Shown here piece by piece: positions 1-64,000 of a stretch of 64,000 nt of DNA. The stretch is taken from NCBI GenBank assembly GCA_965206985.1, contig CBDBLF010000011.1:91384-155383 (forward strand), in the 5' to 3' direction. Below the pieces are notes generated by a model that was not told where the DNA came from, made no database searches, and worked only from the letters and a program-made list of their open reading frames with translations. Source of the DNA: Spirochaetota bacterium (GTDB lineage: Bacteria; Spirochaetota; Leptospiria; Turneriellales; CBDBES01). The translations under genes were made by a program, and so were the position numbers. Numbering within the stretch: position 1 is the first letter of the stretch; each line of letters opens with the position of its first letter.

Positions 1-775
1 TTTGATATTCTGATAAATTAATTTCTTTATATTTAATTGTTTTATTCAATGATTCGGCATGAGCGTTTTCATACACATTACCACGACACATGGAAATATT
101 GATTCTACTTTCTTCTAATAGAGCGATATACTCATTTGAGCAATATCTGACGTCAGCATCAGTATGATGGTAGTAATTTTGTAAATCTCCTATTTCTCTT
201 TTAAGCGAAAGAAAGGCTGCTATGACCAGTTGGGTGTTATTTTTATCAGAAATGGCCGCTCCTACGATACGGCGACTCATAAGCCTCATGAGCAAAGCTA
301 AATAGTGGTCTTTCGAATTAATATCAAAATAGGTTATATCGCCAACAATTACCTTGAAGGGATCAGCTTGCACACTTTTAATCAAATTGGGATATTTTCT
401 GAAATTATGCTTAGATTGGGTAGTTTTTGGCTTCAAAAACACCTTTTTAGTGCATAAAAGTCTATTTTCTTTCATAATTCGGTAAACTCGCTTCTTATTT
501 ATTGTAAAGCCTCTATCTTTTAGAATTTGCGTCATCGAGATATAACCTACTTGGTTCAATTGATCACTAATTTCATGGATAGATTTTAGAATCGTTGAAT
601 CATCTTTCTTCTCCTTCGACTTATAATAATAAGTTGACTTTTCTAGTTTCATAACTCTGCAACTCCTTGTGATCCCAAATTCTGTGCTGAGGCTATTCTT
701 GATAATTTCTCTTTTTGCCTGTATTCTTGAAGAAGTTTTTCCGTTTTTTTTAAAATCTGATTTTCTATCATTAAG
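1..775 (-). CDS. IS3 transposase OrfB (DDE), partial, reached by -1 frameshift
   Basis: Manual translation is open from 775 to base 1: CRVMKLEKSTYYY, INKKRVYRIMKENRL, VGDITYF, SRRIVG, HHTDADVRY, ISMCRGNVYENAHAESLNKTIK. Confidence 0.85.
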
Positions 776-999
776 TCAGATAAGGCCGATTCTAAATAGG
801 AAATTTTTTTTCTCAATTCTAACTCAACCCCATTTTTATCTTCAAAGCCTTCGGAAACCAGCTGTCGCTTCCATCTCGATAAAGTTGCGACTGAAATCAT
901 CTCTCTCTTAGATATTTCTGCCGTGCTAGTCTGACCTGAAATCATCTCCAAAGCCAATCTCTCTTTTGCTTCCTTACTGTATCTTTGTCTTTTAATCAT
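649..999 (-). CDS. IS3 transposase OrfA (HTH)
   Basis: RYSKEAK...ALEM...STAEISKREMIS..TLSRWK HTH pattern; AGGAGG RBS upstream of ATG at 999. Confidence 0.85.
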   Translation of the reverse strand: MIKRQRYSKEAKERLALEMISGQTSTAEISKREMISVATLSRWKRQLVSEGFEDKNGVELELRKKISYLESALSDLMIENQILKKTEKLLQEYRQKEKLSRIASAQNLGSQGVAEL

Positions 1000-1055
1000 A
1001 GTTTTACCTCCTAAATTTAACACAATAAAGTGTCCAGTTTTAGGGGGTTAAACCA

Positions 1056-3041
1056 TCTCTTACCTTCACAACAGAAAACCATAATCGACCACAAACGGTT
1101 ACCATCACATACCCCGAAGATATATATGCAAACGGGAATTTTCTATGTACGTTGAAACATACACTCACAACAGACGACCCTGTTTATCAAAATGTCTCGG
1201 AAGTGAACTTTCCTGAAGTGGTTCTTACCCTGAGTGATAATGATACACTTAATTTTCAGCCAATTGATAATAACGGTGCTTCCATCTCCTCTATAACAGG
1301 AAGAGAAGGCGAGACAACATCTTTTCAAATTAAGCCTTCGGTTACTTTGCACTCAGGAAGCACAATCACACTTGATGTGACCCCCTTGAATACCGACCAT
1401 ATTCAACTTGCTGACTCAAGTCAGAATTATAGCACAAGCCCCGTTCGGCTAACCTTTACAGACAGCAACCCTGTCATCGTCAATGTTAAGTTCATCGACA
1501 ATTCGGTGCAGACGACAGCGGATCTTCTTGCGACTAAAATTGTGTATTCTGTGGTAACGGACGGTGCAGATGCTCCTGTGATTAACGGAAAATTGTTTTC
1601 TCCTAACGGCGGTTTTGCTGAAGCCGGTGGTACATTAGACATCATGATTATAGATAATATTGCTGACGCTGACCGTGACGGTCTGATTGAAGTATGGAAT
1701 GCCACAATGCTAGACAACATGCGATATGATTTGGCAGGCACAAGTTATAAAACCTCGGCAACAGATCCAGGTGATTCCTCTGGTTGCCCAGCAGGTGGTT
1801 GTAACGGCTACGAGCTTACGGCGAATATTGATCTTTTAGACTTGCTTGATGCGAACAGGAGCGGCGAAATTGACAAGACCACGGTGACTTTTGCGAGCAA
1901 AGACCATACGGTGATTGATGTAAACAAAGATACCAGCTGGTCTCCGGTAGGTGACAACTCAACCAATAGTAATGCAAGCCGGTTTACGGGCACTTTCGAG
2001 GGTAACGGCCGCACCATCGCTAACTTGTGGGTGAATATTTCTTCTTCAGGTGATGCCTATGCAGGTTTATTTGGTCAGACTGATGGCTCAGCCGAGATAC
2101 GCAATGTGGGGGTTATCTCTGGTGGCGTTTCTGCTTCTCCTTTTGCTTCTTATTCCGGTGGTCTGGTGGGGCGTTCTTTTTCTTCCTTGACGATCACGAA
2201 TAGCTACTTTTCTGGGAGTGGTGATGTTTCTTCTTCTGCCATTAATGATTCTACTACTACTGAATCTTATTCTGGTGGTCTGGTGGGGAGTGTTTCTTCT
2301 GCTGCTTCTTTGACGATCACAAATAGCTACTTTTCTGGGAGTGGTGGTGTTTCTGCTTCTTCTGCTTCTTCTGCTTCTTCTGCTTCTTTTTCTTATTCCG
2401 GTGGTCTGGTGGGGCGTTCTTTTTCTTCCTTGACGATCACGAATAGCTACTTTTCTGGGAGTGGTGGTGTTTCTGCTTCTGCTTCTGCTTCTGCTTCTTC
2501 TTCTTCTGGTTCTAATTCTTATTCCGGTGGTCTGGTGGGTCTGGGTAATTTTTCTTCTTCTTTGACGATCACGAACAGCTACTTTTCTGGGAGTGGTGGT
2601 GTTTCTGCTTCTTCTTCGATTTCTTATTCCGGTGGTCTGCTGGGGCGTTCTTTTTCTTCTTTGACGATTACGAATAGCTACTTTTCTGGGAGTGGTGGTG
2701 TTTCTGCTTCTTCTTCTGGTGCGCTTTCTTATTCCGGTGGTCTGGTGGGGGGTTCTTCTAATACTCCTGTGATCATGAATAGTTATTGGAACATCGACGC
2801 ACCTCAATCAGGCGACAAGCGAGCGCAGGGTGATGCTGAGGCCGACCCCATGGGTGCGGTGAGGCTTACGCTCAATCAACTCAAAGCAACCAGTGGCACC
2901 TATCCTAATTTATTAGACAACACGTGGGATCTAGGCACCACGACGCAACTACCCGCAGTCAAACGATGCATCCTTGATATGGCGGGAACGGGCTGTGCAT
3001 CACCAGCTACATATAGCGAGCTACTCGCTGGGCAACGGTAG
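1056..3041 (+). pseudogene. GLUG-repeat beta-helix surface protein copy 1, 5'-truncated by IS3 (no signal peptide in the window)
   Basis: 1056-~1670 nearly identical to 4120-~4734; 2709-2964 identical to 5824-6079; 5 LTITNSYFSGSGGVS rungs; starts abruptly at the IS3 end. Confidence 0.85.
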
Positions 3042-3098
3042 GTAAAAAATCATAAATCGCATTAGATGCAAAACGTTGAATGCTAAGAAAAAAAACAC

Positions 3099-3149
3099 CT
3101 AGATGTTTTGGTTAATAATGCAGGTTATGGTTTGTATGGGTCAGTCATT
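3099..3149 (+). pseudogene. Relic of a short-chain dehydrogenase gene
   Basis: Translates LDVLVNNAGYGLYGSVI (SDR NNAG motif) with no surrounding ORF. Confidence 0.55.
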
Positions 3150-3327
3150 CTTTTCATGATATAATAACTTCTTTAAATTTGTTGTATAGGCTAGAATGAG
3201 AAGAAATAACCTCATAACAACCATATTTCCCACACAGCCTCTTTTAGAGAATGAATTTTCCATTTGGTTTTAGTATTCGACTAACCTTTCATTATACCAT
3301 TCAAAAAACTCATTAGATTTTTTCTTA

Positions 3328-3340
3328 TTTTTTTTTTTTT
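3328..3340 (+). repeat. Poly-T13 tract upstream of GLUG gene 2
   Basis: 13 consecutive T about 100 bp before the start codon at 3439. Confidence 0.9.
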
Positions 3341-3438
3341 CTCTGTTAATTCTTTTTTTCTCCGTTAATTCTATATATTGTTAGTTAAGTAAGTGCAAGG
3401 TAAGAACAGATAAGCTAGCCCATATAAAGAGTTTTATT

Positions 3439-6165
3439 GTGTGTGAAAAAAGAAGACGATTCATCTCTATTGTAATTTTTATAGTTAGGGGAATTTTGGT
3501 CTTAGCGATTTTTGGTTTTTCATTTCGGTGCGATGATCCGTTGGGCTTTCTTCTCGACGACACCAGTATGCGGGCGAGCGTAGACAAGCTTCTTGTTTAC
3601 GAGGGAAAATTGGCTTCCATTGGCTTTCGTCTTAACTCAAGTTTGTTTTCTGATGGAAAGTCAGCAACGCTTACCGCCAATTTAAGATGTAAAGGTCTGA
3701 GTAAGTCTGCACAAGCATCTCGCGTCACGATGGACAAAAACACGATTACGTGGACAAATTCTGACTGGGCAGCATGGAAAACATTTGTCTTCGATGCTCC
3801 TGATAATGAGAGGCAAGAGCCCTCTACAAATTGTGAACTCGTATTAGACCCCCTTGAGTCAAATGACGCTGGTTTTCATGGATTTAACAAGATTAAACCA
3901 ATTCCTGTTATTGTTCTCGACAATGACGGTGACGCAAATATTAAAGTGAGCTCTCGTAGTCTTGTGCTTCCCGAGGGCAGAAGTGTAAGTTATACGATTC
4001 GCTTAACAAATCGGCCTCATAATCAAGTGGAGGTGAACATTCTTCATAAAAATAACTTCCCTGAGTGGTTTTTGGTTTCCTCAAAACCAACCATTACAGT
4101 AGGAGGTGCCTATGTTAGCTCTCTTACCTTCACAACAGAAAATCATAATCGACCACAGACGGTTACCATCACATACCCCGAAGATATATATGCAAACGGG
4201 AATTTTCTATGTACGTTGAAACATACACTCACAACAGACGACCCTGTTTATCAAAATGTCTCGGAAGTGAACTTTCCTGAAGTGGTTCTTACCCTGAGTG
4301 ATAATGATACACTTAATTTTCAGCCAATTGATAATAACGGTGCTTCCATCTCCTCTTTAACAGGAAGAGAAGGCGAGACAACATCTTTTCAAATCAAGCC
4401 TCCGGTTACTTTGCACTCAGGAAGCACAATCACACTTGATGTGACCCCCATGAGCCCCGACCGTATTCAACTTGCTGACTCAAGTCAGAATTATAGCACA
4501 AGCCCCGTTCGGCTAACCTTTACGGACAGCAACCCTGTCATCGTCAATGTTAAGTTCATCGACGATTTGGTGGAGACGACGGCAGATCTTCTTGCGACTA
4601 AAATTGTGTATTCTGTGGTAACGGACGGTGCAGATGCTCCTGTGATTAACGGAAAATTGTTTTCTCCTAACGGCGGTTTTGCTGAAGCCGGTGGTACATT
4701 AGACATCATGATTATAGATAATATTGCTGACGATGACCGTGACGGTCTGATTGACATCTCCACTGCTACAATGCTAGACAACATGCGATATGATTTGGCG
4801 GGCACGAGTTATAAAACCTCGGCAACAGATCCAGGTGATTCCTCTGGTTGCCCAGCAGGTGGTTGTAACGGCTACGAGCTTACGGCAAATATTGATCTTT
4901 TAAACCTGCTTGATACGAATGGTAACGGCCAAATTGACAAGACCACGGTGACTGTTGCGGATGTTATGCATAGGGTGATTGATGTAAGCTCAGGCCAAGA
5001 TGAAAGTTGGGTTCCGGTGGGTAATAATGCAAACCGGTTTACGGGCACTTTCGAGGGTAACGGTCGCACCATCGCTAACTTGTGGGTGAATATTTCTCCT
5101 TCAGGTGATCACCATGCAGGTTTATTTGGTGTAACAGGTGACTCAGTTGCAATTCGTAATGTGGGTGTTGTCTCTGGTGGTGTTTCTGCTTCTGCTACGT
5201 TTTCTTATTCCGGTGGTCTGGTGGGTCTCTCTTCTTCTTCTTTGACGATCACAAATAGCTACTTTTCTGGGAATGGTGGTGTTTCTTCTTCTTCTCTTAC
5301 TGATGATTCTTATTCCGGTGGTCTGGTGGGGCGTTCTTTTTTTCCTTTGACGATCACGAATAGCTACTTTTCTGGGAGTGGTGGTGTTTCTGCTTCTGCT
5401 GGTTCGCTTTCTTATTCCGGTGGTCTGGTGGGTCAATCTACTAATTCTTTGACGATCACGAATAGCTACTTTTCTGGGAGTGGTGGTGTTTCTGCTTCTG
5501 CTTCTTCGCTTTCTTATTCCGGTGGTCTGGTGGGTTCTTCTTTTTTTTCTTTGACGATCACGAATAGCTACTTTTCTGGGAGTGGTGGTGTATTTTCTTC
5601 TGCTTCTGGTTCTTTTTCTTCTTCCGGTGGTCTGGTGGGACGTTCTTCTTCTTCTTTGACGATCACAAATAGCTACTTCTCTGGGAGTGGTGGTGTTTCC
5701 TCTTCTGCTTCTGCTTCTTCTGATCTTGTTTCTAGTTCTTATTCCGGTGGTCTGGTGGGTCTCTCTTCTTCTTCTTTGACGATCACAAATAGCTACTTTT
5801 CTGGGAGTGGTGGTGTTTCCTCTTCTTCTTCTGGTGCGCTTTCTTATTCCGGTGGTCTGGTGGGGGGTTCTTCTAATACTCCTGTGATCATGAATAGTTA
5901 TTGGAACATCGACGCACCTCAATCAGGCGACAAGCGAGCGCAGGGTGATGCTGAGGCCGACCCCATGGGTGCGGTGAGGCTTACGCTCAATCAACTCAAA
6001 GCAACCAGTGGCACCTATCCTAATTTATTAGACAACACGTGGGATCTAGGCACCACGACGCAACTACCCGCAGTCAAACAATGCACCCTTAATACCGCAA
6101 TGACGGGCTGTGCATCACCAGCTACGTATAGCGAGCTACTCGCTGGGCAACGTGTTAGCAATTGA
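3439..6165 (+). CDS. GLUG-repeat beta-helix surface lipoprotein copy 2 (Ig/Calx-beta-like N-terminal domains, 6 rungs)
   Basis: Basic N-region, hydrophobic stretch and FSFRC lipobox; Ig-like segments; DxDxDG motifs; GGLVG / ITNSY.SG.V GLUG repeats; C-terminal Cys pair. Confidence 0.85.
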   Translation: MCEKRRRFISIVIFIVRGILVLAIFGFSFRCDDPLGFLLDDTSMRASVDKLLVYEGKLASIGFRLNSSLFSDGKSATLTANLRCKGLSKSAQASRVTMDKNTITWTNSDWAAWKTFVFDAPDNERQEPSTNCELVLDPLESNDAGFHGFNKIKPIPVIVLDNDGDANIKVSSRSLVLPEGRSVSYTIRLTNRPHNQVEVNILHKNNFPEWFLVSSKPTITVGGAYVSSLTFTTENHNRPQTVTITYPEDIYANGNFLCTLKHTLTTDDPVYQNVSEVNFPEVVLTLSDNDTLNFQPIDNNGASISSLTGREGETTSFQIKPPVTLHSGSTITLDVTPMSPDRIQLADSSQNYSTSPVRLTFTDSNPVIVNVKFIDDLVETTADLLATKIVYSVVTDGADAPVINGKLFSPNGGFAEAGGTLDIMIIDNIADDDRDGLIDISTATMLDNMRYDLAGTSYKTSATDPGDSSGCPAGGCNGYELTANIDLLNLLDTNGNGQIDKTTVTVADVMHRVIDVSSGQDESWVPVGNNANRFTGTFEGNGRTIANLWVNISPSGDHHAGLFGVTGDSVAIRNVGVVSGGVSASATFSYSGGLVGLSSSSLTITNSYFSGNGGVSSSSLTDDSYSGGLVGRSFFPLTITNSYFSGSGGVSASAGSLSYSGGLVGQSTNSLTITNSYFSGSGGVSASASSLSYSGGLVGSSFFSLTITNSYFSGSGGVFSSASGSFSSSGGLVGRSSSSLTITNSYFSGSGGVSSSASASSDLVSSSYSGGLVGLSSSSLTITNSYFSGSGGVSSSSSGALSYSGGLVGGSSNTPVIMNSYWNIDAPQSGDKRAQGDAEADPMGAVRLTLNQLKATSGTYPNLLDNTWDLGTTTQLPAVKQCTLNTAMTGCASPATYSELLAGQRVSN

Positions 6166-6175
6166 TCAGAAAGTA

Positions 6176-6309
6176 TTTTGTCTTTACTATTTCTCATTAT
6201 TTCCGAACACCTGTTTAAACAAGTACACTGGGGGTGGTGGATCATGAGAAACTTCCATGTTGTTTGATCGTCTAAATATTGGACTTTTGATGCACCTTTT
6301 TCAGAAAAA
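6176..6309 (-). mobile_element. Diverged 5' remnant of the IS481-like element
   Basis: Reverse complement aligns to about 14675-14806 (AAAAAGGTGCATCAAAAG, TAAACAGGT.TTCGG, GAAATAGTAAAGACAAAA); translates MRNSKDK. Confidence 0.75.
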
Positions 6310-6702
6310 TACCTTCAATTTTTTATGGTATTTTAAAGATTATCTAAGTTTTAGTAAATATAATTATGTCTTATTCTATTATGCGTCACAGTGGGTTGGA
6401 GCTTCCGTATGATTCGTCGTCTTGAATCATTTGAATTAACTCCTGATTTTAACGCTGATGTTTGGACTCGCTCAGTTTATGAAGTGTGAAATAAGTAATT
6501 CACAAATCATGTGGAGTTTAGAAAATACCTACCGAAACGATGACTACTACTCTCAGCGTAAGGGAGACATTGGACGGAATGTTATTGTTATCTACAATAA
6601 AAACTAAACTTAGAGTGATTTACAAAGCAGTAAAGAAATTTTTTGAAGATTTTGCCTCAGGCTTTGAATATATCATAAAAGAGCAAAACGGTATTCAGAA
6701 AG

Positions 6703-7806
6703 ATGGGCAGTAGTTTAGGTAGAATTTTTCGAGTAACTACTTTTGGTGAATCCCATGGAGAAGGACTTGGTTGTGTTATCGAAAATTGTCCCGCAGGAGT
6801 AGTGCTTTCCACAGCAGAAATTCAATATGAACTCAATCGAAGAAAACCGGGGCAAAGCAAGGTGACCACTCCCCGTAAAGAAAGTGACGAAGTAAATATT
6901 GTATCAGGTATCTTTGAAGGAAGAACAATTGGCAGTCCAATTATGATGCTTGTTTATAATAAAAATGTACATTCGAAAGACTATGAAGACTTCAAAGATA
7001 CTTTTCGTCCTTCCCATGCTGATTATACCTACCAGATGAAATATGGATATCGTAGTTTTTTGGGGGGTGGGCGCGCCTCGGCGAGAACAACCATCGGAGT
7101 TGTGGCAGCGGGTGCTTTAGCGAAGAAAATACTAAAAGAAAAAGCAAAAATTGATTTATGTGGCTACGTTTCTCAAGTTGAGAATGAGAGTTTAAGTCAA
7201 GATTTTGCACTCCCTTCTTCGTTAGAACTTTTGAAAAAAGAAATTGAAAAAAACCCTATACGCTGTCCTGACCAATTTTTGGCAAAAAAAATAGAGACCC
7301 GCATCCAAAAGATCCGTCAAGAAGGTGATTCACTAGGAGGTATCATTGAGCTTATTATTGAAAACGTGCCCGCAGGATTGGGAGATCCTACTTTTGATCG
7401 TCTTGATGCTCTTTTAGCCCACGTTATGTTGTCCATACCAGCAACAAAAGGAGTTGATATTGGCAGTGGATTTCAAGGAGTTTCGATGAAAGGCTCCGAA
7501 CACAACGATATTTTTTTTAATGATGCTGGTACGATAAAAACAAAAACTAACTTTTCAGGTGGCATTCAAGGAGGCATTAGCAACGGAGAGCCGATTCGAT
7601 TACGTATTGCTTTTAAACCAACAGCTACGGTCTCAAAAGAGCAAAAGACAGTAAAACAAGATGGAAGCGACACTCTTCTAAAAGTAAAAGGGCGACATGA
7701 CCCTTGTGTTTTGCCAAGAGCGGTTCCTATTGTGGAAGCTTTGGCCGCTCTCACCTTGGCTGACCAATATCTATTATCTCAGCTTTCTGATTATAGCAAA
7801 CTCTAA
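6703..7806 (+). CDS. aroC: Chorismate synthase
   Basis: TTFGESHG, RPSHAD, GGRASAR, GGISNGEPI, GRHDPCV motifs. Confidence 0.97.
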   Translation: MGSSLGRIFRVTTFGESHGEGLGCVIENCPAGVVLSTAEIQYELNRRKPGQSKVTTPRKESDEVNIVSGIFEGRTIGSPIMMLVYNKNVHSKDYEDFKDTFRPSHADYTYQMKYGYRSFLGGGRASARTTIGVVAAGALAKKILKEKAKIDLCGYVSQVENESLSQDFALPSSLELLKKEIEKNPIRCPDQFLAKKIETRIQKIRQEGDSLGGIIELIIENVPAGLGDPTFDRLDALLAHVMLSIPATKGVDIGSGFQGVSMKGSEHNDIFFNDAGTIKTKTNFSGGIQGGISNGEPIRLRIAFKPTATVSKEQKTVKQDGSDTLLKVKGRHDPCVLPRAVPIVEALAALTLADQYLLSQLSDYSKL

Positions 7807-7888
7807 AAGAAATTATTTTCGTTGAATTATACTTTTCAGATACAATGAACTGAAATAAAAAATTGACTGGTTACGTCATTTTGACCGA

Positions 7889-9472
7889 ATGTCCTCTGTT
7901 AGTCTTTATTCTTTTTGTATGTACCCGCTCTCTATTTTTATTTTTGCTCTCTACACTGTTGATGTCTTGATGATGCTTTATTTTGGTGTGCACTGCTATA
8001 TTATGCTATATTTGTATCTTAAAAATGGTAATAGATGCCACTCTGCGGGGATAGGGCTGGAATTGGAAGACACTAAAAAAATGAACGAATACCCGCATAT
8101 TACTGTCCAATTGCCAATTTTTAATGAATACTATGTGACGGGTCGCCTTATCGACGCTGTTGCTTTACTTGATTACCCCAAAGATAAACTGGAGATACAA
8201 GTTTTAGACGATTCCACCGACGAGTGTAAAGGTTTAGCCATAAGAAAGGTAAACCATTACCAGAAACTAGGTTTTGATATTCAACACATTCACAGAACTA
8301 ACAGAGAAGGGCATAAAGCAGGAGCCCTCAAGATGGGACTAGTAAAAGCTAAAGGCGAATTCATTGCTATTTTTGATGCCGATTTTGTTCCCACTTCTGA
8401 CTTCTTACAGAAAACGGTTCCGTTCTTCTACACTGATAGAAAAATTGGCATGGTGCAGGCTCGTTGGGGGCATGTGAACGACAATTATTCGCCTCTGACA
8501 AAAGCTCAAAGCATCGGGGTTGATGGACATTTCATGATTGAGCAAGTAGCCCGCAATGCTTCTGACCTGTGGATGAATTTTAATGGAACTGCTGGCATAT
8601 GGCGTAGAGAGTGTATTATTGATGCCGGCAATTGGCACTATGATACCTTAACTGAAGACTTTGATCTTTCATACCGAGCTGAACTAAAAGGTTGGAAGTT
8701 CAAATATTTGAGTGATGTTCTTTGTCCTGCAGAGCTTCCAGCTACTGTTACTGCTTTTAAATCTCAACAATTTCGCTGGTGTAAAGGTTCCATCCAAACA
8801 GCTGTCAAACTCATTCCCAGAATTTTGAAGTCAAAAGAATCATTGAAAGTGAAAATGGAAGCACTCACACACTTGCTCAATTATTCAGTACACCCACTTA
8901 TTTACTTAAATATTTTATTGACGATGCCTCTGATGTATGTGCAAGAGATGGTTCTTCAAGTTCCACTGCATTTCATACTTCCAATCATGTTGTTTTTAGG
9001 CTTTGCGACAATGGGTCCGTTTGTATTTTACGCAGTTGCACAAAGAAGTTTATATCCCGTCGACTGGAAAAAAAGATTGCGCTTCTTGCCCGTTCTTTCT
9101 ATGATCGGTTCGGGTATATCTCTGAGTAACACCAGGGCTTGGCTAGAGGGTGTTCTTGGTAAACAATCTTCTTTCGTACGAACGCCTAAGCTTGGGATTA
9201 CCTCCAGTGAGACAATTCAAACAGTAAAGAAGAAAAGCCGTTATAATCATTCTAAAATTGACCTTATAATAATTTTGGAGTTTTGTACTCTGGTTTATAT
9301 TATCGGAACAATCTGTTATGCAATTTCCCAAGAAAAATGGTTTTTCATCCCCTACTTGTTGATTTACCTGTCTGGGTTTCTCTATATTAATTTCTTGAGT
9401 TTTTCTGATTATTTTAAAATAATGTTTGGATCAAGTCAAGATAAAAAAGAGTTTGAGCAAAGTTCTGCATGA
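7889..9472 (+). CDS. Processive GT2 glycosyltransferase (cellulose synthase/CslA-like)
   Basis: VQLPIFNE, DDSTD, KAG, IFDADF, TEDFDL, QQFRW (QxxRW) motifs and TM helices. Confidence 0.9.
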   Translation: MSSVSLYSFCMYPLSIFIFALYTVDVLMMLYFGVHCYIMLYLYLKNGNRCHSAGIGLELEDTKKMNEYPHITVQLPIFNEYYVTGRLIDAVALLDYPKDKLEIQVLDDSTDECKGLAIRKVNHYQKLGFDIQHIHRTNREGHKAGALKMGLVKAKGEFIAIFDADFVPTSDFLQKTVPFFYTDRKIGMVQARWGHVNDNYSPLTKAQSIGVDGHFMIEQVARNASDLWMNFNGTAGIWRRECIIDAGNWHYDTLTEDFDLSYRAELKGWKFKYLSDVLCPAELPATVTAFKSQQFRWCKGSIQTAVKLIPRILKSKESLKVKMEALTHLLNYSVHPLIYLNILLTMPLMYVQEMVLQVPLHFILPIMLFLGFATMGPFVFYAVAQRSLYPVDWKKRLRFLPVLSMIGSGISLSNTRAWLEGVLGKQSSFVRTPKLGITSSETIQTVKKKSRYNHSKIDLIIILEFCTLVYIIGTICYAISQEKWFFIPYLLIYLSGFLYINFLSFSDYFKIMFGSSQDKKEFEQSSA

Positions 9473-9864
9473 ATCCAGTAGCCTTATTAGACAAGCATCA
9501 TCTGAAGGTCGTTAATCGACGCCAGAACTTTTCGCTTGGTGATAAGGTGTGTGTTTATTATAAAATAAAAGAAGGCAACAAAGAACGCATCCAGAAATAT
9601 GAGGGTACTGTCATTGCCATCAAAAATAAAGGTGCAGGAAAAAGCTTCACTGTCTATAGAGTCAGTTACGATGTTGGTGTTACAAGAGTTTTTCCTCTCT
9701 ATGCACCCACAGTCGAAAAAATAGAAATACTAAGAAGTAGTAAGGTACGGCGGGGAAAACTTTATTACCTAAAAGGAAAAACAGGAAAGCAGGCGCGTCT
9801 AAAAGAAATTAAGCGGGAACCAAAAATCGACCTGATTTATGAAGCCTCCCAAAAAATAAAGTAG
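9469..9864 (+). CDS. rplS: 50S ribosomal protein L19
   Basis: GDKV.V..KIKEG.KERIQ.YEG.VIA, SFTV.R.SY.VGV.R.FP, KVRR.KLYYL. Confidence 0.96.
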   Translation: MNPVALLDKHHLKVVNRRQNFSLGDKVCVYYKIKEGNKERIQKYEGTVIAIKNKGAGKSFTVYRVSYDVGVTRVFPLYAPTVEKIEILRSSKVRRGKLYYLKGKTGKQARLKEIKREPKIDLIYEASQKIK

Positions 9865-10551
9865 CTCCTTATTTTTGAAGACTCTTCTTTCTTAAAAAGC
9901 TACCCTGTTCATCCCAGTGCATATTACGCTTCATTTGATGAAGTAGGAAGAGGTTCACTTTTTGGGCCAGTTGCTGTTGGTGGTGTTTTATTTCCCTCTC
10001 AGGCGGTTTGTGAAATTCCACAGCTATCTTGGTATAATCAAGTTAAAGATTCTAAATTATTGGTCGAAATACAGAGAGAGAAGTTGCTTCCAAAAATAGA
10101 AGCAGCTTTTGTAACAGGGGTTTCATATGTGTCCAATCGTTATATTGATCGGTTTAATATTAATCTCGCAATTGAAAAAGCTCTCTATAGACTTGTACAG
10201 AGATTTAAAAGAATTCTCAAGAAAAAGAAAGATTCACCCAAACTCCAAACTATCTTTTTTGATGGGAACTATTGTTTCAAGTCCTCTGATTGGATTACTC
10301 AGGATAGCATGATGCCTCAGATAAAGCATATCGTTAAAGGAGATCAACGTCTATTTACAATCGCCTGTGCCTCAATTGTCGGTAAGGTTTACAGAGATAA
10401 TTTGATCAAAAAAATAGCTAAAAAATATCCTGACTACCATTTAGAGACTAACAAAGGCTATGGAACAAAAAAACATCGATTAGCAATTCAGGAGCTAGGC
10501 ATTACTAAACATCATCGTATGAGTTTCTTGAGCAATATAGTTGTTATTTAA
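9865..10551 (+). CDS. rnhB: Ribonuclease HII (start codon uncertain)
   Basis: DEVGRGSLFGPV at 9937 (upstream of the ORF-track start, same frame), VKDSK, KGD....IACASI.GKV.RD, NKGYGT..H; no ATG/GTG/TTG between the rplS stop and the catalytic motif. Confidence 0.9.
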   Translation, partial: LLIFEDSSFLKSYPVHPSAYYASFDEVGRGSLFGPVAVGGVLFPSQAVCEIPQLSWYNQVKDSKLLVEIQREKLLPKIEAAFVTGVSYVSNRYIDRFNINLAIEKALYRLVQRFKRILKKKKDSPKLQTIFFDGNYCFKSSDWITQDSMMPQIKHIVKGDQRLFTIACASIVGKVYRDNLIKKIAKKYPDYHLETNKGYGTKKHRLAIQELGITKHHRMSFLSNIVVI

Positions 10552-10557
10552 TCAATC

Positions 10558-11967
10558 ATGGAAGACGGCATGAACCTGATTGGTAAATCAAAATTTTTAC
10601 TTGTATCTGAGGAGAATCAGGAACGCATTGTTGAGACAGTAAAGTCTTTAATAGAAAGGGAAAGCCTCAATTTTCTAAAACAAATTTTATCTCGACTGCA
10701 TCCTACAGATATTGCCAAATTATGGCATTTCTTTAATTTGCAAGAAAAGGAGTTTTTGCTCTCTCTTTTGGGAGTAGGGGCTAGCGCTGGCTTGCTTTCA
10801 GAATTAGAAGTTAAGCAGCGGTTTGAAATTTTCAAAGAAAAAAATATAGATTGGATTATGCACCGATTGGAAGAATTAGAAACTGATGATGTTGTGGATA
10901 TCCTAAAGGAGTTGCCCACAAGAAAGGCAAACTTCATTATACGAAAATTTGATAAAGAATATTCAAAGAAAATTAAAACCTTAATTAAGTATCCTGAAGA
11001 AACCGCTGGTTCGCTCATGAGTTCTAACTTTTTTGCTGTCAATCAAAATGCTAAAATTAACGATATTATCGAACAGTTTCGTAAAATTGAAGAAAAAGAA
11101 GAAGTTAAACATTTACAATTCATCTATGTCGTCAACGGCAATGATCACCTTTTGGGTTATATTGCACTCCGTAAATTAATATTAGAGAAATCAACCCAGA
11201 CGGCAAAAAATATAATGAAGCCTCTTCCTTTATTGATTACGCCACTGATGGATCAAGAAGAAGTTGCTCGGATTTTTAAAAATCACAATCTAATCTCTCT
11301 CCCCGTGGTGGATGATAAAAAAGGTGTTTTATTAGGTAGAATCACTATTGATGATATTGTGGATGTTTTGGAACACGAGGCATCAGAAGATGTATTTAAA
11401 ATGGTAGGCTTAAACGCAGGTAAAAGTATTACGAATAGTGTTTTTCACTCTTTGAAAAGCCGTTTTCCCTGGATGTTCATAAATTTAGGTGCAACGATCT
11501 TATCAGCCTTGGTAATTGCGCATTTCAGACCTACTCTTGAGAAATATATTATTTTGGCCGTTTTTATGCCCATGATTGCTGCGTTGGGTGGTGCTACTGG
11601 AAATCAAGTTGTCACTATGATTGTGAGAGGTTTAGCGTTAGGTGAAATTCATTTGAAACAGGCCAAGTCGTTTCTCATTCGAGAGATAGGAACTGTTCTG
11701 GTGGGTGGTTCAATGATTGGAATGACCATGGGTATTTTTGCTTACTATTTTTATGACCAAAACAGTATTGAGTTCGCATCTCTTGTCGCAGGAGCGCTCG
11801 TCTTCAATATGCTTTGTGCTGCAACGATTGGCACAACGATACCACTTACTCTCAAATTACTTGGCTTTGACCCGGCCGCTGGTTCTTCCATGTTGGTTAC
11901 GACGTTGACAGATATTGCAGGATTCTATATTTTTTTAGGTTTTGCAAGCATTTTTTTGGTTAACTGA
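10558..11967 (+). CDS. mgtE: Magnesium transporter MgtE
   Basis: N-domain, YPEETAGSLM, CBS pair, GRITIDD, TM domain with GGATGNQ and TTLTDIAG. Confidence 0.95.
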   Translation: MEDGMNLIGKSKFLLVSEENQERIVETVKSLIERESLNFLKQILSRLHPTDIAKLWHFFNLQEKEFLLSLLGVGASAGLLSELEVKQRFEIFKEKNIDWIMHRLEELETDDVVDILKELPTRKANFIIRKFDKEYSKKIKTLIKYPEETAGSLMSSNFFAVNQNAKINDIIEQFRKIEEKEEVKHLQFIYVVNGNDHLLGYIALRKLILEKSTQTAKNIMKPLPLLITPLMDQEEVARIFKNHNLISLPVVDDKKGVLLGRITIDDIVDVLEHEASEDVFKMVGLNAGKSITNSVFHSLKSRFPWMFINLGATILSALVIAHFRPTLEKYIILAVFMPMIAALGGATGNQVVTMIVRGLALGEIHLKQAKSFLIREIGTVLVGGSMIGMTMGIFAYYFYDQNSIEFASLVAGALVFNMLCAATIGTTIPLTLKLLGFDPAAGSSMLVTTLTDIAGFYIFLGFASIFLVN

Positions 11968-12596
11968 TGAATGCCCTTTCCAAAATAAATACTAAACTAT
12001 CCATCCCCAAGCTATATTTATTTTCCTTTCTATTCTCTTCTTCTCTAGCATTGGCCTGCCGTCAATACCAAATTGCGATGTCTCTTCTTCTATATTCAAT
12101 TATTGGATATCTCTGCATGAGTCCAAAAAAAAGTAATCGATATTGGGAAATTCAATTTATGAGCCCAAAGCTTCAGGAAAGCTTTATTGTCATTTCTGGT
12201 TGTGCTTACATTTTTCTTGTTCTCTTGGTAGGCTACTATAGAACAGATTCCTATGCAAAATTTACTTGGAATTACCATCCTTCTGTATTTTTCATTCTAC
12301 AAGCTTCTTTTTTCGGACCTTTATTTGAAGAAATTTTTTTCAGAGGGTATATATTTGAAATTTCTTCTCTAGGTTTAAATAACAAAAAACGTCGTGAATA
12401 TTTGGGTGTTTGCATCAGTTCTTTTCTTTTTGCACTTATACATCTGAGCAATATAAATCTTACTACATTACTTAATGATTTTGCTGTTTTTTCTGTAGCT
12501 GGTTTAGTTCTGGGGTTACTCAGATGGTATACGCGCAGTTTGCTCTACTGCATTATTGTGCATATGAGTTTCAACACAACAATGATACTAATTTGA
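11967..12596 (+). CDS. CPBP/Abi (CAAX-type) intramembrane metalloprotease
   Basis: EEIFFRG, FALIH, HMSFN motifs in a multi-TM protein. Confidence 0.85.
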   Translation: MNALSKINTKLSIPKLYLFSFLFSSSLALACRQYQIAMSLLLYSIIGYLCMSPKKSNRYWEIQFMSPKLQESFIVISGCAYIFLVLLVGYYRTDSYAKFTWNYHPSVFFILQASFFGPLFEEIFFRGYIFEISSLGLNNKKRREYLGVCISSFLFALIHLSNINLTTLLNDFAVFSVAGLVLGLLRWYTRSLLYCIIVHMSFNTTMILI

Positions 12597-13385
12597 AAAA
12601 TTAGGTTTTCTTTTTTCGATAAAGGCAGATAAACCTTCATTCGCTTCACCGGTCTCAAATAATTTGCAAAAATGTTCCTTTTCATTCAGAAAACCTTGTT
12701 CAAGTTCTGTGTCAAAAGAGGAGTGAACTAAATGCTTAGCTGAAGAAACGGCCAATGGGCCATTAGAGAGAATTTCTTTTATTCTCATTTCGCTTTCCAC
12801 CAAAAGTTGCTCATGGGGGACGATTTCTTGAGCAATGCCCACACTAAGAGCTTGGGTAGAAGTAATATGGTTCCCAGTGAGTATGAAATATTTTGCATTT
12901 CCTTCGCCGAGCATACGTGACAGCCTTTGTGTACCACCGAAGGCAGGAATCACACCCAGACTCACTTCAGGAAGCCCAACCGTCGCCTTATCTGATAAAA
13001 TACGGATATCACACGACAAGGCAAGCTCTAAACCTCCACCCAAAGCAAAGCCATTGATTGCAGCCAATGTAACAAGATGGGAGTTTTCAATTTTATTCAT
13101 AATTGCTTGCCCTTTCTCAATAAAATCTTTGGCCTCCTTGGATGAAAATACTTTCATCACAGAGATGTCAGCACCGGCCACAAAAGTCTTACCTGCTCCC
13201 GTAAATAAAACAGCACGGCAAGCATCTTCTTCGGCTTGGTCAATCGCATCAGAAAGATTTGATAAAAGAGTTGAAGAAATAGCATTTACCGGAGGAGAGT
13301 TGAAAATAATTTTTGCAAACCTACACCTCCTCCGCTCAGACAATGTGCAGTCATGTAATGTATAGTCTAAGAATTTATAATCCAC
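12588..13385 (-). CDS. Enoyl-CoA hydratase/isomerase
   Basis: FVAGADI, AAINGFALGGGLELALSCD, GLPEVSLGVIP.FGGTQRL. Confidence 0.93.
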   Translation of the reverse strand: MDYKFLDYTLHDCTLSERRRCRFAKIIFNSPPVNAISSTLLSNLSDAIDQAEEDACRAVLFTGAGKTFVAGADISVMKVFSSKEAKDFIEKGQAIMNKIENSHLVTLAAINGFALGGGLELALSCDIRILSDKATVGLPEVSLGVIPAFGGTQRLSRMLGEGNAKYFILTGNHITSTQALSVGIAQEIVPHEQLLVESEMRIKEILSNGPLAVSSAKHLVHSSFDTELEQGFLNEKEHFCKLFETGEANEGLSAFIEKRKPNFSN

Positions 13386-13423
13386 AGGAAAATTATACGT
13401 AGAAGAGACCTAGCCCAATCCCA

Positions 13424-14500
13424 TCAGATTTTGATAAAGGACACTAAAGGAATGTGATCGGAAATTTTCAGACCTTCTTCTATTAGAAGATAATGACGAC
13501 CAAACTGAATGTTATCCGAAAGAAATAGATAATCAATTGTGCGATCTACCGACTTTTCCTTTTTGGGGGTATTAGGGCTATAGGTAAACCACTTGTGCAT
13601 CTCTTTCCCACTTACTTCTTCCAAAGTGGGTATCATTTGATATTTCTCAACAAGTGGTCTGAGCTCCGTGATTTCTTGATATACTTCTCTGTGGATAGGG
13701 CCAAGACCTTCTCTTTGAGTGGAGACCGGAAGCAAATTGAAGTCACCACCAATAATCCAGCGAGCCTTTTGAATCTCTAAACCAGAAACAATATCAAGAA
13801 TTTTACTCACTTGTTGTTTCATATTGTCAGTACCCTGTGCAAAGGCCGACAAATGAGTGTTCATAACATAAAAATAGCTCTTCTTCTGACCTTCGTAGGG
13901 CAAACGAGCTTCAAGAATGCCACGCTTGAGGTAAAATTGTTCTTCTAACCAACTTTTGGGTATTTGTGGTAAACTATGGCGATAAGATTCAATAATTTTA
14001 TATTTTGAAAATGTGACTAATTTCATACCAACCGAACCCATCACATTGGGATGAGGTACAAAGGCCGATTTCCAGTAGAAGGCTTCAGTTCTGCAAGGAT
14101 ACTTGTTTGGAGGTAATTGCTTCAAAAGCTTGGTCGTTTGATTTTCATAATCAGTACGCGCTGCACCATCATCAACTTCCTGCATCAAAATAATATCAGG
14201 GTCTTCTTGCTTAATTAACTCAGCCACCCTTTTCGTTGTGATATTGATATCTTTAGAGGATGGGCGAGAATCTTGACCGCCTGTCTCATCATAGTAGAAT
14301 ACATAGTTTCGACCAGCCATATATTGGACATTCCAACTCATCACCTTGATCTTTTGGTTCCTCTTGAGAAGAGTAGCTTTGGATGTGCAGACAACCTTTT
14401 GAGCTTGCATCTCTTCAGGATAAAAATTAATCACACGAATCAGTCCAACCAAAAGAAGACAAGCAGCAATAAAAACAATAAAGATTTTCAAAAATTTCAT
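13424..14500 (-). CDS. Endonuclease/exonuclease/phosphatase family protein, membrane-anchored
   Basis: SWNVQY, DIILMQEVD, NTHLSAF, GGDFN, TIDY, SDHIP. Confidence 0.88.
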   Translation of the reverse strand: MKFLKIFIVFIAACLLLVGLIRVINFYPEEMQAQKVVCTSKATLLKRNQKIKVMSWNVQYMAGRNYVFYYDETGGQDSRPSSKDINITTKRVAELIKQEDPDIILMQEVDDGAARTDYENQTTKLLKQLPPNKYPCRTEAFYWKSAFVPHPNVMGSVGMKLVTFSKYKIIESYRHSLPQIPKSWLEEQFYLKRGILEARLPYEGQKKSYFYVMNTHLSAFAQGTDNMKQQVSKILDIVSGLEIQKARWIIGGDFNLLPVSTQREGLGPIHREVYQEITELRPLVEKYQMIPTLEEVSGKEMHKWFTYSPNTPKKEKSVDRTIDYLFLSDNIQFGRHYLLIEEGLKISDHIPLVSFIKI

Positions 14501-14554
14501 TTGAGTACTCTTGTTAGATAACGTTTGTTGTAAAGAATATTTTTTAATAACGAT

Positions 14555-15830
14555 GGGAGAGAGAAGGATGATAGTACCCCCCTACGACCATCATTAGTTG
14601 GTTCAGAATTGGTTCAAATCAAGTTATTTGGTTCAAAAGGCTTGGGTTTACTGGTAGAGCAAGTGAAAGACATTTTCCTAAAAAAGGTGCATCAAAAGGC
14701 CGACGTTAAATCATCAAATAAAACAGAGGTTCCTAATGAAGCACCCTTCTCAGGTTATTTGTCTAAACAGGTATTCGGCAGTAATGCGAAATAGTAAAGA
14801 CAAAAAGTTATACAGAATGCAAATGGTTCATTATGCCAAGAAGCATGGTTTCAAGCCAACAGCCAGAATGTTTAAAACGACTGTAAAAACAGTAAAAAAG
14901 TGGTTTCGTAGGTTTGAATCAGAGAAATACGTTGGCTTGGAAGACAAGAGCCACGCTCCACACTACTCACCACATGCAATCACAGACTTTGAAAAGGCTT
15001 ATGTTTGCTTTCTTAAAAAGAAACGTCGAGGCTTTGGTGCTCAGGAACTGAAGAATGTTTACCAACTAGACTTGAGTGTCAAGGCCATTCGCAGAGCGTG
15101 GAGGGAGCAAGCACTCTTGAAAAAAAAGCGTAGAAAACATAAAACGAAGCAAAATTTGCGTGAAATTAAGAAATTATGGGGTTTATTTAAGCAATTTGAC
15201 GTAGATACGAAGCATTTATACGATATTCCTGAGCTTTGGCCTTATATTCAGGAAAATATTGTACCGAAATATCAATATACCTTCAGAGAAGTTTTTTCTG
15301 GCTTACAATTTCTAGCTTTTGCAGATGAGTATAATATGGCATACTCTTGTCTGTTTATGGAGGTAATTTTAGATCATCTTGTAAAATCAGGGGTTGATTT
15401 AAAGAAAAATAATACGAGAGGGCAAACAGATAATGGCTCAGAGTTTATTGGTGCTTGGAATAAAAAAGGAGATTCGGAGTTTACAAAAGTATTAGCCAGT
15501 TATGGTGTGCCACACCAGACGATCCCTGCTGGAGCGCATACTTGGCAGTCTGATGTTGAAACGACTCATAGATTGATTGAGGATCACCTTTACCTGAATG
15601 AAACGTATAATTCAAGAGAAGACTTTCTCAACAAAGCTGGCTCCTATCTATTGATGTTCAATTCAATAAGAAAAAATTCTTACAAAGAGAATAAATCGCC
15701 CTGGCAGCTGATCCGAGAGGAAAGCACAACTATTGACAAACAAATATTAAATTTACCACCGTTTCGACTGGACTATTTATTTCAAAAGATGCCAATGGTC
15801 GTAGGGGGGTACAATCCTATTCTCCATCCC
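14555..15830 (+). mobile_element. IS481-like insertion sequence, copy 1 (1276 bp)
   Basis: Imperfect IRs GGGAGAGAGAAGGATGATAGTACCCCCCTACGAC / GTCGTAGGGGGGTACAATCCTATTCTCCATCCC; direct repeat TATTTTTTAATAACGAT at 14538-14554 and 15831-15847; matches 22948-24223. Confidence 0.9.
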
Positions 15831-15869
15831 TATTTTTTAATAACGATAGAACAAGTAAGAAGGCTTTAA
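14736..15869 (+). CDS. IS481-like DDE transposase (stop codon lies outside the element)
   Basis: N-terminal HTH, DVDTK, QTDNGSEF, QSDVE..H.LIE. Confidence 0.88.
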   Translation: MKHPSQVICLNRYSAVMRNSKDKKLYRMQMVHYAKKHGFKPTARMFKTTVKTVKKWFRRFESEKYVGLEDKSHAPHYSPHAITDFEKAYVCFLKKKRRGFGAQELKNVYQLDLSVKAIRRAWREQALLKKKRRKHKTKQNLREIKKLWGLFKQFDVDTKHLYDIPELWPYIQENIVPKYQYTFREVFSGLQFLAFADEYNMAYSCLFMEVILDHLVKSGVDLKKNNTRGQTDNGSEFIGAWNKKGDSEFTKVLASYGVPHQTIPAGAHTWQSDVETTHRLIEDHLYLNETYNSREDFLNKAGSYLLMFNSIRKNSYKENKSPWQLIREESTTIDKQILNLPPFRLDYLFQKMPMVVGGYNPILHPYFLITIEQVRRL

Positions 15870-16017
15870 AAAAAACATCTGTTCCGCTTATCTTATTTAA
15901 AAATAAAAATGTTCAAATTTAGGGATTGACTTAACAGGGCCAATATTGATTTTTAAAAGACTTTACAAATCAAATTTAAAAATCAATATTAATTCTGCTA
16001 AGTTGTGAGGTAAATTT

Positions 16018-16446
16018 ATGGCAAACACAAAGAATAAAACGATAGAAAATAATCTAAGCGTAAACAAATTCATTGAAATGGTTGAAAATCCGCGGCGAAA
16101 GAAAGATGCCAAAGAATTAATAAAAATAATGAAAGAGATTACCGGTAAGCCAGCTAAGATGTGGGGTACCTCAATTATTGGTTTTGGCAAATGCCATTAT
16201 AAATATGATAGTGGTCACGAGGGCGATATGCCTTTAGTAGGGTTTTCACCTCGTAAGGCCAACCTGGTTCTATATATTATGCTTGGATTTGGCAATTTCA
16301 CAAAAGAACTAGAAAAGTTGGGAAAACATAAAATAGGTAAGAGTTGTCTATATGTAAATAGACTAGACAGTCTAGATGAAGAGATTCTGAAAGAATTAAT
16401 TAAAAGATCGTACGAGCAGACCAAAGCGAAATATAGTGCACAGTAA
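16018..16446 (+). CDS. DUF1801 (YdhG-like) protein
   Basis: MWGTSIIGFG.CHYKY.SG.EGD, GFSPRKA, LGKHK.GKSCLY. Confidence 0.85.
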   Translation: MANTKNKTIENNLSVNKFIEMVENPRRKKDAKELIKIMKEITGKPAKMWGTSIIGFGKCHYKYDSGHEGDMPLVGFSPRKANLVLYIMLGFGNFTKELEKLGKHKIGKSCLYVNRLDSLDEEILKELIKRSYEQTKAKYSAQ

Positions 16447-16581
16447 AAAATGAAAAAAATTATTCAATAAAAAAAATTAGCAAGTCTGACAGGATCAAAA
16501 TATTTCATAAATTGGGTTGGACAGAATAAAAAACACTGAGGTTTTGCAAATGAAGTTTAAAAAAAACGATTGCTAACCTGT

Positions 16582-16608
16582 TATACTGGCCCCGGTTTAG
16601 GGTGGACA
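16582..16608. mobile_element. Orphan IS3-family terminal repeat
   Basis: TATACTGGCCCCGGTTTAGGGTGGACA resembles IS2/IS150-type ends; a related end is at 26531. Confidence 0.45.
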
Positions 16609-16742
16609 TTTTTTTGGTCTTTCTTGTTTAGCTGCCCCTATCCTATTTTCTTTTGCTACTTTACCCTTGGTATATTTAATTTATCTAGTTTCACAATATT
16701 TGGGCAAAGTTCATTTTTTTAAAAAAAGAGGTCGTGTCATAT

Positions 16743-17507
16743 TTAATCAAAGTTTCTATTTGCGATGAATAATTCTTGTATAGACCACTTATGATTCGTC
16801 ATTTCTGTAGCCATTGCTGGGGTGATTTGAATTGGTTTTCCTCCCTCATACTCAGCTAGACTTGAATGTGGAAGGCAGAGATTGTAATAATTAGCAACAA
16901 AAGAATTATGCCCCTGCATATATTTGAATTTTTTTGAAAAACCCTGACTTTTACGCTCTATTCTATGATTGTGTTGGCGAAGAGTCAAATTATTCCTTTC
17001 TACAGCAAAGGTGTTCATCTGATGACTTACTGAAGAGTTTGCAATATATTCATCTAGTAGCTTTTGATCACCAAAGATTAGAGATTTGTCAACTTCCTTA
17101 CATCTCCCTTTTTCTATTCTCTTAATTATTTGCCCATAACATAGAGATTTGGGTGATTGAAGCTTTCTAGTCATTGAGTCAAATTTACCATAAACTGAAA
17201 GAATGGCATCACTATATCCCTCATATCCATCAGAGGTAATCAAGAATTTATCTTCCCTCTTTGGCTTACTTCTTGTTTTTACCTTGGTCAGTAACTTTCT
17301 AGCATTCACTGAGGTCCTCTTGCCTGTTATATGCGCTAAAATGAGCTTTTCTACAGGCAATACTGCAGTAAAAGTCCAGATATCCCCTATTTCATCACTT
17401 AATTGCTCAGTCTCTGATAGATTGTATTGTTTTTTAAAGACAAAACCCCAATGCTCGTCTAATTGAATTTCATTGAAAGACAGGTTTTTGTATATATTTT
17501 TTTTCAA
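16743..17507 (-). CDS. IS1 InsB-like DDE transposase (frameshift product)
   Basis: QLDEHWGFV, ITSDG..GY, VERNNLTLRQHN.RIERK...FSK, ITPAMA. Confidence 0.87.
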   Translation of the reverse strand: MKKNIYKNLSFNEIQLDEHWGFVFKKQYNLSETEQLSDEIGDIWTFTAVLPVEKLILAHITGKRTSVNARKLLTKVKTRSKPKREDKFLITSDGYEGYSDAILSVYGKFDSMTRKLQSPKSLCYGQIIKRIEKGRCKEVDKSLIFGDQKLLDEYIANSSVSHQMNTFAVERNNLTLRQHNHRIERKSQGFSKKFKYMQGHNSFVANYYNLCLPHSSLAEYEGGKPIQITPAMATEMTNHKWSIQELFIANRNFD

Positions 17508-17847
17508 CTTTTAGTGAATCTTCACCTGCTGCTTTAACCCAAGCAAGAACTGTATCCTTGCTGATACCAAAGACTCTTCCGGTAGCTCTAATGCCACAGC
17601 CCTCAACTGTGTTTTGTAATACCCGAGTAATGGTTTCTTTGCTTTTCTTGCGACGAAAAAAAATAGTGCCTTTATTCTCTGAAAAGCATCTACCACAAGC
17701 GGTGCACTTTAAATAGGCTATTTGTTTGTACTTACCAGACATATAAGCAAAGCGCACATTTCCTTCATTTACCTTATGATACTTATGGCAGTCTGTATTT
17801 TGACAGCTAAAACCACTTGTATCAAAGGTATATTTTCTTTTGTTCAT
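17470..17847 (-). CDS. IS1 InsA-like (zinc ribbon + HTH)
   Basis: CQNTDC...CTACGRCF, GCGIRATGRVFGISKDTVLAW. Confidence 0.85.
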   Translation of the reverse strand: MNKRKYTFDTSGFSCQNTDCHKYHKVNEGNVRFAYMSGKYKQIAYLKCTACGRCFSENKGTIFFRRKKSKETITRVLQNTVEGCGIRATGRVFGISKDTVLAWVKAAGEDSLKVEKKYIQKPVFQ

Positions 17848-17947
17848 AATGAGACATAACCTTAATTTAAGGGAGATAAGTCAATTCCTTTTTTAATTGG
17901 AAACTTTGATTAAATATGACACGACCAAAAAGACGGTCAAGAACTAT

Positions 17948-17993
17948 TTGACATGAAAGTACCCCCTAACTAATAAGTTGAACCGGTTCAACT
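17948..17993 (+). promoter_or_regulatory. Putative sigma70 promoter with 18-bp palindromic operator
   Basis: TTGACA (17948-53), 17 nt, TAATAA (weak -10), then perfect palindrome AGTTGAACCGGTTCAACT (17976-93). Confidence 0.45.
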
Positions 17994-18240
17994 CTATTTT
18001 TTGACCGCCCATTTTCGACGGTCTTTTTTGTTTTAGTAGGCCATACTGCTCTGGCACCGTTTCATTAAGCTCCAAATTAATAGCTATAAATTTAAAGACT
18101 TAAAAGTAAAATTGTATACAGAGCGTGTGTGCTGCTGAATATGATGTGTAGGGTTTACTTGGGATAGAAAATATAATCTAAGTCTACTATCGTTGAAATT
18201 TACCCCCGACTTAGCAAATTAAGAGAATTCAAACCTTATA

Positions 18241-18999
18241 GTGAATAAAATAATTATGCAGTATCAAGTTAATATAAACAGAAAGATTTTCCACCTTTCT
18301 GGAATTTTTATCCCAGGAATTTTCTTCTTCCAAGTTTTTGATTGGTTACCAGTTAACTTGTTTGTTGACAACACTAGATCAATTCTCTTCTACCTCTTGG
18401 CCTCAACTAGTATTCTTTTGGTTGTTGTTGAATGTTTGCGTTTTAAATTTCCACTTTTCCAAAAATCTTTTATTGCTGTAGTCGGCCCCCTTCTCAAAAA
18501 GAAAGAATATGATGACATTAACGGTAGCATAGGATATATGCTAGGCAATACAATCTTACTTGCCTTTTTTCCTAAAGAAATTGCCATCATTTCAATGCTG
18601 TTCTTGCTTTTTGGTGACCCTTTGGCGGCATTTATAGGATCAAGATATGGAAAGATTCCAATATGCCATGGAAGGAGCCTTGAAGGTAGTGTTGCTGGAG
18701 CAGTGGTAGGAATTTTTGTTGCTTCTATATTTGTTGCTTTATTGACAATATTTTATGAAGATATGTCTGTATTTTATCTGTGGAGCGAAAACAAAGTTAA
18801 CTTCAAAATTTTATTGATGTTACTGGTGGGTTCGTTGACCGCTTTCACTTTGGAAGCGATCAGCACCCGAGGTTTACTTGATGATAATTTTTTGATGCCA
18901 GTGGGTTCTGCGTTTATTATGTTATTTGTTTGCCAAACACAAAATATGAGAGTAGACTTTTATCCTCTACATGAACTGATCTTTCCTCTCGCAAATTAG
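18241..18999 (+). CDS. CTP-dependent polyprenol/diacylglycerol kinase-like membrane protein (SEC59/DGK1/VTE5 family)
   Basis: RKIFHL, GDPLAAFIG..YG, RSLEGS, DDNFLMP. Confidence 0.82.
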   Translation: MNKIIMQYQVNINRKIFHLSGIFIPGIFFFQVFDWLPVNLFVDNTRSILFYLLASTSILLVVVECLRFKFPLFQKSFIAVVGPLLKKKEYDDINGSIGYMLGNTILLAFFPKEIAIISMLFLLFGDPLAAFIGSRYGKIPICHGRSLEGSVAGAVVGIFVASIFVALLTIFYEDMSVFYLWSENKVNFKILLMLLVGSLTAFTLEAISTRGLLDDNFLMPVGSAFIMLFVCQTQNMRVDFYPLHELIFPLAN

Positions 19000-19004
19000 C
19001 TCAA

Positions 19005-20066
19005 ATGAATGGAGGTATAGAGAATGCTATTTTTTCGAAATCACTTTCACTTTCTGAGCACTACGAACCAACATTAGAACCAATTTTCGCCTTAAAGCCT
19101 GCTTTCTCTTTCTCTGATGGAATATTTTCACCGTTGGAAAGAATTATTCACGAAAATAAAGGAATTGACTCAATTACTGTTCATGGTCTCCGTAATAAAG
19201 ATTTTTATGAATCAGACTTGAAAGAATCAATCAACCAGGAAATAGTAATCACCATCAAAAAGAAAAAAAAATCCATCAAAAAACCAGAAGAGATCATTAA
19301 TAATTTTGGCATCCAACTAGAAAAAGATATTGATTTTTTGGAACCAGATGCATATTCTCAAAAAAATCTGAAATTTTGCGAGATCAAAGGCGATGTGGAA
19401 AAGATATGGATAGACCCTCAAGCTAAAATTTCTAAACTATGTGAGTTTGATACTCGAAAAGGAGATATCGTCATTGAGAAAGGTGTTGAAATTAGCTCAT
19501 TTTCTACTTTGCGTGGCCCTCTCTACATTGGTGAGGGCTCACAAATGAACCGTGTTAACATCTCCCATTCTAGAATAGGGAAGGTGTGTCGAATCGGTGG
19601 TGAAGTTACACATTCCATCATTGGTAACTTCACAAATAAAAATCATGAGGGTTTTCTCGGGCATTCCATTGTTGGAGATTGGGTGAATCTGGGTGCACTT
19701 ACCACAACGTCAAACCTGAAAAGTAATTATGAAGTCGTTCACCTTGAATATCAGGGCAAAAAATATGATACAGGTGTGCAAAAGTTTGGGAGTATCATTG
19801 GAGATTTTTCTAAAACCTCCATCGGTACCATGTTGACAACGGGAAGCATTCTTGATATTGGTTGTCTTCTTTTTGGGAATAGACAACCACAAAAGTATTA
19901 TCCGCCTTTTTTTTGGGGAGGTGACCAACCAACGATTTATAGACTAGAGCGTTTTATTCGTGATATTCGCCACATCATGGGAAGAAGAAAACAAAGGCCA
20001 TCAGAATATCTCATTCAACTTATCAGAAAAAAATATGCAACCGTAAATCATCCAGCTGAGAACTGA
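19005..20066 (+). CDS. GlmU-like sugar nucleotidyltransferase / hexapeptide-repeat protein
   Basis: RIGGEV.HSII..F.NK.HEGFLGHS.VGDWVNLGA.TT.SNLK, KFGSIIGD. Confidence 0.8.
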   Translation: MNGGIENAIFSKSLSLSEHYEPTLEPIFALKPAFSFSDGIFSPLERIIHENKGIDSITVHGLRNKDFYESDLKESINQEIVITIKKKKKSIKKPEEIINNFGIQLEKDIDFLEPDAYSQKNLKFCEIKGDVEKIWIDPQAKISKLCEFDTRKGDIVIEKGVEISSFSTLRGPLYIGEGSQMNRVNISHSRIGKVCRIGGEVTHSIIGNFTNKNHEGFLGHSIVGDWVNLGALTTTSNLKSNYEVVHLEYQGKKYDTGVQKFGSIIGDFSKTSIGTMLTTGSILDIGCLLFGNRQPQKYYPPFFWGGDQPTIYRLERFIRDIRHIMGRRKQRPSEYLIQLIRKKYATVNHPAEN

Positions 20067-20101
20067 AGGCGATTATCCAGATAGGCAAAACATACTAGGC
20101 A

Positions 20102-20674
20102 ATGTTCCACAGAATACCCAATATTGCTTTTTTAATTTCAGGTAGCGGGAGTAACATGTCCGCCATTATACAAAAAATAAAAGAGAAGCAATTAGAGGCC
20201 AACATTAGTCTCGTATTTAGTGATCAACCCAACGCAATTGGGTTGAACGCTGCCAGAAAGCTTGGCTGCGAAATCGTAACATTCTCTGCAAATCAATTCC
20301 CTTCAAAAAATAGCTTTGATTCTGCACTTGCCAATATCTTAAAACAAAAAAAAACAGATTTTGTTGTTTGTGCTGGGTATATGCGTATTCTCAAAGCTCC
20401 TATGCTTAACGCATTTCAAAAAAAAATTGTGAATATTCATCCATCTCTTTTGCCTGCCTTCCCTGGACTCAAAGCCCAACGGCAAGCTCTGGAATATGGG
20501 GTTAAGCTCACGGGTTGCACCGTTCACTTTGTGGATGAGGGTGTCGACACAGGCCTTATTATATCCCAGAGAGTAGTTTCGATTAAGCAAGACGACACCG
20601 AGGCATCTCTAACCAAACGGATTTTGGAAGAAGAACATGACCTCTATTGGAAAAGCCTAAAGAAAATTTTATAA
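20102..20674 (+). CDS. purN: Phosphoribosylglycinamide formyltransferase
   Basis: SG.GSNM, AGYMRIL, NIHPSLLPAFPG, GCTVHFVDEGVDTG. Confidence 0.96.
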   Translation: MFHRIPNIAFLISGSGSNMSAIIQKIKEKQLEANISLVFSDQPNAIGLNAARKLGCEIVTFSANQFPSKNSFDSALANILKQKKTDFVVCAGYMRILKAPMLNAFQKKIVNIHPSLLPAFPGLKAQRQALEYGVKLTGCTVHFVDEGVDTGLIISQRVVSIKQDDTEASLTKRILEEEHDLYWKSLKKIL

Positions 20675-20676
20675 TT

Positions 20677-20748
20677 TCGGGCCGACTGGATTCGAACCAG
20701 CGACCACACGCCCCCCAGACGTGTGCGCTACCACTGCGCCACGGCCCG
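20677..20748 (-). tRNA. tRNA-Pro(GGG)
   Basis: Cloverleaf CGGGCCG...CACGT-CT GGG GG-GCGTG...GCTGG TTCGAAT CCAGT...CGGCCCG A; no encoded CCA. Confidence 0.93.
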
Positions 20749-20767
20749 TTTTTATTAGTAAATAGTG

Positions 20768-20840
<73 letters not shown>

Positions 20841-20913
20841 TCTTCTTATTATGTGAGTCAATCAAGATCAACAAGAAAAAGACCTTAGGTGTATGAAACA
20901 GGTGTTTTTTGGC

Positions 20914-21183
20914 TCATGCAACCGAGTTGTTTTTAACAAAAGCGGCTAAACGAGATTTTTTTCGACTTGACTTATTTGAATGTATGATGTTTGTCTTTGT
21001 CGCCTTATCGATAAAAGAGCAAAAAGTGCGGTAGTTGACCAACGCATCATCGAATCTTTTCTCAGCAACAGCAAGACGTACTTTTTTCTCTAAAGTTCGA
21101 ACCATTGACTTTTTCATGCTGTTTAGCACCCTTTTCTTAGCAATTTTTCGTGTTCTCTTTTTAGCCGATTTTATATTCGCCAT
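20914..21183 (-). CDS. rpsT: 30S ribosomal protein S20
   Basis: MANIKSAKKR, KSMVRT, IIH.NK.SRKKSRL. Confidence 0.95.
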   Translation of the reverse strand: MANIKSAKKRTRKIAKKRVLNSMKKSMVRTLEKKVRLAVAEKRFDDALVNYRTFCSFIDKATKTNIIHSNKSSRKKSRLAAFVKNNSVA

Positions 21184-21273
21184 TGCATCTCACCACCCAC
21201 CATTCTTGGAATTAAGTACTCGACGTCAAGCGATTTAGCAGAGCAACTCTCATGCAAATGCTTTAAATAGGAA

Positions 21274-21633
21274 TTATTTTGGAATTGTGCTAATTTTTGC
21301 CCTGCCTTCAAAAATAACTCCTTCATCCATAAGTAAATTTGCACTAATGATATCCCCATAAACCTTTGCTGTTTTTAGGAGATGCACTGTTTCAGTCGCA
21401 TAAATATTGCCATCCACACGACCAGATACAATGACAATCTTTGCCTCCACGTTCATCTGGACGTGGCCTTTTTCTCCAATAATCACCTTGGCTTTTGAGA
21501 TGATCTTGCCATTAAAATAGCCATCTACCCGAAGAGAACCAATCAGAGAAAATTCACCTTTTAAACTAGCTCCCTCTCCTATTAGACTATTGATGGGAGC
21601 TTGAAACAACTGTTCTCGATCAATAACAGGCAT
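21274..21633 (-). CDS. Bactofilin (polymer-forming cytoskeletal protein)
   Basis: SLIGEG..LKGE......LRVDG.F.G, V.GRVDGNI.A, VYGDI....L.MDEG..FEG. Confidence 0.9.
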   Translation of the reverse strand: MPVIDREQLFQAPINSLIGEGASLKGEFSLIGSLRVDGYFNGKIISKAKVIIGEKGHVQMNVEAKIVIVSGRVDGNIYATETVHLLKTAKVYGDIISANLLMDEGVIFEGRAKISTIPK

Positions 21634-21733
21634 AACTAAAAGTAAAGAACTGGACTACACATCTGTTAACGCCCACAACCAATGAAGAGAAATAATTAAC
21701 CTACAAGCAAAGAATTGAATTCACACGAAAAAA

Positions 21734-22864
21734 TCAATTTTGGGGGGAATATAGATAAACAGCGGGGTCTTGAGCTTCCGTTCCAATATGAATTTCATAA
21801 TGTAACGTATTTTCTCCAGGGCCGGCAACCGCACCCATATAACCAATTGAATCTCCTTTTGCAAGGGGTGCATCCAAATCTGCGGCAAGCTCTGAAAGAC
21901 CATAATAAACCGTTTTATATCCGTAGTGGTGTTTTACCCAGACAGTCAGAAGAGAATTTTTTCCACGAATAACGCTATTTATGCTACCAGGTGCTGTGGC
22001 AACTACCTTGGCCCCAGGTGGAATCGTTATATCAAAGCCAGTGTTGAAAGAGGCTTTCAGATCAGAAGCTTTTCTTATGAAGCCAAATGGATTTGTAATG
22101 TAGCCCTTTGCTGGCCAGAGCGTCGGACTATTACGTATTGATTTTAGATTTCTTTTTGTGTGATTATCAAGGTAATCAAGCTCATGCGAAACCACATTCA
22201 TATCATTGATAATGCGATTTAAAACAAAGATTTCCATAGGAATGGACTCTTCTTCAGAAATATCTTCTTCTTCTTCCGTGACAGGACTCAACGTATCATG
22301 CAGTAGTGCCTGTTTCTTAACGTCTTTCAATTCAGAAATAGGTATCGCAGCACCACCCAGACCATAGTAGATATCTTTAAGACTCTCTTTGCCACCGGTT
22401 AACTTAACAATATCCGATAGAAGTGCCTTGACTTTCTCATGATCTGAACTTACACCATGAACCTCGTTACGAATTTTCATGAACTGTATTTTAGAATCTT
22501 TTTGTGACCTTTTTAATTTGTCGACTTCTTGCAGTGTGCTCGTATGATTAATAATTAGAATAGAACCGAAAACCAAAAGGAAGGCAATTGTGCCTAAAAA
22601 AATAGTCAATGAAAGGTTTGAAATATTGTAATTTTTAATTTTGTTCTGATTGTGAGGGACAATCATCAGAGTAAGCTGCTCCCTGCTCTTTTTTTTGAGG
22701 AGATTTCTCAGTTTCTTTTGGGTTACTACAAAAAAACTACACAAGGACCGGGAAATCGCACGAGAATGCAAAATGCCCCCGTCTCCTGAGTGAGAATCAA
22801 AGTGGCTGTCTAAATCGTACACAGGACGATTTAATTCTTGATCATGAGTTTCCAAAGAGTTCAT
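21734..22864 (-). CDS. M23/LytM-domain membrane protein with degenerate zinc site
   Basis: TLMIVPH + TM + coiled coil; PTLWP..G.IT..FG; NTGFD and TLHYE in place of HxxxD and HxH. Confidence 0.85.
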   Translation of the reverse strand: MNSLETHDQELNRPVYDLDSHFDSHSGDGGILHSRAISRSLCSFFVVTQKKLRNLLKKKSREQLTLMIVPHNQNKIKNYNISNLSLTIFLGTIAFLLVFGSILIINHTSTLQEVDKLKRSQKDSKIQFMKIRNEVHGVSSDHEKVKALLSDIVKLTGGKESLKDIYYGLGGAAIPISELKDVKKQALLHDTLSPVTEEEEDISEEESIPMEIFVLNRIINDMNVVSHELDYLDNHTKRNLKSIRNSPTLWPAKGYITNPFGFIRKASDLKASFNTGFDITIPPGAKVVATAPGSINSVIRGKNSLLTVWVKHHYGYKTVYYGLSELAADLDAPLAKGDSIGYMGAVAGPGENTLHYEIHIGTEAQDPAVYLYSPQN

Positions 22865-22947
22865 CTTTTCTCAAGCGGCTAAATGCACAACGCCTGCCAC
22901 TCTTTCATTTTTTATAACATGGTCAAGATTTATTTTTTACCCATTTT

Positions 22948-24223
22948 GGGAGAGAGAAGGATGATAGTACCCCCCTACGACCATCATTAGTTGGTTCAGA
23001 ATTGGTTCAAATCAAGTTATTTGGTTCAAAAGGCTTGGGTTTACTGGTAGAGCAAGTGAAAGACATTTTCCTAAAAAAGGTGCATCAAAAGGCCGACGTT
23101 AAATCATCAAATAAAACAGAGGTTCCTAATGAAGCACCCTTCTCAGGTTATTTGTCTAAACAGGTATTCGGCAGTAATGCGAAATAGTAAAGACAAAAAG
23201 TTATACAGAATGCAAATGGTTCATTATGCCAAGAAGCATGGTTTCAAGCCAACAGCCAGAATGTTTAAAACGACTGTAAAAACAGTAAAAAAGTGGTTTC
23301 GTAGGTTTGAATCAGAGAAATACGTTGGCTTGGAAGACAAGAGCCACGCTCCACACTACTCACCACATGCAATCACAGACTTTGAAAAGGCTTATGTTTG
23401 CTTTCTTAAAAAGAAACGTCGAGGCTTTGGTGCTCAGGAACTGAAGAATGTTTACCAACTAGACTTGAGTGTCAAGGCCATTCGCAGAGCGTGGAGGGAG
23501 CAAGCACTCTTGAAAAAAAAGCGTAGAAAACATAAAACGAAGCAAAATTTGCGTGAAATTAAGAAATTATGGGGTTTATTTAAGCAATTTGACGTAGATA
23601 CGAAGCATTTATACGATATTCCTGAGCTTTGGCCTTATATTCAGGAAAATATTGTACCGAAATATCAATATACCTTCAGAGAAGTTTTTTCTGGCTTACA
23701 ATTTCTAGCTTTTGCAGATGAGTATAATATGGCATACTCTTGTCTGTTTATGGAGGTAATTTTAGATCATCTTGTAAAATCAGGGGTTGATTTAAAGAAA
23801 AATAATACGAGAGGGCAAACAGATAATGGCTCAGAGTTTATTGGTGCTTGGAATAAAAAAGGAGATTCGGAGTTTACAAAAGTATTAGCCAGTTATGGTG
23901 TGCCACACCAGACGATCCCTGCTGGAGCGCATACTTGGCAGTCTGATGTTGAAACGACTCATAGATTGATTGAGGATCACCTTTACCTGAATGAAACGTA
24001 TAATTCAAGAGAAGACTTTCTCAACAAAGCTGGCTCCTATCTATTGATGTTCAATTCAATAAGAAAAAATTCTTACAAAGAGAATAAATCGCCCTGGCAG
24101 CTGATCCGAGAGGAAAGCACAACTATTGACAAACAAATATTAAATTTACCACCGTTTCGACTGGACTATTTATTTCAAAAGATGCCAATGGTCGTAGGGG
24201 GGTACAATCCTATTCTCCATCCC
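22948..24223 (+). mobile_element. IS481-like insertion sequence, copy 2
   Basis: Same IRs and body as 14555-15830; direct repeat TTATTTTTTACCCATTT at 22930-22946 and 24224-24240. Confidence 0.9.
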
Positions 24224-24271
24224 TTATTTTTTACCCATTTGAAACAAAATAAGAGGTTGGGAAGGAAATAG
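23129..24271 (+). CDS. IS481-like DDE transposase, copy 2 (different C-tail from flanking DNA)
   Basis: Same as copy 1 up to NPILHP, then LFFTHLKQNKRLGRK. Confidence 0.88.
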   Translation: MKHPSQVICLNRYSAVMRNSKDKKLYRMQMVHYAKKHGFKPTARMFKTTVKTVKKWFRRFESEKYVGLEDKSHAPHYSPHAITDFEKAYVCFLKKKRRGFGAQELKNVYQLDLSVKAIRRAWREQALLKKKRRKHKTKQNLREIKKLWGLFKQFDVDTKHLYDIPELWPYIQENIVPKYQYTFREVFSGLQFLAFADEYNMAYSCLFMEVILDHLVKSGVDLKKNNTRGQTDNGSEFIGAWNKKGDSEFTKVLASYGVPHQTIPAGAHTWQSDVETTHRLIEDHLYLNETYNSREDFLNKAGSYLLMFNSIRKNSYKENKSPWQLIREESTTIDKQILNLPPFRLDYLFQKMPMVVGGYNPILHPLFFTHLKQNKRLGRK

Positions 24272-24410
24272 CTTTGAAATATTCTTCAAGCAGTTTATGC
24301 AAGAAAATTACCTTTTTCGTTAAAACCCTTCTTCACGGTGACTTTTTGCATAGTTTTAGCACAGCGACTCATTTGTCAGGCATGCTTTGAAAGCATCTCA
24401 ATTCACTAAA

Positions 24411-25703
24411 CTAACGCACAATCAAAAATCGACTAATCTCGGGTATCTGACAAATAGGAGCAGTTGTGTCTTCTATTCGTCTCAGCGCATCGGGAACTTC
24501 AATTGAAGCAACATTCAAAAGTGAAATAACTTCTTTTGCCCCTCCCATGAGGTCTAACCAACCAGAAGGGGGTAACCACGAAAACCCATAAGCCATGACT
24601 TTGTCAATGCTATGAATATAATCTACTTCAGGGGTCACCTCTCCAATACGATGAAAACTATAAGAGATGTAACCTAGGATAAAGCTCCTAACCAAATTAG
24701 CATCTTCTCCTGGTTCCGTTTTAATAACATCCACGGCTTTGGAATACTGCCCATCGTGGATGTAGCTCTTCGCTTTCTCGACAAAGTCAATACGAACCCT
24801 CTCTGCGGGGGTGTGCGATAAGTCTTTTGGGTTTAGTACTAGCTTTTTCTTGTCGGAGTCTCTACTGAAAAAGCCACCCAAAACGGGAGTTTTTATTCCA
24901 AGCATTTTTTTTCGAAGCATATTCTCCATGTAGTCAGGCATCTTATAGGTTTTGTGCATCTCATCGTTAGTATTCTTGTAGACATTATCAACAATCGCTT
25001 TATGGACATCCAGACCAACCAGATCAACCGTTGCCAGAGGAGGTAGTGCTCGACCAGTATAAGAACCAAAAAGATAGTCTGTTTTCTGAACACCAATTTT
25101 CTCTGCTATTTGAGTGGCGCGGTTTAAAAATTGAAAGCCGATTCGATTTCCGGCAAATGCGGGAACGTTATGAGTAATAATATTTTGCCTTCGAAGTATT
25201 TTTGCACAAAAGCTCAAAATAAAACCTCGCAATTCTCTGGAATTATCGTCGTGAAAAATTAGCTCATTCGCAATCAACTTCGCTGGGGGGTTATAAAAGT
25301 GAGTACCCACAAAATGAGCTTTGAAATCATCACTTTGCTCTGCAGCCATTTCTTCAATAGAAAGGCCAGACGAAACTGTGGATATGATGCTACCTCCCCT
25401 TCTGTGTTGATCAATTTTATTAAAAATTTTTTTTTTGATGCTTAAATCTTCGGTGAGACCCTCAAATATCCAATCACAAGAGGGTAGCTCTTTTTCGAGA
25501 GAATCATATGAATATGTAGTGATATAATTTCCGATAATACCACTCCTGGCCTGTTCGATGGCTTTTTTCTTACCACTTGCAGCTTTTTCTTGACTTCTTG
25601 CAAAAAAAAGGCATTGAATTCCTGCTTGTGCAAAAATTCCGCCCGAAGTGGAGCCCATACTTCCACTCGCTCCTAGAACTGCTACTCTTCTGATGTTTCT
25701 CAT
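24411..25703 (-). CDS. 3-hydroxyacyl-CoA dehydrogenase family protein
   Basis: VAVLGA.GSMG, WIFEGLTE, THFYNPP, PAF.GNRIG, DLVGLDV. Confidence 0.88.
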   Translation of the reverse strand: MRNIRRVAVLGASGSMGSTSGGIFAQAGIQCLFFARSQEKAASGKKKAIEQARSGIIGNYITTYSYDSLEKELPSCDWIFEGLTEDLSIKKKIFNKIDQHRRGGSIISTVSSGLSIEEMAAEQSDDFKAHFVGTHFYNPPAKLIANELIFHDDNSRELRGFILSFCAKILRRQNIITHNVPAFAGNRIGFQFLNRATQIAEKIGVQKTDYLFGSYTGRALPPLATVDLVGLDVHKAIVDNVYKNTNDEMHKTYKMPDYMENMLRKKMLGIKTPVLGGFFSRDSDKKKLVLNPKDLSHTPAERVRIDFVEKAKSYIHDGQYSKAVDVIKTEPGEDANLVRSFILGYISYSFHRIGEVTPEVDYIHSIDKVMAYGFSWLPPSGWLDLMGGAKEVISLLNVASIEVPDALRRIEDTTAPICQIPEISRFLIVR

Positions 25704-25843
25704 GGAGAGCCCAACACGTCCAGAGCTTATCTCATGTTCCTTTCGACAAGACTTTTGTATTTATTTATGGAACAAGGTGTGAAAGCTACTGAGGCTGGGA
25801 AAGAACTCAAGGAGGAAGAAAATCGGTATAGACCTCGCTGACA

Positions 25844-26458
25844 CTATAATCCTCCTGCAGCTCTCAATTCCATTGGATCGTTAATGGTATGGGCATAGGC
25901 GGGAGTACCCAACTTGCTGAGTCTCTTAGGCAAACTACCTCTAGCGCGTTCCCGAGGCATAGAGATTGCAAACAAATTCATGTTCTGGGCTTCTTCTAAC
26001 ACCTGCTGAGTGCCGCCATTATACCGATAGAGTGCCCAGATCAAATTCTGATAACCCAGCTTACGAGTTTCCTCGTAGACCTCTGGCTGATAAAACTGTG
26101 GAATGACGCGCACTTTATAATCTGCGATGTGAGCAGCCAAATACTTCAGTCCTTCAATAGTGTCGCTCTTGACATCGGTAACCAGCTTCATCTGCGGATG
26201 ATCATGCATGATGTCGGCCAGAATGCGGACATCTATTTGCATATAACCGCTACCGGATTCCCAACTTAGAAACTCCTCCCGTAGTGGCGGCTCGACCAAT
26301 TTCTCTCCAAAATGTACGCCCGTCGATACCCCCACCGGCATGAGCAGCTCACAAAGCGCAGCAGTACAAATAAAGAACCCGCTAACCCACTCAACAGTAA
26401 TCGCTTTGGCGAGATTGTGCGACTGATCAATGTCGCAGCCCCACGGCTTTGATGGCAT
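25844..26458 (-). pseudogene. Truncated glycerophosphodiester phosphodiesterase-like fragment, GC-rich
   Basis: C-terminal LVTDVK, VIPQFY, LIWALY, YAHTIND; N-terminal catalytic part not recognisable. Confidence 0.5.
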
Positions 26459-26530
26459 GAAATATCACCAGAGATAACCCCCACATTACGGATCATGATC
26501 GGTTCCATCCACAAAACCAAACAGACCCGC
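26459..26530 (-). pseudogene. Frameshifted fragment of the GLUG lipoprotein family
   Basis: AGLFGFVDGT/(shift)/IRNVGVISGDI; 22 nt AATGTGGGGGTTATCTCTGGTG identical to 2103-2124. Confidence 0.7.
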
Positions 26531-26556
26531 TGTTCTGGCCCCGGTTTTCAAGCACA
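26531..26556. mobile_element. Orphan IS3-family terminal repeat abutting the GLUG fragment
   Basis: TGTTCTGGCCCCGGTTTTCAAGCACA; shares CTGGCCCCGGTTT with 16586-16598. Confidence 0.45.
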
Positions 26557-26630
26557 TTTTTTTTCATAATCCTACCTCCTCTTGTGGATTCAGCTATTCG
26601 CTAAAATGGGTCATGGTCATGCGTACAGAT

Positions 26631-28169
26631 TTAATTAATAAAACGACGTGCGTTTATGTTTAGGAGTATTCCCAAGCCAATAAAGCTTGTAATCATGTTG
26701 CTACCTCCTGAGCTTAAGAAGACGAGAGGTATCCCCGTAACAGGGAGAATACCCATTGTAATTCCTAGGTTAATACTGACATGAAGGAAAAAAATAATGG
26801 TTATACCACTTGCCAAAAGAGAACCAAACTCATCTTTTGAGTGGAGTGCGATGATGAACCCACGAATAATAATTAAAAATAGCAAAATTAAAGTAGCTAA
26901 TGATCCCAGAAAGCCAAACTGTTCACCGACGACAGAGAAGATGAAATCATTATACCATTCTGGCAGGAAAGGGATATCACCTTTGGTCATGTCACCTCCT
27001 AGCAATCCCTTACCCATCATTTTTCCAGAACCAAGGGTAATTAGGGCATGGCGTAATTGATAGCCTGCACCTTTTTGAAACTTTTCAGGGTTTGCGAAAG
27101 ATACGATTCGGACAATTTGGTGGGTTTTAAAGTGTATGAAATAAGTTGAGGCAATATAAGTACTGAGTGGAATCGCCATAATGAGAAAGAAATTTCTAAT
27201 TTTTCTCATCCAGTTCATTTTTGTAAAGAATATGGTTAACGTAATCATTCCATAGCTGAACAATAAAATCAACACTGTAATTACAATACTAAACTTATTT
27301 CTCAGGAAGTCCCTCAATAAAACAGGGTTTTCTTGAAATAGTTGCGATGTTATTTTTTTGATTAAATTTTGATTCTCTTCTAACTGAACAATATTAGCTG
27401 CCCAACTGTGAAGGTCTCCTCTTTGGGCAGTAATTTTACTGATGGTTGGTTTATCTAAATACTTCCATAGATCAAAACTGAGAATATGGACAGCGTCGGC
27501 TAGCTTTACGTTTTTCTCTTGTAAGACACTTTTTATACTTTCAATGATGATGAACTTATGATACTCGATATACATGGGTATGAAGAGGATGGAAAATCCA
27601 ATTAGAAGTAAGCTCAACAAAATACTGGTGTTTGCACCGCCAATAAAAAGCATAAAAAGTAGTAGCGGTAAAAACATAATAGCGTACCCCAAGTCAGGTT
27701 GAAGACCAATTAAAAATATTGGAATTGAAGTAATTACAAAGGGGATGATAAGCTCTTTAAATTTGCCAATCTCTGCTTCCCTAAGATTTAAATATTTACT
27801 GAGGGTGATGACTAAAGCATATTTAGCAATTTCTGTTGGCTGAAAACCAATCCCCCAAAAGCGTATCCATGAGCGAGCTCCTTTAACTTGGGTTCCGATG
27901 AAGGGCACTAACGTGAGGATTAAAATGAGAATGCTAACACCATATATAATGTAGGAGTAGGCTCCTAAAAACTGATAATTGATATAACGAAAGAGAATCA
28001 TTAGACCAATTCCTAGAAAAAACCATATTACTTTTTTAATTGCTTGTGTTTCTGCTCCTCCTCCATATAAAACCGCCATACCCAAGAGGCTGACAGTAAC
28101 TCCCAAAAACATGAGAAACCAATCTATTTTATTCTCTTTCATATTATTTTGTCGCGATGGTCGATCCAA
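26631..28169 (-). CDS. rodA: Rod shape-determining protein RodA (SEDS) with large central insertion
   Basis: GARSWI, FQPTE.AK, LQPDLG, GAGYQL, LPEWYNDFIF...GEQFG, TGIPL.FLS.GGS. Confidence 0.93.
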   Translation of the reverse strand: MDRPSRQNNMKENKIDWFLMFLGVTVSLLGMAVLYGGGAETQAIKKVIWFFLGIGLMILFRYINYQFLGAYSYIIYGVSILILILTLVPFIGTQVKGARSWIRFWGIGFQPTEIAKYALVITLSKYLNLREAEIGKFKELIIPFVITSIPIFLIGLQPDLGYAIMFLPLLLFMLFIGGANTSILLSLLLIGFSILFIPMYIEYHKFIIIESIKSVLQEKNVKLADAVHILSFDLWKYLDKPTISKITAQRGDLHSWAANIVQLEENQNLIKKITSQLFQENPVLLRDFLRNKFSIVITVLILLFSYGMITLTIFFTKMNWMRKIRNFFLIMAIPLSTYIASTYFIHFKTHQIVRIVSFANPEKFQKGAGYQLRHALITLGSGKMMGKGLLGGDMTKGDIPFLPEWYNDFIFSVVGEQFGFLGSLATLILLFLIIIRGFIIALHSKDEFGSLLASGITIIFFLHVSINLGITMGILPVTGIPLVFLSSGGSNMITSFIGLGILLNINARRFIN

Positions 28170-29989
28170 TAACGAAATAGTTTTTGAGCAATTATAGCAC
28201 TTACTATACCGCCACCCCCTTTCTCAATAAAAACACCAACAACGATCGTATTTTCTGGGGTCTGGTTATAAGGCCCATAACCAATGAACCAGGCGTGTTG
28301 ATTGGAGTCAATTCTTTGATCTGAACGAACTTGCACTGTTCCTGTTTTACCCGCAACGTACATTTTTTCAAATGGACCTCGGGCGGTTCCATACATCGTA
28401 ACACCCCTTAACCCTTCTTTTATTATTTGGAGGTTTTTTCGATTGAGAGGGAGTTCATTAATAATTTCAGGTTGAATTGTTTGTTTTATCGTATCATTTT
28501 CAACGTATCGAGTTTCTTTGAGTATATGAGGTCTATAAATGACCCCATTCATTACTAAGCCTGAATAAACAAGACTCAAACTAATTAAGGTCGTTTCAAT
28601 AAAACCCTGTCCGATACTGAGGTTTACGGTATCGCCATCAAACCACCTCTGCCTATAAGTTTTTTCTTTCCAGAGGGGCGAAGGAATAAAACCAAAAATT
28701 TCGTGAGGTAAATCAATACCGGAAGGCTTATCTAGTTTGAAATATCTTGCATATTTCAATATTGGTTCAGAACCAATATGATAGCCAAGTTGATAAAAGT
28801 ACGATGAACAACTATGGGCTATGGCACTCACAAGTTTATTTCTTCCGTGTGTTCCCCAACAGAAAAAAGTGGTATCGGCTAGGCCCCTATAGGAGCTTTT
28901 CAAAATATATTTTCCCGAACAATGAAATACCTTAGAGGGAGAAACCCTATCTTCTTCTAAACCTGCTAAGGCTACTAATGGTTTGAAAGTGGAAGCCGGT
29001 GGAGACTTTGTACTAATTGCTCGATTTAGTTCTGCTTTATTTTTTATCATATATTTAATATGTGCGGATCTTTTTTTCTCTTTATTTGTTGATATCAAGA
29101 TATTCGGGTCATAATCAGGCTTACTCACTAGTGCTAATATTTCACCCGTTGACGGGCGAATAGCAATGATAGCACCAATTTTTTCACCCATGATTTTCGA
29201 TGCAAGGGACTGCATTTTGTTATCAATTGTCAAAATTAGATTATTCCCCGGCTTAAAGTTTGTTAGAACTTTTTGTTCCTCGATTTTCCCCGGTGCATTT
29301 TTAATTTGCACCATCTCGCCATCCTCCCCGCGGAGGTCTAGATCGTAATAGCTTTCGACACCATTTTTTCCAACTCTTTGGTATTGCTTAATTCCTCTAG
29401 TTCTGATATCCTTTTTTGAGGGTGCACCGATGTATCCTGTTATATGGGAGGCAATATGTCCTAGGTTATATTTTCGCTGCACACTTTGCTCGACGATGAA
29501 ATTTGCAAATTCAATGTAGTAATCGGCAAAAATAGTGTGCTGCCTTTCTGTTAAGCCTTCAATAAGAACAACTTTCTTCTCTCTTGCCTTACTCGCCGAT
29601 CTAACTTTTTCTTTCAAAGAATCACTGGGGAGCCTTAGCAAAGTTTCCAATCGACCTAGTTTTACGATTAAATCGTCCTTTTTAAAATGGGAAGGAACTG
29701 CGACTAAGTTAATGGTGGTGTGACTCGAAATAATCAAATTTTCTTTTGGATTACTTTGTTTATAATGGCGATCATACACTTCTCCGCGAGGTGCCTTGAT
29801 CGGCAGAACTCTACGAATCACTCTCTGTGATTTTTCATAAAAGCGATCCCCGCTGAAAATCTGGATATCAACAAGGCGAACAACAAGCAGAGAAAAATAG
29901 GCTGTGACAATAAATAAGAAAAAAAAAAGTCTGCGTTCTAACCTTTGCTTGAGCTTAAGTCCACGGGTGGTTTTCTTTTTTTCAAGCAT
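28139..29989 (-). CDS. mrdA: Penicillin-binding protein 2
   Basis: APRGE.YDR, PPASTFK (SxxK), SCS, AGKTGT (KTG), HAWF. Confidence 0.93.
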   Translation of the reverse strand: MLEKKKTTRGLKLKQRLERRLFFFLFIVTAYFSLLVVRLVDIQIFSGDRFYEKSQRVIRRVLPIKAPRGEVYDRHYKQSNPKENLIISSHTTINLVAVPSHFKKDDLIVKLGRLETLLRLPSDSLKEKVRSASKAREKKVVLIEGLTERQHTIFADYYIEFANFIVEQSVQRKYNLGHIASHITGYIGAPSKKDIRTRGIKQYQRVGKNGVESYYDLDLRGEDGEMVQIKNAPGKIEEQKVLTNFKPGNNLILTIDNKMQSLASKIMGEKIGAIIAIRPSTGEILALVSKPDYDPNILISTNKEKKRSAHIKYMIKNKAELNRAISTKSPPASTFKPLVALAGLEEDRVSPSKVFHCSGKYILKSSYRGLADTTFFCWGTHGRNKLVSAIAHSCSSYFYQLGYHIGSEPILKYARYFKLDKPSGIDLPHEIFGFIPSPLWKEKTYRQRWFDGDTVNLSIGQGFIETTLISLSLVYSGLVMNGVIYRPHILKETRYVENDTIKQTIQPEIINELPLNRKNLQIIKEGLRGVTMYGTARGPFEKMYVAGKTGTVQVRSDQRIDSNQHAWFIGYGPYNQTPENTIVVGVFIEKGGGGIVSAIIAQKLFRYWIDHRDKII

Positions 29990-30521
29990 TATAAATTACT
30001 TTTGTAGTAGGTTCTTGATTAAGAGGAAAGATCGCCTTTAAAAGTTTAAACCAAAATATGGCAATCATGCTTGTGTAAAGTGATTCTGGAACAATCGTAG
30101 AAAACAAAACTTTAGGATCAATTTCTTGGTGAAAAATAATAACCAGAAAAAGTACAGCAATATTTTTTGCAAGACTTAATGCGAAGAGTGTAAGAAATAT
30201 CATGAGGTTACTGTCTTTTTTTATCTGCACGGTAAACCTTCCAGGGAGATATCCAGCCAAAGCATTGGGTAGTGCATGAATTCCTATGAAATATTTGATT
30301 TCATCGTATGAGGGAGAGTAGCTCCCTAAACTGATATCCTGCAATAAGCCCGCAAAGAAGCCAACCCACAAACCAGAGAGCTCTCTTTTGTGGAGTGCAA
30401 AATAAATTACCAGAATGAGCAGAAAATCAGGTCTAACGTTCCCTAGCACAAAAAAATCCACCCCAAACTGTAGCACACAAGAACTAAACAAGCATATAGC
30501 AAGAACCAATTTTTCTAACAA
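29982..30521 (-). CDS. mreD: Rod shape-determining protein MreD
   Basis: RPDFLLILV, GF..GLLQD; position in the mre operon. Confidence 0.88.
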   Translation of the reverse strand: MLEKLVLAICLFSSCVLQFGVDFFVLGNVRPDFLLILVIYFALHKRELSGLWVGFFAGLLQDISLGSYSPSYDEIKYFIGIHALPNALAGYLPGRFTVQIKKDSNLMIFLTLFALSLAKNIAVLFLVIIFHQEIDPKVLFSTIVPESLYTSMIAIFWFKLLKAIFPLNQEPTTKVIYNA

Positions 30522-30531
30522 AATATTACCT

Positions 30532-31437
30532 TCATTTACGGATATCTATTTTCTCTTCACTTAATTGACTCGCGTCTTTCTGTATGATAAAAACATAATC
30601 CAATCTCTGAAAATCTAAGAAGGGTTTGGCGGTAGTAATTTGAAAACTACTCATTCTTCTAACTTTTCCATGAACTTGTCCAACAGGAATTCCTTTCGGA
30701 AAAACTCCTTCATTACCTGATGTGATTATAGTATCACCCTGTTCCAATTTGACGTTTAAATTCAGAAAATTAAGAACAGGCAGATCATTTAGAGAGCCTT
30801 GACCTTCCAAAAGAGCCCAGTTCCCTGTTTCTTTTATTGTGACACCCATTTTTGAATATTTACTGGTAATTAATAAAACCTTGGAGTAATCAGAGTTAAC
30901 TTGAATAATTTTTCCTACCAGACCCTCAATAATTTTTGAATAACGCTCATTATTTTTTATTGACCGAAAAGAAGTGACCTGATTGGCTATCACTGGCATA
31001 TAGACCTTGACACCATCACGACTACCCTTATCAATTAAAATACGATGAAACCAGTTATCTGGTTTATTACTAATAATTTCAGCCTGTAAAACTTTGTACG
31101 TAGAAGAAGGTCGCAAGTTAAGCATTTGTCGTAATCTTATATTTTCTGATTTCAACTTTTCGACCTGCCAGGCGGGACTATTGTTTTTTTTTAATTTTTC
31201 TCTTAGTTGCTCCACTTCCTCTTTCAGGTTTTTATAGCTTCGATAGCTATTAAAAACTTCACCGACAGCCTGGCTTGCTCGATAAAAAGAAAATGTAAAA
31301 TAATCAAGTGTTTTATCTAGATTACTCAAAGAGCTGGAAATTATGCTGGATTGCCAAGTAAGATTACCTAACGTAAAGAGTAGGATAACGCTTAATGAAA
31401 ATATTTTTTTTTGCTTTTGTGAAGCTGATAAATACAT
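30532..31437 (-). CDS. mreC: Rod shape-determining protein MreC
   Basis: TM + coiled coil, IDKGSRDG, GLVGKI, GD..ITSG..G.FPKGIPVG. Confidence 0.92.
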   Translation of the reverse strand: MYLSASQKQKKIFSLSVILLFTLGNLTWQSSIISSSLSNLDKTLDYFTFSFYRASQAVGEVFNSYRSYKNLKEEVEQLREKLKKNNSPAWQVEKLKSENIRLRQMLNLRPSSTYKVLQAEIISNKPDNWFHRILIDKGSRDGVKVYMPVIANQVTSFRSIKNNERYSKIIEGLVGKIIQVNSDYSKVLLITSKYSKMGVTIKETGNWALLEGQGSLNDLPVLNFLNLNVKLEQGDTIITSGNEGVFPKGIPVGQVHGKVRRMSSFQITTAKPFLDFQRLDYVFIIQKDASQLSEEKIDIRK

Positions 31438-31467
31438 TCATTCCATAAACAAGGCAAGTTTAATAGA

Positions 31468-32490
31468 CTAACGAATATTTGGTTTAATCAGATTGAACTG
31501 ATCTAAATATTTACCTGTACCAAGGACTACACAATTCAGAGGATTCTCCGCTAGTATGAAAGGTACCCCTATTTCTTTCCCTAAAAATTCATCTAAACCA
31601 CGAAGAAGACTGCCACCACCCGTAAGTACAACACCCCTCTCCATAATATCAGCGGCCAACTCAGGTGGAGTTCTCTCCAGAGAACCCTTGATCGCCTCTA
31701 AGATCGATTCAACTGTTTCTTTCAAAGCACTCTTCATTTCAGGAGAATCGACCAAAAGGCTTTTAGGTAAACCAGTCATTGCATCCCTACCCTTCAGATC
31801 ATAAGTTTCAGATTTACGTCCAGGTGCGGCATTACCAATCGCAAGCTTGACATCTTCAGCAGTTCTATCACCAATGACTAAATTATGATTTGTACGCATA
31901 TGTCTTCTAATCGCTTCATCAAATTCATCGCCACCAATCCGAATAGAATTTGTGATGACCATCCCCCCCAGTGATAAAACAGCAATCTCGGTAGTTCCCC
32001 CACCTATGTCAACAACCATGTTGCCAGATGGCTCATGTATAGGAATATTTGCACCAATGGCCGCGGCTAGTGCCTCTTCAATGAGATAGATTTCTCTAGC
32101 ACCTGCCTGCTCTGCCGATTCACGAACCGCTCTCTTTTCAACTTCTGTAATACCAGAGGGAACACCAATCACCACTCGGGGCTTAACGAGAGCTCTACGG
32201 CTATGAACTCGATTAATAAAATAACGAATCATTTTCTCAACTGTTTCAAAGTCAGCAATTACGCCATCACGCATGGGACGCAGAGCAACAATTTCACCAG
32301 GAGTTCTCCCCATCATCCTTTTTGCTTCTTGACCAACGGCAACAACCTTGCCGGTACTTGACTCTACAGCAACAACTGATGGTTCAGAAAGAACGATGCC
32401 TTGATCGCGAACATAAACTAGGGTATTAGCAGTTCCTAAATCTATACCCATATCATTTGAGAACATGGAGTGAAGCCAATTTAACAACAT
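31468..32490 (-). CDS. mreB: Actin-like MreB
   Basis: [44 protein letters not shown]. Confidence 0.97.
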
Positions 32491-32972
32491 GATGTTATGT
32501 GAGAACCTCCTCCGGAAAGAACAAAGAAAAATAAATCACATTAACAGTGGAATAGTTCCTCTATAGGCCGGCAAGGAATATTTGTATTTCTTTTTTAAGA
32601 GGTGAATTTGGAAAAGGAGATTGGGAAGGAACTAGGGTCTAGTTCGTAGAGAGCCTGCCCGGGGCAAAAAAAAATCCAAAAAACTGAACTGGGGGAGAAT
32701 ATAGTAAATTTTTTCTTTTCAAAATTATATACACTTATTTGTCCCTCTCAGCTCGCTAAAACACCGATTTTATTGGATATCTCATTATTTTACCCAAATT
32801 GTGGAATGCACAGAGCGTTAAAAATTCAGATTTGAACTTCTCAATCCCTCGATAAGCAAAACGTTCGAATACGTTGGCTATATTTTATCTGACCAAAAAT
32901 GGGACACCTTGCCAGAGCGTTTATTATTTGAGTTCCTTCTCAACCTTAATTAATTGGTGGGAGGCAATTAAT

Positions 32973-33332
32973 GGCAATTATACTATTTTGCGCTTTACAC
33001 TTTCTATATTCATATTATACATGGTTATGGATAAGATTAATACAGATAAAAAGATACAAGCAAGTCATAACAGTTTCAGCATTTTCAAAGGCGCTATATT
33101 TGAACGTAGTCATGTGTCATTTCGCAAATGGCTTTATGCTATTCACATGGTAATCAATGCAAAGAAAAGCGTATCGGCTTGTCAAGTTAGTAGAGAGATA
33201 GGCGATTCGTATCGTGCAGCTTGGCGTATGATGCACAAGATACGTGAGGCAATGGCAAATAATAACAGCACTAGAGATATTATGTCACATATTTTATGTC
33301 AAGCCATATAAGCGCAAAATAGCATAATTGTC
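32973..33332 (+). mobile_element. IS1595-family internal-deletion derivative (MITE-like, 360 bp)
   Basis: IRs GGCAATTATACTATTTTGCGCTT / AAGCGCAAAATAGCATAATTGTC; 8-bp direct repeat CAATTAAT (32965-72, 33333-40); residual SIFKG.IFE.S....RKW...I...SA....REIG.SY..AW.M.HKIR. Confidence 0.85.
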
Positions 33333-33558
33333 CAATTAATCAATTTTTGATTAAGTTTGACGGGAGAATAAGAATATAGAAAGCGGACAAAAGAAAATTT
33401 ACACAAAATATACGACACTATCAAAATTATATAATTTTTTGAAAGATACAAACTTTGAAGGAGATTTTTTAAGTTTATGGATGGACATGATATCCCTCAA
33501 GAAGTAATTTATAAAGCAACCGATTTTTTATCTGGTATTTAGCTGAAATCACCGTTAT

Positions 33559-34569
33559 ATGAGAGCTTTTCAATTCAATGAATTTAGCATTCAAAGCCTT
33601 AAACTTGTGGAGCTTCCTGAGCCTAAAATTCAAAAACCGAACGAAGTTAAAGTTTGCTTCAAAGCTCAATCTTTAAACTTTAGAGATTATCTTATGATTA
33701 CTGGTCTATATAACCCAAAACAAAAATTACCGTTGATTCCTTTGTCTGATGGAGCAGGGGAGGTAATTGAAGTAGGTAAGGAAGTAACAAGATTTCAGAA
33801 GGGCGATCGTGTTTCTCCTATATTTATTCAGAATTGGATTTCTGGAGAAATCCCTTCTGATGCCCTTAAAAAATCTTTAGGAGGCCCATTGAACGGAACC
33901 TTATGTGAATATTTGATTTTCCCCGACAGTGGGCTTGTTATGATCCCAAAGAATATGAGTTTTATTGAGGCCTCGACCCTGCCCTGTGCAGCTTTGACAG
34001 CATACAATGCTTTGGTTACCCATGCCAGATTGAAGAGAGATGATCAAGTTCTGATCATAGGTAGTGGGGGAGTTTCTATTTTTGCGATTCAAATTGCTAA
34101 AGCCTTGGGAGCTCATGTTATTACCGTGACAAGCCAAGAGAACAAAATAGAGATGTTGCATGACTTGGGTGCTGACAATCTTATTCATTCAAAAGCATAC
34201 CCACATTGGCACAAAGAGGTGTTGCGACTCACTGAAAAACGGGGTGTTGACGTCGTTGTAGAAATAGGCGGAGGAGGAACACTTGAGAAGTCTATTCTTT
34301 CGACCCGTCGTGGTGGCCATATTAGTTTAATCGGTGTGCTCGCTGGTGGAGCAGTAAATATGAATTTGCTGCCCATTATTATGCGGCATTTGTGCCTACA
34401 GGGTATTTTAGTGGGGAGTAAAGCCCAGTTTGATTTGATGAATTCTTTCTTTGAAAAAACTAAAATAAAACCAGCTATTCATAAGGTTTTTTCATTCGAG
34501 GAGAGTGTGCATGCTCTTGAATACCTAAAGGCTGGAAATCATGTTGGTAAGATTTGTATATCATGCTAA
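33559..34569 (+). CDS. NAD(P)-dependent MDR oxidoreductase (quinone reductase/zinc-type ADH-like)
   Basis: SLNFRD, IPLSDGAGEV, LPCAALTA, GSGGVS, GVDVVVEIGG, GKICI. Confidence 0.92.
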   Translation: MRAFQFNEFSIQSLKLVELPEPKIQKPNEVKVCFKAQSLNFRDYLMITGLYNPKQKLPLIPLSDGAGEVIEVGKEVTRFQKGDRVSPIFIQNWISGEIPSDALKKSLGGPLNGTLCEYLIFPDSGLVMIPKNMSFIEASTLPCAALTAYNALVTHARLKRDDQVLIIGSGGVSIFAIQIAKALGAHVITVTSQENKIEMLHDLGADNLIHSKAYPHWHKEVLRLTEKRGVDVVVEIGGGGTLEKSILSTRRGGHISLIGVLAGGAVNMNLLPIIMRHLCLQGILVGSKAQFDLMNSFFEKTKIKPAIHKVFSFEESVHALEYLKAGNHVGKICISC

Positions 34570-34613
34570 TTTTGAAAAAGAGTTTATAAACCTTACAGAA
34601 ATAAAAAATTTTT

Positions 34614-35489
34614 CTAAATAAAAACCCTTTTAAAAAGGACGAGAAAGAACCAGTGAATAAGGCGAAATATGCGCAAAGGATTCTTACAGATATCCCATAG
34701 CCAAACAAGGTGAGATTGTTTAAAAAAATTGGGAGGGGATTTTTTAAACCCAGTTAATATGTCAAATTCATTAGGCATGTCAATTACCAGAGAGTTTCCA
34801 AATTCATGTTTATAATTCTTCATCCACTCAAGACCACCTTTATGACCTAAGTCCATCAAAACGATCTGAGGGTTCATCTTTTCAATTGCTTGACGAATTT
34901 GTTCACTTTTTTTTTTAGGGGTTCTGCAATGGTGTCTACCTACAATCAGTAAATTAGGGAATGCATGCTTGAGGTTAAAAAATAATTTTTCTGAACTTCT
35001 TGAAGTACCTCCCACTAAAAATATACTGTAATTTTTTGCCTCGGCTAGACGAAGCAGGCTCATTACGTAGCTAACTACTGTGGTCAGTTCAGGTATTGGG
35101 TTGGCCAATATTTTACTCATCCATAAAAGACCAGAACCAACTGGGAGGTTAATAAAAGCTGACTTGATAATATTTGCGTATTGCTTTTTAGATTTAAGCC
35201 ACATTAAGCGATAAGGGTCAATGGGTACAACATAGAGAGGTGTTGCATTCGTTTTATTTTTCCTTGCTGCAACGGCTTCCATTTTATCAAAACTGATCGC
35301 TAGTAAATCTTGCAAATTTGCCTGATAAAAAGGGAAACTGAGATATTTTTTTGGCTTTTTCAGCAACGTCGAGTCTCTGACACCCATAGACTCTAAAATA
35401 GGGTCATCATCCCTTTTGTTTGTATTGTAAGCAGTTAGCAATGGATTCCCTAAACAACTGATTGCTTCACAGGAGCGACATAACGTCAA
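34614..35489 (-). CDS. WecB/TagA/CpsF family glycosyltransferase
   Basis: IFLVGG, FPNL.IVGRH, PQIVLMDLG, FDILTG..K..P..F....L.WLW. Confidence 0.75.
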   Translation of the reverse strand: MTLCRSCEAISCLGNPLLTAYNTNKRDDDPILESMGVRDSTLLKKPKKYLSFPFYQANLQDLLAISFDKMEAVAARKNKTNATPLYVVPIDPYRLMWLKSKKQYANIIKSAFINLPVGSGLLWMSKILANPIPELTTVVSYVMSLLRLAEAKNYSIFLVGGTSRSSEKLFFNLKHAFPNLLIVGRHHCRTPKKKSEQIRQAIEKMNPQIVLMDLGHKGGLEWMKNYKHEFGNSLVIDMPNEFDILTGFKKSPPNFFKQSHLVWLWDICKNPLRIFRLIHWFFLVLFKRVFI

Positions 35490-35530
35490 GAAAAATTTAA
35501 ATATGATTCATATTTAAGAGGCGAGGCTGT

Positions 35531-37416
35531 GAGCTTGTGCAGGAACTAGGATTTTTCAGTGCATTTTATGAGATATTTGCTGCGTCAGTCTCATTTTTCA
35601 AATATGTCAAGGAATTTATAGTTTATGCAAGTTGTTCTCGTACCATTTTGCCAAAATTAAATGCTGTAGCTGCGATTTTTACCTCTATTTGAACCTTTTT
35701 ACTGCCTCTGAGCAAGAATTCTCTGAACTTTTTGGCTTGTTTCAAAATTCCAAAAATGGGTTCAATTTCAGAACCTCGCTTTTTATAGAAAGACTTTGCT
35801 TCTTCTGAATTCATCTTCTTGATCATTTCATGTTTTAAAGCAAAACCAGAGTCTACTGACAATTTGCGATAACCTCTGCGTAACTCTTCTTCGCTCGTAC
35901 AACATTGTTCTCTGGCAGGGCAAATGACACAGTCAGGAGGTTTACCATGATAATGAGTATATTTCTTTTTATCTTTCACAGATTCATTATGAAATTCTAA
36001 GGTTTTACCCTCGGGGCAAACCCAAGAATCATCATCCTCGTCATATTTAAACTGATGAGCTTCATAACCTGAATCCTCTTCTCCTTTTCTTTCTTTGGCT
36101 ACCTGATCAGGTGAAGGTATAAAACCATTGATCCCTTTTGAATCCAGGTATTCCAAACCACTTGAATGAAAGTAACCCGAATCTGCAGAAGCTGTCTGTA
36201 TACTGGTCCCTGTGTTTGACTCAGCTTTAGAAAGGGTAGGAGCTAATTGCTCTAAATCATTTTCTGAATTAGCTTCAGCAATGTCAGCTGCCAAAATATA
36301 GCCTTCTGATGAGGTAACTTGAATGTTGTAGCTTTGAGAAATTTTACCATTCCGTTTCATGAATTTAGCATCTGGATCAGTAAGATTTATTTTAGAATCA
36401 GAAGCAGACTCTTGATTCTCTTCCAGACTTTTACTGATCGTAACATACTTTTGAGCTTTCCTAAGCATAACAGAATCATTATCCTCTGCAGCCTGGTCTT
36501 CATTTATCAATAATTCTGGCTCGTTAGCATGAGAATTAGTTGTATCTTCTAAAAAGACCTCAACTTCTTTTTCTCCTGTTTTTAGAGCTTCTATATCCTG
36601 TGTACCTTCTATAGTTTCTGAAGAATCTTTTTCAACAGATGTAGAAAACTCGGCTGGTTCACTTTGCTTTCCTTCTGCTGTTTTTAATGACTCTCTCTTT
36701 GCCTTTTCACTCGCTTTTTGTAAGCGAATAAACTCCTCAATGATCGTATCTACCTCTTCAGGATTAAGCTCATAGCCACTGTTGTCTTTACCATATAGTT
36801 TATCTTCCTCAATATCTAATTCCATACCTGAGCGTAGATACTCTAAGATCTCTTGCTGTATAGCTCTTTTACGTTCCTCTAAATCTGACTTTTTGTATGT
36901 TTGATCGTCAGCAGCACTGGCTTTGATTTTAGTTCCATCTACCTTAACATCAATACCAATATTTTTCTTTTTGTGGGATAGCAAAGATACAGAGTAATTA
37001 AAAACTTCGCCAATTTCTTTACCAAAATTAACACGGAATTCAGCAATAGACCGAAACTTTACTTTATGACCACCAACTAAATAACGCATGGCGTCGTTCT
37101 CTTCACAGGCTTTTTGTAATTCTCTGCTGCTTCTCCATCCACGATGAAAGCCATAAAAAAGGCATCCCAGCATTATAACCGGATGGTAAGCCCGACCCCC
37201 TTCTTTTGAGTACTTAGAAAGAAATGGTTTCATAGGAATTTTATCTAACAAGGCAGCAAAGGCATAAACCTCGTGATTTTCTTCTAAATTGTCTGCTATA
37301 GTATGCGAAAACAGCATAACTTGATCTCTATCACTTTTCATAAATCGTTTCATAATAAGACATAAACAAAGAAAAACACAGAAAAGCAAGAAAAATCCTA
37401 GTTCCTGCACAAGCTC
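35531..37416 (-). mobile_element. IS1182-family insertion sequence, copy 1 (1886 bp)
   Basis: Perfect IR GAGCTTGTGCAGGAACTAGGATTTTT; 4-bp duplication CTGT (35527-30, 37417-20). Confidence 0.92.
35623..37353 (-). CDS. IS1182 transposase
   Basis: GGRAYHP..ML, SSREL, FRSIAEFR, VDGTKIKA, TDPDA.FM, ADSGY, CP.G..L, YKKRG.EIEP.FG; ORF-track start (37455) is outside the IR. Confidence 0.92.
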   Translation of the reverse strand: MKRFMKSDRDQVMLFSHTIADNLEENHEVYAFAALLDKIPMKPFLSKYSKEGGRAYHPVIMLGCLFYGFHRGWRSSRELQKACEENDAMRYLVGGHKVKFRSIAEFRVNFGKEIGEVFNYSVSLLSHKKKNIGIDVKVDGTKIKASAADDQTYKKSDLEERKRAIQQEILEYLRSGMELDIEEDKLYGKDNSGYELNPEEVDTIIEEFIRLQKASEKAKRESLKTAEGKQSEPAEFSTSVEKDSSETIEGTQDIEALKTGEKEVEVFLEDTTNSHANEPELLINEDQAAEDNDSVMLRKAQKYVTISKSLEENQESASDSKINLTDPDAKFMKRNGKISQSYNIQVTSSEGYILAADIAEANSENDLEQLAPTLSKAESNTGTSIQTASADSGYFHSSGLEYLDSKGINGFIPSPDQVAKERKGEEDSGYEAHQFKYDEDDDSWVCPEGKTLEFHNESVKDKKKYTHYHGKPPDCVICPAREQCCTSEEELRRGYRKLSVDSGFALKHEMIKKMNSEEAKSFYKKRGSEIEPIFGILKQAKKFREFLLRGSKKVQIEVKIAATAFNFGKMVREQLA

Positions 37417-37493
37417 CTGTACGGGAAATATAGCTGTTATAAGATTATTTGTCACCCGTAAAGTTAATTTTGGAAATTATTTTTTATTTTTTT

Positions 37494-38040
37494 GGTAATT
37501 ATACTATTTTGCGCTTATGTAGCTTGGCATAAAATATGTGACATAACATCTCTATTGTACTAAATACAGATTAAGGGGGTGATGCTAAATGTTACGTAGT
37601 CCATTTGACGCGTTTATTAAAAACAACTCTTTAATAAAGCATTTTTATTCTTACGATTATTGAACCGCCATGTAAACTCTGACAAGTATAGTGGCATATA
37701 CCCAGGTGATATATGATGATACTGCCCTACCACACCACGTTTGAATAAACCCCAGAAGTTTTCTATGTTATTGGTGTGTACATTGCCACGTACATATTCT
37801 AAACTATGATTGATGACTTTATGTCTATGTCTGCCACGCCACTTCATTCCTTTGTATGCACCGAGTGCGTCAGTCATGTGAGTAGCTGTTTTATCTACTG
37901 TACTATCTATAAAATCAAGTAACCTACCTTGACTAACTTTTCTACCTTTGTTGTCAGTACCAAGTAATACAGACGCTTTTATATGTCCAGTGTCTCGGTC
38001 AAATGCTCCCACAATAGGTGTTTTATTATCCGTTTGTTTT
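37494..38040 (-). mobile_element. IS1595-family remnant (transposase C-terminal part plus right end)
   Basis: KTPIVG...R, HMTD...AY, INHS.EYVRG.VHTN.IE.FW..FKR...G.YHHIS...YL.EF.WRFN; end at 37494 homologous to about 33271-33332. Confidence 0.82.
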
Positions 38041-38043
38041 AAA

Positions 38044-40503
38044 TTAGAATTTAAATTCCACGCCAAAATTAGGAATAATAAATGCAGTAGGGCTTACATC
38101 AAACGAAGGATTGCTATTTTCTTCGTAAGGACGATTATAATTCCATTGTTGCTGGTTAAGTGGTCTATAAAAATAGACATTGATTATTTCGATATACCAG
38201 CTAAGAGTGCCCCATTTATACAAACCAGTGTTGGTATAACGTATATCTAAACGATGATTAATTGGATACCTCTCCGAGTAAGGTGTACCGTAAGTAGGTG
38301 AATAACGTTCGACACGACTCGCTAGGTTGCTTAACTTACTCCCAATAATAGGGGTATAAGGAAATCCGGAACCTAGTTCAAATCGAAATCCAATATTATT
38401 GACACCAAAACTGTCAGTTTTAAAAGAAACTCCGGCAATGAGTTTTAATGAATGGGGTTGCTCAAACGAAGAAGACAAAAGGCGATTACCGTAAGTATCA
38501 ACATCAAGTGATAACCCTGAACGTGATTTTGAATCTGAATAAGTGTAGCTTATCCAACCATAATAATTAAGCTTTCTTGAACTTTTCGGCTTTAAATTTA
38601 ATTTTAGAAGGAATTCCAAGCCATAGGAGCGAGTAAAGCCCGTATTTGCAAATAATCGGTTCGTGCTCTGGTCAACAGAGTTAACAAGTGAATTTGTAAA
38701 ATTATTATAAAACCCCTCTAATTTAGCAATTAAGAAAAATAAACTTTGTTTAATACCAATACTTATATGGCGAGCTCGTTCTGCACGAACATAATCAGCT
38801 TGAGCAATCTGTGGTTGCTGATTAAAAACTTGATTAAATAAAAAATAATTAGTTTGAGGAAACGAGCTATACCAGCTAATGGCACCAGATATATTCATAT
38901 CCCAAAAAAAATCATAAGACAATAAAAATTTGGGGTCAACACGAACCTCTTCTGTAAGAGTTAAAAATGAAAAACGAAGCCCCGGAACAAATTTTAGATT
39001 TTTGCCCCAAAATAAGATATTTTCAAGATAAAAGTCAAGAGTATGATTTAGTTGTTCAAAATCAGCATTGGTGGCCTGAAACAAAGTAGAGTCTCCCAGA
39101 TCAGGGGGGCCACCTTGATTGACCACATTTCTAGTCAATGCCTGTACTTCCCCCTTTGAAGTAAAGCTAAAAGTCTGCCAATCAATACCAGCTTCTAAAG
39201 AAGCAAAATCTAACCACTGCCATAGGAATTTTTCTTTAAGACCAAAAATATACGGCTTGATATTAACATCTGTTTTTATCGAATCGAAATTCAAACTTTG
39301 TGCCGATGGTAAATCAGCAAGGAAACGACTATCTGTAAGAGTTGTAAAAAAGATTAATTCATTATTCAATTTATTTGAAAATTTAGTTTTATAATAGAAA
39401 CCAAGATTATTAGAAAAAACAGTATTTTTAAATTGAAAGTCAATAAATAAGGGGTCTGTTCCGTCGTCAATCAGCTCTTCTTTTTTTTCATCACTAACAT
39501 TTTCTCGTAAAAACTTTAGCGTATCGTAAAAACCAAAAAACAAAACTTTTAGTGAGTGCTTCCCTTTTTCGTCTAAAAAAAGCTTACCTTTAAGTTGATA
39601 ATCATAGTATTGTGGTAATTGAAAGTTTGAATCACCATCAATAGCACGAAGTAAAGGCCCTACGATTGAAGTTAGGTAACTTACTCGACCAGATGCAATC
39701 CAATAGCCTTGTTGTTTGTCACTATTAATGGAAATCTTATCACCCAAATAAGCATCAGCAGATATTATAGCAATTGTAGAAAGGCCATTAAATTCTTTAA
39801 TCTCGTCCACAGTTTTTGTTTCTATAATAGCACCCAAAGCATCACCATAAGAGGCCGGAAAATTGGACGAATATAGGTCAATTAAATTAACCAACTCATT
39901 CGAAATAATTGATTGAAGCGCTCCAAAATGCTGTGGATATAGTACCGGTATGCTATCGATATAATAACGATTATTTGTTTCTTTGGCACCTCGAATGATC
40001 AAGTTACCAAATAAACTCGTAGTGCTTAAAATCCCCGGCAAAGTGGTAAGAGCACTAAGCGAATCACCAAAAGTAGCAGGAACATTCTTTAATTCTTTTC
40101 GTTTTAGCGTATTTCTGGAAAGTTTTTGTATATTTCGATCTTCTTGAACAATGATTGAATAACCTCGGACACTCACAGTAGATAACCGAATTATAATTTT
40201 TTTGTTATTTTTAACAAAAATTTTTTTTTCAAACTTACTAAAGCCGACAGCATTGACAATAAAAGTATAGCTATCTTCAGAAGGTAATTGAAAAGTAAAT
40301 GAACCATTTTTTGTTCGTTTTTTTTTCTTTTCTTCTAATACGATAACGGTAGCATTCATAATTGGTTTATTTTTGATTTCAGACACTAATTTTCCGGTAA
40401 CACGAATTTGAGCAAAAACACTACTCACAAAAAATAATGTAGAAAAGTATAAACAGAAAATTCTAGTGGAAAAATAAAATTTACGAACAAGGCGATTTAA
40501 CAT
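38044..40503 (-). CDS. TonB-dependent outer-membrane receptor with carboxypeptidase-regulatory-like N-domain
   Basis: Signal peptide, plug (LTTLPGI, IIRG, YYIDSIP), beta-barrel, C-terminal FGVEFKF. Confidence 0.9.
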   Translation of the reverse strand: MLNRLVRKFYFSTRIFCLYFSTLFFVSSVFAQIRVTGKLVSEIKNKPIMNATVIVLEEKKKKRTKNGSFTFQLPSEDSYTFIVNAVGFSKFEKKIFVKNNKKIIIRLSTVSVRGYSIIVQEDRNIQKLSRNTLKRKELKNVPATFGDSLSALTTLPGILSTTSLFGNLIIRGAKETNNRYYIDSIPVLYPQHFGALQSIISNELVNLIDLYSSNFPASYGDALGAIIETKTVDEIKEFNGLSTIAIISADAYLGDKISINSDKQQGYWIASGRVSYLTSIVGPLLRAIDGDSNFQLPQYYDYQLKGKLFLDEKGKHSLKVLFFGFYDTLKFLRENVSDEKKEELIDDGTDPLFIDFQFKNTVFSNNLGFYYKTKFSNKLNNELIFFTTLTDSRFLADLPSAQSLNFDSIKTDVNIKPYIFGLKEKFLWQWLDFASLEAGIDWQTFSFTSKGEVQALTRNVVNQGGPPDLGDSTLFQATNADFEQLNHTLDFYLENILFWGKNLKFVPGLRFSFLTLTEEVRVDPKFLLSYDFFWDMNISGAISWYSSFPQTNYFLFNQVFNQQPQIAQADYVRAERARHISIGIKQSLFFLIAKLEGFYNNFTNSLVNSVDQSTNRLFANTGFTRSYGLEFLLKLNLKPKSSRKLNYYGWISYTYSDSKSRSGLSLDVDTYGNRLLSSSFEQPHSLKLIAGVSFKTDSFGVNNIGFRFELGSGFPYTPIIGSKLSNLASRVERYSPTYGTPYSERYPINHRLDIRYTNTGLYKWGTLSWYIEIINVYFYRPLNQQQWNYNRPYEENSNPSFDVSPTAFIIPNFGVEFKF

Positions 40504-40608
40504 GTTAACCTAGTTTAATATGAAACCTACTCAAGACATACCCAGTTGAATGGTGCACGATGTCTAGTTATTTTTAGTGATGCACGATGGAAGGAATTGC
40601 TAAGTCAT

Positions 40609-41060
40609 GAGGCTGTGTGGAATTGGAGCTACTGGATATTTCTTCTGTCACACAAAACTACTCCACCCGAGAAGGTTGATTGTATTGTCCTTGAAATATG
40701 CTCAGCCTTTTGACTTACTCATATTTTGGGGTGGTTGCAAGTAGTCGTAAAATTTCTAAACTTTGCCCAGTCTCACTTTATTCATATGTATCTGACAGAG
40801 GGTAATCAAATTAAGTATCGTGCCATCTGTGAATTTCGGAAAAAACTTGCATGCAATCAAATCTGTTTTTACCAACTCCGCAAAAGTAGCGTTAGAGATT
40901 GGAAGCATTCAAAAGTCAGATATTTTTGCTATTGATGATAATAAAATGATGATAATAAAATAGAAGCCAACTCCTCAGACTCGAAAACAAAGTCGAAACA
41001 AAAATGGGGGGAGTTAGAAACAGAAATTATATCCCAAGTAAATCAATTCCGCACAGCCTC
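40609..41060 (+). mobile_element. Degraded IS1182-family element
   Basis: IRs GAGGCTGTGTGGAATT / AATTCCGCACAGCCTC; relic peptides MYLTEGNQIKYRAICEFRKK and AID..KIEANSS. Confidence 0.72.
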
Positions 41061-41100
41061 ACGGGGATTAGTAAATATGCCAATATTACTTGAAAAACAT

Positions 41101-41146
41101 TTGACGGTTTAATTTTATTTTCTAGAATGGCACCGGTTTTGTGCCA
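41101..41146 (+). promoter_or_regulatory. Putative glnA sigma70 promoter with overlapping NtrC-like palindrome
   Basis: TTGACG-16-TAGAAT, then TGGCAC-CGGTTTT-GTGCCA (GCAC-N7-GTGC) at 41128-41146. Confidence 0.55.
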
Positions 41147-41201
41147 CTTATCGCCTTAATTCGTTAAGGTAAGAATAATTTTAATTTTAAGGAGATTTTT
41201 T

Positions 41202-42635
41202 ATGTCAGCCATACCGGAAACACCAAAGGAGTTGCTACAATGGGCAAAATTAGAGAAGGTAGAATTTATTGATATTCGCTTTACCGATATTTTAGGCATC
41301 GCACAACATTTTACGATGCCCTTGCATGCGATTGATGAAAAGGCGTTTACTTTTGGTATTGGTTTCGATGGTTCTTCAATTCGAGGTTGGAAGACCATTG
41401 ATGAGTCAGACATGCTTGCACGGCTGGATGCTACATCGACCTACCTTGACCCATTTTTTCAGCATAAAACTTTAGTTGTGATTGCTGATATTTACGAACC
41501 ACAAACAGAGGAACCCTACAGTCGCGACCCTCGAAATATTCTTAAAAAAGCGATTAAGCATATGAAAGAAACAAGGCTTGCCGATACTGCTTATTTTGGT
41601 CCTGAGGCAGAATTTTTCATTTTCTCCAACGTCCGGTATTCCCATGAAAAACAAGCGGCTTTCTACGAAGTCGACGCTGTCGACGCCGAGTGGAACATGG
41701 GAGTCGATGAGTCACCCAATCTTGGCTTTAAGATGAGGCCTAAAGAGGGTTATTTCCCCGTTCCTCCCACCGACCAGTTTCAAGACCTCCGCTCAGAGAT
41801 GCTTTCCTTACTAGAAAAAATGGGCATACCCACCGAAAAACATCACCATGAAGTAGCTGCTCCTGGTCAGGCAGAAATCAATCTTGTTGTAGATGAAGCA
41901 TTGGCCATGGCCGATAAGTTGCAGCTTTATAAGTACGTAGTTAAAAATGTAGCACGTCAGTCTGGTTATACAGCAACATTCATGCCTAAACCAATTTTTA
42001 ATGATAACGGTTCAGGAATGCACACTCACCAATCTCTATGGAAAGATGGAAAAAACCTTTTCGCTGGTGGTGCCAGTGATTATGCCCATCTGTCTCAGGT
42101 TGGTTTGAACTACGCTGGTGGAATTCTCAAACATGGTCCTGCCTTGTTATCTTTCACCAACCCCACGACGAATAGTTTTAAGCGCTTGGTGCCGGGCTTT
42201 GAAGCTCCCGTTAATTTAGTTTATTCTGCTAGAAACCGATCGGCGGCGATTCGTATTCCTGTTGCGGTCACTGGTGATAAGGCGAGAAGAATTGAGTTTA
42301 GAACTCCTGATCCATCTTGTAACCCCTACACAGCCTTTGCTGCAATGCTAATGGCTGGTCTTGATGGTATCCAAAACAAGATTGACCCAGGAGAACCCGC
42401 TGACAGAAACCTTTATGAAATTTCTGCCGACGAGCAAGCTAAGTTGAATCGACTGCCTTCCAATCTAACAAAAGTTCTCGACACCCTTGAGTCTGATAAT
42501 GCTTGGCTGGTGAAAGGGAATGTTTTCGATCAAGATTATATTGATAACTACATCGCCTACAAGAGGGAAGAAATTGAGCAAGTTGTGAATCAAAGACCAC
42601 ATCCTTATGAGTTTATCCTTTATTATGATATTTAG
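41202..42635 (+). CDS. glnA: Glutamine synthetase type I
   Basis: GFDGSSIRGW, FGPEAEFFIF, HHHEVA..GQ.E, FMPKP..DNGSGMH.HQS, RIEFR.PDPS.NPY. Confidence 0.98.
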   Translation: MSAIPETPKELLQWAKLEKVEFIDIRFTDILGIAQHFTMPLHAIDEKAFTFGIGFDGSSIRGWKTIDESDMLARLDATSTYLDPFFQHKTLVVIADIYEPQTEEPYSRDPRNILKKAIKHMKETRLADTAYFGPEAEFFIFSNVRYSHEKQAAFYEVDAVDAEWNMGVDESPNLGFKMRPKEGYFPVPPTDQFQDLRSEMLSLLEKMGIPTEKHHHEVAAPGQAEINLVVDEALAMADKLQLYKYVVKNVARQSGYTATFMPKPIFNDNGSGMHTHQSLWKDGKNLFAGGASDYAHLSQVGLNYAGGILKHGPALLSFTNPTTNSFKRLVPGFEAPVNLVYSARNRSAAIRIPVAVTGDKARRIEFRTPDPSCNPYTAFAAMLMAGLDGIQNKIDPGEPADRNLYEISADEQAKLNRLPSNLTKVLDTLESDNAWLVKGNVFDQDYIDNYIAYKREEIEQVVNQRPHPYEFILYYDI

Positions 42636-42742
42636 GCTGTGGGCTCTAAGAGTTTTTTGTCAGTGTTTGCTTGCCTTTAGAGATTTTTGAAAAATTTCTT
42701 GGGCTATGTGGTTCCAAGGTTTTCTGATTACTCAGGTGTTTT

Positions 42743-44059
42743 TTGAATCTAGTAAAATTAAAGAAGGAAATCGACGCTTGGGTTACCGAAGGTGTTATCA
42801 CAATAGAGCAATCAAAGAAACTCTATCAGAGATATAAGCTTTCTTATAACCCCGTCTTTTATAAAGAATCTGGCTTTATTCTCAAAGCTGTCGCTATCTT
42901 TTTGGTCGGGTTGGCTCTGTTTCTTATCATTGAAGAGAATTGGTCAACTTTACCTCTTCTTGCTAAAGGTTTAGTTGGCCTGCTTCCTCTTCTTTCGCTA
43001 TTAATATTAGCAATTCGATCAGTTTTGAACAAAAATGAACACAATAAAACGGAGCTTCTATTTTTCTTTAGCCATTTGCTAATTGGCCTAAATATTTTTC
43101 TACAAACTCAAATTTTTGAAATTTCTCTACCTAATTCTGTGCAGCTGCTTGCTTGGTCTACCATCACCCTCATCGTTACAGTCTTTTTCAAAAGTAGGCT
43201 CAATTTATTTCTTTTGCTGTTGATTATCACTATCTTTCATTGGAATCAACTCTCAAAAAATCATCTAGAACTCCAAAAAAATTATTTTTATTGGTTTTCA
43301 GTTCCCATTTTTTGGGTGAGTGGATATCTCGTTTACTTGAACATAAACCGTCTTAATATTGTAATGGGCATTCTAAACCTTTTTCTGTGCGGCGTACTCA
43401 TTGACCGTGCATTCCACGGAAGCGATTCACTCACTACCAATATAACATTTCTTAAATTTAGCTCAGTTTCATTTTTGGTTTTGTCAGCCCTACCTTGGTT
43501 GCATGAGAAGCTCAATTCATCATTCTTGCAAAAAATCAAATATAGTGTTTATTTCTTGAATCTCGCTCTCTTTTGTTTTTATTTCGTTAACCAAGAAATA
43601 CACCATATCACTTTTGCACGCCTACCAACTTTGACTAGTGTCGTTTATTTTTGTTTGGGTTTGGCCGTCTATGTCAAGACAAAACAAAACTTGTTTTTGA
43701 ACATAACGTTATCTTTGCTGATTCATGTGTTTTTGCTGAATATTGTCGGATATTACCTTCTTGGGGATCTCGATACTCCCCATACTGCTTGGGTAGGTTC
43801 GATAAATATCTCATTTTTTATTGCATCAAATGTTATTTTTTTTATTTGCTGTGCAGTGAGTGTTTATCATGGTCTCCGTGACAAAATGAAGGATTTCTTT
43901 TTTACTGGCGTAGTAATGTTTCTCATGCTTGTTTTTACACATTATGTGACTCGCGAAAGTGAAGTTTTCACGACGGCACTGTTTTTTTTAATATTTGCGG
44001 GAACCATTTATTATTTGAATCACGTATGGAGTAAGAAAATAATGGCAAGTGTCAGATGA
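42743..44059 (+). CDS. DUF2157-like multi-pass membrane protein
   Basis: W..EG.IT.EQ..KL..RY, ..NW..LP..AK, LIG.NIFL..QIF. Confidence 0.7.
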   Translation: MNLVKLKKEIDAWVTEGVITIEQSKKLYQRYKLSYNPVFYKESGFILKAVAIFLVGLALFLIIEENWSTLPLLAKGLVGLLPLLSLLILAIRSVLNKNEHNKTELLFFFSHLLIGLNIFLQTQIFEISLPNSVQLLAWSTITLIVTVFFKSRLNLFLLLLIITIFHWNQLSKNHLELQKNYFYWFSVPIFWVSGYLVYLNINRLNIVMGILNLFLCGVLIDRAFHGSDSLTTNITFLKFSSVSFLVLSALPWLHEKLNSSFLQKIKYSVYFLNLALFCFYFVNQEIHHITFARLPTLTSVVYFCLGLAVYVKTKQNLFLNITLSLLIHVFLLNIVGYYLLGDLDTPHTAWVGSINISFFIASNVIFFICCAVSVYHGLRDKMKDFFFTGVVMFLMLVFTHYVTRESEVFTTALFFLIFAGTIYYLNHVWSKKIMASVR

Positions 44060-44505
44060 ATTATTTAATTTACATCCTGCCTTTGTTAGCCGGTATATTT
44101 GCTTGCGTGCAGAGTAACATTAATGGTTATTGGCAAACACGGATTGGAATTCAGTCGACTGTTCTAATCAACGGTTGGGTTGTCGCTATTTTGTCAACTT
44201 TATTGTATTTGACCACAAACACACATTCTGTGAAGGGAAATTATGCGAACGTAGAGCTCAATGTTTTTCTCAATGGTTTTTTAGGTTTTGGAATTGTCAC
44301 GATTGCTGCGTTTACTTTCCCAAAACTGGGTGCGACTTCAGTGATGGTCATTATGGTGATGGGGCAAATTATGACGGGCTTACTTCTTGACCATTTGGGT
44401 TTTTTAAATTTACCGAAGAAAGACATCTCAGTTTCTCGAATTGCCGGTTTTTTACTTATTGTCGCAGGAGTCTTTTTTACAACAAGAGGTGATAAACTAT
44501 GGTAA
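44056..44505 (+). CDS. DMT family (YdcZ-like) transporter
   Basis: Q..ING, G..G...V, P.LGA, GQ...GLL.DH.G. Confidence 0.85.
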   Translation: MNYLIYILPLLAGIFACVQSNINGYWQTRIGIQSTVLINGWVVAILSTLLYLTTNTHSVKGNYANVELNVFLNGFLGFGIVTIAAFTFPKLGATSVMVIMVMGQIMTGLLLDHLGFLNLPKKDISVSRIAGFLLIVAGVFFTTRGDKLW

Positions 44506-44960
44506 GTATATTAATGGGAAGCAAGTCAGACTGGGATGTTATGCTAGGTGCTTCTAAATTACTTGATGAGTTTTCCATCAAGCATGAAATGAAAGTTTTA
44601 TCTGCTCACAGAACCCCACACGAGCTGAATCTATATTTAAACGAGGCTGAAAAAAAAGGCACTAAAATATTTATAGCGGGTGCTGGTTTTGCCGCTCACC
44701 TCGCAGGTGTTATCGCTTCTAATACCTGCCTGCCCGTTTTGGGTGTTCCTCTTGATTCATCGTCTCTGAATGGTTTTGATTCCTTACTTTCCACTGTTCA
44801 AATGCCTTCGGGAGTTCCCGTGGCTACTTTCACCGTGGGGAAAACAGGAGCAATCAACGCTGCTCTTTTTGCTGTGGCAATTTTAGCTGTTGGGGATGAA
44901 CCAATGCTAGAAAAGATCAAAGAACACCGAAGAAAAAAGGCGATTCTAACATTAAATTAA
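44499..44960 (+). CDS. purE: N5-CAIR mutase
   Basis: MGSKSD, SAHRTP, GAG.AAHLAG, PVLGVP, VQMP.GVPVAT. Confidence 0.97.
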   Translation: MVSILMGSKSDWDVMLGASKLLDEFSIKHEMKVLSAHRTPHELNLYLNEAEKKGTKIFIAGAGFAAHLAGVIASNTCLPVLGVPLDSSSLNGFDSLLSTVQMPSGVPVATFTVGKTGAINAALFAVAILAVGDEPMLEKIKEHRRKKAILTLN

Positions 44961-45037
44961 ATTTATGTGGACAAAAGAATTGGTTTCGGAACACAGGTTA
45001 GTATGTTTTTTTTAGATCTGTGGGGGAGTGATGCCGC

Positions 45038-45838
45038 ATGGGAGTATTGATTTTTTTTAATCGGTTACTTTGTTGGCTGAAGAGCTTACTCACCCCATTC
45101 TTTGCTATCATATTTTTTTCAGTGACCACATTACTCGGTGTTGACTTACATCCCCCCAGTAATTCTCATCTCATTTTTAATTCAAAGTCATCTTTCTCCA
45201 TGTCTTACAAAAAAAATGGATCACTTAAAAATCCTGAGCTAATCAACGATTATTTAAAAAACACTGGTGTTCTCTACTCCCTTGGTGAGCATATTATGAT
45301 CAATTCTTTCATGGGTCTTCTTGTTGGTGGCATGCAAGGTGCTCTTATTGGTCTTTATGATTTTGAACTGACACCCGCTTCTAAAAATAGTCAATTTTCA
45401 ACGCTCATTCTTTCTACAGGAATTCTAGGAGGAGTTGGTTTTTTGGCTGGAGTGGGGGTATCATTTCTTGAGCATTCCCTTGATGAGCAATTTTCTATTG
45501 GGGCTGTTATCATCGAATATACGACCTACGGCACATTACTTGGTGCTTTCATCGGTGCAGCTGTTGGAGGGGGGATATACGGCTCAAGTGATAATCTCGA
45601 TGATCTGATACATGGTGTTGGTTTTGGTGCCTTGGGTGGTTTCCTCGTGGGTTCTATCGCATATTTCCTTTTTGATGTCTTCTCTTTATCATTATCTGAT
45701 AACTTGAAAATGAACCTTGGCTACGACCTATGGAAAAAGCAATATTCTCTTAAAATATCCCGCCCCATCGCTTTTGATTTCCATTCTTCGGGTGATCAAG
45801 TTCGTGAGAAAATTGGAGAAGATGCTTCGCATTCCTAG
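45038..45838 (+). CDS. Glycine-zipper membrane protein, unknown function
   Basis: Four Gly-rich hydrophobic helices (GxxxG repeats). Confidence 0.6.
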   Translation: MGVLIFFNRLLCWLKSLLTPFFAIIFFSVTTLLGVDLHPPSNSHLIFNSKSSFSMSYKKNGSLKNPELINDYLKNTGVLYSLGEHIMINSFMGLLVGGMQGALIGLYDFELTPASKNSQFSTLILSTGILGGVGFLAGVGVSFLEHSLDEQFSIGAVIIEYTTYGTLLGAFIGAAVGGGIYGSSDNLDDLIHGVGFGALGGFLVGSIAYFLFDVFSLSLSDNLKMNLGYDLWKKQYSLKISRPIAFDFHSSGDQVREKIGEDASHS

Positions 45839-47036
45839 AATGTCCTTTCAGCCTATGGGTCATTTTGTTATTTTTGTGCGTACGTTCTCTTTCTTGCTCT
45901 TGAGCTTTAGTATGCTTGTTTGTCGCTCAGTACCACGAGAAAAAAAGTTGCCTCAGGAGTTACCCCAAAAAGAGGGCTGGGTCAAAGGGGAGGGACGTGC
46001 CCAAGTTTACCAAGGTGATATTTCTTTTGCAAAAGATCGGGCTTTGAGAATGGCTAAAAAAGATGCTGTTCGGAGAAAGTTGGGCCAGATGATTAAAAGT
46101 AAAACGGTCACAGAAAGTGGTGTTTGGGTCAAAGGAGAGTTGACTGCTCAGAGTGAGGGTTTGGTCAAGAACTATGAGGTGCAATCATATCGATCTTCTA
46201 GTGATCATTATGAAATTGAAATATTGGCCGATGTCAACCAAAGTGGCCTTGTCGATGAGGTGCAAGATTTATTAGATGATTGGGAAAAGCCCATTATTTT
46301 TGGAGTTGTCTCTGAAACTTTTGAAAAAACTAATCACGACCCTTATTCCAATAATACCCTGCAAGCCCTGGAGGAGTTTTTTATCGATAAAAGCTTTATT
46401 CTAAATAAAGTCAGTTCTATGCAAGTAGCACTTTCCCCGCCTGTTTCTACCTCAAAGATTGTCAAACTCATCAAAAAGAAAAAAATAGAACCTGATTTTG
46501 ATTTGCTTGTTTTCGGTAGAACCACCTGCCAGAATGCAGGAAAAATTAATTATGGTGGTGTGAAGAGTGACATGAAATCGGCACAATTAAATACCTCCAT
46601 TTCAATTTTTGATATCCACACCCAAAGATTAATTGCTAGTGCCTCAGAAGTATCCGCATATCCTCATATCTATTTCGAGTCAGCCTGCTCACATGGAATC
46701 GCTAAAAAAGTGGTTCCAAAACTAACGTCAAAACTTTTTAAGCAAATGCTTAAAAAATGGGGCAAAGAATATGGAAGTGGAAAATCTCTTTTCGTTAATC
46801 TCAAAGGGCGCTTACCATATAAGCAACTATATGATTTTCAGATAATTCTTAGAAATGAAATTAGAGGTGTTGTCGATATCATCGAGAGAAAGGTGACTTC
46901 CAAAGAAAACTACTTGGAGGTCATTTATCAAGGGAAAGCGAAAGATTTTCTTGAGGAGATTCTTAATAAAAAAACAAACCTAGTGTTGAAATTGAGTCAA
47001 AGAAAAGGCAGAAAACTTTTTTTTTCAATAAAATAA
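45822..47036 (+). CDS. FlgT-N/LPP20-like putative lipoprotein
   Basis: GGAGAAG RBS before ATG 45822; hydrophobic leader ending LVC; EG.A....GD...AKDRAL..AKKDAV. Confidence 0.6.
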   Translation: MLRIPRMSFQPMGHFVIFVRTFSFLLLSFSMLVCRSVPREKKLPQELPQKEGWVKGEGRAQVYQGDISFAKDRALRMAKKDAVRRKLGQMIKSKTVTESGVWVKGELTAQSEGLVKNYEVQSYRSSSDHYEIEILADVNQSGLVDEVQDLLDDWEKPIIFGVVSETFEKTNHDPYSNNTLQALEEFFIDKSFILNKVSSMQVALSPPVSTSKIVKLIKKKKIEPDFDLLVFGRTTCQNAGKINYGGVKSDMKSAQLNTSISIFDIHTQRLIASASEVSAYPHIYFESACSHGIAKKVVPKLTSKLFKQMLKKWGKEYGSGKSLFVNLKGRLPYKQLYDFQIILRNEIRGVVDIIERKVTSKENYLEVIYQGKAKDFLEEILNKKTNLVLKLSQRKGRKLFFSIK

Positions 47037-47046
47037 TTTCAATTTC

Positions 47047-47577
47047 ATGATAAGACGAGCTTCTCTTCTTATTTTTATACACCTTACTTATTGTGGTCTG
47101 CTCATTTCTAAGAATAAAGTTGCTTATGTTGATTTGGAGTACGTTTTTCAAAACTCAAACTTAAAGAGAGAGTCCGATGATAAAACTCGCCTGCAAAAAG
47201 AAAGTTATGTTAGGCTCCAGAATAACCTAGAAACTTCTATATCTCAAATGAAAAAAGAACTTCGGCAGCTTGAAAGCTTGTTGGGTTACTCCGAGTACAT
47301 GACAATATTCAAAAAACGTAAAAAAAAAATAAAAATTCAAAGAAAAGAACTATCAAATCTTAAAAAAGACTATAAAGAATGGTATCGTATTGCACAGGTC
47401 AGCTTATTTGAAGAGCTTGTGATCGCCATCGAAACAATCAGTGAAAAAGAAGGGGTTGATCTAGTCTTGTCAAAACGACCAGCAGTTCTATATTCGAAGG
47501 ACTCTTTAGATATCAGCGAGAAAGTGATCAATTTTTTAAATCAGATCAGTCAAAGAAAGTCAATTACCGTGAAATGA
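47047..47577 (+). CDS. skp: OmpH/Skp periplasmic chaperone
   Basis: KVAYVD.E.VF, coiled coil, [15 protein letters not shown]; directly upstream of lpxD. Confidence 0.8.
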
Positions 47578-48641
47578 ATTTAAGAGAAATCGCTGAAAAG
47601 CTCGGCCTTGAATTCCGTGGTGATCCTGAGAAAAAAATTTCTCAAATTAGAGATTTAGGGAGACTAACTTCCTCAGAATCAATTGTTCGAGATGCCATCT
47701 ATTATGTAGAGAACCAAAGAATTCTGAAGAGATACCTCTTTCTTGAGAAAAAAAAAGAAAGCATAAGTGTCTTAACGTTAGAGTCTCTGGCTGGCCATTT
47801 TATTAATACGCTGATTGCTTCCGAAAACTCTATTAAGCTTTCTTTTATCCAATTATTAACGTTGTTTTCAAAAGAGCCTGATTTTACATTCGAGAAAAAT
47901 ATAATTGATCGATCAAAAAGTTTCATCCATGAGTTGGCGAAAGTGAGTCCATCAGCAATTATTATGCCACAAGCAGTTGTGATGCAAGGAGCCGAGATTG
48001 CTGATGAAGCAATTATATATCCCCATGTGACGATTGGTCCTGGTGCTAAAATTGGCAAACAAACCTTACTTCATCCTGGTGTCGTTATTGGTTATAATTG
48101 TATCGTAGGAAATCACTGTATTATTTATGGGGGTTCTGTGATTGGTGCCGATGGCTTTGGTTATCATGATTACCAAGGGAAGCGGTATAAAGTTCCTCAG
48201 GTGTCCCACGTTGAAATTCATGACTACGTTGAAATTGGAGCTAATTCGTGTATTGACCGAGGAACCATTGAACCCACGATTATCGGTGCTCATACGAAAA
48301 TTGATAACCAAGTGCAAATTGGACATAACTGCGTTGTGGGTGAACATGTTATTATGGCAGGGAATGTCGGTGTATCGGGTTCTGTCACTATTGGTAATCA
48401 AGCCATTCTTGCGGGAAAAACAGGCGTCAGTGAGCACGTCCATATTGCTGAAGAGGCAGTAATTATGGGGGCTAGTGTGCTACTTTCTGACGCAAAGCCG
48501 AAGACTGCCTACTTTGGCTATCCCGCTAGAATTTCTATTGAGGCGCACCGTATTGATAAGGCAACTGCTCGCTTACCAGAGCTTTTAAAACGTGTGAAAA
48601 TATTAGAAAAAAAAGTTTATGGCCAGAATGATGGCAATTGA
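47574..48641 (+). CDS. lpxD: UDP-3-O-acyl-glucosamine N-acyltransferase
   Basis: Hexapeptide repeats, [30 protein letters not shown]. Confidence 0.95.
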
Positions 48642-49038
48642 TTACGGCAGAAAAAGGGTTGGTCTCGCTGTAACCGATGAGGTTCATCGATTAATAACCC
48701 CCTTAGCTCAGGTTCAATTTAATCAGAAAAACTCATGGGCGGAGCTATTTCATGTGATTCAAGAAAATAACCCTCAAAAAATTATAATAGGGGACCCTGA
48801 CTCTCAGACCAATCAACAAGTAAGACAAGAAATTCTTGATTTCAAGAAAAAACTTGGTAAACTATTTCCTAAGATCACCTTTACTTTCTTTGATGAGAGC
48901 TACTCTTCAAAAGAAGCCAAGGACATTGTAATTGAACTGAGTGGCTATGGCTTTAAGAAAGTAAAAAAGAGAAAAGATAAACTAGACTCCGTGGCCGCCG
49001 CCTTAATTTTGCAAAGATACTTAGAAGCTTTTTTATAA
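48619..49038 (+). CDS. ruvX: Holliday junction resolvase-like RuvX/YqgF
   Basis: [35 protein letters not shown]. Confidence 0.92.
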
Positions 49039-49084
49039 TACAATTTCTGTGAAAAAGCATGTTTATTGGCTTCATAAGTATCTT

Positions 49085-49414
49085 TTCCTGGGCCTACATC
49101 AATCACCGTATGCATTTGACTCGCAACAGTCACCGTGGTCTTGTCAATTTGGCCGTTATCATTCGCATCAAGCAGGTTTAGCTGAGGTTTTATAGATCGT
49201 TCCTGCCAAAGTGTAACGTATGTTGTTTAGCCTCGGCACTGGAGATTTCAATCAGATCGTCACCGTCAGCGTCAACTGTTACATTGCCACCATTGCTACT
49301 TGGAGCATTATTATTATTACACTGAAATAAAAAGCCCAAGGCGACAAAAGCCAGTACCCATAGTAACCTTATTGAATGATTGTCTTGTTCTTTTATACAT
49401 AATAAATTATACAC
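49085..49414 (-). pseudogene. GLUG lipoprotein family copy C: frameshifted, internally deleted, 3'-truncated
   Basis: LGFLFQC lipobox, DADGDDLIEISSAE/(shift)/LNNIRYTLAGT.YKTS/(deletion)/LNLLDANDNGQIDKTTVTVA; 49122-49158 identical to 4923-4959. Confidence 0.82.
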
Positions 49415-49456
49415 AACAAACCCCTTCTGGGCTAGCTTATTAGCTCACCCAGAGCC

Positions 49457-49485
49457 ACTATACAGTGAACAGTACCGAAAGTCAA
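49457..49485 (-). promoter_or_regulatory. Putative sigma70 promoter of GLUG copy C
   Basis: TTGACT-17-TATAGT, same hexamers as upstream of copies A and B. Confidence 0.65.
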
Positions 49486-49525
49486 CAAAAAAAGTTAGAG
49501 CTGTTGGGAGAGAGAAGGATGATAG

Positions 49526-51411
49526 GAGCTTGTGCAGGAACTAGGATTTTTCAGTGCATTTTATGAGATATTTGCTGCGTCAGTCTCATTTTTCAAATAT
49601 GTCAAGGAATTTATAGTTTATGCAAGTTGTTCTCGTACCATTTTGCCAAAATTAAATGCTGTAGCTGCGATTTTTACCTCTATTTGAACCTTTTTACTGC
49701 CTCTGAGCAAGAATTCTCTGAACTTTTTGGCTTGTTTCAAAATTCCAAAAATGGGTTCAATTTCAGAACCTCGCTTTTTATAGAAAGACTTTGCTTCTTC
49801 TGAATTCATCTTCTTGATCATTTCATGTTTTAAAGCAAAACCAGAGTCTACTGACAATTTGCGATAACCTCTGCGTAACTCTTCTTCGCTCGTACAACAT
49901 TGTTCTCTGGCAGGGCAAATGACACAGTCAGGAGGTTTACCATGATAATGAGTATATTTCTTTTTATCTTTCACAGATTCATTATGAAATTCTAAGGTTT
50001 TACCCTCGGGGCAAACCCAAGAATCATCATCCTCGTCATATTTAAACTGATGAGCTTCATAACCTGAATCCTCTTCTCCTTTTCTTTCTTTGGCTACCTG
50101 ATCAGGTGAAGGTATAAAACCATTGATCCCTTTTGAATCCAGGTATTCCAAACCACTTGAATGAAAGTAACCCGAATCTGCAGAAGCTGTCCGTATACTG
50201 ATCCCTGTGTTTGACTCAGCTTTAGAAAGGGTAGGAGCTAATTGCTCTAAATCATTTTCTGAATTAGCTTCAGCAATGTCAGCTGCCAAAATATAGCCTT
50301 CTGATGAGGTAACTTGAATGTTGTAGCTTTGAGAAATTTTACCATTCCGTTTCATGAATTTAGCATCTGGATCAGTAAGATTTATTTTAGAATCAGAAGC
50401 AGACTCTTGATTCTCTTCCAGACTTTTACTGATCATAACATACTTTTGAGCTTTCCTAAGCATAACAGAATCATTATCCTCTGCAGCCTGGTCTTCATTT
50501 ATCAATAATTCTGGCTCGTTAGCATGAGAATTAGTTGTATCTTCTAAAAAGACCTCAACTTCTTTTTCTCCTGTTTTTAGAGCTTCTATATCCTGTGTAC
50601 CTTCTATAGTTTCTGAAGAATCTTTTTCAACAGATGTAGAAAACTCGGCTGGTTCACTTTGCTTTCCTTCTGCTGTTTTTAATGACTCTCTCTTTGCCTT
50701 TTCACTCGCTTTTTGTAAGCGAATAAACTCCTCAATGATCGTATCTACCTCTTCAGGATTAAGCTCATAGCCACTGTTGTCTTTACCATATAGTTTATCT
50801 TCCTCAATATCTAATTCTCTACCTGAGCGTAGATACTCTAAGATCTCTTGCTGTATAGCTCTTTTACGTTCCTCTAAATCTGACTTTTTGTATGTTTGAT
50901 CGTCAGCAGCACTGGCTTTGATTTTAGTTCCATCTACCTTAACATCAGTACCAATATTTTTCTTTTTGTGGGATAGCAAAGATACAGAGTAATTAAAAAC
51001 TTCGCCAATTTCTTTACCAAAATTAACACGGAATTCAGCAATAGACCGAAACTTTACTTTATGACCACCAACTAAATAACGCATGGCGTCGTTCTCTTCA
51101 CAGGCTTTTTGTAATTCTCTGCTGCTTCTCCATCCACGATGAAAGCCATAAAAAAGGCATCCCAGCATTATAACCGGATGGTAAGCCCGACCCCCTTCTT
51201 TTGAGTACTTAGAAAGAAATGGTTTCATAGGAATTTTATCTAACAAGGCAGCAAAGGCATAAACCTCGTGATTTTCTTCTAAATTGTCTGCTATAGTATG
51301 CGAAAACAGCATAACTTGATCTCTATCACTTTTCATAAATCGTTTCATAATAAGACATAAACAAAGAAGAACACAGAAAAGCAAGAAAAATCCTAGTTCC
51401 CGCACAGCCTC
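49526..51411 (-). mobile_element. IS1182-family insertion sequence, copy 2 (1886 bp)
   Basis: Near-identical to 35531-37416; upstream IR is the variant GAGGCTGTGCGGGAACTAGG. Confidence 0.92.
49618..51348 (-). CDS. IS1182 transposase, copy 2
   Basis: A few substitutions relative to copy 1; start set inside the IR. Confidence 0.92.
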   Translation of the reverse strand: MKRFMKSDRDQVMLFSHTIADNLEENHEVYAFAALLDKIPMKPFLSKYSKEGGRAYHPVIMLGCLFYGFHRGWRSSRELQKACEENDAMRYLVGGHKVKFRSIAEFRVNFGKEIGEVFNYSVSLLSHKKKNIGTDVKVDGTKIKASAADDQTYKKSDLEERKRAIQQEILEYLRSGRELDIEEDKLYGKDNSGYELNPEEVDTIIEEFIRLQKASEKAKRESLKTAEGKQSEPAEFSTSVEKDSSETIEGTQDIEALKTGEKEVEVFLEDTTNSHANEPELLINEDQAAEDNDSVMLRKAQKYVMISKSLEENQESASDSKINLTDPDAKFMKRNGKISQSYNIQVTSSEGYILAADIAEANSENDLEQLAPTLSKAESNTGISIRTASADSGYFHSSGLEYLDSKGINGFIPSPDQVAKERKGEEDSGYEAHQFKYDEDDDSWVCPEGKTLEFHNESVKDKKKYTHYHGKPPDCVICPAREQCCTSEEELRRGYRKLSVDSGFALKHEMIKKMNSEEAKSFYKKRGSEIEPIFGILKQAKKFREFLLRGSKKVQIEVKIAATAFNFGKMVREQLA

Positions 51412-51889
51412 GTAGGGGGGTACAATCCTATTCTCCATCCCTAAAAAGTTAGAGCTGTATAGAAACCAATTACATATCTGACAAATTTTCTTCCTCGAAA
51501 ATGCCCTGCCTTCCCTTTGGAAGTTTGCCTCTTCAGTTCAAAAAAGGATAAAGTACCTCATTTCACAAGTAATTACGGGCAGGGAGATTTTCTCTCTTCC
51601 TGATCTTGACAATAATATGCAACCCAGCTCAAACGTGAATCTTTCCATTCAAAGAGAAGACCGAAATACTCAAGAAATTGTTGTGAATGAGTTTCTTGAA
51701 TGGTATGGTTGTGGTATGGTTTTAAGAAGAAACATCCCACCAATTGATTGTGTAACTCGCTCGCCCTTGTGTGGCTGTAGGTAGGAGCCTTCGCTCCTGT
51801 GCAGGAGCGAGGGAGGAGTACAGGAGTTGAAAGCGTCTGAGTAGACACCCACTCTCAGAATCACCCAAGCTGTTTGCGACCCGCTAAGG

Positions 51890-53665
51890 TTACCGTTGCC
51901 CGTTGAGTAGATCGCCATACATAGCTGGTGATGCACAGCCTATCATTGTTGCATTCAAGATGCATCGTTTGACGGCGGGGTTTTGCTGGTCAGTGCCTAA
52001 ATCCCACGCGTCGCCTAAATCAGGAAAAGCGCCGCTCGTTGCTTGCAGTTGGGTGAGCGTAAGCCCCACCGCACCCATGGGGTCGGCTGTAGCATCACCC
52101 TGCACTCGCTTGGGATTCTGGGGCGACCCATCTGTTGATTGAGGTGCGTCGGCGTTCCAATAGCTATTCGTGATCGTAAAAGTGGCATCAGAAGACCCCA
52201 CCAGACCACCGGAATAAGATTTAGAAGAAGAAGAAGAAACACCACCACTTCCAGAAAAATAGCTATTTGTGATCGTCAAAGAAGAAGAAAAACCCACCAG
52301 ACCACCGGAAAAAGAAAAAGAAGAACCAGAAGAAGCAGAAACACCACCACTCCCAGAAAAGTAGCTATTCGTGATCGTCAAAGAAACCGAAGAAGAACCC
52401 ACCAGACCACCGGAAGAAGAAGAAGAAGAAGAAGAAGAAGAAGAAACACCACCACTCCCAGAAAAATAGCTATTCGTGATCGTCAAAGTGGCATCAGAAG
52501 ACCCCACCAGACCACCGGAAAAAGAAGAAGAAGAAGAAGAAGAAGAAACGCCACCACTCCCAGAAAAGTAGCTGTTCGTGATCGTCAAAGAAGAAGAAGA
52601 ACCCACCAGACCACCGGAAGAAGAAGAAGAAGAAGAAGAAGAAACGCCACCACTCCCAGAAAAGTAGCTATTCGTGATCGTCAAAGAAGGAGAAAAACCC
52701 ACCAGACCACCGGAATAAGAAAAAGAAGAAGCATCAGAAGAAACACCACCAGAGATAACTCCTACATTGCGTATCTGAGCTGGGGTACCAGCTCGACCAA
52801 ATAAACCTGCATAGGCATTGCCTGAAGAAGAAATATTCACCCATAAACTAGCGATGGTGTAACCGTTACCCTCAAAAGTGCCCGTAAACCCGCCTGTGTC
52901 ATCACCCACTGGAACCCAACTGGTATCTTCGCTTACATCAATCACCATATGGTCTTTGCCCGCAACAGTCTTTTTGACCATGTTAATTTCGCCGTTACCG
53001 TTCGTATCAAGCAGGGGTAATAAATAAATGTTGGCCATGAGCTCGTAACCATTGCAACCACCTGTTGGGCAACCTTCATTGTCACCTGCATCCATTCTCG
53101 AGATTTTATAACTTGTGCCCGCCAAATCATAACGCATGTTGTCTAGCATTGTGGCAGTCCATATTTCGATGAGCCCATCGCTGTCAGAATCGGGCATGTA
53201 CGGCGTTACCGTTACGTTGACCGTATCATTCATCATGGCAAATTCAGTGAAATCCGCGTCATGCGATGCGCCCATGGCTATGTCATGGGTTATGGTACCT
53301 GTTATCTCGGTCATAATCATATCATCTGCATCACCTTCTCTTTTTACGGTAATCGTCTGGGGACTCGCACTAGTAGGCGCAAACGTAACCTCTGTTGGGG
53401 ATACCTCAAGAAAATCATTTGTGGAGGTTAGGGTTACTTTTACTGTTTTTCTTTCTGATGGTGGGCGCGACGCCGAAATCGTGTAGGTGGCACCCACTGC
53501 CCCACTCACGTCGCTGAAGGTGATTTCTGGAGTGCTGAGCTTTAAATTGGCCGGAGGGTCGTCGTCACTCTTACCGCATTGAAATAAAAAGCCCAAGACG
53601 AATATTAATAATATACCTCTCACCATTTTATTGCGCGCTCCATTCATTCTAGTATTTAGACTCAT
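51890..53665 (-). CDS. GLUG-repeat beta-helix surface lipoprotein copy B (5 rungs)
   Basis: GGAGG RBS, LGFLFQC lipobox, one Ig-like domain, DSDSDG motif, GLUG rungs with poly-Ser loops. Confidence 0.88.
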   Translation of the reverse strand: MSLNTRMNGARNKMVRGILLIFVLGFLFQCGKSDDDPPANLKLSTPEITFSDVSGAVGATYTISASRPPSERKTVKVTLTSTNDFLEVSPTEVTFAPTSASPQTITVKREGDADDMIMTEITGTITHDIAMGASHDADFTEFAMMNDTVNVTVTPYMPDSDSDGLIEIWTATMLDNMRYDLAGTSYKISRMDAGDNEGCPTGGCNGYELMANIYLLPLLDTNGNGEINMVKKTVAGKDHMVIDVSEDTSWVPVGDDTGGFTGTFEGNGYTIASLWVNISSSGNAYAGLFGRAGTPAQIRNVGVISGGVSSDASSFSYSGGLVGFSPSLTITNSYFSGSGGVSSSSSSSSSGGLVGSSSSLTITNSYFSGSGGVSSSSSSSSFSGGLVGSSDATLTITNSYFSGSGGVSSSSSSSSSSSGGLVGSSSVSLTITNSYFSGSGGVSASSGSSFSFSGGLVGFSSSLTITNSYFSGSGGVSSSSSKSYSGGLVGSSDATFTITNSYWNADAPQSTDGSPQNPKRVQGDATADPMGAVGLTLTQLQATSGAFPDLGDAWDLGTDQQNPAVKRCILNATMIGCASPAMYGDLLNGQR

Positions 53666-53716
53666 AAATTTAATTCCTCCTGCATTCTAATCCGTTTGTG
53701 ATTATTCGTGGAGCGT

Positions 53717-53744
53717 ACTATAAATAGTATGTGTACCAAGTCAA
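53717..53744 (-). promoter_or_regulatory. Putative sigma70 promoter/operator of GLUG copy B
   Basis: TTGACT-16-TATAGT; near-palindrome ATACTAT-TT-ATAGTAC over the -10. Confidence 0.6.
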
Positions 53745-54011
53745 CCACCATATACAAAAATTTTATAGAAACCAATCAGACATTTAGGTTGATTTTTGAA
53801 GGCTAATTGTCCACGATTACCGAATGGAGCACTTACCGCTTTCAGAAGCGGTGCTATGTTCTCGCTAGAAATACGACCATAGTTAACCCAATTAGAACTT
53901 TGAAAATATAATGCCGATCACGCAAGTGAAACCTGCAAACATGGTTCCACTAATTGATTGTATACTCTCTCGCCCTTGTGTGACGTAGGTAGAGCCTTTA
54001 CTCCTGTAAGG

Positions 54012-55829
54012 TTACCGTTGCCCGTCGAGTAGGTCGCCATACATAGCTGGTGATGCACAAGTCCCCGTTCCCGCCATATCAAGGATGCATCGTTTGACCG
54101 CGGGGAGTTGCTGCTCAGTGCCTAAAACCCACGCGTCGCCCAATAAATCAGGAAAGGTGCCACTCGTTGCTTGTAGTTCAGCGAGTGTAAGCCTCACCGC
54201 ACCCGTGGGGTCGGTCATCTCATCACCCCGCGCTCGCTTGGGATTCTGGGGCGACCCGTCTACTAATTGAGGTGCGTCGGTGTTCCAATAGCTATTCGTG
54301 ATCGTCAAAGAATCAGAAGAGAAACCCACCAGACCACCGGAATAAGAAATCGAAGAAGAGGAAGAAGAAACATCACCACTCCCAGAAAAATAGCTATTTG
54401 TGATCGTCAAAGTACCAATAGCAACACCCACCAGACCGCCAGAAGAAGAAAGCGAAGAAGAAGAAGAAGAAGAAGAAACACCACCACTCCCAGAAAAGTA
54501 GCTATTCGTGATCATAGAAGTGGCATCAGAAGAACCCACCAGACCACCGGAATAAGAAATCGAAGAAGAGGAAGAAGAAGAAACACCACCACTCCCAGAA
54601 AAGTAGCTATTCGTGATCGTCAAAGAAGAAGAAGAAGAACCCACCAGACCGCCAGAAGAAGAAATCGAAGAAGAGGAAGAAGAAGAAACACCACCACTCC
54701 CAGAAAAGTAGCTATTCGTGATCGTCAAAGAAAAAGAAGAAGAAGAAGAACCCACCAGACCACCAGAGAAAGAAGAAGAAGAAGCATCAGAAGAAACACC
54801 ACCACTCCCAGAAAAATAGCTATTCGTGATCGTCAAAGAAGCATCAGAACGCCCCACCAGACCGCCGGAAGAAGAAGAAGCAGAAACACCACCACTCCCA
54901 GAAAAATAGCTATTCGTGATCGTCAAAGAAGCATCAGAACGCCCCACCAGACCGCCGGAAGAAGAAGCATCAGAAACATCGCCAGAGATAATTCCTACAT
55001 TGCGTATCTCGGCTGAACCACCTGTCGCACCAAAGAAACCCGCATTGACATTGCTTGTAGAACTCACCCGGATGTTTGCGATCGTGTGGCCGTTACCCTC
55101 AAAAGTGCCCGTAAACCGGCTTCCACTATTACCTACCGGAACCCAACTGGCGTTTGAGCCTATATCAATCTTGGCCATGAGCTCGTAGCCGTTGCAACCT
55201 GTGTCTGGGCAACCTCTACTGTCATCTGCATCCATTGCCGAGGCTTTATAACTCGTGCCCGCCAGATCATGTCGCATCTTGTCTAGCATTCTGCCAGTCC
55301 ATATTTCAATGAGCCCATCGCCGTCAGAATCGGGGATATACGGCGTTACCGTCACGTTGACCATGCTCCCCATCATGGCAAATTCAGCGAACTCGGTGTC
55401 AGTAGTTATGGCATGCTCTATGGTACCTATTATCTCGTCCATAATAATATCAACCGCATCATTTGCTCTTTTTACGGTAATCGTCTGGGGGCTCGCATTC
55501 GTAGGCGTAAACATAACCCGCTTTGGGGATACCCCAAGCGATGGATCGGTGGAGGTTAGTTTTACCTCTATTGTTTTCTCTGCTGATGGTGGGCGTGACG
55601 CCGAAATCATGTAGGTGGCACCCATTGCCCCACTCACGTCGCTGAAGGTGACCTCTTGAGTACTGAGCTCTAAGGTGACCAGAGCAGGGTCGTCATCTTT
55701 GGCAGAGTCACCGTCTTTGACAGAATCGTCGCCTTTACCGCATTGAAATAAAAAGCCCAAGACGAATATTAATAATATACCCCTCACCATTTTACTAAAC
55801 ACTCCATTCATTCTAAGATTTAGACTCAT
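54012..55829 (-). CDS. GLUG-repeat beta-helix surface lipoprotein copy A (6 rungs)
   Basis: Tandem paralog of copy B; same leader and lipobox; lacks the DTNGNG segment. Confidence 0.88.
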   Translation of the reverse strand: MSLNLRMNGVFSKMVRGILLIFVLGFLFQCGKGDDSVKDGDSAKDDDPALVTLELSTQEVTFSDVSGAMGATYMISASRPPSAEKTIEVKLTSTDPSLGVSPKRVMFTPTNASPQTITVKRANDAVDIIMDEIIGTIEHAITTDTEFAEFAMMGSMVNVTVTPYIPDSDGDGLIEIWTGRMLDKMRHDLAGTSYKASAMDADDSRGCPDTGCNGYELMAKIDIGSNASWVPVGNSGSRFTGTFEGNGHTIANIRVSSTSNVNAGFFGATGGSAEIRNVGIISGDVSDASSSGGLVGRSDASLTITNSYFSGSGGVSASSSSGGLVGRSDASLTITNSYFSGSGGVSSDASSSSFSGGLVGSSSSSFSLTITNSYFSGSGGVSSSSSSSISSSGGLVGSSSSSLTITNSYFSGSGGVSSSSSSSISYSGGLVGSSDATSMITNSYFSGSGGVSSSSSSSSLSSSGGLVGVAIGTLTITNSYFSGSGDVSSSSSSISYSGGLVGFSSDSLTITNSYWNTDAPQLVDGSPQNPKRARGDEMTDPTGAVRLTLAELQATSGTFPDLLGDAWVLGTEQQLPAVKRCILDMAGTGTCASPAMYGDLLDGQR

Positions 55830-55880
55830 AAATTTAACTCCCCCTGCATTCTAATTAGTTTGTGATCATACACGATCAGT

Positions 55881-55911
55881 ATACTATAAATAGTATAGTG
55901 TACTAAGTCAA
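55881..55911 (-). promoter_or_regulatory. Putative sigma70 promoter/operator of GLUG copy A
   Basis: TTGACT-17-TATAGT; perfect palindrome ATACTAT-AA-ATAGTAT at 55881-55896. Confidence 0.65.
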
Positions 55912-55932
55912 CCACTATATACAAAAAATTTG

Positions 55933-56236
55933 GGTCGTGTCATATTTAATCAAAGTTTCCAATTAAAAAAGGAATTGACTTATCTCCCTTAAATTAAGGT
56001 TATGTCTCATTATGAACAAAAGAAAATATACCTTTGATACAAGTGGTTTTAGCTGTCAAAATACAGACTGCCATAAGTATCATAAGGTAAATGAAGGAAA
56101 TGTGCGCTTTGCTTATATGTCTGGTAAGTACAAACAAATAGCCTATTTAAAGTGCACCGCTTGTGGTAGATGCTTTTCAGAGAATAAAGGCACTATTTTT
56201 TTTCGTCGCAAGAAAAGCAAAGAAACCATTACTCGG
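55933..56236 (+). mobile_element. Truncated IS1 (left IR plus 5' part of insA)
   Basis: Matches the reverse complement of about 17623-17926; breaks off at ACCATTACTCGG and joins the phage sheath gene. Confidence 0.9.
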
Positions 56237-56894
56237 TGTCCGTTGCCCCCATGATATGTACAAATTTTGCCTGATGCTGTTGTCTGCTTGCATTCACACA
56301 AGCAAGGACATTCGCAACGGACGCGGTTGGAGCTGTACTTCGAAATGTATATGTATCGCCAGAAACAAAAGAATCAGTTGAAGTTGCCCCATCTGTAAAA
56401 ACGATATTAACACCAGCACCTAAGCTAATGGAACTTCCTGATGCAGGAGTCGTTATTTCTTCCGAAAATGTGTTTCCGCCATCTGATGATTTGCTGTAGA
56501 TTGCAGTGCCAGAGACTCCCGACTTAGTGATCTTGATTACAAAAGTACGCGAACCAGTGACCACTCCACTTGTTGTATGCGTGGCTGTCCCTGTCCCTTT
56601 ATGCACGAGGCTTCCGGTTGTGCCGGAAACATCAGCTTCTGCTCGTGCAAAAAGAATTTTGACAGGTGTTTGTTTCTTCGCTTGAGAGAACTCATTAAAG
56701 TAAACTCTGATTGCATCTAAAAGAGACCCCTGTTTGAGCACTTTCTTGGCATCGTAATAAGACGAGGCTTCATATACTTTATTGGCGACCCCTCCTTCAG
56801 CAACCCCAATTTTGAGGTGAATACCATCCGCACCTTTGGGTGTGCGTCCAACACCGCCATCGGTAAGAGTAATCTTTGCATCTCCTATGGCCAT
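56237..56894 (-). pseudogene. Tail sheath protein (DUF2586-like), 3'-truncated by IS1 sequence
   Basis: M...KITLTDGGVG....G.H.KIG....G..NK.Y, FVSGDTYTF...APT, FVHI.GA; only about 220 aa before the IS1 junction. Confidence 0.72.
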
Positions 56895-56896
56895 GA

Positions 56897-57103
56897 TTAA
56901 CCTCCTACCCCTTGGTTTAAATAATTGGTGATCGCCTGATCAAATACACTTTCAGTGGCTAAGCTTGCATGGGTAAGCCCCGCTTTAATTCCGGCTCCTC
57001 TGGCAATATACAAGCGAACATGCTTCATTCTTGCCCATTCTATAAATGTGAATTTACTTAATCCACTGGATTCTTCAATTTCTCTTTCTTCTTTTCTCTT
57101 CAT
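56897..57103 (-). CDS. Small phage protein preceding the sheath gene
   Basis: 68 aa, overlaps the upstream gene and abuts the sheath gene. Confidence 0.6.
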   Translation of the reverse strand: MKRKEEREIEESSGLSKFTFIEWARMKHVRLYIARGAGIKAGLTHASLATESVFDQAITNYLNQGVGG

Positions 57104-57660
57104 TGTCTAACTCCTATATTGTAATTTTCTATTGATCTGGAGAGCTGTGCGCATCTGTCTTTGTGGTAGATGATATCAAGAAACCGACATCTAAAAACCA
57201 ATTTTCTATATGTATTATCTACTATATCACCCACGATACCAACACTAGCGATCTGAAACTCTGTAATGGTTCCTTCTTCATTTTTGATGTTCTTCACATT
57301 GGCAAAGTGGGTATAAATCAGGTCTGTAATTGTATCTTGAGTGACTTCGCGAGCCAAAGAATGAAGCCAAAAGTCAATCGTATAGACAGTTTCTTCTAAA
57401 TAACGACTCCTTAGAATCTCTGTTTGGGTGACTCCCTCATCATCAATTACATCACGCACTAACCCAGAAGAGTCTGCCATTTCAAGATTACCTGGCTGAT
57501 GCTTGATTACACAACATGGTACACTTCTTTGGATTTGAGCAGGTTCAGGAATATACTCAAAGATTTTATTTTTTAGAAAGTAGTTTTCTGACCCATCTTG
57601 ATTTAGAATTATAAATCTGTTCAAAAAATGTTTCAATACAAAAATATGAAAGGATATCAT
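57100..57660 (-). CDS. Putative tail terminator/neck protein
   Basis: Position in the module; PCCV, YTIDFW beta pattern. Confidence 0.5.
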   Translation of the reverse strand: MISFHIFVLKHFLNRFIILNQDGSENYFLKNKIFEYIPEPAQIQRSVPCCVIKHQPGNLEMADSSGLVRDVIDDEGVTQTEILRSRYLEETVYTIDFWLHSLAREVTQDTITDLIYTHFANVKNIKNEEGTITEFQIASVGIVGDIVDNTYRKLVFRCRFLDIIYHKDRCAQLSRSIENYNIGVRQ

Positions 57661-58127
57661 CTGCCACCTCCCAAGGAAGCCTGGAAGCCTTTTCGTAATT
57701 CATCTTTAATTGCCTCTTCTGATTCTTTTAAAGCTGGCTCCAAATGAGGTCTAGCTGGGAGACCTCTTGCTTCAAAGCCGTATTCTAAAGCCCGAGCTTG
57801 TGGATAGTTTGATCCGATAGCGTACGAAAGTCGTTTTCTCTTAGCCACGCTAAAACTTTGTACGTAGTTTTGAGCTGGATTTGTACTCGTTGGCGAACGG
57901 TGTCCTGATATAAGAATATTTGTATTATTTCCTCGGGATTCTTTTTGCTCTAAATATTTGGCAGAAAGTGCTGGCCAGCTAGAAGACCACTTCTGTGCAT
58001 GAATGCCTTTTGTGACATTCGTTCGCAGTATTTCAGCTGAACGCCTTAGTGCGTGATCCATATTTTGCTCCACACTCTTAGAGTAGCCATCAAGTGCTTT
58101 AAAGAAATGTTCAAAACCTTGTGGCAT
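57657..58127 (-). CDS. HK97 gp10-like tail completion protein
   Basis: W.ALS.KY..QK, A..LEYG....LPARP.L.PA. Confidence 0.7.
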   Translation of the reverse strand: MPQGFEHFFKALDGYSKSVEQNMDHALRRSAEILRTNVTKGIHAQKWSSSWPALSAKYLEQKESRGNNTNILISGHRSPTSTNPAQNYVQSFSVAKRKRLSYAIGSNYPQARALEYGFEARGLPARPHLEPALKESEEAIKDELRKGFQASLGGGR

Positions 58128-58597
58128 TATGCTCGTGCCTCTTCAATTTCATAAGATAACAATTCTGTGCGTTGATATTTTAGAGTTTTTAAAACTCTCT
58201 TGATGATATAGCGAACTCCACCTTTGACGTCTCCTGCTTCAATGGCACCACCTTCAAATATAATATCTCTAACAAGTAGAGGTAAATTATCTGAGCTAGA
58301 TTTGAGTAGCATAAGACGCACACTAGCCTCAGCCGAGGCACCCACTTCAGAAAAATTAAGTTTGTCTTTAGAATTAAGTTTCACACCCGTTAAGCTAAAA
58401 TGTTCTTTGGATTGTGTGGGTGTCACGTTAAGATTAGTCGTGGGTTCTACATTTGAAAAATCTAAAAAACCAGTAGATGAGGGCGAACGTGCTTGAGCAT
58501 GCTCGTTAGATTCTTCTCTGGTCATTTCAATTTGTCTCTCCACAATGAACGTTTGAGAATATTTTTTGATTTGATTCGCTACAATTTTATGCCACAT
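58127..58597 (-). CDS. Putative head-closure protein
   Basis: Position between adaptor and gp10-like genes; beta-rich. Confidence 0.45.
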   Translation of the reverse strand: MWHKIVANQIKKYSQTFIVERQIEMTREESNEHAQARSPSSTGFLDFSNVEPTTNLNVTPTQSKEHFSLTGVKLNSKDKLNFSEVGASAEASVRLMLLKSSSDNLPLLVRDIIFEGGAIEAGDVKGGVRYIIKRVLKTLKYQRTELLSYEIEEARA

Positions 58598-59018
58598 AGA
58601 TTCCTTTTCTTGTCTGAGGCTTCAGATATAAAATGGTTGCTCTTTCAGCTTTGATCAGCATCTCTTCAATCATTTGTTCTTTGTCTTGAGTACTCAACTG
58701 GGATAGCTCAAGCATTAAATCTGAGCCCAAGTCTAGTTTTTTAGGCTCTAGTGTTCGACGTAAAAAAACATCGGGTAAAATTAAATGCAAGCAGAGGTAA
58801 TACTCTGCCTGCCTTAAACGTCGAAATAGCATTTGATTTATTTTTGCCAAAGCTGATCGATATGTATCCTCTGATACCCAACTCTGAAGTCTGAGCGAGG
58901 CTTCTTCAATGTAGCCTATCACAAAGGCTTCCCACTCTTCTTCGCTCAAACCAAAAAATCCTGCATCCAAACCAATCGCTTTTAGATCGTTTGGTTCAAT
59001 AAGGGTATTCAGAGTCAT
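58587..59018 (-). CDS. Putative head-tail adaptor
   Basis: Follows the major capsid gene; helical, EAS.RLQ.WV...Y, L.QAE..L. Confidence 0.5.
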   Translation of the reverse strand: MTLNTLIEPNDLKAIGLDAGFFGLSEEEWEAFVIGYIEEASLRLQSWVSEDTYRSALAKINQMLFRRLRQAEYYLCLHLILPDVFLRRTLEPKKLDLGSDLMLELSQLSTQDKEQMIEEMLIKAERATILYLKPQTRKGIYVA

Positions 59019-59065
59019 AATTATTTACCTTAAGAAGTTTCTAGGCTTACTTCTCCTGCTTCATC

Positions 59066-60100
59066 TCAATAATCAAAGACCAATGAGCCTTTTTGCATAA
59101 GTTTTCTGAACCCACAGACTTTAGAGATTACAATTTTATTTAGTTGTTTATCAATCAACTTATCAGTTTCTGAGAGATTTGACCCTTTCTCTTCGACGAA
59201 CTCTAGTGCGGATGCCTTGTTTAGACCAACGATTTTATCAGATGCCATCGCTGTATTTTTTTTGAGCTCACTGCCAAAAGGGGTAAACATCTTGCCAGAA
59301 TTAAGAAAATCTTTCACAACGTACGAAGACTTGAATTCATTCGTCGAAAGAATTGTGTTAATTGTATCAGTATTCGCAATCCAGATGTCGGACTCATACG
59401 GATCAAATTTTAGAAAAAATTTGGTTAGGTCAGCGTAAGTAATCGATCCGGCCGTGCTTGCTGTGACCGTTGTTGCTGAATTGTTATTCCCGTCACCATT
59501 AATCAAGGTATCGATACCCTCAGAGACAATGTCTTGTGATAGTTTCATTCCGATAGCTCGTATTGTTGTCGCGAGCACGTTTGTTTTTACTCTTCGGATT
59601 GCCTCATAGCTTGACTCGATCGAAGTACCAATTTTTGATAATTCAATCGCCGTGTTCGATAGAGTAAGTTTCACTTTTGGGAATTCTGCACCCTCGGCGA
59701 CACCTCTCATTTGGATTTTATCATCAAAATCGGCAAATAGACCCCGGTAATCTTTAGAATCAATCATAGTCTTAGTTGCTATGATGTCTTCTATCTTAGC
59801 AGTCATCTTGCCCATCAGCATACCTAGCATAATATTCTGATTCCAAAATTCAGGAAACAAAATTTTTGTCGCACTTGTTTTGAAAAAATCTTCTACAAGG
59901 CTCGCGGCACCTCCTGCGATCTTAATTCCATGTGCCAAAAGTTGGCGACCATAAGAGCCCAGCTCTGACAGTTTACCCGAATATTCGTTACCCTCCTTTG
60001 CATCAATTTTATCAAGATATTCAGAAAAACTAAGACCCTCGTCTTTCGCTTGCCCGTACATATCCTTATCTAATTTTAATTCTTTTATATTTTTTGACAT
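59066..60100 (-). CDS. Major capsid protein (HK97 fold)
   Basis: LFPE, VAEGAE.P, K.G..IE.SYEA.RR, LINGDGN.N.A; 344 aa in the canonical position. Confidence 0.85.
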   Translation of the reverse strand: MSKNIKELKLDKDMYGQAKDEGLSFSEYLDKIDAKEGNEYSGKLSELGSYGRQLLAHGIKIAGGAASLVEDFFKTSATKILFPEFWNQNIMLGMLMGKMTAKIEDIIATKTMIDSKDYRGLFADFDDKIQMRGVAEGAEFPKVKLTLSNTAIELSKIGTSIESSYEAIRRVKTNVLATTIRAIGMKLSQDIVSEGIDTLINGDGNNNSATTVTASTAGSITYADLTKFFLKFDPYESDIWIANTDTINTILSTNEFKSSYVVKDFLNSGKMFTPFGSELKKNTAMASDKIVGLNKASALEFVEEKGSNLSETDKLIDKQLNKIVISKVCGFRKLMQKGSLVFDY

Positions 60101-60123
60101 TTATTTTCCTCCTAAATATTTTG

Positions 60124-60492
60124 TTAGCCTAAAAAGACTTTGATTTTTTTATCTGTTGTATCAATGTTGACAACCAGTCGCTTGTGTGAATTAGCGTTCA
60201 CTTCTACCTTGCCTGAGCCTGCCGAACGTAACCCCTGATAGCCTACAGTGGGAGCTGTCCCACTATACGTTAAGCTAACAAAACCTGTGAGTAACACTGT
60301 ACAAAACTTCTTCTCTATTGATTCTACAACACCATGAAAGTCATCGTTATCACTAGACAAAGCCACCGTGTCATCAGAAGATATTTTCACTGGCTTTAAC
60401 TCGTCAGTGCCCTTTGTCAGGGTTGAATGTTTGAAGGTTGCCCGCACATCGTTGCCGATTCCTTCATAAGTTATTTTGTCAAATAATCCCAT
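60124..60492 (-). CDS. Capsid decoration/cement protein
   Basis: 122-aa beta-rich protein between protease and capsid genes. Confidence 0.65.
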   Translation of the reverse strand: MGLFDKITYEGIGNDVRATFKHSTLTKGTDELKPVKISSDDTVALSSDNDDFHGVVESIEKKFCTVLLTGFVSLTYSGTAPTVGYQGLRSAGSGKVEVNANSHKRLVVNIDTTDKKIKVFLG

Positions 60493-60512
60493 ATTTTAAC
60501 CTCTCTTCATTT

Positions 60513-61757
60513 TTAATTTTTATAATCTTCAATATTGAGCTCATCAGATGTATCTGATTCAGAATTTAGTATTGAAGACTGTCTCGTTTCTTTTGGCAGA
60601 TGAAGCTTAGACGCCTCATCTTTGTAATCTTTGTAAAGAGCCTTGAGTGTCCTGAGTTCGCAGGTCTCTAATATTGTGAGTATTGCCTGATCAGACCGAT
60701 CGCCTTTACAAAGCTGATACAGGTTTTTTGTTTCTTGGCGTAGGCTGGCAATATAATCGTTACCCATCTCTGTAGACACCTTGATGTCTTGGAGATGCGC
60801 CTCAATCTCTTCTGCTGACAACTCGCTTGCGTCCTCACCAATCAAAGTAGATAGTGGATTGCTTAGTGCGCTAATCCGCACACTTAATTTCTCTGCTTCT
60901 CTTTCCTTCCGTTTTACATTAATCTTAAATTGCGCCAAAATGCCATTCAGCGTTGACTGCTTTAGATCAACTTCCTCAACATTTTCGTCTAAAAACTCTG
61001 GCAATTCTAAACCAAGCTCTTTCGCTATTTTTTTTGTTAGTTTCATAGTTTTTTCTTTTCCTCCATTGTTTTCATTTTGTTGTGGGGAGTCTGGGGATAA
61101 CATACCATCTGCTTGCCTCTCTTCTGTCGTGGGTGTCACATCTTTTATTTGATTGATTGGAAAGAGACTCGCTCGTCTTGTAGCGTAAGGGTCAGCCCCT
61201 TGATAGACTAACGATATTTCTCTATAGCCTGTAATACAAGTGACAATCAGGCTGACCATTTCACCATCCACCTCTTCACCAAGCACACGCCAGAAGTCGT
61301 CTCTAGCATGGCTTTTTTCCCAAAGAAAATTAAAGCCAACCGATACCGAGTGCAACGCACCAAGCCTGATCCCTTCTACAATTCGCTCGTTTTGTGATTT
61401 AGGTATTTGCAATTTTACGTTGATACCATTGGGCTCAGAAGTATCGTCCCACTTAACAGAAAGAACACTGCCCAACCACTGATTAACATCTGTCGTATGG
61501 TTTGGATAAACAGTTTGGTTTTTGAGCAGGCGGGCAGATGATTTTAGAACATTCTTTTTTTCTAAATTTAAATAATGCCCAGGAACAATAATTTTAGAAA
61601 GAGCTCTAAACACAGGATACACATATGTTTCATCTTCTTCTAGCTTAATATTCTTAGGTGGAAGTGGTGAGCTGGCTAGATCAACCTCTCCGGTAAGTTG
61701 GTCACGATCTAAATAAAGATTTACTTTATTTTCATATTCTTCTTTTTTCCCCATCAT
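60513..61757 (-). CDS. Prohead protease with C-terminal scaffold
   Basis: VY.NH, SVSVGF, EISLVY.GAD; coiled-coil tail; GGGAGA RBS before ATG 61757. Confidence 0.78.
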   Translation of the reverse strand: MMGKKEEYENKVNLYLDRDQLTGEVDLASSPLPPKNIKLEEDETYVYPVFRALSKIIVPGHYLNLEKKNVLKSSARLLKNQTVYPNHTTDVNQWLGSVLSVKWDDTSEPNGINVKLQIPKSQNERIVEGIRLGALHSVSVGFNFLWEKSHARDDFWRVLGEEVDGEMVSLIVTCITGYREISLVYQGADPYATRRASLFPINQIKDVTPTTEERQADGMLSPDSPQQNENNGGKEKTMKLTKKIAKELGLELPEFLDENVEEVDLKQSTLNGILAQFKINVKRKEREAEKLSVRISALSNPLSTLIGEDASELSAEEIEAHLQDIKVSTEMGNDYIASLRQETKNLYQLCKGDRSDQAILTILETCELRTLKALYKDYKDEASKLHLPKETRQSSILNSESDTSDELNIEDYKN

Positions 61758-61965
61758 ATCATTTCTCCCAAAACCCCTTGAGGGGTTCAATGTATGTTCT
61801 GGGGATGTCAGGTGCGATTTTATGTCACAACCTGTCTGTACGATCGCCTCTAAGCTATTGAATAGCCTTGCCTATCGCTTTTGTTTCTAAAACTGGGGAG
61901 TAACTACGTTTTGCCTCAAACCGCCTTACATGGCAATGAGAGGGCTTTTCTATATTTTTACTTTA

Positions 61966-62313
61966 TCATGCCAACTCTGTCATTGGCTCCTCTATATGCT
62001 GGGCTGTCCCAGATTGAGTATAAAAAAGACGTTCTGCAATGTCTCTGACATGCGGGGGAAGTTTCTCTAACGGGTAGTCGCCGTGAGCAATGGAAGGGTA
62101 ATGAGAACGCCAACTGCTATCTTCAGTTGCACCAACAACCATTTCGTAGGAATCAAACTCTGCGGCGTTTTCAATTAAAAAAATATCTGCCTCTTTGTCG
62201 TTTGCCTTGTTCATGTCATAAAGTTTTAGCTTAAAAGAGTCTTCAAATTCAACAGACCCAAAATCCCTAAGAGCCTCCAACGTGAATTCAAGTTTTTCTT
62301 TTAGGCCTCTCAT
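61966..62313 (-). CDS. Small acidic protein, candidate immunity protein
   Basis: 115 aa, ATGA overlap with the MuF-toxin stop; not part of the canonical head gene order. Confidence 0.55.
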   Translation of the reverse strand: MRGLKEKLEFTLEALRDFGSVEFEDSFKLKLYDMNKANDKEADIFLIENAAEFDSYEMVVGATEDSSWRSHYPSIAHGDYPLEKLPPHVRDIAERLFYTQSGTAQHIEEPMTELA

Positions 62314-64000
62314 TTTAATTCCATCGCAAATTTAAAATATTCATCCACATCGTATTTCATCGCAAAAGAGCTTGTGATTCTATGCTCATTCATATCTACA
62401 ATCGTTACAACGTTCATCGCAGAGTTATAAAAACCAACCCTGTCAGCACCCGACGGCTTTCTGCCAATGGCATGAGCATGAGGGAAAACACGGTCAAAAT
62501 CATTCAGAACCCTGCGACTTAACTGTATATAATCCTCTTGCGTTTTGACAAGCACATTTTTTCCATATGTTCTAAATTCATCTTTGTGATCTTTAAAGTG
62601 CTTCAAAAACAGATTGTTTTTCTTATCTTTCAGCTTCGTGTCGATCCACTGCGAGCCTCTGGCTGAATTGATCTTTGATGCCATTTCTTCATTCGTCAAA
62701 CCCTTGTAATATTTTCTGGTTTTTTCCAGACGATCTATAGCCAGTTGCCTTCGTTTAGTGGATTCACGATCAATGATCTTCTTATCAGGCCAGTTGGGTT
62801 TCTTGAGTGTCTGACCGGTTTGGGTGACCACGGTCTCTGGCAAACCCACCACAGTGGTCGTTCTACATCTACCGTGGTAGGGTGGTAGCTTCACCGAAAG
62901 ACCAGAAAGTATTTTCCTCGTCGATACACCCTGTGGCACGCTCTTTGGCCAAGGAAAGTTTTTAACCACCTGATCGGGTTCAGTGGTCATCACCTCTTTC
63001 ACATAGGTTGAGGCAACCTTCGTGCTGATCCGCCGTCCGCTCATCGTACGGCAAATATCAGATGTCTTCTTGTCAATCACTGCTACAATCTCTAGCGTCT
63101 GTATGCCGATCTCCTCAAAAGTCATGGTGCGTGCAAAGTTACGGCTCTTATTCACAGCATTAGAAATCACCAAACGGTAGTGATTCATTGTGTGGCGGTC
63201 TTTCATAACCTCGGGCACGGCGTGATCTAAAAGTGAAATGATCTCTTTTTCTGTTTTGCCGATTCCCTTCAAAGAATCTAAAACAGCCTCTTTGAGCGGT
63301 GCGTCTAAGCCACCAACCACTTTGCCAAAATCAAACCTTTGTTGAGCCACAAAAAAATCAATCGCATCTTGGTCATTTGCATGCTCGCCAATAATCGTAC
63401 CTGCCTCCGTTTTGACCTCTGAGCCGGCTTGCCAAATTCGTTTGGTATATTCCACGATTGTTGGAACAAGCTCTTGAGGAATATCTTTTTTGATCCGTTT
63501 AGAAATAAGCTCTTGAATCTCTCTCTCTGCTCTTCTCTCTTTGACCATTTTCTTGATCAGATTAGTAAGGGTTACAACCTCATTTCCATACTTAGCTAAA
63601 AACTCTTGGGTCGCTTCACGCTCAAGCATTCGCCCTTTCAATACTTCTTTTCTTTTTTTATTCATTGGAGATGATTCGTTGAGAGCTTTTTTTTTTACTA
63701 GATTTCCGTTCGGGAAATCTAGCATCGCCTCAGAAAAACCACTACCGCTAGTTTTTCCTCGGGGATACTCGCTACCGTTCGGGAAATCTAGCATCGCCTC
63801 AGAAAAACCACTACCGCTAGTTTTTCCTCGGGGATACTCATCACCGTTCGGGAAATCTAGCATCGCCTTAACCTGCTTTTCTTTGCCCGTTGCCTTTTCA
63901 TAGCCCAGCTCCCGTGCTGCTGTATCTATATCAATGATTCCTGCTTGATATTTCATGAGTATAACTCTAGTTTTGATCTCTGTGGCTTCTGCATTTTCTT
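62310..64000 (-). CDS. Portal C-terminus fused in frame to MuF (SPP1 gp7-like) minor head protein with putative C-terminal RNase toxin; 5' end outside the window
   Basis: Frame open to base 64000 (ENAEATEIKTRVILMKYQAGIIDIDTAARELGY, portal-like tail); MuF motifs DKKTSDICR and LPPYHGRCRT; C-terminal HFKDHKDEF...YIQLS...GFY...ITSSF. Confidence 0.75.
   Translation of the reverse strand, partial: ENAEATEIKTRVILMKYQAGIIDIDTAARELGYEKATGKEKQVKAMLDFPNGDEYPRGKTSGSGFSEAMLDFPNGSEYPRGKTSGSGFSEAMLDFPNGNLVKKKALNESSPMNKKRKEVLKGRMLEREATQEFLAKYGNEVVTLTNLIKKMVKERRAEREIQELISKRIKKDIPQELVPTIVEYTKRIWQAGSEVKTEAGTIIGEHANDQDAIDFFVAQQRFDFGKVVGGLDAPLKEAVLDSLKGIGKTEKEIISLLDHAVPEVMKDRHTMNHYRLVISNAVNKSRNFARTMTFEEIGIQTLEIVAVIDKKTSDICRTMSGRRISTKVASTYVKEVMTTEPDQVVKNFPWPKSVPQGVSTRKILSGLSVKLPPYHGRCRTTTVVGLPETVVTQTGQTLKKPNWPDKKIIDRESTKRRQLAIDRLEKTRKYYKGLTNEEMASKINSARGSQWIDTKLKDKKNNLFLKHFKDHKDEFRTYGKNVLVKTQEDYIQLSRRVLNDFDRVFPHAHAIGRKPSGADRVGFYNSAMNVVTIVDMNEHRITSSFAMKYDVDEYFKFAMELK
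63687..63696 (-). repeat. A10 homopolymer at the portal/MuF junction
   Basis: GTA AAA AAA AAA GCT; an A9 allele gives TGA overlapping the ATG at 63665. Confidence 0.9.
63706..63868 (-). repeat. 69-bp in-frame tandem repeat (about 2.4 copies; AMLDFPNGxEYPRGKTSGSGFSE)
   Basis: 25-nt core CCGTTCGGGAAATCTAGCATCGCCT at 63706, 63775, 63844. Confidence 0.92.

Follow-up and report, generated by a model that had tools for sequence, protein, structure and literature searches.

The four repeat-bearing genes in the stretch of DNA analysed here (64,000 nt, hereafter the window) are best explained as members of a paralogous surface-protein family that evolves by unequal crossover, occasional gene conversion and triplet slippage, a reading to which we assign a probability of about 0.7. 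Judged from their sequences, the products are probably exported, lipid-anchored GLUG beta-helix proteins. At least 6 members lie on this 735 kb contig, and related genomes carry about ten each. The host, an uncultured spirochaete of class Leptospiria, is a relative of Leptospira; its closest named relatives are Turneriella and MAGs labelled Leptospiraceae, a lineage for which we know of no host association.

Under this reading, each ~100-nt rung would encode one turn of a three-stranded solenoid, with the 42-nt and 20-nt blocks encoding its structural core. Tandem duplication and unequal crossover or slippage between rungs would alter rung number, triplet slippage and point mutation would change the length of serine tracts, and occasional gene conversion between paralogues, as traced below for copies 1 and 2, would keep the cores and some of the flanks alike. 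Insertion sequences (IS) would break individual members, with copy 1 truncated and a fifth member left as a relic. A surface location and any adaptive value of these changes are inferred. If this reading holds, the window offers a clean, well-documented case of concerted evolution in a solenoid family of surface proteins from a little-known spirochaete branch, of use for annotating proteins that are now nameless and for understanding how beta-helix length evolves.

Repeat arrays and predicted fold

Table 1 Positions of family members and associated features in the window.
Feature	Position	Strand	Description
IS3-family insertion sequence	1..1053	(-)	partial orfB 2-646, orfA 649-1023, cut by window edge; Pfam rve + HTH_21, HTH_Tnp_1
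Copy 1, 5'-truncated pseudogene of long-form member	1056..3041	(+)	5 TNSYF rungs + NSYW cap; array ~2151-2749
258-nt identical tract	2707..2964 (= 5822-6079 in copy 2)	(+)	exact match; last rung to LPAVK
Copy 2, 908-aa long-form member	3439..6165	(+)	~430-aa N-terminal extension; 6 rungs + cap; array ~5206-5864; lipobox-like FSFRC
Decayed relic of fifth family member	49078..49525	(-)	tblastn matches in different frames; 85-97% nucleotide match to L003 3401-3941
IS with DDE_Tnp_1_6/DUF772 transposase	49526..51406	(-)	between relic and copy 3
Copy 3, 591-aa short-form member	51890..53665	(-)	5 rungs + cap; array ~52197-52717
Promoter-like site TTGACT-16-TATAGT	53717..53744	(-)	~50 nt upstream of copy 3 ATG, followed by AGGAGG ribosome-binding site
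Copy 4, 605-aa short-form member	54012..55829	(-)	6 rungs + cap; array ~54325-54962
Promoter-like site TTGACT-17-TATAGT	55883..55911	(-)	upstream of copy 4; leader region conserved with copy 3

Each array is built from units of 90–126 nt and spans 500–700 nt (Table 1). Matches to the 42-nt block (LTITNSYFSGSGGV) at up to 3 mismatches number 22, falling 5, 6, 5 and 6 in the four ORFs, and the 20-nt block (YSGGLVG) matches 26 times in the window. None is expected by chance for either block, and no shuffle contained a single 42-nt match, which bears out the repeat pattern and the rung counts reported in a first-pass annotation of this DNA. Only the cores are near-perfect (0–3 of 42 nt differ in the 42-nt block); whole rungs share 78–81% identity in all pair classes, whether they sit in the same gene or in another gene or locus, with a range of 78–94%. 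No two rungs are identical, so the duplication and conversion events are not very recent. The absence of identical rungs also makes it harder to ascribe the near-perfect cores to homogenisation alone, a point that counts against ordinary repeat evolution.

Arrays of 500–700 nt made of ~100-nt units are difficult for short reads, and collapsed or mis-joined repeats could have given a wrong rung number or order. We consider such an artefact barely credible here, as each of the four arrays keeps the reading frame and each rung carries unique loops, the contig spans 735 kb, and an independent assembly (L003) has the same architecture.

The assignment to the GLUG beta-helix fold was upheld by profile and structure comparisons. 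All four copies score above the Pfam Glug (PF07581) cut-off of 20.5 bits (36.6, 23.3, 29.3 and 30.8 bits), and a confident AlphaFold2 model (pLDDT 86.7, pTM 0.84; pLDDT 94–98 across the array) predicts a right-handed beta-helix, for which the best Foldseek match in the PDB is 3n6z (E = 5.6e-6, TM 0.48/0.60), followed by IgA1 proteases at probability 1.0. In the solved IgA1 protease structure, the profile match maps to the beta-helix (PMC7695701). In the predicted structure, the loops lie within the helix and form its third, serine-rich side. A domain search of the family proteins detected no protease or other catalytic domain.

Copy 3 opens with a signal peptide carrying FLFQC, continues through a beta-sandwich-like N-domain into the beta-helix, and closes with a C-terminal cap domain; copies 3 and 4 each have their own promoter-like site, AGGAGG ribosome-binding site and signal peptide. 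The leader combines a hydrophobic stretch with an invariant F-Q-C in copies 3 and 4 and most relatives, while copy 2 has Arg at −1 (FSFRC). From these leaders, the lipoprotein status proposed for the whole set appears plausible for copies 3 and 4 and doubtful for copy 2; copy 1 has no leader.

Exchange between paralogues and variation in rung number

Copy 1, initially described as full-length or near-full-length, is neither. Copy 1 is homologous to copy 2 from 1056 onwards, a position that directly abuts the IS3-family element and corresponds to about codon 226 in copy 2, and it lacks a start codon, a signal peptide and the ~226 N-terminal codons present in copy 2. Copy 1 has evidently been cut and truncated by this element, and it is promoterless because of the insertion. 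Around the arrays, the two copies proved as similar as the first-pass annotation had indicated, with the exact 258-nt tract downstream and about 96% identity over ~780 nt upstream (1086–1866), although the arrays themselves differ between these 96–100% identical flanks. The post-array segment of copy 1 is 94% identical to copy 2 and only 67–88% identical to the orthologues, and the last 24 residues of copy 1 are those of orthologue P0004. We read the 258-nt tract as gene conversion between tandem paralogues, in which copy 2 converted the post-array segment of copy 1; the claim of sequence exchange between paralogues is borne out by this segment.

Between the two loci, exact matches reach 55 nt at most. 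The nearest neighbour of a rung frequently belongs to another gene, and pS between rungs is 0.14–0.18 alike for pairs in the same gene and pairs 50 kb apart. The rungs include two discrete haplotypes, SGSGG and SGEGG, which are separated by five linked synonymous sites and are found in different genes; this suggests that entire rung cores move from gene to gene. This distribution of haplotypes was counted against ordinary repeat evolution.

The relic retains the region upstream of a member together with about its first 140 codons, and is frameshifted, internally deleted and without an array. The adjoining IS, which we read as IS1182-like, has a second DDE_Tnp_1_6/DUF772 copy at 35531–37411 (99.6% identical).

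Rung gain and loss, also proposed earlier, is supported by long-form orthologues in related genomes, which carry 3, 3, 4 and 5 rungs versus 5 and 6 here, the genomes compared being probably different species (nearest AroC 88% identical). Long-form orthologues range from 3 to 6 rungs, and members of the wider family reach up to 11; rung number differs in every orthologue, the between-genome pattern of size-variable tandem-repeat proteins. The flanking domains have dN/dS of about 0.4–0.65, pointing to fast protein-level divergence as would be expected for exposed proteins.

These observations bear on the VlsE- or TprK-like programmed system that had been proposed for the window, in which donor segments are copied into an expressed copy and loops are varied on a constant scaffold. 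Such a system would be in keeping with alternating constant and variable segments, sequence exchange among paralogues, a truncated promoterless copy 1 adjoining an intact copy, and discrete rung haplotypes common to different genes. However, all 22 and 26 block matches in the window lie inside the four genes, leaving no orphan blocks and no contiguous silent-cassette array, and tblastn detected no further family sequence in the window besides the array-less relic. The donors would have to be full genes with their own promoter-like sites and signal peptides, the promoter loss in copy 1 is due to an IS insertion, exact sharing between the loci does not exceed 55 nt, the loops are poly-serine rather than diverse epitopes, and the host's relatives, Turneriella and Leptospiraceae-labelled MAGs, have no host association that we know of. 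The proposal was not sustained, and we consider it very unlikely.

Composition and variation of the serine loops

By counting codons in the loops (n = 327), we found that 66% encode Ser and that 199 of the 216 Ser codons (92%) are TCT, versus 27% TCT in housekeeping ORFs; of the non-TCT loop codons, 52% are one step from TCT, as computed from codon counts. The loops are thus low-complexity triplet microsatellites, serine tracts written (TCT)n or (TCT GCT)n, including pure (TCT)9–11 runs in the array of copy 3. Loop variation consists of length changes and TCT-derived codons, with unique point substitutions present. Three copy 2 loops reappear in orthologue P0005 with their order kept and 1–2 substitutions each, so that variability in the loops does not exceed that of the flanking domains. 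The description of these loops as hypervariable did not survive this comparison; they lack the sequence diversity that characterises vls-type variable regions.

A diversity-generating retroelement was rejected as a source of loop variation, as the changes are in length and in TCT-derived codons rather than adenine-specific substitutions; a scan of ten neighbouring ORFs revealed no reverse transcriptase.

A contingency system of high frequency and without cassettes makes a different use of the same features: selection would keep the 42-nt and 20-nt cores perfect and the (TCT)n tracts long, and RecA-dependent or slippage events would rapidly resize the beta-helix and its serine face within a population, altering adhesion or recognition by phages or grazers. 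The pure (TCT)9–11 runs are long enough to slip, and in length the cores roughly equal or exceed the minimum homology commonly cited for RecA recombination, about 25–30 nt in E. coli. The differing arrays of copies 1 and 2 between 96–100% identical flanks, a rung number that is different in each orthologue, and the rare codons forming CTGGTGG in several genomes (see below) would also fit. Against it stand the absence of identical rungs, the unique point substitutions in the loops, the kept order of three copy 2 loops in P0005, and two metagenome scans, which, like the viral scans, returned no matches. On balance we regard a contingency system as unlikely. If the arrays did vary within populations, repeat-driven surface variation would extend to beta-helix rungs, in an organism without known host association. 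The loci come from one assembly, and a high switching rate would shift the interpretation from ordinary repeat evolution towards such a system.

Codon identity in the conserved blocks

The claim that the blocks are conserved at synonymous sites was confirmed in part. The synonymous mismatch within blocks is 0.11, far below the 0.66 expected from codon bias, and position-specific codons, among them the rare AGC, GGG, CTG and TCC, are fixed in the blocks at both loci. Conservation is not consistently above that of the flanks: in pairs between the two loci, the blocks are more alike (synonymous difference 0.12–0.16 versus 0.22–0.26), with an excess that is marginal (P about 0.02–0.05), and the excess is absent for within-locus pairs and for pairs with two L003 family genes.

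The GGLVG motif is encoded as GGY GGT CTG GTG in 25/25 motifs of the window and in 11/11 motifs of L003, and its Leu is encoded by CTG in 20/28 motifs of L004 and 5/7 of L002, whereas background usage is 0–14% for CTG and 4–18% for GTG. The four genes contain 30 occurrences of the resulting 7-mer CTGGTGG, which agrees with E. coli Chi at 7 of its 8 bases. This could result from a constraint at the nucleotide level, where the block sequence itself is functional, as a Chi-like hotspot or an RNA or DNA structure, and its synonymous sites are frozen. The count of the 7-mer and the codon uniformity in the window and L003, with the CTG majority in L004 and L002 over a low background, would agree with this. 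However, the 7-mer is not enriched outside the family (5 matches versus 3.5 expected for the whole window), the comparison uses the E. coli Chi sequence, which may not be that of this lineage, a divergent, non-homogenised member in the distant genome L001 has not kept the CTG GTG codons, and the excess over the flanks is marginal and pair-dependent. Such a constraint is hardly probable. The non-homogenised L001 member was also counted in favour of ordinary repeat evolution.

Rather improbable, too, is a new type of 'accordion' beta-helix, in which selection would keep both the perfect cores, with the Chi-like CTGGTGG in rare codons, and the long (TCT)n tracts. As a result, the number and order of rungs and the length of the serine face would change at high frequency, with shuffling across ten or so paralogues. 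If true, the surface would vary in a free-living spirochaete that has phages or grazers, rather than antibodies, to contend with. One small point left unexplained is the conservation across genomes of the rare-codon motif GGT CTG GTG GG; the presence of CTG GTG in GGLVG in three or four genomes is not predicted by neutral within-genome concerted evolution and so counts against ordinary repeat evolution.

Comparison with known repeat and surface-variation systems

Among GLUG beta-helix domains (PF07581), Bacteroides ovatus BACOVA_03286 (PDB 3n6z) and the N-terminal beta-helix of M26 IgA1 metalloproteases (6xjb, 7uvl, 7uvk) share the motif grammar GGLVG ... I.NSY. G with the present family, and regular scaffolds with variable corners are generic in GLUG repeat proteins of other taxa, which counts against the VlsE analogy and in favour of ordinary repeat evolution. 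Unlike 3n6z and the M26 proteases, the proteins described here belong to a multigene family with about ten members in each genome, have no detected catalytic domain and carry a spirochaete-type leader with Cys; their rungs show homogenisation of the DNA sequence and are linked by TCT-encoded serine tracts.

In chlamydial Pmp proteins, GGA(I,L,V) and FxxN motifs mark successive beta-helix coils (PMC11166332, PMC10715098). Like Pmp, the present family is a large paralogous family of presumed surface proteins, and its rung grammar GGLVG / NSYF resembles the Pmp motifs, with no homology claimed. Unlike the Pmp autotransporters with their beta-barrel, no beta-barrel was seen in the family proteins. 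Near-identity of the DNA is, to our knowledge, not a feature of Pmp rungs.

The vls system has one expression site and contiguous silent cassettes ~90% identical to its central region, and its conversion is random, segmental and unidirectional (PMC11499132, PMC2632889). Borrelia VlsE and Treponema TprK share with the present family a spirochaete surface lipoprotein (putative here), alternating invariant and variable segments, and gene conversion. In contrast to vls, the family is represented here only by full genes, by a pseudogene that an IS created and by a relic lacking the array; the fold is different, and the variable parts are poly-serine.

In the alpha C/Rib proteins of group B Streptococcus and in Mycoplasma Vlp/Vsa, strain-variable repeat number, arising by recombination or slippage, alters the exposed length; the repeats are usually identical whole units, and the variation has been shown experimentally. 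The present family resembles them in having in-frame tandem repeats, near-identical in the cores, whose copy number differs between genomes, and departs from them in its whole rungs, which are 78–94% identical with no exact duplicate. Bordetella pertactin is a beta-helix surface protein in which (GGxxP)n and (PQP)n regions vary in length between strains. It shares with our family the beta-helix, predicted here, and short-repeat regions, but pertactin is a single-gene autotransporter with repeats in two loops that do not form rungs.

Anatomy of the repeat arrays

The four GLUG beta-helix genes of the window (copies 1 to 4; table below) are best read, with a probability of about 0.7, as a tandem-repeat gene family under concerted evolution, in which rung number would change by unequal crossover or slippage, paralogues would occasionally convert one another, and triplet slippage would alter the loops. 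The repeat pattern reported in the first-pass annotation is real, and its sequence reading was largely accurate. The 42-nt block of each rung (TTGACGATCACGAATAGCTACTTTTCTGGGAGTGGTGGTGTT) has 22 matches in the window at ≤3 mismatches (5, 6, 5 and 6 in copies 1, 2, 3 and 4) and none in shuffled sequence, and the 20-nt block has 26, one per rung and one per cap rung. Repeat periods were 96–126 nt (Tandem Repeats Finder). Each rung, one turn of the helix, translates into 30–42 residues with the pattern GGLVG-x(4-7)-LTITNSYFSGSGGV-x(4-16)-YS, and a rung ending in NSYWN closes all four arrays. Whole-rung identity was 78–81% in all three classes of comparison (same gene, neighbouring genes and genes 50 kb apart); no two rungs are identical, and the closest neighbour of a rung often lies in a different gene. 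Long Arg-rich antisense ORFs over each array (221–259 aa) were judged by-products of stop-free repeats because TCT reads AGA on the opposite strand, and terminator-like hairpins within the arrays were no more numerous than in shuffles. The arrays lift local GC to 0.45–0.47.

Features of the window discussed in the text
Feature	Position	Strand	Remarks
IS3-family element	1-1053		HTH_Tnp_1 orfA and rve orfB; abuts copy 1
Copy 1	1056-3041	+
Repeat 5' of copy 2	3328-3372
Copy 2	3439-6165	+	long form
Two-copy IS with faint HTH matches	14554-15832 and 22947-24224		ORFs of 377 and 380 aa; faint HTH_28/HTH_32 matches
Two-copy DDE-transposase IS	35531-37411 and 49526-51406		copies 99.6% identical; DDE_Tnp_1_6 and DUF772 domains
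ruvX	48619-49038
Relic of a fifth family member	49078-49525	-	frameshifted, internally deleted; upstream region and ~140 codons, no array
Copy 3	51890-53665	-	short form
Copy 4	54012-55829	-	short form
Phage-like gene cluster	56229-64000	-	directly upstream of copy 4; several ORFs without family
Phage_capsid_4 protein	59066-60100		within phage-like cluster
69-nt tandem repeat	63706-63868		within phage-like cluster

Conservation of the constant blocks at synonymous sites

The constant blocks had been described as conserved even at synonymous sites, and this stands far beyond what codon bias would give. Eighteen rungs translate to LTITNSYFSGSGGV without any change; between them, pairwise codon mismatch was 0.11 versus 0.66 expected from window codon usage, and for SGGLVG it was 0.18 versus 0.73; moreover, the codons fixed position by position in the blocks include rare ones (AGC, 11%; GGG, 13%; CTG, 9%; TCC, 10%). 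With codon bias thus excluded, the identity of the blocks reflects common descent or homogenisation. The excess over flanking domains is only marginal. Block pS (Nei-Gojobori) was 0.14–0.18 and alike within a gene, between neighbouring genes and across 50 kb. For pairs between the two loci (copies 1 and 2 versus copies 3 and 4), codon mismatch at identical residues was 0.12–0.16 in blocks versus 0.22–0.26 in flanks, and the two locus consensus sequences of the blocks disagree at a single codon out of 20 (P ~0.02–0.05). The difference is absent for within-locus pairs and for pairs with the two family genes of an independent assembly (L003), where blocks (0.13–0.21) are no better conserved than flanks (0.06–0.24).

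Between paralogues among the four copies, synonymous divergence was modest (flank dS 0.07–0.63) and dN/dS high (~0.4–0.65) in the pre- and post-array domains. The family is either young or broadly homogenised, with quickly diverging proteins, and the dN/dS values imply that protein diversification in the non-repeat domains is at least as strong as in the loops. A clear example of diversification in these domains is an insert around LLDxNGNGxID...VIDV..DTSW. GC3 was 0.44 in family flanks, 0.50 in constant blocks and 0.12 in loops, against a background of 0.33 (four family genes versus 16 other window ORFs); foreign origin, biased gene conversion and codon selection are each possible sources of this pattern.

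Two features of the rung cores would not be expected from concerted evolution under neutrality. First, GGLVG is written GGY GGT CTG GTG in 25/25 motifs of the window and 11/11 of L003, and its Leu codon is CTG in 20/28 motifs of a further related genome (L004) and 5/7 of L002, a family locus in a distant metagenome-assembled genome (MAG); the spelling recurs across three or four genomes, all of which use CTG and GTG only rarely. Second, the two genes of L003 (101-1814 and 3522-5070) carry two discrete core haplotypes with five linked synonymous differences (SGSGG as AGC TAC TTT TCT GGG AGT; SGEGG as AGT TAT TTC AGC GGT GAA). Each haplotype occurs in both genes, which suggests that rung cores move between genes. 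The four window genes have the SGSGG type only, and a relative on the same contig (P0029) has SGEGG rungs. These two features keep alive, at low probability, a contingency-type reading in which rung number and order and Ser-tract length would be varied at high frequency. The GGLVG spelling also puts CTGGTGG, 7/8 bases of E. coli Chi (the lineage's own Chi may differ), into every rung, for example at window positions 2163-2169, 5218-5224 and 52198-52204 and also in L002, L003 and L004. A role as Chi was rejected, as CTGGTGG is not enriched in the window outside the family: 30 of its 35 matches lie within the four family genes and the other 5 are all on the + strand.

Composition of the loops

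The loops had been taken for hypervariable, a description that does not hold for these low-complexity tracts. Of 327 loop codons, 216 encode Ser and 199 of these are TCT, which makes up only 27% of Ser codons in the window's housekeeping ORFs; half of the other loop codons (GCT, TTT, ACT, TCG, TCC, CCT) are, by our own count, one substitution away from TCT. This composition identifies the loops as triplet microsatellites with scattered point changes, and copy 3 contains pure (TCT)9-11 runs (GAA on the + strand). Loops 2-4 of copy 2 (SASAGSLSYS, SASASSLSYS, FSSASGSFSSS) are kept in the same order in its long-form orthologue P0005 (SSSAGSFSYS, SASADSLSYS, TSSASGSFSYS), with ~15% difference, as compared with 16–28% in the pre- and post-array domains of this pair. 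GLUG proteins of other taxa also combine a constant scaffold with a variable corner, so that the constant/variable pattern belongs to the repeat family and not to the loci of the window. A diversity-generating retroelement was rejected, as the kind of loop variation does not fit one.

Predicted fold and export

The GLUG motif is the sole Pfam match in all four copies, NCBIfam gave no match, and neither database revealed a catalytic domain in the family proteins. A first model of full-length copy 3 built with 10 sequences was poor (pLDDT 46.5, without a significant fold match) and was replaced by one of residues 156-591 with an alignment of 42 family sequences (pLDDT 86.7, pTM 0.84; array 94–98). 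The latter predicts a regular solenoid with three strands per turn, in which the Ser tracts would form strands and not floppy loops. In Foldseek the copy 3 model lay closest to 3n6z, a GLUG protein from Bacteroides ovatus (E = 5.6e-6), and to the IgA1 metalloproteases 7uvl, 7uvk and 6xjb (probability 1.0); pectate lyases and tailspikes ranked next. The family profile aligns weakly (E = 0.15) with chain positions 224-316 of 6xjb, roughly residues 888-980, which places the match inside the beta-helix of this IgA1 protease (residues 781-1070; PMC7695701).

Copies 3 and 4 begin with a basic stretch and a hydrophobic leader up to an invariant FLFQC, followed by a strand-rich N-domain, the beta-helix and a conserved C-terminal cap. 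Copy 2 has an N-terminal extension of ~430 residues and a lipobox-like site, FSFRC (window 3520-3531), with Arg at -1. FSFRC also occurs in the long-form orthologues P0002 and P0005, and F-Q-C in the short forms and in the orthologues P0003 and P0004. The long form may differ in its lipidation. We infer that the family proteins are exported, probably lipid-anchored, adhesin-like surface proteins.

Mosaic structure of copies 1 and 2

Copy 1 had been counted as near-full-length, but its similarity to copy 2 begins abruptly at 1056, at about codon 226 of copy 2. With an IS3-family element adjoining this point, copy 1 has neither a start nor a signal peptide and is a pseudogene made by insertion. 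The claims of an identical stretch 3' of the arrays and of high upstream identity around differing arrays were both borne out. An exact tract of 258 nt is common to the two copies (2707-2964 = 5822-6079). Two further exact matches, of 198 and 148 nt, lie upstream, and exact sharing within the arrays is at most 57 nt. Sliding comparison resolved a mosaic: identity is ~96% across 1086-1866 and drops in a patch at 1866-1980, the arrays are rearranged, and the identical post-array tract gives way to renewed divergence from 2955, with unrelated sequence downstream.

C-terminal tails define two orthologous lineages, with a VSN end in copy 2, P0005 and P0003 and not in copy 1, P0002 and P0004; the last 24 residues of copy 1 equal those of P0004. 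The post-array segment of copy 1 departs from these lineages: it shares 94% identity with copy 2 against just 67–88% with the orthologues, and its DNA forms the exact 258-nt tract, which points to gene conversion between copies 1 and 2. A T13 run and, after it, a 19-nt direct repeat of 2.1 copies (TTTTTTTCTCCGTTAATTC) lie about 70–110 nt 5' of the copy 2 start. This stretch showed no strong sigma-70-like site; it could conceivably act as a length-variable promoter element of copy 2.

Expression signals and comparison with vls

Comparison of these genes to VlsE was an over-interpretation. A vls-type system pairs one expression site with contiguous silent cassettes, and its segmental conversion runs in one direction (PMC11499132, PMC2632889), whereas here copies 3 and 4 have their own promoter-like sites and the window holds no silent cassettes: all block matches sit in the four genes, and tblastn elsewhere in the window yields only the array-less relic. 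The conserved leader of copies 3 and 4 carries in each case an AGGAGG site and, ~50 nt 5' of the ATG, a promoter-like TTGACT-16/17-TATAGT, so that the two would be independently expressed. The proposal that rungs are added or dropped agrees with rung numbers in orthologues. No recent whole-rung transfer between loci was seen, between-locus exact matches being ≤55 nt. The long-form orthologues P0002, P0005, P0004 and P0003 have 3, 3, 4 and 5 TNSYF-type rungs, versus 5 and 6 in copies 1 and 2, and the shared N-terminal region of the long form is 92–99% identical.

Distribution of the family and its host

Homology searches recovered ~55 strong relatives, none of them named, which come from a few long MAG contigs: at least 4, P0016 and P0029 among them, lie on the 735-kb contig of the window itself, 10 on a 544-kb contig and 9 on a 2.13-Mb contig. 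The last belongs to a distant Leptospiria MAG, the only match in a species-representative genome set. One member in this MAG (L001) has divergent rungs, complex loops and unconserved codons, and in another (L002) the loops are rich in Ser/TCT and double rungs are duplicated. Neither of two metagenome scans nor a viral scan, run with the block or the family, gave a match, and literature searches on GLUG with Leptospira or with beta-helix found nothing relevant. The family is new and unnamed but of known kinds, namely the repeat proteins with a GLUG beta-helix and the surface-protein families whose tandem repeats evolve in concert. The window's chorismate synthase (AroC) is 88% identical to its closest relative, 79% to the distant Leptospiria MAG and ~61–63% to Turneriella and MAGs labelled Leptospiraceae, which makes the host an uncultured organism on a deep branch of class Leptospiria. 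There is no sign of a host association.

Neighbouring elements

The fifth-member relic is wedged between ruvX and one copy of the DDE-transposase IS, which we read as IS1182-like and which separates the relic from copy 3. The relic has an intact counterpart in L003, gene 2, and both share QIDKTTVTVASQMHTVIDVGP.KDT. The IS with faint HTH matches is 100% identical over ~1279 nt to an IS at L003 2143-3421 (ENA assembly ERZ25069296), which lies between two family genes sharing only ~82–86% identity with those of the window. Two explanations are possible: a recent spread of the IS among relatives, or very strong divergence of the surface genes inside a single lineage. The phage-like cluster is probably a prophage or prophage remnant; it includes the Phage_capsid_4 protein and an ORF whose DUF2586 match covers profile positions 2-130 of 386 only. 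A 548-aa ORF of this cluster contains the 69-nt tandem repeat (96% matches over 2.4 copies).

Follow-up and report, generated by a model that had tools for sequence, protein, structure and literature searches.

Members of a family of GLUG-motif beta-helix lipoproteins, encoded by an uncultured spirochete of the class Leptospiria, exchange DNA segments, so that the nearest relative changes from segment to segment within one gene. Within the 64-kb window (the whole stretch of DNA that was analyzed), this is seen in a 5'-truncated gene, copy 1. The patchwork ancestry that an initial annotation had proposed for this gene is borne out for its main tract: segments 2740-2957, 2958-2992 and 2993-3038 differ in nearest relative, and one tree therefore cannot explain them. 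Gene conversion among paralogs, in the form of homologous recombination apparently without reciprocal transfer, is probably the best explanation of the middle tract.

The GLUG lipoprotein family and its copies in the window

The family is large, with many paralogs per genome in uncultured Leptospiria-class spirochetes; the contig that carries the window has at least 9 members, and a relative has at least 24 on one contig of 2.13 Mb. The inventory of the window itself is four family members, one pseudogene and one relic, located together with adjoining features as follows.

649..1055, reverse strand: remnant of an IS3-type element with an HTH_Tnp_1 orfA at 649-1023; adjoins the truncation point of copy 1
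1056..3041, forward strand: copy 1, a 5'-truncated long-type family gene; an ORF with a PF07581 match
2147..2759, forward strand: GLUG repeat array of copy 1, in units of ~99-126 nt
3439..6165, forward strand: copy 2 (P0027), long-type and full-length, 908 aa, on a contig of 734,679 bp
26459..26529, reverse strand: family-member relic of ~70 nt, AGLFG...IRNVGVISGDIS
49080..49414, reverse strand: pseudogene C, consisting of a signal peptide and central-domain fragments, frameshifted and 3'-truncated
51890..53665, reverse strand: copy B (P0011), short-type, 591 aa, with a signal peptide and a lipobox-like FLFQC
54012..55829, reverse strand: copy A, short-type, 605 aa
5175-5874, 52159-52751 and 54289-54978: GLUG repeat arrays of copies 2, B and A, respectively

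The frame of copy 1 is open from 1044 and is devoid of a signal peptide or start region, and its homology to copy 2 begins abruptly at 1056/4120. It is the only truncated gene among the four copies; pseudogene C and the relic are decayed. Pseudogene C is the decayed counterpart of P0030/L8b, with an 84% match between positions 3401-3761 of L008 and 49525-49181 of the window. The counterpart of copy A in another genome is P0001, which is 92% identical to it, the C-termini of both being identical.

Family members are putative lipoproteins. As read from sequence, the signal peptide and its lipobox-like Cys would be followed by an Ig-like domain and then the beta-helix, and the C-terminal tail would carry the Cys-bounded loop. 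In copies A and B and in most homologs, the N-terminus has a hydrophobic helix that leads into ...LGFLFQC, whose Cys is invariant in the alignment. The beta-helix consists of 5-7 repeats of ~105 nt each, and copies 1, 2, B and A score 23.3-36.6 bits against the Pfam GLUG family PF07581, all above the gathering cut-off of 20.5; a protease domain was not detected in the copies by Pfam search. In an AlphaFold2 model of copy A, a signal helix and an Ig-like domain accompany a beta-helix, and residues ~240-520 form short strands in regular succession with pLDDT>90; the C-terminal 70 residues, the tail, have pLDDT<50 and an unresolved fold. The top Foldseek matches to the predicted beta-helix are 3n6z (E=1e-6) and 7uvk, and the GLUG repeats are accordingly modeled as a right-handed beta-helix like the solved GLUG domains, a predicted fold. 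Across the wider family the Cys loop is 4-18 residues long and hypervariable in sequence.

Proteins from NCBI and ENA MAGs were used as the relatives for comparison. A scan of genome contigs for the family returned distant relatives only (<=49-50% identity), and a scan of metagenome contigs returned nothing close. In the relative L007, the genes after ruvX at the syntenic position are ndk and thiG, and none there belongs to the family. A full-text literature search on 'GLUG motif' found only unrelated work, and this GLUG beta-helix lipoprotein family of uncultured Leptospiria-class spirochetes is apparently undescribed.

Mosaic ancestry at the C-terminal loop

The 35-nt tract and its surroundings comprise the following features.

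2958..2992, forward strand: mosaic tract of copy 1, encoding VKRCILDMAGTG, the start of a near-C-terminal Cys-x8-Cys loop
54064..54098, reverse strand: matching 35-mer of copy A, VKRCILDMAGTG, then an extra Thr codon
6073..6107, forward strand: copy 2 counterpart of the tract, encoding VKQCTLNTAMTG, with 9/35 differences from copy 1
2707..2964, forward strand: perfect copy 1-copy 2 identity over 258 bp (5822-6079 in copy 2)
2952-2964: left flank of the loop, CCCGCNGTCAAAC
2994..3009, forward strand: right flank of the loop, the 16-nt TGTGCATCACCAGCTA, invariant in 6/6 aligned genes

The initial annotation had described the tract as a perfect match to copy A (reverse complement of 54064-54098) that copy 2 does not share, which is accurate on both counts. 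The identity with copy A is exact over 35 nt and ends with a mismatch at 2957 on one side and, past 2992, with an indel of 3 nt in copy A on the other; within the 24 positions of 2965-2988, copy 2 has 9 differences from copy 1. The perfect identity of copy 1 with its tandem neighbor just before the tract is likewise real, but is 258 bp long rather than the 256 bp originally given, and overlaps the 35-mer by 7 nt; the informative sites of the tract are at 2965-2990. This 258-bp stretch is most readily taken as a recent homogenization tract of the tandem neighbors. The variable loop is thus bounded by conserved sequence on both sides, CCCGCNGTCAAAC to the left and TGTGCATCACCAGCTA to the right.

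The partners of copy 1 change along the gene. At 2740-2957 it differs from copy 2 at 0/218 positions and from copy A at 46/209; at 2958-2992 the differences are 0/35 from copy A and 9/35 from copy 2; and at 2993-3038 copy 1 and copy 2 differ at 2/46. Over the remainder of the C-terminal block the two tandem copies differ at 5/299 positions, versus 9/24 in the tract (Fisher P=2e-8). The length of the 35-mer is in itself unremarkable because exact matches of >=24 nt between copy 1 and copy A number 36, the longest 45 nt, located in conserved GLUG repeat cores. The run of 15 consecutive concordant polymorphic sites that it covers is beyond chance (pairwise P<=1e-4).

DNA-level comparisons covered six family genes (copies 1, 2, A and B, L8a and L8b); the orthologs P0036, P0025, P0031 and P0055 and out-of-window paralogs such as P0010 and P0017 were compared as proteins. 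The conversion tests were run outside the GLUG repeat arrays because the repeat units are not unambiguously alignable. A GENECONV-style permutation test gave a global P=3e-4 for the copy 1-copy A fragment and P<=1e-4 for the copy 1-copy 2 fragment, which has 68 polymorphic sites. When the related-strain genes L8a and L8b were added to give six sequences, the copy 1-copy A fragment gave P=8e-4, copy 1-L8a P=1e-3 and copy 2-L8b (2753-2770) P=2e-3. The main conversion fragments thus stay significant after correction for multiple comparisons, the check that had been proposed at the outset. With copy 1 taken as child and copies 2 and A as parents, a 3SEQ-style test gave P=1e-4; the PHI test gave P=0.01. 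Sites supporting the quartet (copy 1, A | copy 2, B) are concentrated in the loop, with 6 of 10 consecutive at 2976-2987 (P=2e-4). Where copy 1 and copy 2 differ in the tract, copy 1 agrees with copy A at 9/9 sites and copy 2 with copy B at 6/9. At positions of the copy 1-copy A tract that encode the same amino acid, codons are identical at 10/10, compared with 102/131 elsewhere; at P~0.08, this synonymous-site identity is too weak to serve as proof of recent transfer.

Protein comparisons give a similar picture. The neighbors of copy 1 in the central domain are P0031 or P0036 in 96% of bootstraps; in the C-terminal segment the nearest protein is copy 2 in 99.8%, a position that it holds in only 2% in the central domain. 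A within-genome paralog is closer to copy 1 than a between-genome ortholog in some segments and not in others, and among ~45 close homologs all combinations of loop, flank and tail types are present. An independent replicate of the loop mosaic is provided by MAG OZ253494.1, in which the loop cassette of L2b is identical to those of L1b and L1c, ~250 kb off, and its flanks match the neighbor L2a (global P=0.003).

That copy 1 'switches partner' to copy A, as first suggested, holds as far as a change of segment ancestry is concerned, but copy A is not a unique partner and the role of copy 1 as recipient is unsupported. The loop DNA of copy 1 is matched at 33/35 positions in L8a and at 34/35 in L8b, and P0017, a paralog outside the window, fits the protein tract of copy 1 better than copy A does because it is without the extra Thr. 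Copy 1 has the loop allele ILDMAGTG, which is frequent among short-type members (copy A, L8a, L8b and P0017), and the allele TLNTAMTG of copy 2 resembles those of P0010 and P0031. The loops of copies A and B are those of their counterparts P0001 and P0013 in another genome, which would fit a non-reciprocal transfer. Copy 2 may be the changed copy, or homogenization of the tandem pair may have passed over the loop.

Other tracts had been offered as products of conversion. The 37-mer at 4923-4959 is an exact reverse complement of 49122-49158 in pseudogene C, but is not significant as conversion: the run has an uncorrected P=0.036 and, as a copy 2-L8b fragment, a global P=0.089, L8b being identical there too. 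This borderline case reflects the subfamily relatedness of copy 2, pseudogene C and L8b. Similarly, the 22-mer at 2103-2124 matches the reverse complement of 26466-26487 in the relic exactly, but a conversion reading was rejected because the 22-mer sits in the conserved IRNVGVISG motif, where other copies are only 1-4 nt different. The sharing of DTSW and NISSSG.AYAGLFG by copy 1 and copy B, also put forward as exchange, did not survive analysis. The corresponding fragments ('DTSW' and 'SKDH') have global P values of 0.28-0.50, DTSW is part of the family consensus, and conservation of AGLFG is family-wide. The 37-mer, the 22-mer, DTSW and AYAGLFG are retained or consensus states, or reflect subfamily relatedness, and are without significance as conversion fragments.

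Probable gene conversion and its alternatives

In outline, conversion would have operated as follows. The tandem copies 1 and 2 would have been homogenized recently over at least 258 bp and a further ~50 bp downstream, and the 25-35 nt encoding the Cys loop would have escaped this homogenization or been overwritten. The near-invariant flanks of the loop would give recombination a foothold, with the consequence that loop alleles may assort semi-independently of their flanks across the family. There are strains in this account. The conserved anchors beside the loop are 13-16 nt long, and RecA-dependent exchange usually needs longer identity, which makes the direct transfer of a short patch from an 80%-identical donor mechanistically awkward. 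Furthermore, the loop is the most polymorphic stretch and conversion is therefore easiest to detect there, so that an apparent hotspot could be a product of detection bias.

Conversion could also have run with copy 2 as the recipient, the 3' ends of the tandem pair first being homogenized with ILDMAGTG and a QC(T/A)LNTAMT patch then arriving in copy 2 from a P0010-like paralog outside the window. We regard this order of events as a real possibility, though less likely than not. P0036, a copy 1-type protein of another genome, has ...VKQCILDMAGTGCASPATYSELLAGQR, with loop and tail as in copy 1; the contig of the window also encodes P0010, whose VKQCALNTAMTSC agrees with copy 2 and takes in the Gln codon, the first differing site. 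The copy 2 loop is 9-10/35 from each of the five other copies for which DNA was available, equally distant from all with no nearer one, and L8a and L8b have nearly the same ILDMAG cassette. Against this, P0031, a long-type protein grouped with copy 1 by its ...LLAGQR ending, has TLDTAMTG, and the long-type, copy 2-like P0025 has ILDTTMTG; these loops suggest that T-L-[DN]-T-A-M-T-G may be the original long-type state and ILDMAGTG an import. With copy 2 as recipient, the copy 1-copy A identity would be a mere family-wide ILDMAG allele.

The remaining alternatives dispense with transfer between paralogs in this genome. A single tree, ((copy 1, copy 2),(A, B)), with the tract retained in copy 1 and copy 2 altered by point substitution in a fast-evolving, positively selected loop, is highly improbable. 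It would sit well with the family-wide hypervariability of the loop in length (4-18 residues) and sequence and with the only marginally unusual synonymous identity of copy 1 and copy A (P~0.08); retention also accounts for DTSW, which is consensus, and for SAEIRNVG, which copy A, P0036 and P0031 have in common with copy 1, and the departures of copy 2 are common to its counterpart P0055. However, 9 substitutions would have to fall within 24 nt, with none in the 258 nt before them (Fisher P=2e-8), copy B has 6 of the 9 copy 2 states and the whole allele recurs in other paralogs, and every combination of loop and tail type is found. Both loop alleles being present in other paralogs, transfer fits better than new mutation. 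Allelic recombination between strains, in which the copy 1 locus received DNA from a strain whose allele already had the loop, is only slightly less improbable: closely related strains occur in other samples, as seen in L008, which has an IS481-like element in common at 100% identity over 1,279 bp, and P0036 has the same loop and tail combination elsewhere. This would merely shift the origin of the mosaic to another genome, because the loop allele is carried by short-type paralogs and a paralog-to-paralog transfer is needed somewhere; the perfect 258 bp shared with adjacent copy 2 is also simplest as a one-genome event. An artefact of assembly or polishing, in the form of a chimera of paralogs or strains, has to be considered for a window from a metagenome-assembled contig, all the more since repeated paralogs are a classic source of misassembly. 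We consider it extremely improbable. The assembly spans kb-scale repeats of 99.6-99.9% identity within the window, which implies long reads; a k-mer chimera needs two switches, and sequence shared three ways at the junctions is just 7 nt and 4 nt; a similar mosaic is present in the independent MAG and in L8b; and P0036 of another assembly encodes the loop of copy 1 together with its tail.

Significance and relation to known systems

Conversion among surface-protein paralogs is a known mechanism, a standard bacterial route to both homogenization and diversity. What is new is the setting, a large family of GLUG beta-helix lipoproteins in uncultured Leptospiria-class spirochetes; in each of two separate genomes, the Cys-bounded loop of the C-terminus and its flanks assort independently. 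Because segments differ in ancestry, orthology and trees for this family are not inferable from whole-gene alignments. If loop swapping is frequent and selected, the loop would be the functionally exposed, interaction-determining part of the protein, and swapping would constitute a surface-variation strategy in a spirochete lineage known only from metagenomes. A bolder proposal is that of a cassette-shuffling system, in which invariant-anchored alleles of a surface-exposed, disulfide-bounded C-terminal loop are actively exchanged among at least 12 paralogs per genome, the open-reading, 5'-truncated copy 1 serving as a silent archive for its expressed neighbor. We think this unlikely; were it true, it would amount to tprK-like or vls-like surface variation on a GLUG beta-helix lipoprotein, with small-genome, IS-rich, possibly host-associated Leptospiria spirochetes as its carriers.

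Solved GLUG (PF07581) beta-helices belong to the putative IgA1 protease BACOVA_03286 (PDB 3n6z) and the IgA1 protease of Gemella haemolysans (PDB 7uvk). The present family resembles these in the PF07581 matches of all four copies and in the similarity of the predicted beta-helix to both structures, but it is without a detected protease domain and would instead combine a lipoprotein signal, an Ig-like domain, the beta-helix and a Cys-loop tail.

Among spirochetes, tprK of Treponema pallidum undergoes segmental gene conversion from silent donor cassettes (PMC7593977, PMC8480903, PMC10063172), and mosaicism has been described for T. pallidum OMP genes (PMC6016234). In common with tprK, the window derives from a spirochete lineage, a short variable segment with conserved borders is replaced from elsewhere in the genome, and a truncated, probably unexpressed copy (copy 1) lies next to a full-length one. 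Unlike tprK, vlsE and pilE, the family lacks a single expression site supplied by a dedicated set of silent, promoterless cassettes: copies 2, A and B are full-length and have signal peptides. One variable loop is implicated, whereas TprK has seven V regions, and the variation is read from single assemblies rather than within a population. The GLUG family has no sequence relationship to the Tpr proteins.

More generally, bacterial multigene families are subject to concerted evolution and ectopic gene conversion (survey PMC6053082), of which the Helicobacter pylori outer-membrane paralogs babA and babB are an example (PMC4552749, PMC3960876). The parallels here are that in some segments the paralogs of one genome resemble each other more than orthologs from different genomes do, that transfers are short and apparently non-reciprocal and yield chimeric surface-protein genes, and that both tandem and dispersed copies are involved. 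The systems differ in that the protein here is a GLUG beta-helix lipoprotein rather than a Hop-type beta-barrel, that the organism is uncultured and the exchange is read from gene sequences rather than from experiments or populations that would show rates and phenotypic consequence, and that the GLUG family is much larger, with its at least 9 members on the contig and at least 24 on the 2.13-Mb contig of a relative.

The GLUG-motif family of putative lipoproteins and its surroundings

The DNA comes from an uncultured member of the spirochaete class Leptospiria. The GlnA of this organism is 92% identical to an ENA MAG protein, 78% identical to the protein of a contig taken as OZ253494.1 'Leptospiria bacterium', and shares ~70% identity with MAG proteins of Leptospirales and Spirochaetia. 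The putative lipoprotein family has at least nine members on the window's 734,679-bp contig and at least 24 on a relative's 2.13-Mb contig; in the related MAG OZ253494.1, it forms tandem arrays of four genes (L001 859-11419) and two genes (L002 10001-16467). Its representatives in the window are the tandem, long-type copies 1 and 2, the short-type copies A and B, and two decayed members.

1056-3041: copy 1, without signal peptide, frame intact; sharp cut at 1055/1056 beside an IS3-type orfA
3439-6165: copy 2, full length, 908 aa
51890-53665: copy B, full length
54012-55829: copy A, full length
~49080-49414: pseudogene C, a decayed family member
~26459-26529: relic, 70 nt, a decayed family member
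2147-2759, 5175-5874, 52159-52751 and 54289-54978: repeat arrays

All copies match PF07581 (Pfam GLUG motif) above the cut-off, and each contains a tandem array of 5-7 units of ~99-126 nt, coding LTITNSYFSGSGGVS...YSGGLVG. Unit number varies between copies, and the units themselves vary chiefly in the length of a poly-Ser (TCT/TCC) linker. Genes with just ~80% overall identity have array cores of 45-55 nt in common without a mismatch, which suggests homogenization or slippage within the arrays as well. Opposite each array lies a long Arg- and Thr-rich antisense ORF of 221-259 aa (2088-2807, 5143-5922, 52139-52804 and 54267-55016); these look like by-products of a Ser/Gly-rich periodic coding sequence, not genes.

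The AlphaFold2 model for copy A has a mean pLDDT of 78. A signal helix at the start is followed by an Ig-like sandwich (~residues 50-160) and a β-helix (~residues 240-520, pLDDT above 90), with the C-terminal tail (534-604), tract included, left unresolved. The top structural matches, 3n6z and 7uvk, are GLUG β-helices of putative IgA1 proteases; no protease domain was found in the family copies.

Copy 1 has lost its start together with the signal peptide, yet a 666-codon frame (1044-3041) is unbroken; either the truncation is recent or the frame has been kept intact by exchange with copy 2. A 204-aa ORF without a Pfam match (25844-26458) begins directly next to the relic, whose frame (26266-26520) continues into it, suggesting a deletion or fusion scar.

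The window contains many insertion sequences (IS), including two pairs that are 99.6-99.9% identical, the resolution of which implies a long-read assembly.

14554-15839 and 22947-24233: IS481-like element, two copies, 99.9% identical
6176-6300: inverted IS481-like end-fragment, 125 bp, 77% identity, directly downstream of copy 2
35531-37411 and 49526-51406: IS with DDE_Tnp_1_6 and DUF772 transposase domains, two copies, 99.6% identical over 1,881 bp
56229-63956, minus strand: prophage-like gene block (phage capsid protein, PF25209; DUF2586), directly after copy A
20677-20840, minus strand: adjacent tRNA-Pro(GGG) and tRNA-Val(TAC)

With the IS481 fragment on its 3' side and the IS3-type element on its 5' side, the copy 1/copy 2 pair is bracketed by IS remnants. 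The IS481-like element recurs with 100% identity over 1,279 bp in L008, a relative from a different ENA sample, and the second copy of the DDE_Tnp_1_6/DUF772 element is placed between pseudogene C and copy B. L007 9202-11123, from a relative with 92% identity in GlnA, has ndk and thiG after ruvX, whereas in the window (48619-56000) pseudogene C, the IS, copies B and A, and the prophage block come after that gene. At this site, the cluster is therefore an insertion or rearrangement specific to the lineage.

Mosaic ancestry of the C-terminal loop

The start of a Cys-bounded loop near the C terminus of copy 1 (2958-2992, GTCAAACGATGCATCCTTGATATGGCGGGAACGGG) is the exact reverse complement of copy A 54064-54098, with a mismatch at 2957 as its left limit and 3 nt inserted in copy A as its right limit. 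Upstream and 7 nt into the tract, copies 1 and 2 are identical without a difference over 258 bp (2707-2964 and 5822-6079), a length that the initial annotation had put at 256 bp. From 2965 to 2988 the two have 9 differences in 24 positions, compared with 5/299 in the remainder of the C-terminal block (Fisher P=2e-8 for the clustering) and 2/46 on the 3' side of the tract. Copies 1 and A share 36 exact matches of at least 24 nt, the longest 45 nt, in conserved repeat cores, so the length of the 35-mer is by itself no evidence. What counts is its position across the part of the C-terminal block that varies most.

The two blocks outside the repeats were aligned for copies 1, 2, A and B, giving 657 ungapped columns of which 207 are polymorphic, and were subjected to a Sawyer/GENECONV-type test in which polymorphic sites were permuted 10,000 times. 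Significant fragments, pairwise or global, were confined to two pairs and absent from all others among these four copies.

2718-2957: copy 1-copy 2, 68 consecutive concordant polymorphic sites; pairwise P<=1e-4, global P<=1e-4
2965-2990: copy 1-copy A, 15 consecutive concordant polymorphic sites; pairwise P<=1e-4, global P=3e-4

A 3SEQ-style test with copy 1 as child and copies 2 and A as parents gave P=1e-4, and PHI gave P=0.01. Fifty of the 64 quartet-informative sites support (1,2|A,B) and ten (1,A|2,B), six of these ten being consecutive at 2976-2987 (P=2e-4). The ancestry is thus mosaic, with significant fragments and nearest neighbors that change by window. No single tree accounts for all windows, and the fragments survive correction, against the outcomes that the initial annotation had set as refuting its inference. 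The loop is the most polymorphic region and hence the easiest place in which to detect conversion.

All of the identities listed in the initial annotation are real, including an exact 37-mer between copy 2 (4923-4959) and pseudogene C (reverse complement of 49122-49158) and an exact 22-mer between copy 1 (2103-2124) and the relic (reverse complement of 26466-26487). Its central inference of segmental exchange is borne out for the main tract, and its supporting examples are wrong. The 37-mer is common to copy 2, pseudogene C and L8b, a family gene of L008, and is of borderline significance as a fragment (pairwise P=0.011, global P=0.089); pseudogene C is simply nearer copy 2 across the whole 101-nt overlap (12 mismatches, versus 25 with copy 1). 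The 22-mer sits within the conserved IRNVGVISG motif. Sharing between copies 1 and B is not significant (global P 0.28-0.50): DTSW and AGLFG are present in the family consensus, and the departures of copy 2 (QDESW, SVAIRNVG) are common to its counterpart in another genome, P0055. Conversion was rejected here in favor of retained states, the alternative that the annotation itself had named.

Carriers of the loop and direction of exchange

Copy A had been named as the partner of copy 1; the identity is exact and the mosaic significant, but the match is not specific. In L008 (ENA ERZ25069296), the one close relative available as DNA, L8a and L8b (P0030) carry the ILDMAG loop, matching the 35-mer at 33/35 and 34/35 positions, and in a six-sequence test both copy 1-copy A (P=8e-4) and copy 1-L8a (P=1e-3) were significant. 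P0017, a paralog on the window's contig, matches the VKRCILDMAGTGCASPA of copy 1 exactly, without the extra Thr of copy A. Since other genes carry the same loop, copy A is one of several carriers of a common allele and a candidate donor only. L8b is itself mosaic, having a patch (2753-2770, SSNTPVIM) in common with copies 1 and 2 (P=2e-3).

Two other genomes also have their long-type genes in pairs (P0036/P0025 and P0031/P0055). Over the central domain, the nearest neighbor of copy 1 is P0031 or P0036 (96% of bootstraps) and that of copy 2 is P0055; over the C-terminal 100 residues, copies 1 and 2 are mutual nearest neighbors (99.8-100%). The tandem pair has evolved in concert within this genome. 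That copy 1 switched partner, as first proposed, is over-specified in direction as well as in partner; the loop states of P0036 and of P0031/P0025 conflict. Copy 1 may be the recipient, as the loops of P0031 (TLDTAMTG) and P0025 (ILDTTMTG) suggest that TLNTAMTG of copy 2 is the older long-type state; against this, P0036 combines the ILDMAGTG loop with the copy 1 tail ATYSELLAGQR, suggesting that the copy 1 lineage has long had the two together. Copy 2 may instead have received its loop, the DNA of which is equidistant (9-10/35) from all five other copies and which is similar to that of P0010 on the same contig (VKQCALNTAMTSC). Alternatively, the loop may have been skipped during homogenization of the pair because the tract was discontinuous or mismatch repair patchy. 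Synonymous sites do not discriminate among these scenarios (identical codons 10/10 in the tract versus 102/131 elsewhere, P about 0.08).

Exchange would be a non-reciprocal form of homologous recombination involving both tandem and dispersed paralogs, guided by near-invariant flanks (left, CCCGCNGTCAAAC; right, TGTGCATCACCAGCTA). The loops of copies A and B are the same as those of their counterparts in another genome, P0001 and P0013, which fits non-reciprocal exchange. An artefact of assembly is unlikely, given that long near-identical repeats were resolved, that junction overlaps are just 4-7 nt and that other assemblies show the same pattern; full exclusion would come only from reads.

Generality and relation to known systems

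In a comparison of ~45 close homologs, practically every combination occurs of left flank (TTT or TDQ), residue preceding the first Cys (R, Q or L), loop type and tail type, and loop length in the wider family ranges from 4 to 18 residues. In OZ253494.1, the loop cassette of L2b is identical to those of L1b and L1c, ~250 kb away, with flanks that match its neighbor L2a (global P=0.003), an independent replicate of the loop mosaic.

What is seen here is most probably ectopic gene conversion, with concerted evolution, in a multigene family of surface proteins, as is known for the bab genes of H. pylori (PMC4552749) and for prokaryotic paralogs generally (PMC6053082); what is new is the family and the lineage. 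Although the family fails the defining feature of T. pallidum tprK (PMC7593977, PMC10063172), namely one expression site plus silent cassettes, it resembles that system in the replacement of a short variable segment between conserved anchors.

What the first reader, a model, noticed from the sequence alone, without database searches (positions are those of the whole stretch)
61966..62760. MuF C-terminal putative RNase toxin with a coupled candidate immunity gene
Seen: after the MuF motif LPPYHGRCRT there is an extension of about 170 aa ending in LKHFKDHKDEF...QEDYIQLSRRV...VGFYN...VTIVD...RITSSF. A 115-aa acidic ORF overlaps its stop (ATGA) and interrupts the usual MuF-protease order. Known: MuF polymorphic toxins of temperate phages carry C-terminal toxins followed by immunity genes, and an H-x-x-x-H-x-x-E-F...Y pattern recurs in BECR-fold (colicin D/CdiA-like) RNases. 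Inference: a virion-delivered toxin/immunity pair. The partner matches no immunity family I recognise, and the spirochaete-like host is an unusual setting.
Basis: partly seen in the sequence, partly recalled or inferred. Interest (0 to 1): 0.62.

Follow-up and report, generated by a model that had tools for sequence, protein, structure and literature searches.

The report
Phage head RNase toxin with inhibitor
A decayed prophage in a Leptospira-like bacterium carries a head protein (MuF) ending in a predicted colicin D-type RNA-cutting toxin, followed by a small acidic protein that most likely blocks it; the pair is a new member of a known kind, and it survives in another genome as repeated toxin/inhibitor cassettes after the rest of the phage has gone.

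Summary
On the minus strand, a MuF head-protein ORF (62310-63998, open at the window edge) has 182 residues after LPPYHGRCRT. A 115-aa acidic ORF (61966-62313) overlaps its stop by ATGA.

The fold guess is supported. An AlphaFold2 model of the last 170 aa (pLDDT 87) shows the colicin-like BECR topology. Its best PDB matches are a CdiA-CT toxin and colicin D, though only at marginal E-values. Two histidines on the first core helix and a Ser/Thr on the last strand are conserved in about 30 relatives.

The partner is a real, co-inherited gene. It follows the toxin domain, nearly always with a 4-nt overlap, in nine further loci, including an Aquifex prophage. It is always acidic, and dN/dS is 0.1-0.24.

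One metagenome contig holds a prophage relic reduced to a portal fragment plus 3.5 tandem toxin/partner cassettes.

Two corrections. The domain is not polymorphic within this MuF clade. This prophage has lost its tail genes, so virion delivery is inferred and probably defunct here.

MuF/portal-PBECR fusions and MuF toxin-immunity pairs are already described. This is a new family within a known kind. Toxicity, RNase activity and neutralisation are untested.

The parts
62310..63998 (-). Portal-tail / MuF / C-terminal toxin ORF, open at the window end (called product 588 aa). The first ~45 residues resemble the C-terminal tail of portal proteins. The MuF domain spans about residues 100-390 of the 562 visible.
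   Evidence: PF04233, E 0.014, sub-threshold; phrog_9907, 3e-34; portal PHROGs 2662/3753 on the N-terminal part; TIGR01641, 7e-6; P0026; portal-MuF-CTD fusions of 874-908 aa such as P0018 and P0037.
62859..62888 (-). MuF signature LPPYHGRCRT; the C-terminal extension begins after it.
   Evidence: The motif is present in all relatives.
62313..62810 (-). C-terminal module (~166 aa) that recurs as free-standing cassettes. It is a helical N-terminal part with the L-x3-E-x3-K (LTNEEMASKIN) motif plus the BECR core.
   Evidence: 79-82% identity to L001 copies, with homology starting at KKPNWPDKK; 11 representative clusters.
62313..62648 (-). Predicted colicin-like BECR RNase core (W59-K170 of the module). 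It comprises pre-alpha helix 71-86, alpha 95-108, and strands 111-115, 128-133, 138-143, 148-154.
   Evidence: AF2 model, pLDDT 87 / pTM 0.85. Foldseek top hits 8ey4_A (CdiA-CT), 1v74_A and 1tfk_A (colicin D), and 5i4q_A at rank 11. P0020 (107 aa) consists of this core alone.
62586..62600 (-). H75-x3-H79 on the pre-alpha helix: predicted catalytic histidines.
   Evidence: Each is conserved in 29 of 30 family members. The position matches the catalytic His of colicin-like BECR and PBECR domains as described in PMC5512222 and preprint 10.64898/2026.08.28.747851.
62370..62381 (-). R148-I149-T150-S151 on the last strand (beta4): predicted second half of the active site.
   Evidence: I149 is nearly invariant, and Ser/Thr two residues after it is present in most members. 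A C-terminal Thr/Ser is the PBECR/colicin D configuration.
61966..62313 (-). 115-aa acidic partner: candidate cognate inhibitor (immunity/antitoxin), translationally coupled through the ATGA overlap. Conserved C-terminal motif W-x6-I-x2-G-x-YPL-x2-LP-x-HVRD-x-A-x2-LYY.
   Evidence: phrog_9741, 8e-9; alignment across 10 loci; dN/dS 0.11-0.24; no Pfam family; pI 4.3-5.0 in all homologues.
60513..61790 (-). Prohead protease with C-terminal scaffold-like coiled coil: the next gene of the head module (context).
   Evidence: phrog_8158, 1e-40.
56229..56894 (-). Truncated tail-sheath gene marking the broken end of the prophage (context: the delivery apparatus is incomplete).
   Evidence: 221 aa match only positions 1-118 of the 376-position sheath profile phrog_907. 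No tail genes follow.

Best explanation
[quoted passage not shown] Two histidines one helical turn apart (H75, H79) and the Arg/Thr/Ser strand (R148-S151) would form the active site. By analogy with its structural neighbours, the likely substrate is tRNA or another conserved RNA.

The 115-aa acidic protein is translated by coupling from the same mRNA. It would bind the basic nuclease one-to-one and block it in the producing cell.

In an intact phage of this lineage the nuclease would ride into the capsid on MuF, which binds the portal and in some relatives is fused to it. It would then enter the next host with the DNA. Cells lacking the inhibitor would suffer RNA cleavage; lysogens would be protected.

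In this window the prophage has lost its tail genes. The pair probably persists here because losing the inhibitor is harmful, or because the inhibitor protects against related phages.

Shown: the gene anatomy, fold similarity, residue conservation, co-inheritance, purifying selection and cassette survival. Inferred: RNase activity, toxicity, binding, packaging and injection.
For: Fold:
- The AF2 model is confident (pLDDT 87.2, pTM 0.85) and has pre-alpha + alpha + four strands.
- Foldseek against PDB ranks CdiA-CT O32:H37 (8ey4_A, prob 1.00, TM 0.65 on target length) and colicin D tRNase (1v74_A, 1tfk_A) at 1-3, and CdiA-CT NC101 at 11.
- This is exactly the 'Colicin-like' topology and active-site placement described.

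Residues:
- H75 and H79 are each kept in 29 of 30 members. Y98, F131 and I149 are nearly invariant, and Ser/Thr on beta4 is present in most.
- Two different family members give sub-threshold hits to two of the five PBECR Pfam models and to no other nuclease family (PBECR3 E 0.036, PBECR2 E 0.14).

Partner:
- It sits immediately downstream in the window, L001 (twice), L006, L007/L008, L009, L010, L011, L012 and the Aquifex MAG prophage L005. The overlap is 4 nt in seven gene pairs, 14 nt in L007/L008 and an uncertain start in L005.
- It diverges in step with the domain: where the domain is 37% identical, the partner is 43% identical.
- Partners are all acidic (pI 4.3-5.0), against pI 9.8 for the domain.
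- Both genes have dN/dS of 0.06-0.24.

Module behaviour:
- Contig L001 keeps only a 57-aa portal fragment followed by T1-I1, a truncated T-I, T2-I2 and a start-less T3 without a partner. It lies between mfd and the nuo operon.
- In run X1, which holds the window's sequence, depth over the domain+partner region is about twice that over the MuF N-terminal part. There are unitigs 10-14% diverged, and a partner-end/32 nt/domain joint.

Precedent:
- PBECR fused to MuF and portal domains is a described architecture, predicted to be injected (PMC5512222).
- Two MuF toxins have been shown to be neutralised by adjacent immunity proteins (PMC11699363).
Against: - Foldseek E-values are marginal (best 1.3e-2; none at or below 1e-3), and query-normalised TM is only 0.32-0.36 because the query carries an extra ~60-aa helical part.
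- No sequence-profile method places the domain in a curated nuclease family at a significant score.
- The partner model is poor (pLDDT 58) and has no structural match. No complex could be modelled.
- The domain is not variable among close MuF relatives, unlike classic polymorphic toxins. The partner's C-terminal motif is unusually conserved for an immunity protein. Both facts would also fit a conserved structural or assembly role.
- Iyer et al. note that phage Mu's own MuF C-terminal PBECR is catalytically inactive, so a BECR fold on MuF does not guarantee activity.
- The L001 array is a prophage relic, not a phage-free locus.
- This prophage is truncated.
Confidence: 0.68

Rival explanations
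1. The pair is a genuine toxin/inhibitor pair, but its working context is intracellular rather than virion-delivered. It would act as a toxin-antitoxin-like addiction or abortive-infection module that stabilises the prophage or excludes other phages. The fusion to MuF would be a by-product of where the cassette landed.
For: The cassettes outlive the phage. L001 keeps several under purifying selection after the head and tail genes were lost. The window's prophage is tail-less yet both ORFs are intact. Free-standing short forms exist, such as P0020 (107 aa) with a coupled downstream ORF.
Against: In every reasonably intact locus the domain is the C-terminus of MuF or portal-MuF in the head module, an arrangement conserved from Spirochaetota to Aquificota. 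That is hard to explain unless capsid targeting matters. No DNA-binding or autoregulatory domain is seen in the partner. Persistence in relics is also expected for a delivered toxin whose immunity gene remains useful.
Confidence: 0.2
2. The C-terminal domain is a non-catalytic RNA/DNA-binding or portal-docking part of MuF, like the inactive MuF-C of phage Mu. The small acidic protein would be a head-assembly chaperone or scaffold accessory, not an inhibitor.
For: The domain and partner are conserved rather than variable across the whole MuF clade. PHROG 9907, which covers MuF plus most of the extension, is labelled 'minor head protein and DNA pilot'. An inactive PBECR on Mu gp30 is a precedent. 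There is no significant hit to any nuclease profile.
Against: The residues expected for catalysis are the best-conserved ones: H75, H79 and the beta4 Ser/Thr. An assembly factor has no reason to be kept, duplicated and held under purifying selection in a relic that has lost portal, MuF, protease and capsid. In L001, the only domain copy without a partner is also the one without a start codon and with an altered C-terminus.
Confidence: 0.1

Closest known systems
PBECR domains fused to MuF and portal in phage 'polyvalent proteins' (Iyer, Burroughs, Anand, de Souza, Aravind 2017, PMC5512222)
   Same: The architecture is the same: portal tail / MuF / C-terminal BECR-fold domain in the head module. 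So is the predicted active-site layout, with His on the N-terminal helix and Thr/Ser near the C-terminus. The proposed logic of packaging and injection with the DNA also matches.
   Different: No member reaches the gathering score of any Pfam PBECR model; the best are E 0.036 (PBECR3) and 0.14 (PBECR2) for single members. That paper treats PBECRs as anti-host or anti-defence effectors and does not stress a cognate inhibitor. Here a coupled partner is universal, and the pair also occurs as cassettes.
MuF polymorphic toxins of temperate phages (Jamet et al. 2017, PMC5576092); characterised members Apk2 and Bxa (PMC11699363)
   Same: There is an N-terminal MuF domain, a C-terminal enzymatic toxin-like domain, a small ORF immediately downstream, and a prophage head-morphogenesis location.
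   Different: The C-terminal domain is not swapped among close relatives. All MuFs at 33% identity or more carry the same family. The characterised MuF toxins are a (p)ppApp synthetase and an ADP-ribosyltransferase, not an RNase. Spirochaetes are not mentioned in the 2017 survey's main text.
Colicin D tRNase/ImmD and CdiA-CT/CdiI pairs of the colicin-like BECR group (PDB 1v74, 1tfk, 8ey4, 5i4q)
   Same: These are the best structural matches. Like them, this is a basic nuclease with a small acidic cognate inhibitor encoded directly downstream, and it has the pre-alpha + alpha + beta1-4 topology.
   Different: There is no detectable sequence similarity. Delivery is by a phage capsid protein rather than by colicin translocation or two-partner secretion. 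The core is preceded by an extra ~55-aa helical segment with its own conserved motif. The partner fold is unknown.
BECR-Tox3/DUF6883 with DUF4926, often fused to Phage_Mu_F (preprint 10.64898/2026.08.28.747851)
   Same: It is a colicin-like BECR domain at the C-terminus of MuF proteins with a conserved small downstream gene, read as toxin-immunity.
   Different: Neither DUF6883 nor DUF4926 is hit by any of the 30 domain sequences or 9 partner sequences, even at E up to 10. This is a separate family pair.
Orphan CT/immunity arrays of CDI and Rhs loci (Poole et al. 2011, cited in PMC5576092; comparison made from my own knowledge)
   Same: L001 holds tandem, diverged toxin-tip/immunity cassettes, some truncated, that keep a little of the upstream linker sequence.
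   Different: No full-length 'main' gene lies upstream. The array sits in a prophage relic beginning with a portal fragment, so it may derive from serial prophage decay rather than from tip-displacement recombination.

Membership tests
MuF polymorphic toxin (Jamet 2017) | N-terminal MuF (SPP1 gp7 / Mu F) domain | tested here: met
   phrog_9907 3e-34 and phrog_18054 5e-25; TIGR01641 7e-6. PF04233 only reaches E 0.014, below its gathering score. The LPPYHGRCRT motif is present.
MuF polymorphic toxin (Jamet 2017) | Gene lies next to or after the portal gene in the head/packaging module of a (pro)phage | tested here: met
   The N-terminus of the ORF matches portal tails. Protease, decoration protein, major capsid, neck and sheath genes follow. 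Relatives have the order terminase-portal-MuF.
MuF polymorphic toxin (Jamet 2017) | C-terminal extension carrying a toxin domain | tested here: inconclusive
   The extension is 182 aa. At fold level it matches toxin RNases. No curated toxin profile is hit significantly. Toxicity cannot be tested here.
MuF polymorphic toxin (Jamet 2017) | Small ORF (<150 aa) immediately downstream as candidate immunity | tested here: met
   The 115-aa ORF overlaps by ATGA. It is conserved in nine other loci.
MuF polymorphic toxin (Jamet 2017) | Polymorphism: related N-terminal domains carry different C-terminal toxin domains | tested here: not met
   All 30 MuF relatives with 33-100% identity in the MuF region carry the same C-terminal family. 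Only remote MuFs differ: P0051 has an HExxH domain and P0053 has PF03496 ADP-ribosyltransferase, at 26-27% identity.
Colicin-like BECR RNase / PBECR | Topology: pre-alpha helix + alpha + four-stranded antiparallel sheet | tested here: met
   The AF2 model has helices 71-86 and 95-108 and strands 111-115, 128-133, 138-143 and 148-154. Foldseek top hits are colicin-like BECR toxins, with marginal E-values.
Colicin-like BECR RNase / PBECR | Conserved His on the pre-alpha/N-terminal helix and Thr/Ser (or His) on the terminal strand | tested here: met
   H75 and H79 are each 29/30. Ser/Thr two residues after invariant-like I149 is present in most members, and one subgroup has His at +4 instead.
Colicin-like BECR RNase / PBECR | Significant match to a curated family profile (Pfam PBECR1-5, Colicin_D, DUF6883, Ntox families) | tested here: not met
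   The best hits are PBECR3 E 0.036 and PBECR2 E 0.14, each for one of 30 members. Nothing was found for Colicin_D or DUF6883. A PDB profile search gave no nuclease.
Colicin-like BECR RNase / PBECR | Metal-independent endoribonuclease activity | not testable with these tools
   This needs an in vitro assay.
Known immunity-protein families (Pfam Imm*, ImmD, CdiI, DUF4926) | Profile match of the partner | tested here: not met
   No Pfam, NCBIfam or PADLOC hit for the window's partner. Among nine partners there is only one stray Imm5 hit at E 0.066. There is no PDB sequence or fold match. It does belong to phrog_9741, of unknown function.
Type II toxin-antitoxin system | Two-gene operon; antitoxin with DNA-binding/autoregulatory domain, usually upstream of the toxin | tested here: inconclusive
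   A coupled two-gene unit is present. The order is toxin then inhibitor, and no DNA-binding domain is detectable. Regulation was not tested.

The most novel reading that the evidence does not exclude
The MuF-borne RNase is not an optional, swappable weapon. It would be a conserved, obligatory infection factor of a phage lineage spanning Spirochaetota to Aquificota, cutting a specific host RNA on entry. Its toxin/inhibitor cassette would be addictive enough to outlive the phage, leaving tandem relic arrays in host chromosomes. Those arrays would then act as a bank of immunity genes against related phages. That would be a phage-capsid counterpart of CDI/Rhs orphan arrays, and a route by which phage structural-gene tips become host toxin-antitoxin or immunity loci.
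Probability: 0.25. Interest if true: 0.7.

Novelty: new member of a known kind. Interest (0 to 1): 0.45.

Why it matters
According to the papers read here, only two MuF toxin types have been characterised experimentally: a (p)ppApp synthetase and an ADP-ribosyltransferase. The biological role of MuF toxins is still called unknown. RNase-type MuF/PBECR fusions are so far predictions only.

This family offers a compact test case of about 110 aa with clear candidate catalytic residues. It has a universally linked inhibitor from a family with no known function (PHROG 9741). It also has natural 'experiments': free-standing cassettes, a partner-less truncated copy, and paralogous pairs for specificity tests.

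The relic array suggests how phage head-gene tips can become resident host toxin/immunity loci. The practical gain is modest. It would name a new BECR subfamily and its immunity family, and improve annotation of spirochaete prophages.

Tried and rejected
- Sequence searches of the domain and partner gave nothing significant for either, apart from PHROG 9907/9741. This covered Pfam, NCBIfam, PADLOC, PHROGs and PDB sequences, including a 15-sequence profile.
- tblastn and blastn against 50,697 phage records found no cultured phage with the domain or partner. Only the MuF domain matched, in Stenotrophomonas and Rhizobium phages.
- The search for related loci in viral, genome and metagenome collections gave no close relatives. 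L003/L004 are spurious hits to a small secreted protein that shares only HFKNHKDEFKK. L005 (Aquifex MAG) was the one useful hit.
- Foldseek against BFVD was not informative.
- The partner's AF2 model was poor (pLDDT 58), so its fold search is meaningless.
- I first read L001 as a phage-free chromosomal locus. I rejected that after finding a 57-aa portal fragment abutting the first cassette.
- I first read P0014 (183 aa) and P0017 (168 aa) as free-standing toxins. Their contexts show split MuF genes in low-coverage assemblies, so they are probably frameshifted MuFs.
- Promoter and terminator scans were at chance level.
The window's own genome could not be searched for further cassettes or for the portal upstream of the window edge.
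Full report
**1. What is in the sequence**

The minus strand carries one long ORF from 63998, where it is still open at the window edge, to a TGA at 62310-62312. The gene caller's product for it in the public collection is 588 aa (P0026).

Its first ~45 visible residues match the C-terminal tails of portal proteins (phrog_2662, phrog_3753). Residues ~100-390 are a MuF/SPP1-gp7 head protein: phrog_9907 3e-34, phrog_18054 5e-25, TIGR01641 7e-6. Pfam PF04233 reaches only E 0.014.

The MuF signature LPPYHGRCRT is at 62859-62888, and 182 residues follow it.

A 115-aa ORF (61966-62313) starts at an ATG overlapping the TGA (...AAAATGAGAGG...). It is followed by the prohead protease, a small virion protein, the major capsid protein, neck proteins and a sheath gene. 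That sheath gene is only 221 aa and matches only the first third of the sheath profile.

**2. The C-terminal domain is a small, rare family that always travels with MuF**

An exhaustive HMMER scan of 1.84 billion cluster representatives, using the last 170 aa, found only 11 clusters. Most of the longer hits are MuF proteins (383-497 aa) or portal-like/MuF fusions (883-908 aa), and in every hit the match lies at the very C-terminus.

I then searched with the MuF part alone and read the C-termini of all hits. Every relative from 100% down to 33% identity ends in the same domain family. Several subgroups can be seen in alignment A4. Only remote MuFs end differently: P0051 has an HExxH domain and P0053 an ADP-ribosyltransferase.

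So the domain is a conserved part of this MuF clade and not a variable tip. On this point the 'polymorphic toxin' label does not fit. Source names of the relatives are Spirochaetes, Spirochaetota and Leptospirales MAGs. One distant member sits in an Aquifex MAG prophage. No cultured phage in INPHARED has the domain.

**3. Fold**

With a 15-sequence alignment, AlphaFold2 gave a confident model (pLDDT 87.2, pTM 0.85):
- three N-terminal helices (residues 14-56 of the 170);
- helix 71-86;
- helix 95-108;
- four strands: 111-115, 128-133, 138-143 and 148-154.

Foldseek against PDB placed a CdiA-CT toxin (8ey4_A: E 1.3e-2, probability 1.00, target-normalised TM 0.65) and the colicin D tRNase domain (1v74_A, 1tfk_A) in ranks 1-3. 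Another CdiA-CT tRNase (5i4q_A) was at rank 11. The E-values are marginal, and the remaining hits are noise.

The topology is nevertheless exactly the 'Colicin-like' BECR layout described in a 2026 preprint: pre-alpha + alpha + beta1-4, with active-site residues on the pre-alpha helix and beta4. Iyer et al. (2017) give the PBECR active site as a His in the N-terminal helix plus a C-terminal Thr/Ser.

In the 30-sequence alignment the best-conserved positions are H75 and H79, each 29/30 and one helical turn apart on the pre-alpha helix. Y98, F131 and I149 follow. A Ser/Thr two residues after I149 on beta4 is present in most members.

No curated profile is matched significantly. However, two different members give weak hits to PBECR3 (E 0.036) and PBECR2 (E 0.14), and to no other nuclease family. 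Among 24,736 Pfam families that is unlikely to be coincidence, though it is not proof.

The domain is a new sequence family within the colicin-like/PBECR group.

**4. The partner is a real gene that is co-inherited with the domain**

Homologues of the 115-aa ORF (10 clusters) lie directly downstream of the domain. They overlap its stop by 4 nt in the window, L001 (two pairs), L006, L009, L010, L011 and L012. The overlap is 14 nt in L007/L008, and the start is uncertain in L005.

These loci cover all the sequence subgroups of the domain. The partners align with a conserved C-terminal motif: W...I..G.YPL..LP.HVRD.A..LYY. Where the domain has diverged to 37% identity, the partner is 43% identical.

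All partners are acidic (pI 4.3-5.0), while the domain is basic (pI 9.8). Both genes show dN/dS of 0.06-0.24.

The partner hits PHROG 9741 (unknown function, 8e-9) but no Pfam, NCBIfam, PADLOC or PDB entry. Its AF2 model is poor (pLDDT 58), so nothing can be said about its fold.

**5. The cassette outlives the phage**

Contig L001 (59 kb, ENA metagenome) carries the following between mfd and the nuo operon:
- a 57-aa portal fragment (5329-5499, 63% identical to P0030);
- T1-I1 (170 + 107 aa);
- a truncated T and truncated I;
- T2-I2 (164 + 103 aa);
- a third domain copy that lacks a start codon, has a changed C-terminus, and has no partner.

No MuF domain, protease or capsid gene remains. The full copies are 71-82% identical to the window's domain and are still under purifying selection, including between copies within the array (dN/dS 0.19-0.23).

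I first took this for a phage-free locus. The portal fragment shows it is a prophage relic. That makes the point sharper: everything was lost except the domain/partner units, and the only partner-less copy is the disabled one. This is what one expects of a toxin/inhibitor pair and not of a head-assembly factor.

The run that holds the window's sequence (X1) gives a hint of the same thing in the window's own sample. Depth over the MuF N-terminal part is ~36, but 64-135 over the domain+partner region. There are additional unitigs 10-14% diverged, and a joint that links a partner end to a domain start across 32 nt.

**6. Mechanism, with its status**

- Shown: anatomy, fold similarity, residue conservation, coupling, co-inheritance, selection and cassette survival.
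- Inferred from the families involved: the domain is a metal-independent endoRNase that probably cuts tRNA or another conserved RNA, as colicin D and the related CdiA-CTs do. The acidic partner binds and blocks it. MuF carries it into the capsid: SPP1 gp7 binds the portal and is present at 1-2 copies per capsid (cited in PMC5576092). The domain would then enter the next cell with the DNA (the proposal of Iyer 2017).

Whether the injected nuclease serves inter-bacterial competition (Jamet 2017) or host takeover and anti-defence (Iyer 2017) cannot be decided from sequence. The domain's strict conservation within the lineage favours a role in the phage's own infection cycle.

In this window the tail module is missing, so delivery is probably defunct. 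The pair may persist through addiction or as protection against related phages.

**7. Comparison and novelty**

Three things are already described:
- portal/MuF-PBECR fusions (PMC5512222);
- MuF toxins with downstream immunity ORFs (PMC5576092, PMC11699363);
- a MuF-associated colicin-like BECR family with a cognate small gene (BECR-Tox3/DUF6883 + DUF4926, the 2026 preprint).

This case is not BECR-Tox3, because there is no DUF6883 or DUF4926 signal. It also fails the PBECR profile thresholds. It is therefore a new domain family plus a new partner family within a known kind.

What I did not find in the papers read is a MuF-tip/immunity cassette array left behind in a prophage relic. This is based on one contig plus a depth signal and needs confirmation.

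**8. Verdict**

My confidence in 'BECR RNase plus cognate inhibitor' is about 0.68. Interest is moderate (0.45): this is a solid, testable new member, not a new principle.

Noticed in passing
L001:5329-7821 (ENA ERZ26693861 contig, between mfd and nuo): A prophage relic reduced to a 57-aa portal fragment followed by T1-I1, a truncated T-I, T2-I2 and a start-less, partner-less T3. The copies are 71-82% identical to the window's domain and under purifying selection.
   Followed up: yes
window 61994-62738 (run X1): In the run that holds the window, depth over the toxin+partner region is about double that of the MuF N-terminal part. There are unitigs 10-14% diverged, and a joint partner-end (62019) / 32 nt / domain residue ~33 (62726). 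This implies extra tandem cassettes in the same sample.
   Followed up: partly
window 62466-62480: The beta1-beta2 loop of the domain contains a His-Ala repeat (PHAHA) whose length varies: one unit fewer in P0015 and in an X1 variant (6-nt deletion at 62473), and more in the L001 T2 copy (PHAYAHAHA). This is a small indel hotspot next to the predicted active site.
   Followed up: partly
window 63657-63863: Three in-frame tandem copies of a 23-aa (69-nt) unit, MLDFPNG(D/S)EYPRGKTSGSGFSEA, lie in the linker between the portal tail and MuF. The third copy is partial.
   Followed up: no
window 63687-63696: An A10 run on the coding strand encodes KKK at the portal/MuF junction. A KKK at the equivalent place is seen in many relatives (P0018, P0019, P0025, P0030, P0044, P0047, P0050), while other relatives have separate portal and MuF genes (L010-L012).
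   Followed up: partly
window 56229-56894: The tail-sheath gene is truncated: 221 aa match only positions 1-118 of a 376-position profile. No tail genes lie beyond it, so the prophage is a head-module remnant.
   Followed up: partly
window 62080-62140 (partner residues 59-78) versus P0001: The closest partner homologue (92% identical) differs at 9 positions, 7 of them clustered in residues 59-78 (MVVGATEDSSWRSHYPSIAH versus MFTGATEDSSWRFRYVAIAR). This may be a specificity patch or a recombination tract.
   Followed up: no
L005:3798-6575 (MAG labelled Aquifex sp., WFPV01000079.1): A prophage in a different phylum has the same order: MuF with a related C-terminal domain (KHFEKHKDEL...), then a small ORF ending ...LPEHVRDLIS, then the prohead protease.
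   Followed up: partly
L010:4771-5862: In one relative, a 363-aa protein with F5/F8 type C (discoidin) and Big_1 hits is inserted between the partner gene and the next head gene.
   Followed up: no
window 62673-62699 (module residues 42-50): The helical segment before the BECR core carries its own nearly invariant motif L-x3-E-x3-K (LTNEEMASKIN). It is kept in the free-standing cassettes but absent from the 107-aa core-only form P0020. Its function is unknown; it could be a docking, cleavage or substrate-recognition element.
   Followed up: no

Follow-up and report, generated by a model that had tools for sequence, protein, structure and literature searches.

At the end of the window, i.e., the whole 64,000-nucleotide stretch of spirochaetal DNA analysed here, a portal-like reading frame runs into a MuF-like minor head gene through ten adenines, and with nine or eleven the frame would close within a few codons. 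The locus thus raises the question of whether the run is an accident of sequencing or replication, or a signal by which a phage divides its portal subunits between a free and a MuF-bearing form. Our comparison of homologous loci suggests, with a probability of about 0.72, that the window, with its A10 run, holds one copy of a conserved recoding (slippage) site giving both the portal and a portal-MuF fusion. The site is carried by a small family of tailed phages and prophages, all uncultivated, whose hosts are Spirochaetota (Leptospirales-like). The elements of the junction, in the order in which they are read, are:

63869-64000, minus strand: portal C-terminal region, cut by the window end; translation ..ENAEATEIKTRVILMKYQAGIIDIDTAARELGYEKATGKEKQVK; PHROG portal families phrog_2662 and phrog_3753
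63706-63868, minus strand: in-frame tandem repeat of 69 bp (23 aa); TRF gives 2.4 copies, 96% matches and no indels
63697-63723, minus strand: perfect stem-loop with a 10-12 bp stem, GCTAGATTTCC-CGAAC-GGAAATCTAGT, ending at the first A of the run
63687-63696, minus strand: A10 slippery run, GTA AAA AAA AAA GCT, read as V K K K A
63664-63662, minus strand: alternative-frame stop TGA in the +1 frame, equivalent to an A9 message, overlapping the MuF ATG
63660-63658, minus strand: alternative-frame stop TAA in the -1 frame, equivalent to an A11 message

An open frame spans 63998 to a stop at 62312-62310 on the minus strand, so that the portal tail is continuous into MuF, and the translation of this frame passes in order through ...AARELGYEKATGK.., the 23-aa repeats and ..NGNLVKKKALNESSPMNKKRKEV... 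The MuF ATG (63665-63663, minus strand) is in frame with the portal tail, and 62310-63665 on the minus strand makes up a MuF-like ORF of 451 aa plus stop. Past the A10 run, the 0 frame continues for 458 codons, the -1 frame for 9 and the +1 frame for 8; either alternative frame ends early, and a portal-only product would result. Re-reading of the sequence confirmed the A10 run as a genuine sequence feature, as first described, together with the 69-bp repeats and the open frame into MuF. The earlier note was also right about both neighbouring run lengths: with A9 the frame would read AAG CTC TCA ACG AAT CAT CTC CAA TGA, the TGA overlapping the ATG at 63665 of the 451-aa ORF, and the A11 frame, predicted to stop within about 10 codons, does so after 9.

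Homologous loci were recovered by an alignment-based scan of genome contigs (a scan with a single protein found nothing), which gave 23 lineages from Spirochaetota MAGs and viral contigs with a protein identity of only ~30%. Loci were treated as separate lineages when less than 90% identical within 150 nt on each side of the run, and the junction counts cover loci read as DNA, the 63%-identity relatives being compared as proteins. An exact-match search of viral contigs for the window's own sequence found nothing, and blastn and tblastn against 50,697 phage records returned no close relative, only distant MuF cores. An uninterrupted run occupies the portal/MuF junction in 23/23 lineages, as A10 in 18 and A9 in five and never shorter, at loci ranging from 34% to 56% GC; in ~40 distant control loci with an ordinary MuF, the boundary of portal and MuF is free of homopolymers. 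Since the AT-rich window holds 16 A or T runs of at least 9 nt, such runs are not rare there; judging by the identical junction in 23 diverged lineages, it is the position of the A10 run, not its presence, that is far beyond chance. Elsewhere in the ORFs, AAA accounts for 31-80% of Lys codons, and the chance of all three Lys codons being AAA in every lineage is ~1e-16, a probability that overstates independence given the shared ancestry of the lineages. Other A/T runs of at least 9 occur in the run-bearing loci at 0.037 per kb. The exclusive use of AAA and this low background together argue for a constraint on the nucleotides, not merely on a Lys-Lys-Lys peptide. The comparison with homologs that the earlier note had proposed thus gave the opposite of an always split arrangement lacking an A-tract, as fused and split forms were both found, nearly all with A9 or A10, and this conserved junction lends strong support to the idea that a slippage site sets how much portal is free and how much is joined to MuF.

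The portal frame of the 15 split lineages closes 2-26 codons past the run, and MuF lies in the -1 frame in all 15 and is open there for 412-476 codons. Thirteen of them have no ATG, GTG or TTG for at least 94 nt past the run, and the conserved motif E.GY..EFFEIY falls within this start-less stretch, which argues that MuF would be makeable there only as a fusion. The separate, ATGA-coupled MuF of 451 aa expected earlier for an A9 version is therefore not the norm of the family. Read in the portal frame, the heptamer of the split lineages is A_AAA_AAG in 7/15 and A_AAA_AAA or A_AAA_AAC in the rest, and the trans-frame junction peptide predicted for the L008 type is ...LAKKKKLGDSITDVEK. The fused arrangement is found in eight lineages (the window, L002, L004, L011, L014, L060, L076 and L098), in which both other frames stop within 2-19 codons; in four of these, the -1 stop falls exactly 2 codons past the run, with differing amino acids there. 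Taking all lineages together, the non-MuF frames end within 2-26 codons of the run. The run, its conservation at the nucleotide level, the frame relations, the absent MuF starts and the nearby stops are direct readings of the DNA.

Fused and split lineages mostly share A10 and differ in upstream codon phase, not in the count of A, and fused branches lie among split ones on the MuF tree, with no fewer than three switches and the run retained each time. The run length is constant in all eight lineages recovered in at least two assemblies or contigs. Among the relatives of the window, P0017 is a full-length portal-MuF fusion of 1073 aa on a separate 19-kb contig with an identical junction (NGNLVKKKALNESSPMNKK), and L098 agrees with the window in the GTA-A9 phase. 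Of the split relatives, the closest is L001, which lies on a contig of 4x coverage with fragmented terminase and portal genes, and its sequence may contain errors; it comes from the same sample as the fused L098, from which it differs throughout the linker and not at the run alone. Three relatives (L005, P0008 and P0011) are fused without any run, which indicates that a portal-only product is not indispensable.

Directly upstream of the slip site, the tandem repeat forms a variable linker of the portal tail, present as ~8.4 copies of the 23-aa unit in the near-identical protein P0017 and replaced by another repeat at the equivalent position in L098. The stem-loop that ends at the run folds at -19.2 kcal/mol (z = -4.84; 0/200 shuffles equally stable), with an empirical p = 0.014 against random positions in the locus, and a run-abutting hairpin at p < 0.1 was found in 9/23 lineages (Fisher combined p = 2.6e-5). 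The hairpin of the window is a candidate nascent-RNA stimulator of polymerase slippage. The 60 nt 3' of the run fold like shuffled sequence (mean z = -0.12, 23 lineages), and no intrinsic terminator was predicted at the hairpin and A-run.

Runs of nine A or T make bacterial RNA polymerase slip efficiently, and the RNA-DNA hybrid within the enzyme measures 9-10 bp (PMC5009743). We propose that the site yields two proteins with a common N-terminus, the portal alone and a portal-MuF fusion, and that the fusion would tie MuF and its C-terminal domain covalently to some of the portal subunits. In most lineages the portal would be the default and the fusion would need a -1 shift, equal to one extra A in the mRNA; for the split types, some 1-3 of every 12 subunits are predicted to be fusions. 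In the clade of the window the polarity would be reversed, so that the fusion would be made by default and the gain or loss of one A in the message would give a portal-only product that ends 8-9 codons later; the in-frame ATG of this clade makes independent initiation of MuF possible. RNA polymerase would slip on A9-A10, aided in many lineages by the abutting nascent-RNA hairpin, although this hairpin is clear in only ~9/23 of them, and -1 ribosomal frameshifting on A_AAA_AAG or A_AAA_AAA may contribute too. Polymerase slippage is favoured because the run length equals that of the RNA-DNA hybrid and the hairpin often lies 5' of the run. The making of two products, their ratio and the machine that slips are inferred.

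The layout resembles known recoding genes. In Thermus thermophilus dnaX, the long product is in frame and stops stand in both other frames, and dnaX genes of reverse polarity have also been described (PMC5009743). The window and the seven other fused lineages have the tau/gamma layout, with a coding run of at least nine A, a zero-frame long product, near stops and a shared N-terminus, and the reverse-polarity dnaX matches the 15 split lineages. Unlike the clamp-loader subunit of T. thermophilus, our genes encode the portal and a minor head protein, the slippage is predicted, and many lineages carry a 5' hairpin. The 5'-adjacent stem-loop of the Roseiflexus IS630 element stimulates slippage (Penno et al. 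2015, as presented in PMC5009743), and the perfect 10-12 bp stem of the window likewise lies directly 5' of the slippage motif and extends to the first A. According to the same account, IS630 uses a T5C5 motif for which the hairpin is strictly required, whereas the run here would be long enough unaided and the hairpin is seen in some lineages. The split lineages share with the frameshifts of E. coli dnaX and the tail chaperone G/GT the A_AAA_AAG-type heptamer and a short zero-frame product next to a trans-frame fusion; the arrangement is likewise kept in phages that have diverged widely, and it probably serves to fix the ratio of two assembly proteins. Here, by contrast, the genes are the head genes portal and MuF and not tail chaperones, the run always has 9-10 bases in place of a heptamer, and no downstream stimulator was found.

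The last resemblance bears on the choice of machine. Programmed -1 ribosomal frameshifting, a slip back of one base on A_AAA_AAG or A_AAA_AAA, could be the working mechanism in place of polymerase slippage, and several observations fit it: exactly a -1 shift is required in 15/15 split lineages, the portal frame reads the end of the run as A_AAA_AAG in seven of these and contains A_AAA_AAA in the rest, and the -1 stop stands 2 codons past the run in four fused lineages. Seven bases would suffice for such a slip, yet the run is always uninterrupted and at least nine long; the downstream stimulator expected for frameshifting was not found (mean z = -0.12), and structure, where present, is 5'-adjacent, which is the pattern of polymerase slippage. 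One extra A in the mRNA has the same -1 outcome, so the direction of the shift cannot separate the mechanisms. We regard frameshifting as the sole mechanism as unlikely, though by no means far-fetched. Termination-reinitiation was set aside because the split lineages have no start codon near the portal stop. DNA-level phase variation, by which slipped-strand mispairing at replication would switch subpopulations between fused and split at a contingency locus, was raised in the earlier note and seems improbable. At 9-10 bases the homopolymer is of sufficient length to slip at replication, and both genotypes occur in the family, even in one sample (split L001 and fused L098). Variation of this kind was not seen, however, as each of the eight multiply recovered lineages has a single run length; fused and split forms are mostly A10 alike and differ in upstream codon phase instead, and L001 and L098 differ across the whole linker.

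If the homopolymer had been missequenced or misassembled, or had recently slipped at random, the true state would be A9, and portal and MuF would be separate genes. Such a version would resemble the A9, phase-3, A_AAA_AAG type of L062, L063 and L072, with a TGA overlapping an ATG, and a slip would not be selected against in a decaying prophage. The earlier note held this to be equally possible; we find it very improbable, because the independent contig of P0017 encodes the 1073-aa fusion with the same in-frame junction. Moreover, the nearest relatives L098 and L060 are also fused with equal codon phase downstream of the run, and 11 other intragenic A/T runs of at least 9 in the window are spanned by intact ORFs. 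Even less credible to us is that there is no recoding at all, the run being a Lys-rich linker of AT-rich phages and the split loci either dead or homopolymer under-calls. KKK is indeed conserved as protein in both products, and an under-call of one base would always mimic the -1 requirement. Pure-A runs are nevertheless kept at 53-56% GC and in loci that use AAG more often than AAA for Lys, the MuF frame is uninterrupted over 412-476 codons in 15/15 split lineages, and the run occurs both in assemblies of Illumina type, judging by their SPAdes and MEGAHIT contig names, and in complete chromosomes of long-read style. The fused lineages share A10, so a uniform under-call would break those instead. 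A conserved recoding site thus remains our preferred reading of the junction.

The protein that the fusion would bring to the portal, and the gene that follows it, comprise:

62841-63665, minus strand: MuF-like minor head core; phrog_9907 'minor head protein and DNA pilot' 3e-34, also phrog_241 and phrog_115
62310-62840, minus strand: family-conserved C-terminal domain with the motif H..KH..EF, ending in ...MELK
61966-62313, minus strand: 115-aa gene translationally coupled to MuF by an ATGA overlap; motif W.W..IA.G.YPLEKLPDHVRD.A..LYY; phrog_9741 8e-9

PHROG minor-head and head-morphogenesis families match MuF at 3e-34 to 1e-8, and the family alignment shows the invariant motif PPYHGRCRTTT in its core at 62885-62853. 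Only the PHROGs were informative, as Pfam gave no significant MuF, portal or toxin match on the fused ORF and its neighbours; PF04233 (Phage_Mu_F) scored E = 0.014 and 16.6 bits, below the 29.6-bit cut-off. Searches of PDB sequences with a single protein and with a profile gave no match, and a BFVD fold search for the C-terminal domain was uninformative. The AlphaFold2 model of this domain (pLDDT 83) predicts an alpha plus 4-strand beta fold, for which the best PDB match was 8ey4_A, a chain of a CdiA-CT toxin/immunity complex that could be either partner (probability 1.00, TM-score 0.65 on the target, weak at E = 0.019). An RNase-toxin-like fold is therefore possible from the model. All relatives carry a homolog of the whole domain, which is not swapped, i.e., it is conserved rather than polymorphic, and the name of toxin given to it in the earlier note is unproven. 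A homolog of the 115-aa gene directly follows MuF in 22/22 lineages where it could be sought, mostly with the same 1-nt overlap (L005, with no ORF there, and L076, which runs off the contig, are excluded), and by this synteny its product is a conserved partner of MuF.

These features place the proteins among known MuF systems. In SPP1, 1-2 copies of MuF (gp7) per capsid are bound to the portal (PMC5576092), and our family has the gene order of SPP1 gp6/gp7; the 1-2 MuF per capsid is the kind of sub-stoichiometry expected from a fusion made at low frequency. The two SPP1 proteins associate non-covalently and their separate genes have their own starts, and the sequence similarity is marginal (Pfam MuF E = 0.014). 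As in the MuF polymorphic toxins (Jamet et al. 2017, PMC5576092), MuF follows the portal, carries an extra C-terminal domain and has a small coupled gene, and the prophage or prophage-remnant location recalls the MuF toxins of temperate phages (PMC5576092). Unlike in those toxins, the C-terminal domain and the small gene are conserved family-wide and not swapped, and no toxin domain was detected by sequence. Portal-MuF fusions of Microbacterium phages (clusters EA3/5/8 and EB, PMC7302621) also combine both functions in one ORF; the likeness is by gene content, and that paper describes plain fusions and reports no slippery run or split form.

The state of the prophage in the window is of importance for the activity of the site. 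The remaining head module extends over 56229-61790, including head-tail genes, with the following members:

60513-61790, minus strand: protease/scaffold gene
60124-60492, minus strand: 122-aa gene
59066-60100, minus strand: major capsid gene
56229-56894, minus strand: truncated DUF2586 gene, at the end of the head module

The order portal tail, MuF, protease/scaffold and major capsid protein, with MuF immediately downstream of the portal, agrees with that of L001. The portal tail of the window aligns with that of full-length fused homologs, the N-terminal halves of which match phrog_3753 'portal protein' at 1e-62 to 1e-108. The earlier description of a frame open through the portal stands for the tail that lies in the window, but probably not for the whole portal. 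The gene calls of the source genome split it into P0018, a 323-aa portal N-terminal fragment, and P0001, of 588 aa, which starts 26 codons past the window end, and the portal therefore appears to be interrupted just outside the window, ~50 codons beyond its end; the predicted cause is a premature stop in place of the Tyr codon after ...TETYAGVV. At the other side, the DUF2586 match covers just profile positions 2-130 of 386 and is followed by unrelated GLUG proteins, IS elements and host genes, which indicates that the element is a prophage remnant. By its gene content, the prophage is defective: its portal is broken and the tail module has been lost. As the prophage is a relic, the slip site of the window is probably no longer doing its job, and the junction is a relic of a real conserved signal, not a possible error.

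We consider it fairly probable that these loci represent an undescribed class of conserved, programmed recoding in phage head genes, in which poly-A transcriptional slippage would link a fixed share of the MuF cargo proteins, which may be RNase-toxin-like, covalently to the portal dodecamer, with a polarity flipped several times as in dnaX and with MuF systematically mis-annotated as N-terminally truncated. A literature search, which was not exhaustive, found no precedent for portal/MuF frameshifting or slippage. The database MuF entries P0009, P0012 and P0014 begin at internal methionines, and with MuF lacking a start in 13/15 split lineages, standard gene callers would miss the recoding from portal to portal-MuF. 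The means by which phages attach internal head proteins to the portal in a small, fixed number, such as the 1-2 copies of SPP1 gp7, are poorly understood. A slip site that turns some of the portal subunits into portal-MuF would be a simple genetic setter of that number and, if true, the head-side counterpart of the G/GT tail-chaperone frameshift.

At the portal/MuF junction of the window, a minus-strand frame runs without a stop from 63998 (the window end) down to a stop at 62312-62310 and crosses an A10 run on its way from a portal-like tail into a MuF-like gene. The parts of the junction are these:

From 63998, minus strand: portal-like C-terminal tail, the first part of the open frame, containing ..AARELGYEKATGK..
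63706-63868, minus strand: 69-bp (23-aa) repeat, 2.4 copies
63723-63697, minus strand: perfect 10-12 bp stem abutting the run (z = -4.84)
63687-63696, minus strand: A10 run, GTA AAA AAA AAA GCT, followed by seven codons and then the MuF ATG
63665 (ATG), minus strand: MuF-like gene of 451 codons
Downstream of MuF: 115-aa coupled gene, protease/scaffold gene, 122-aa gene, major capsid protein

With one A removed the upstream frame ends at TGA 63664-63662, overlapping the MuF ATG, and with one A added it ends at TAA 63660-63658; the earlier note's description of the open frame, the repeats, the A10 run and the stops for A9 and A11 proved correct throughout. Among PHROG profiles, the portal tail matches phrog_2662 and phrog_3753, and the MuF-like part matches phrog_9907 "minor head protein and DNA pilot" (3e-34) as well as the head-morphogenesis profiles phrog_241 and phrog_115, while the Pfam MuF model gives E = 0.014 at best. 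The linker just 5' of the slip site tends to duplicate in tandem: the 23-aa unit has 2.4 copies in the window versus about 8.4 in the near-identical relative protein P0017, and in the related locus L098 (4400-4636) the equivalent position holds an unrelated ~17-aa unit (GLEGIEPDGKIIRENLH) three times over.

The family is small, with 18 of 1.84 billion representative proteins matching at E of 1e-30 or better and no match among cultured-phage records. The protein search gave 16 relatives, either about 370-460 aa or about 875-890 aa in length; those of the longer class are full portal-MuF fusions. DNA of relatives was taken from viral contigs, GTDB genomes, JGI metagenomes and two ENA contigs, each junction was analysed by script, and grouping at 90% identity within 150 nt on either side of the run gave 23 lineages, window and L098 included. 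All 23 carry an uninterrupted A10 (18) or A9 (5) exactly between portal tail and MuF, in loci of 34% to 56% GC whose flanking proteins share only about 30% identity with those of the window and whose recorded hosts are Leptospiria, Leptospirales, Turneriella, several Spirochaetes/Spirochaetota MAGs and one Planctomycetales bin. Apart from the junction run, these loci have A/T runs of nine or more at a density of 0.037 per kb. About 40 more distant MuF loci, which the same scans brought up and which act as a natural control, have ordinary, separate portal and MuF genes with no homopolymer at the boundary, and three relatives (L005, P0008, P0011) are fused without any run. Because AAA makes up only 31-80% of Lys codons elsewhere in these ORFs, the probability of three Lys codons all being AAA in every lineage is about 1e-16, a value that overstates independence since the lineages share ancestry; this codon choice indicates that the constraint at the junction acts on the nucleotides, beyond the Lys-Lys-Lys peptide.

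The comparison of fused with split homologs that the earlier note had proposed finds both. Where the genes are split (15 lineages), a stop closes the portal frame 2-26 codons past the run, and MuF always lies in the -1 frame, open for 412-476 codons; in three lineages the run is also where the MuF frame opens (TAA AAA AAA AAG ...). No ATG, GTG or TTG occurs in the MuF frame for at least 94 nt past the run in 13 of the 15, and this startless stretch contains the conserved N-terminal motif E.GY..EFFEIY, so that, as these frames read, full-length MuF of the startless split phages can only arise by continuing the portal. The eight fused lineages (window, L098, L060, L002, L004, L011, L014, L076) all have a stop in each other frame within 2-19 codons, and four of them have the -1 stop exactly two codons on (AAG CGx TAA/TGA or AAG CAG TGA), with differing amino acids in the fused frame. 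In a neighbour-joining tree of MuF they are scattered over at least three separate clades, which argues that the polarity switched repeatedly while the run was retained. The split junction of L001 calls for caution, since on this 4x-coverage contig (L001:2816-5959) the terminase (148 + 377 aa) and the portal (237 + 211 aa) are each in two pieces, breaks that are probably assembly errors; both genes are intact in L098, the sister contig recovered from that sample.

A homopolymer mis-call, the alternative raised in the earlier note, is argued against by run lengths that are constant within each of the eight lineages having two or more assemblies or contigs, and by the presence of the run both in SPAdes/MEGAHIT contigs (judged by name) and in complete long-read-style chromosomes. 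Moreover, fused and split junctions mostly share A10; what separates them is the codon phase of the portal frame on reaching the run and not the number of A. The same constancy and equality speak against phase variation at the DNA level, and dead MuF genes are made unlikely by startless frames that stay intact for more than 400 codons. P0017, in the 90% cluster of the window product, is a 1073-aa full-length fusion with an identical junction (...NGNLVKKKALNESSPMNKKRKEV...) on a separate 19-kb contig; L098 encodes a 944-aa fusion adjoining an intact terminase gene in the window's phase (GTA AAA AAA AAA), and the fusion in L060 has A9. A further eleven A/T runs of 9-10 bases in the window (19263, 20346, 20418, 25427, 29919, 31184, 34907, 40221, 40318, 47320, 47748) sit inside long intact ORFs of host genes. 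On account of these three fusions and eleven runs, the in-frame A10 is most likely the true, native state of the window's clade. The source genome tolerates many potentially slippage-prone runs, two of the eleven falling in one TonB-dependent receptor gene.

Transcriptional slippage and -1 frameshifting are both well known. In Thermus thermophilus dnaX the zero frame encodes the longer protein; slippage of RNA polymerase at a run of 9 leads to stops close by in either of the other frames, and the short form is made at about 50%. dnaX genes of reverse polarity exist too (PMC5009743). The frame layout at the portal/MuF run matches this paradigm, and RNA polymerase slippage at A9-A10 would produce mRNA with an altered A count and thus give access to the second reading frame. 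Runs of 9 slip efficiently and the RNA-DNA hybrid of RNA polymerase is 9-10 bp (PMC5009743), the length of the runs here, whereas a ribosomal heptamer would require only 7 bases. Since an mRNA with one A added is equivalent to a -1 shift, the uniform -1 direction fits slippage. On the 5' side, hairpins that end at the run are over-represented, reaching p < 0.1 against random positions in their own loci in 9 of 23 lineages (Fisher combined p = 2.6e-5); in Roseiflexus IS630 slippage is driven by a similar stem-loop, also directly 5' of the slip site. RNA structure in the 60 nt 3' of the run is no better than shuffled (mean z = -0.12). Ribosomal -1 frameshifting on A_AAA_AAG may contribute alongside slippage; 7 of the 15 split lineages have this heptamer in the phase required.

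The C-terminal 176 aa of MuF give a confident AlphaFold2 model (pLDDT 83) of helices followed by a four-stranded sheet. It has one notable PDB match, to a chain, of either partner, of the CdiA-CT toxin/immunity complex 8ey4 (probability 1.00, E = 0.019, TM-score 0.65 on target); CdiA-CT from NC101 matches more weakly. The small MuF-coupled gene, at 61966-62313 on the minus strand (phrog_9741), is conserved in all 22 lineages where a search was feasible, with a strongly conserved C-terminal motif W.W..IA.G.YPLEKLPDHVRD.A..LYY; in L060 it is in tandem duplicate (L060:7641-8342). Domain and gene may form a toxin/immunity pair. The toxin label of the earlier note gains a weak fold match, but sequence searches found no toxin family in the domain. 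The domain differs from the MuF polymorphic toxins described by Jamet et al. (PMC5576092) in being conserved full-length in all relatives, and such conservation of domain and small gene argues against membership in that class.

The window element is a prophage remnant. The last gene of its head module is a DUF2586 gene of which only the first third is left (56229-56894); beyond it lie GLUG proteins of higher GC, a nearly identical pair of IS copies, glnA and further host genes. The two adjacent GLUG-motif genes (~600 aa each; 51890-55829) start directly after the truncated gene and may be a separate insertion, with GC of 0.455-0.47 versus about 0.38 elsewhere. Both IS copies (35531-~37413 and 49526-~51408, minus strand) encode a transposase (DDE_Tnp_1_6 / DUF772) about 606-610 aa long; they share one identical 666-nt block and, across about 1.9 kb, differ at fewer than 10 positions. 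The source genome's gene calls for this part are P0018, a 323-aa N-terminal portal fragment ending ...TETYAGVV, and P0001, 588 aa from MHLTLAGLD, which are continuous in intact P0017; the simplest reading would be that the first Tyr codon after TETYAGVV, about 50 codons past the window end, has become a premature stop. L060, the closest genome match (Leptospiria MAG chromosome OZ253494), likewise keeps only a stump, its portal beginning mid-protein at L060:5494, where host hisD, icd and flotillin genes adjoin (L060:1-5500: histidinol dehydrogenase, isocitrate dehydrogenase, flotillin-like protein). Elsewhere in the window, its longest homopolymer, T13 at 3328-3340, lies ~45 nt 5' of a 926-codon open frame (3385-6162, plus strand), and tRNA-Pro(GGG) and tRNA-Val(TAC) stand side by side at 20677-20840 on the minus strand, far from the remnant.

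Portal-MuF fusions are already known from Microbacterium phages (PMC7302621), and no conserved slip site linking portal and MuF is described in the recoding review (PMC5009743), the PRFect paper or full-text searches of incomplete coverage. The database MuF entries P0009, P0012 and P0014 from split lineages, one of them named "phage head morphogenesis protein" by NCBI, begin at internal methionines past E.GY..EFFEIY; they are N-terminally truncated annotations caused by the predicted, unrecognised recoding and illustrate how gene callers miss the MuF N-terminus. In phage SPP1, gp7 is present on the portal at 1-2 copies per capsid (PMC5576092), and the role of the conserved run would likely be to fix the proportion of portal subunits carrying MuF.
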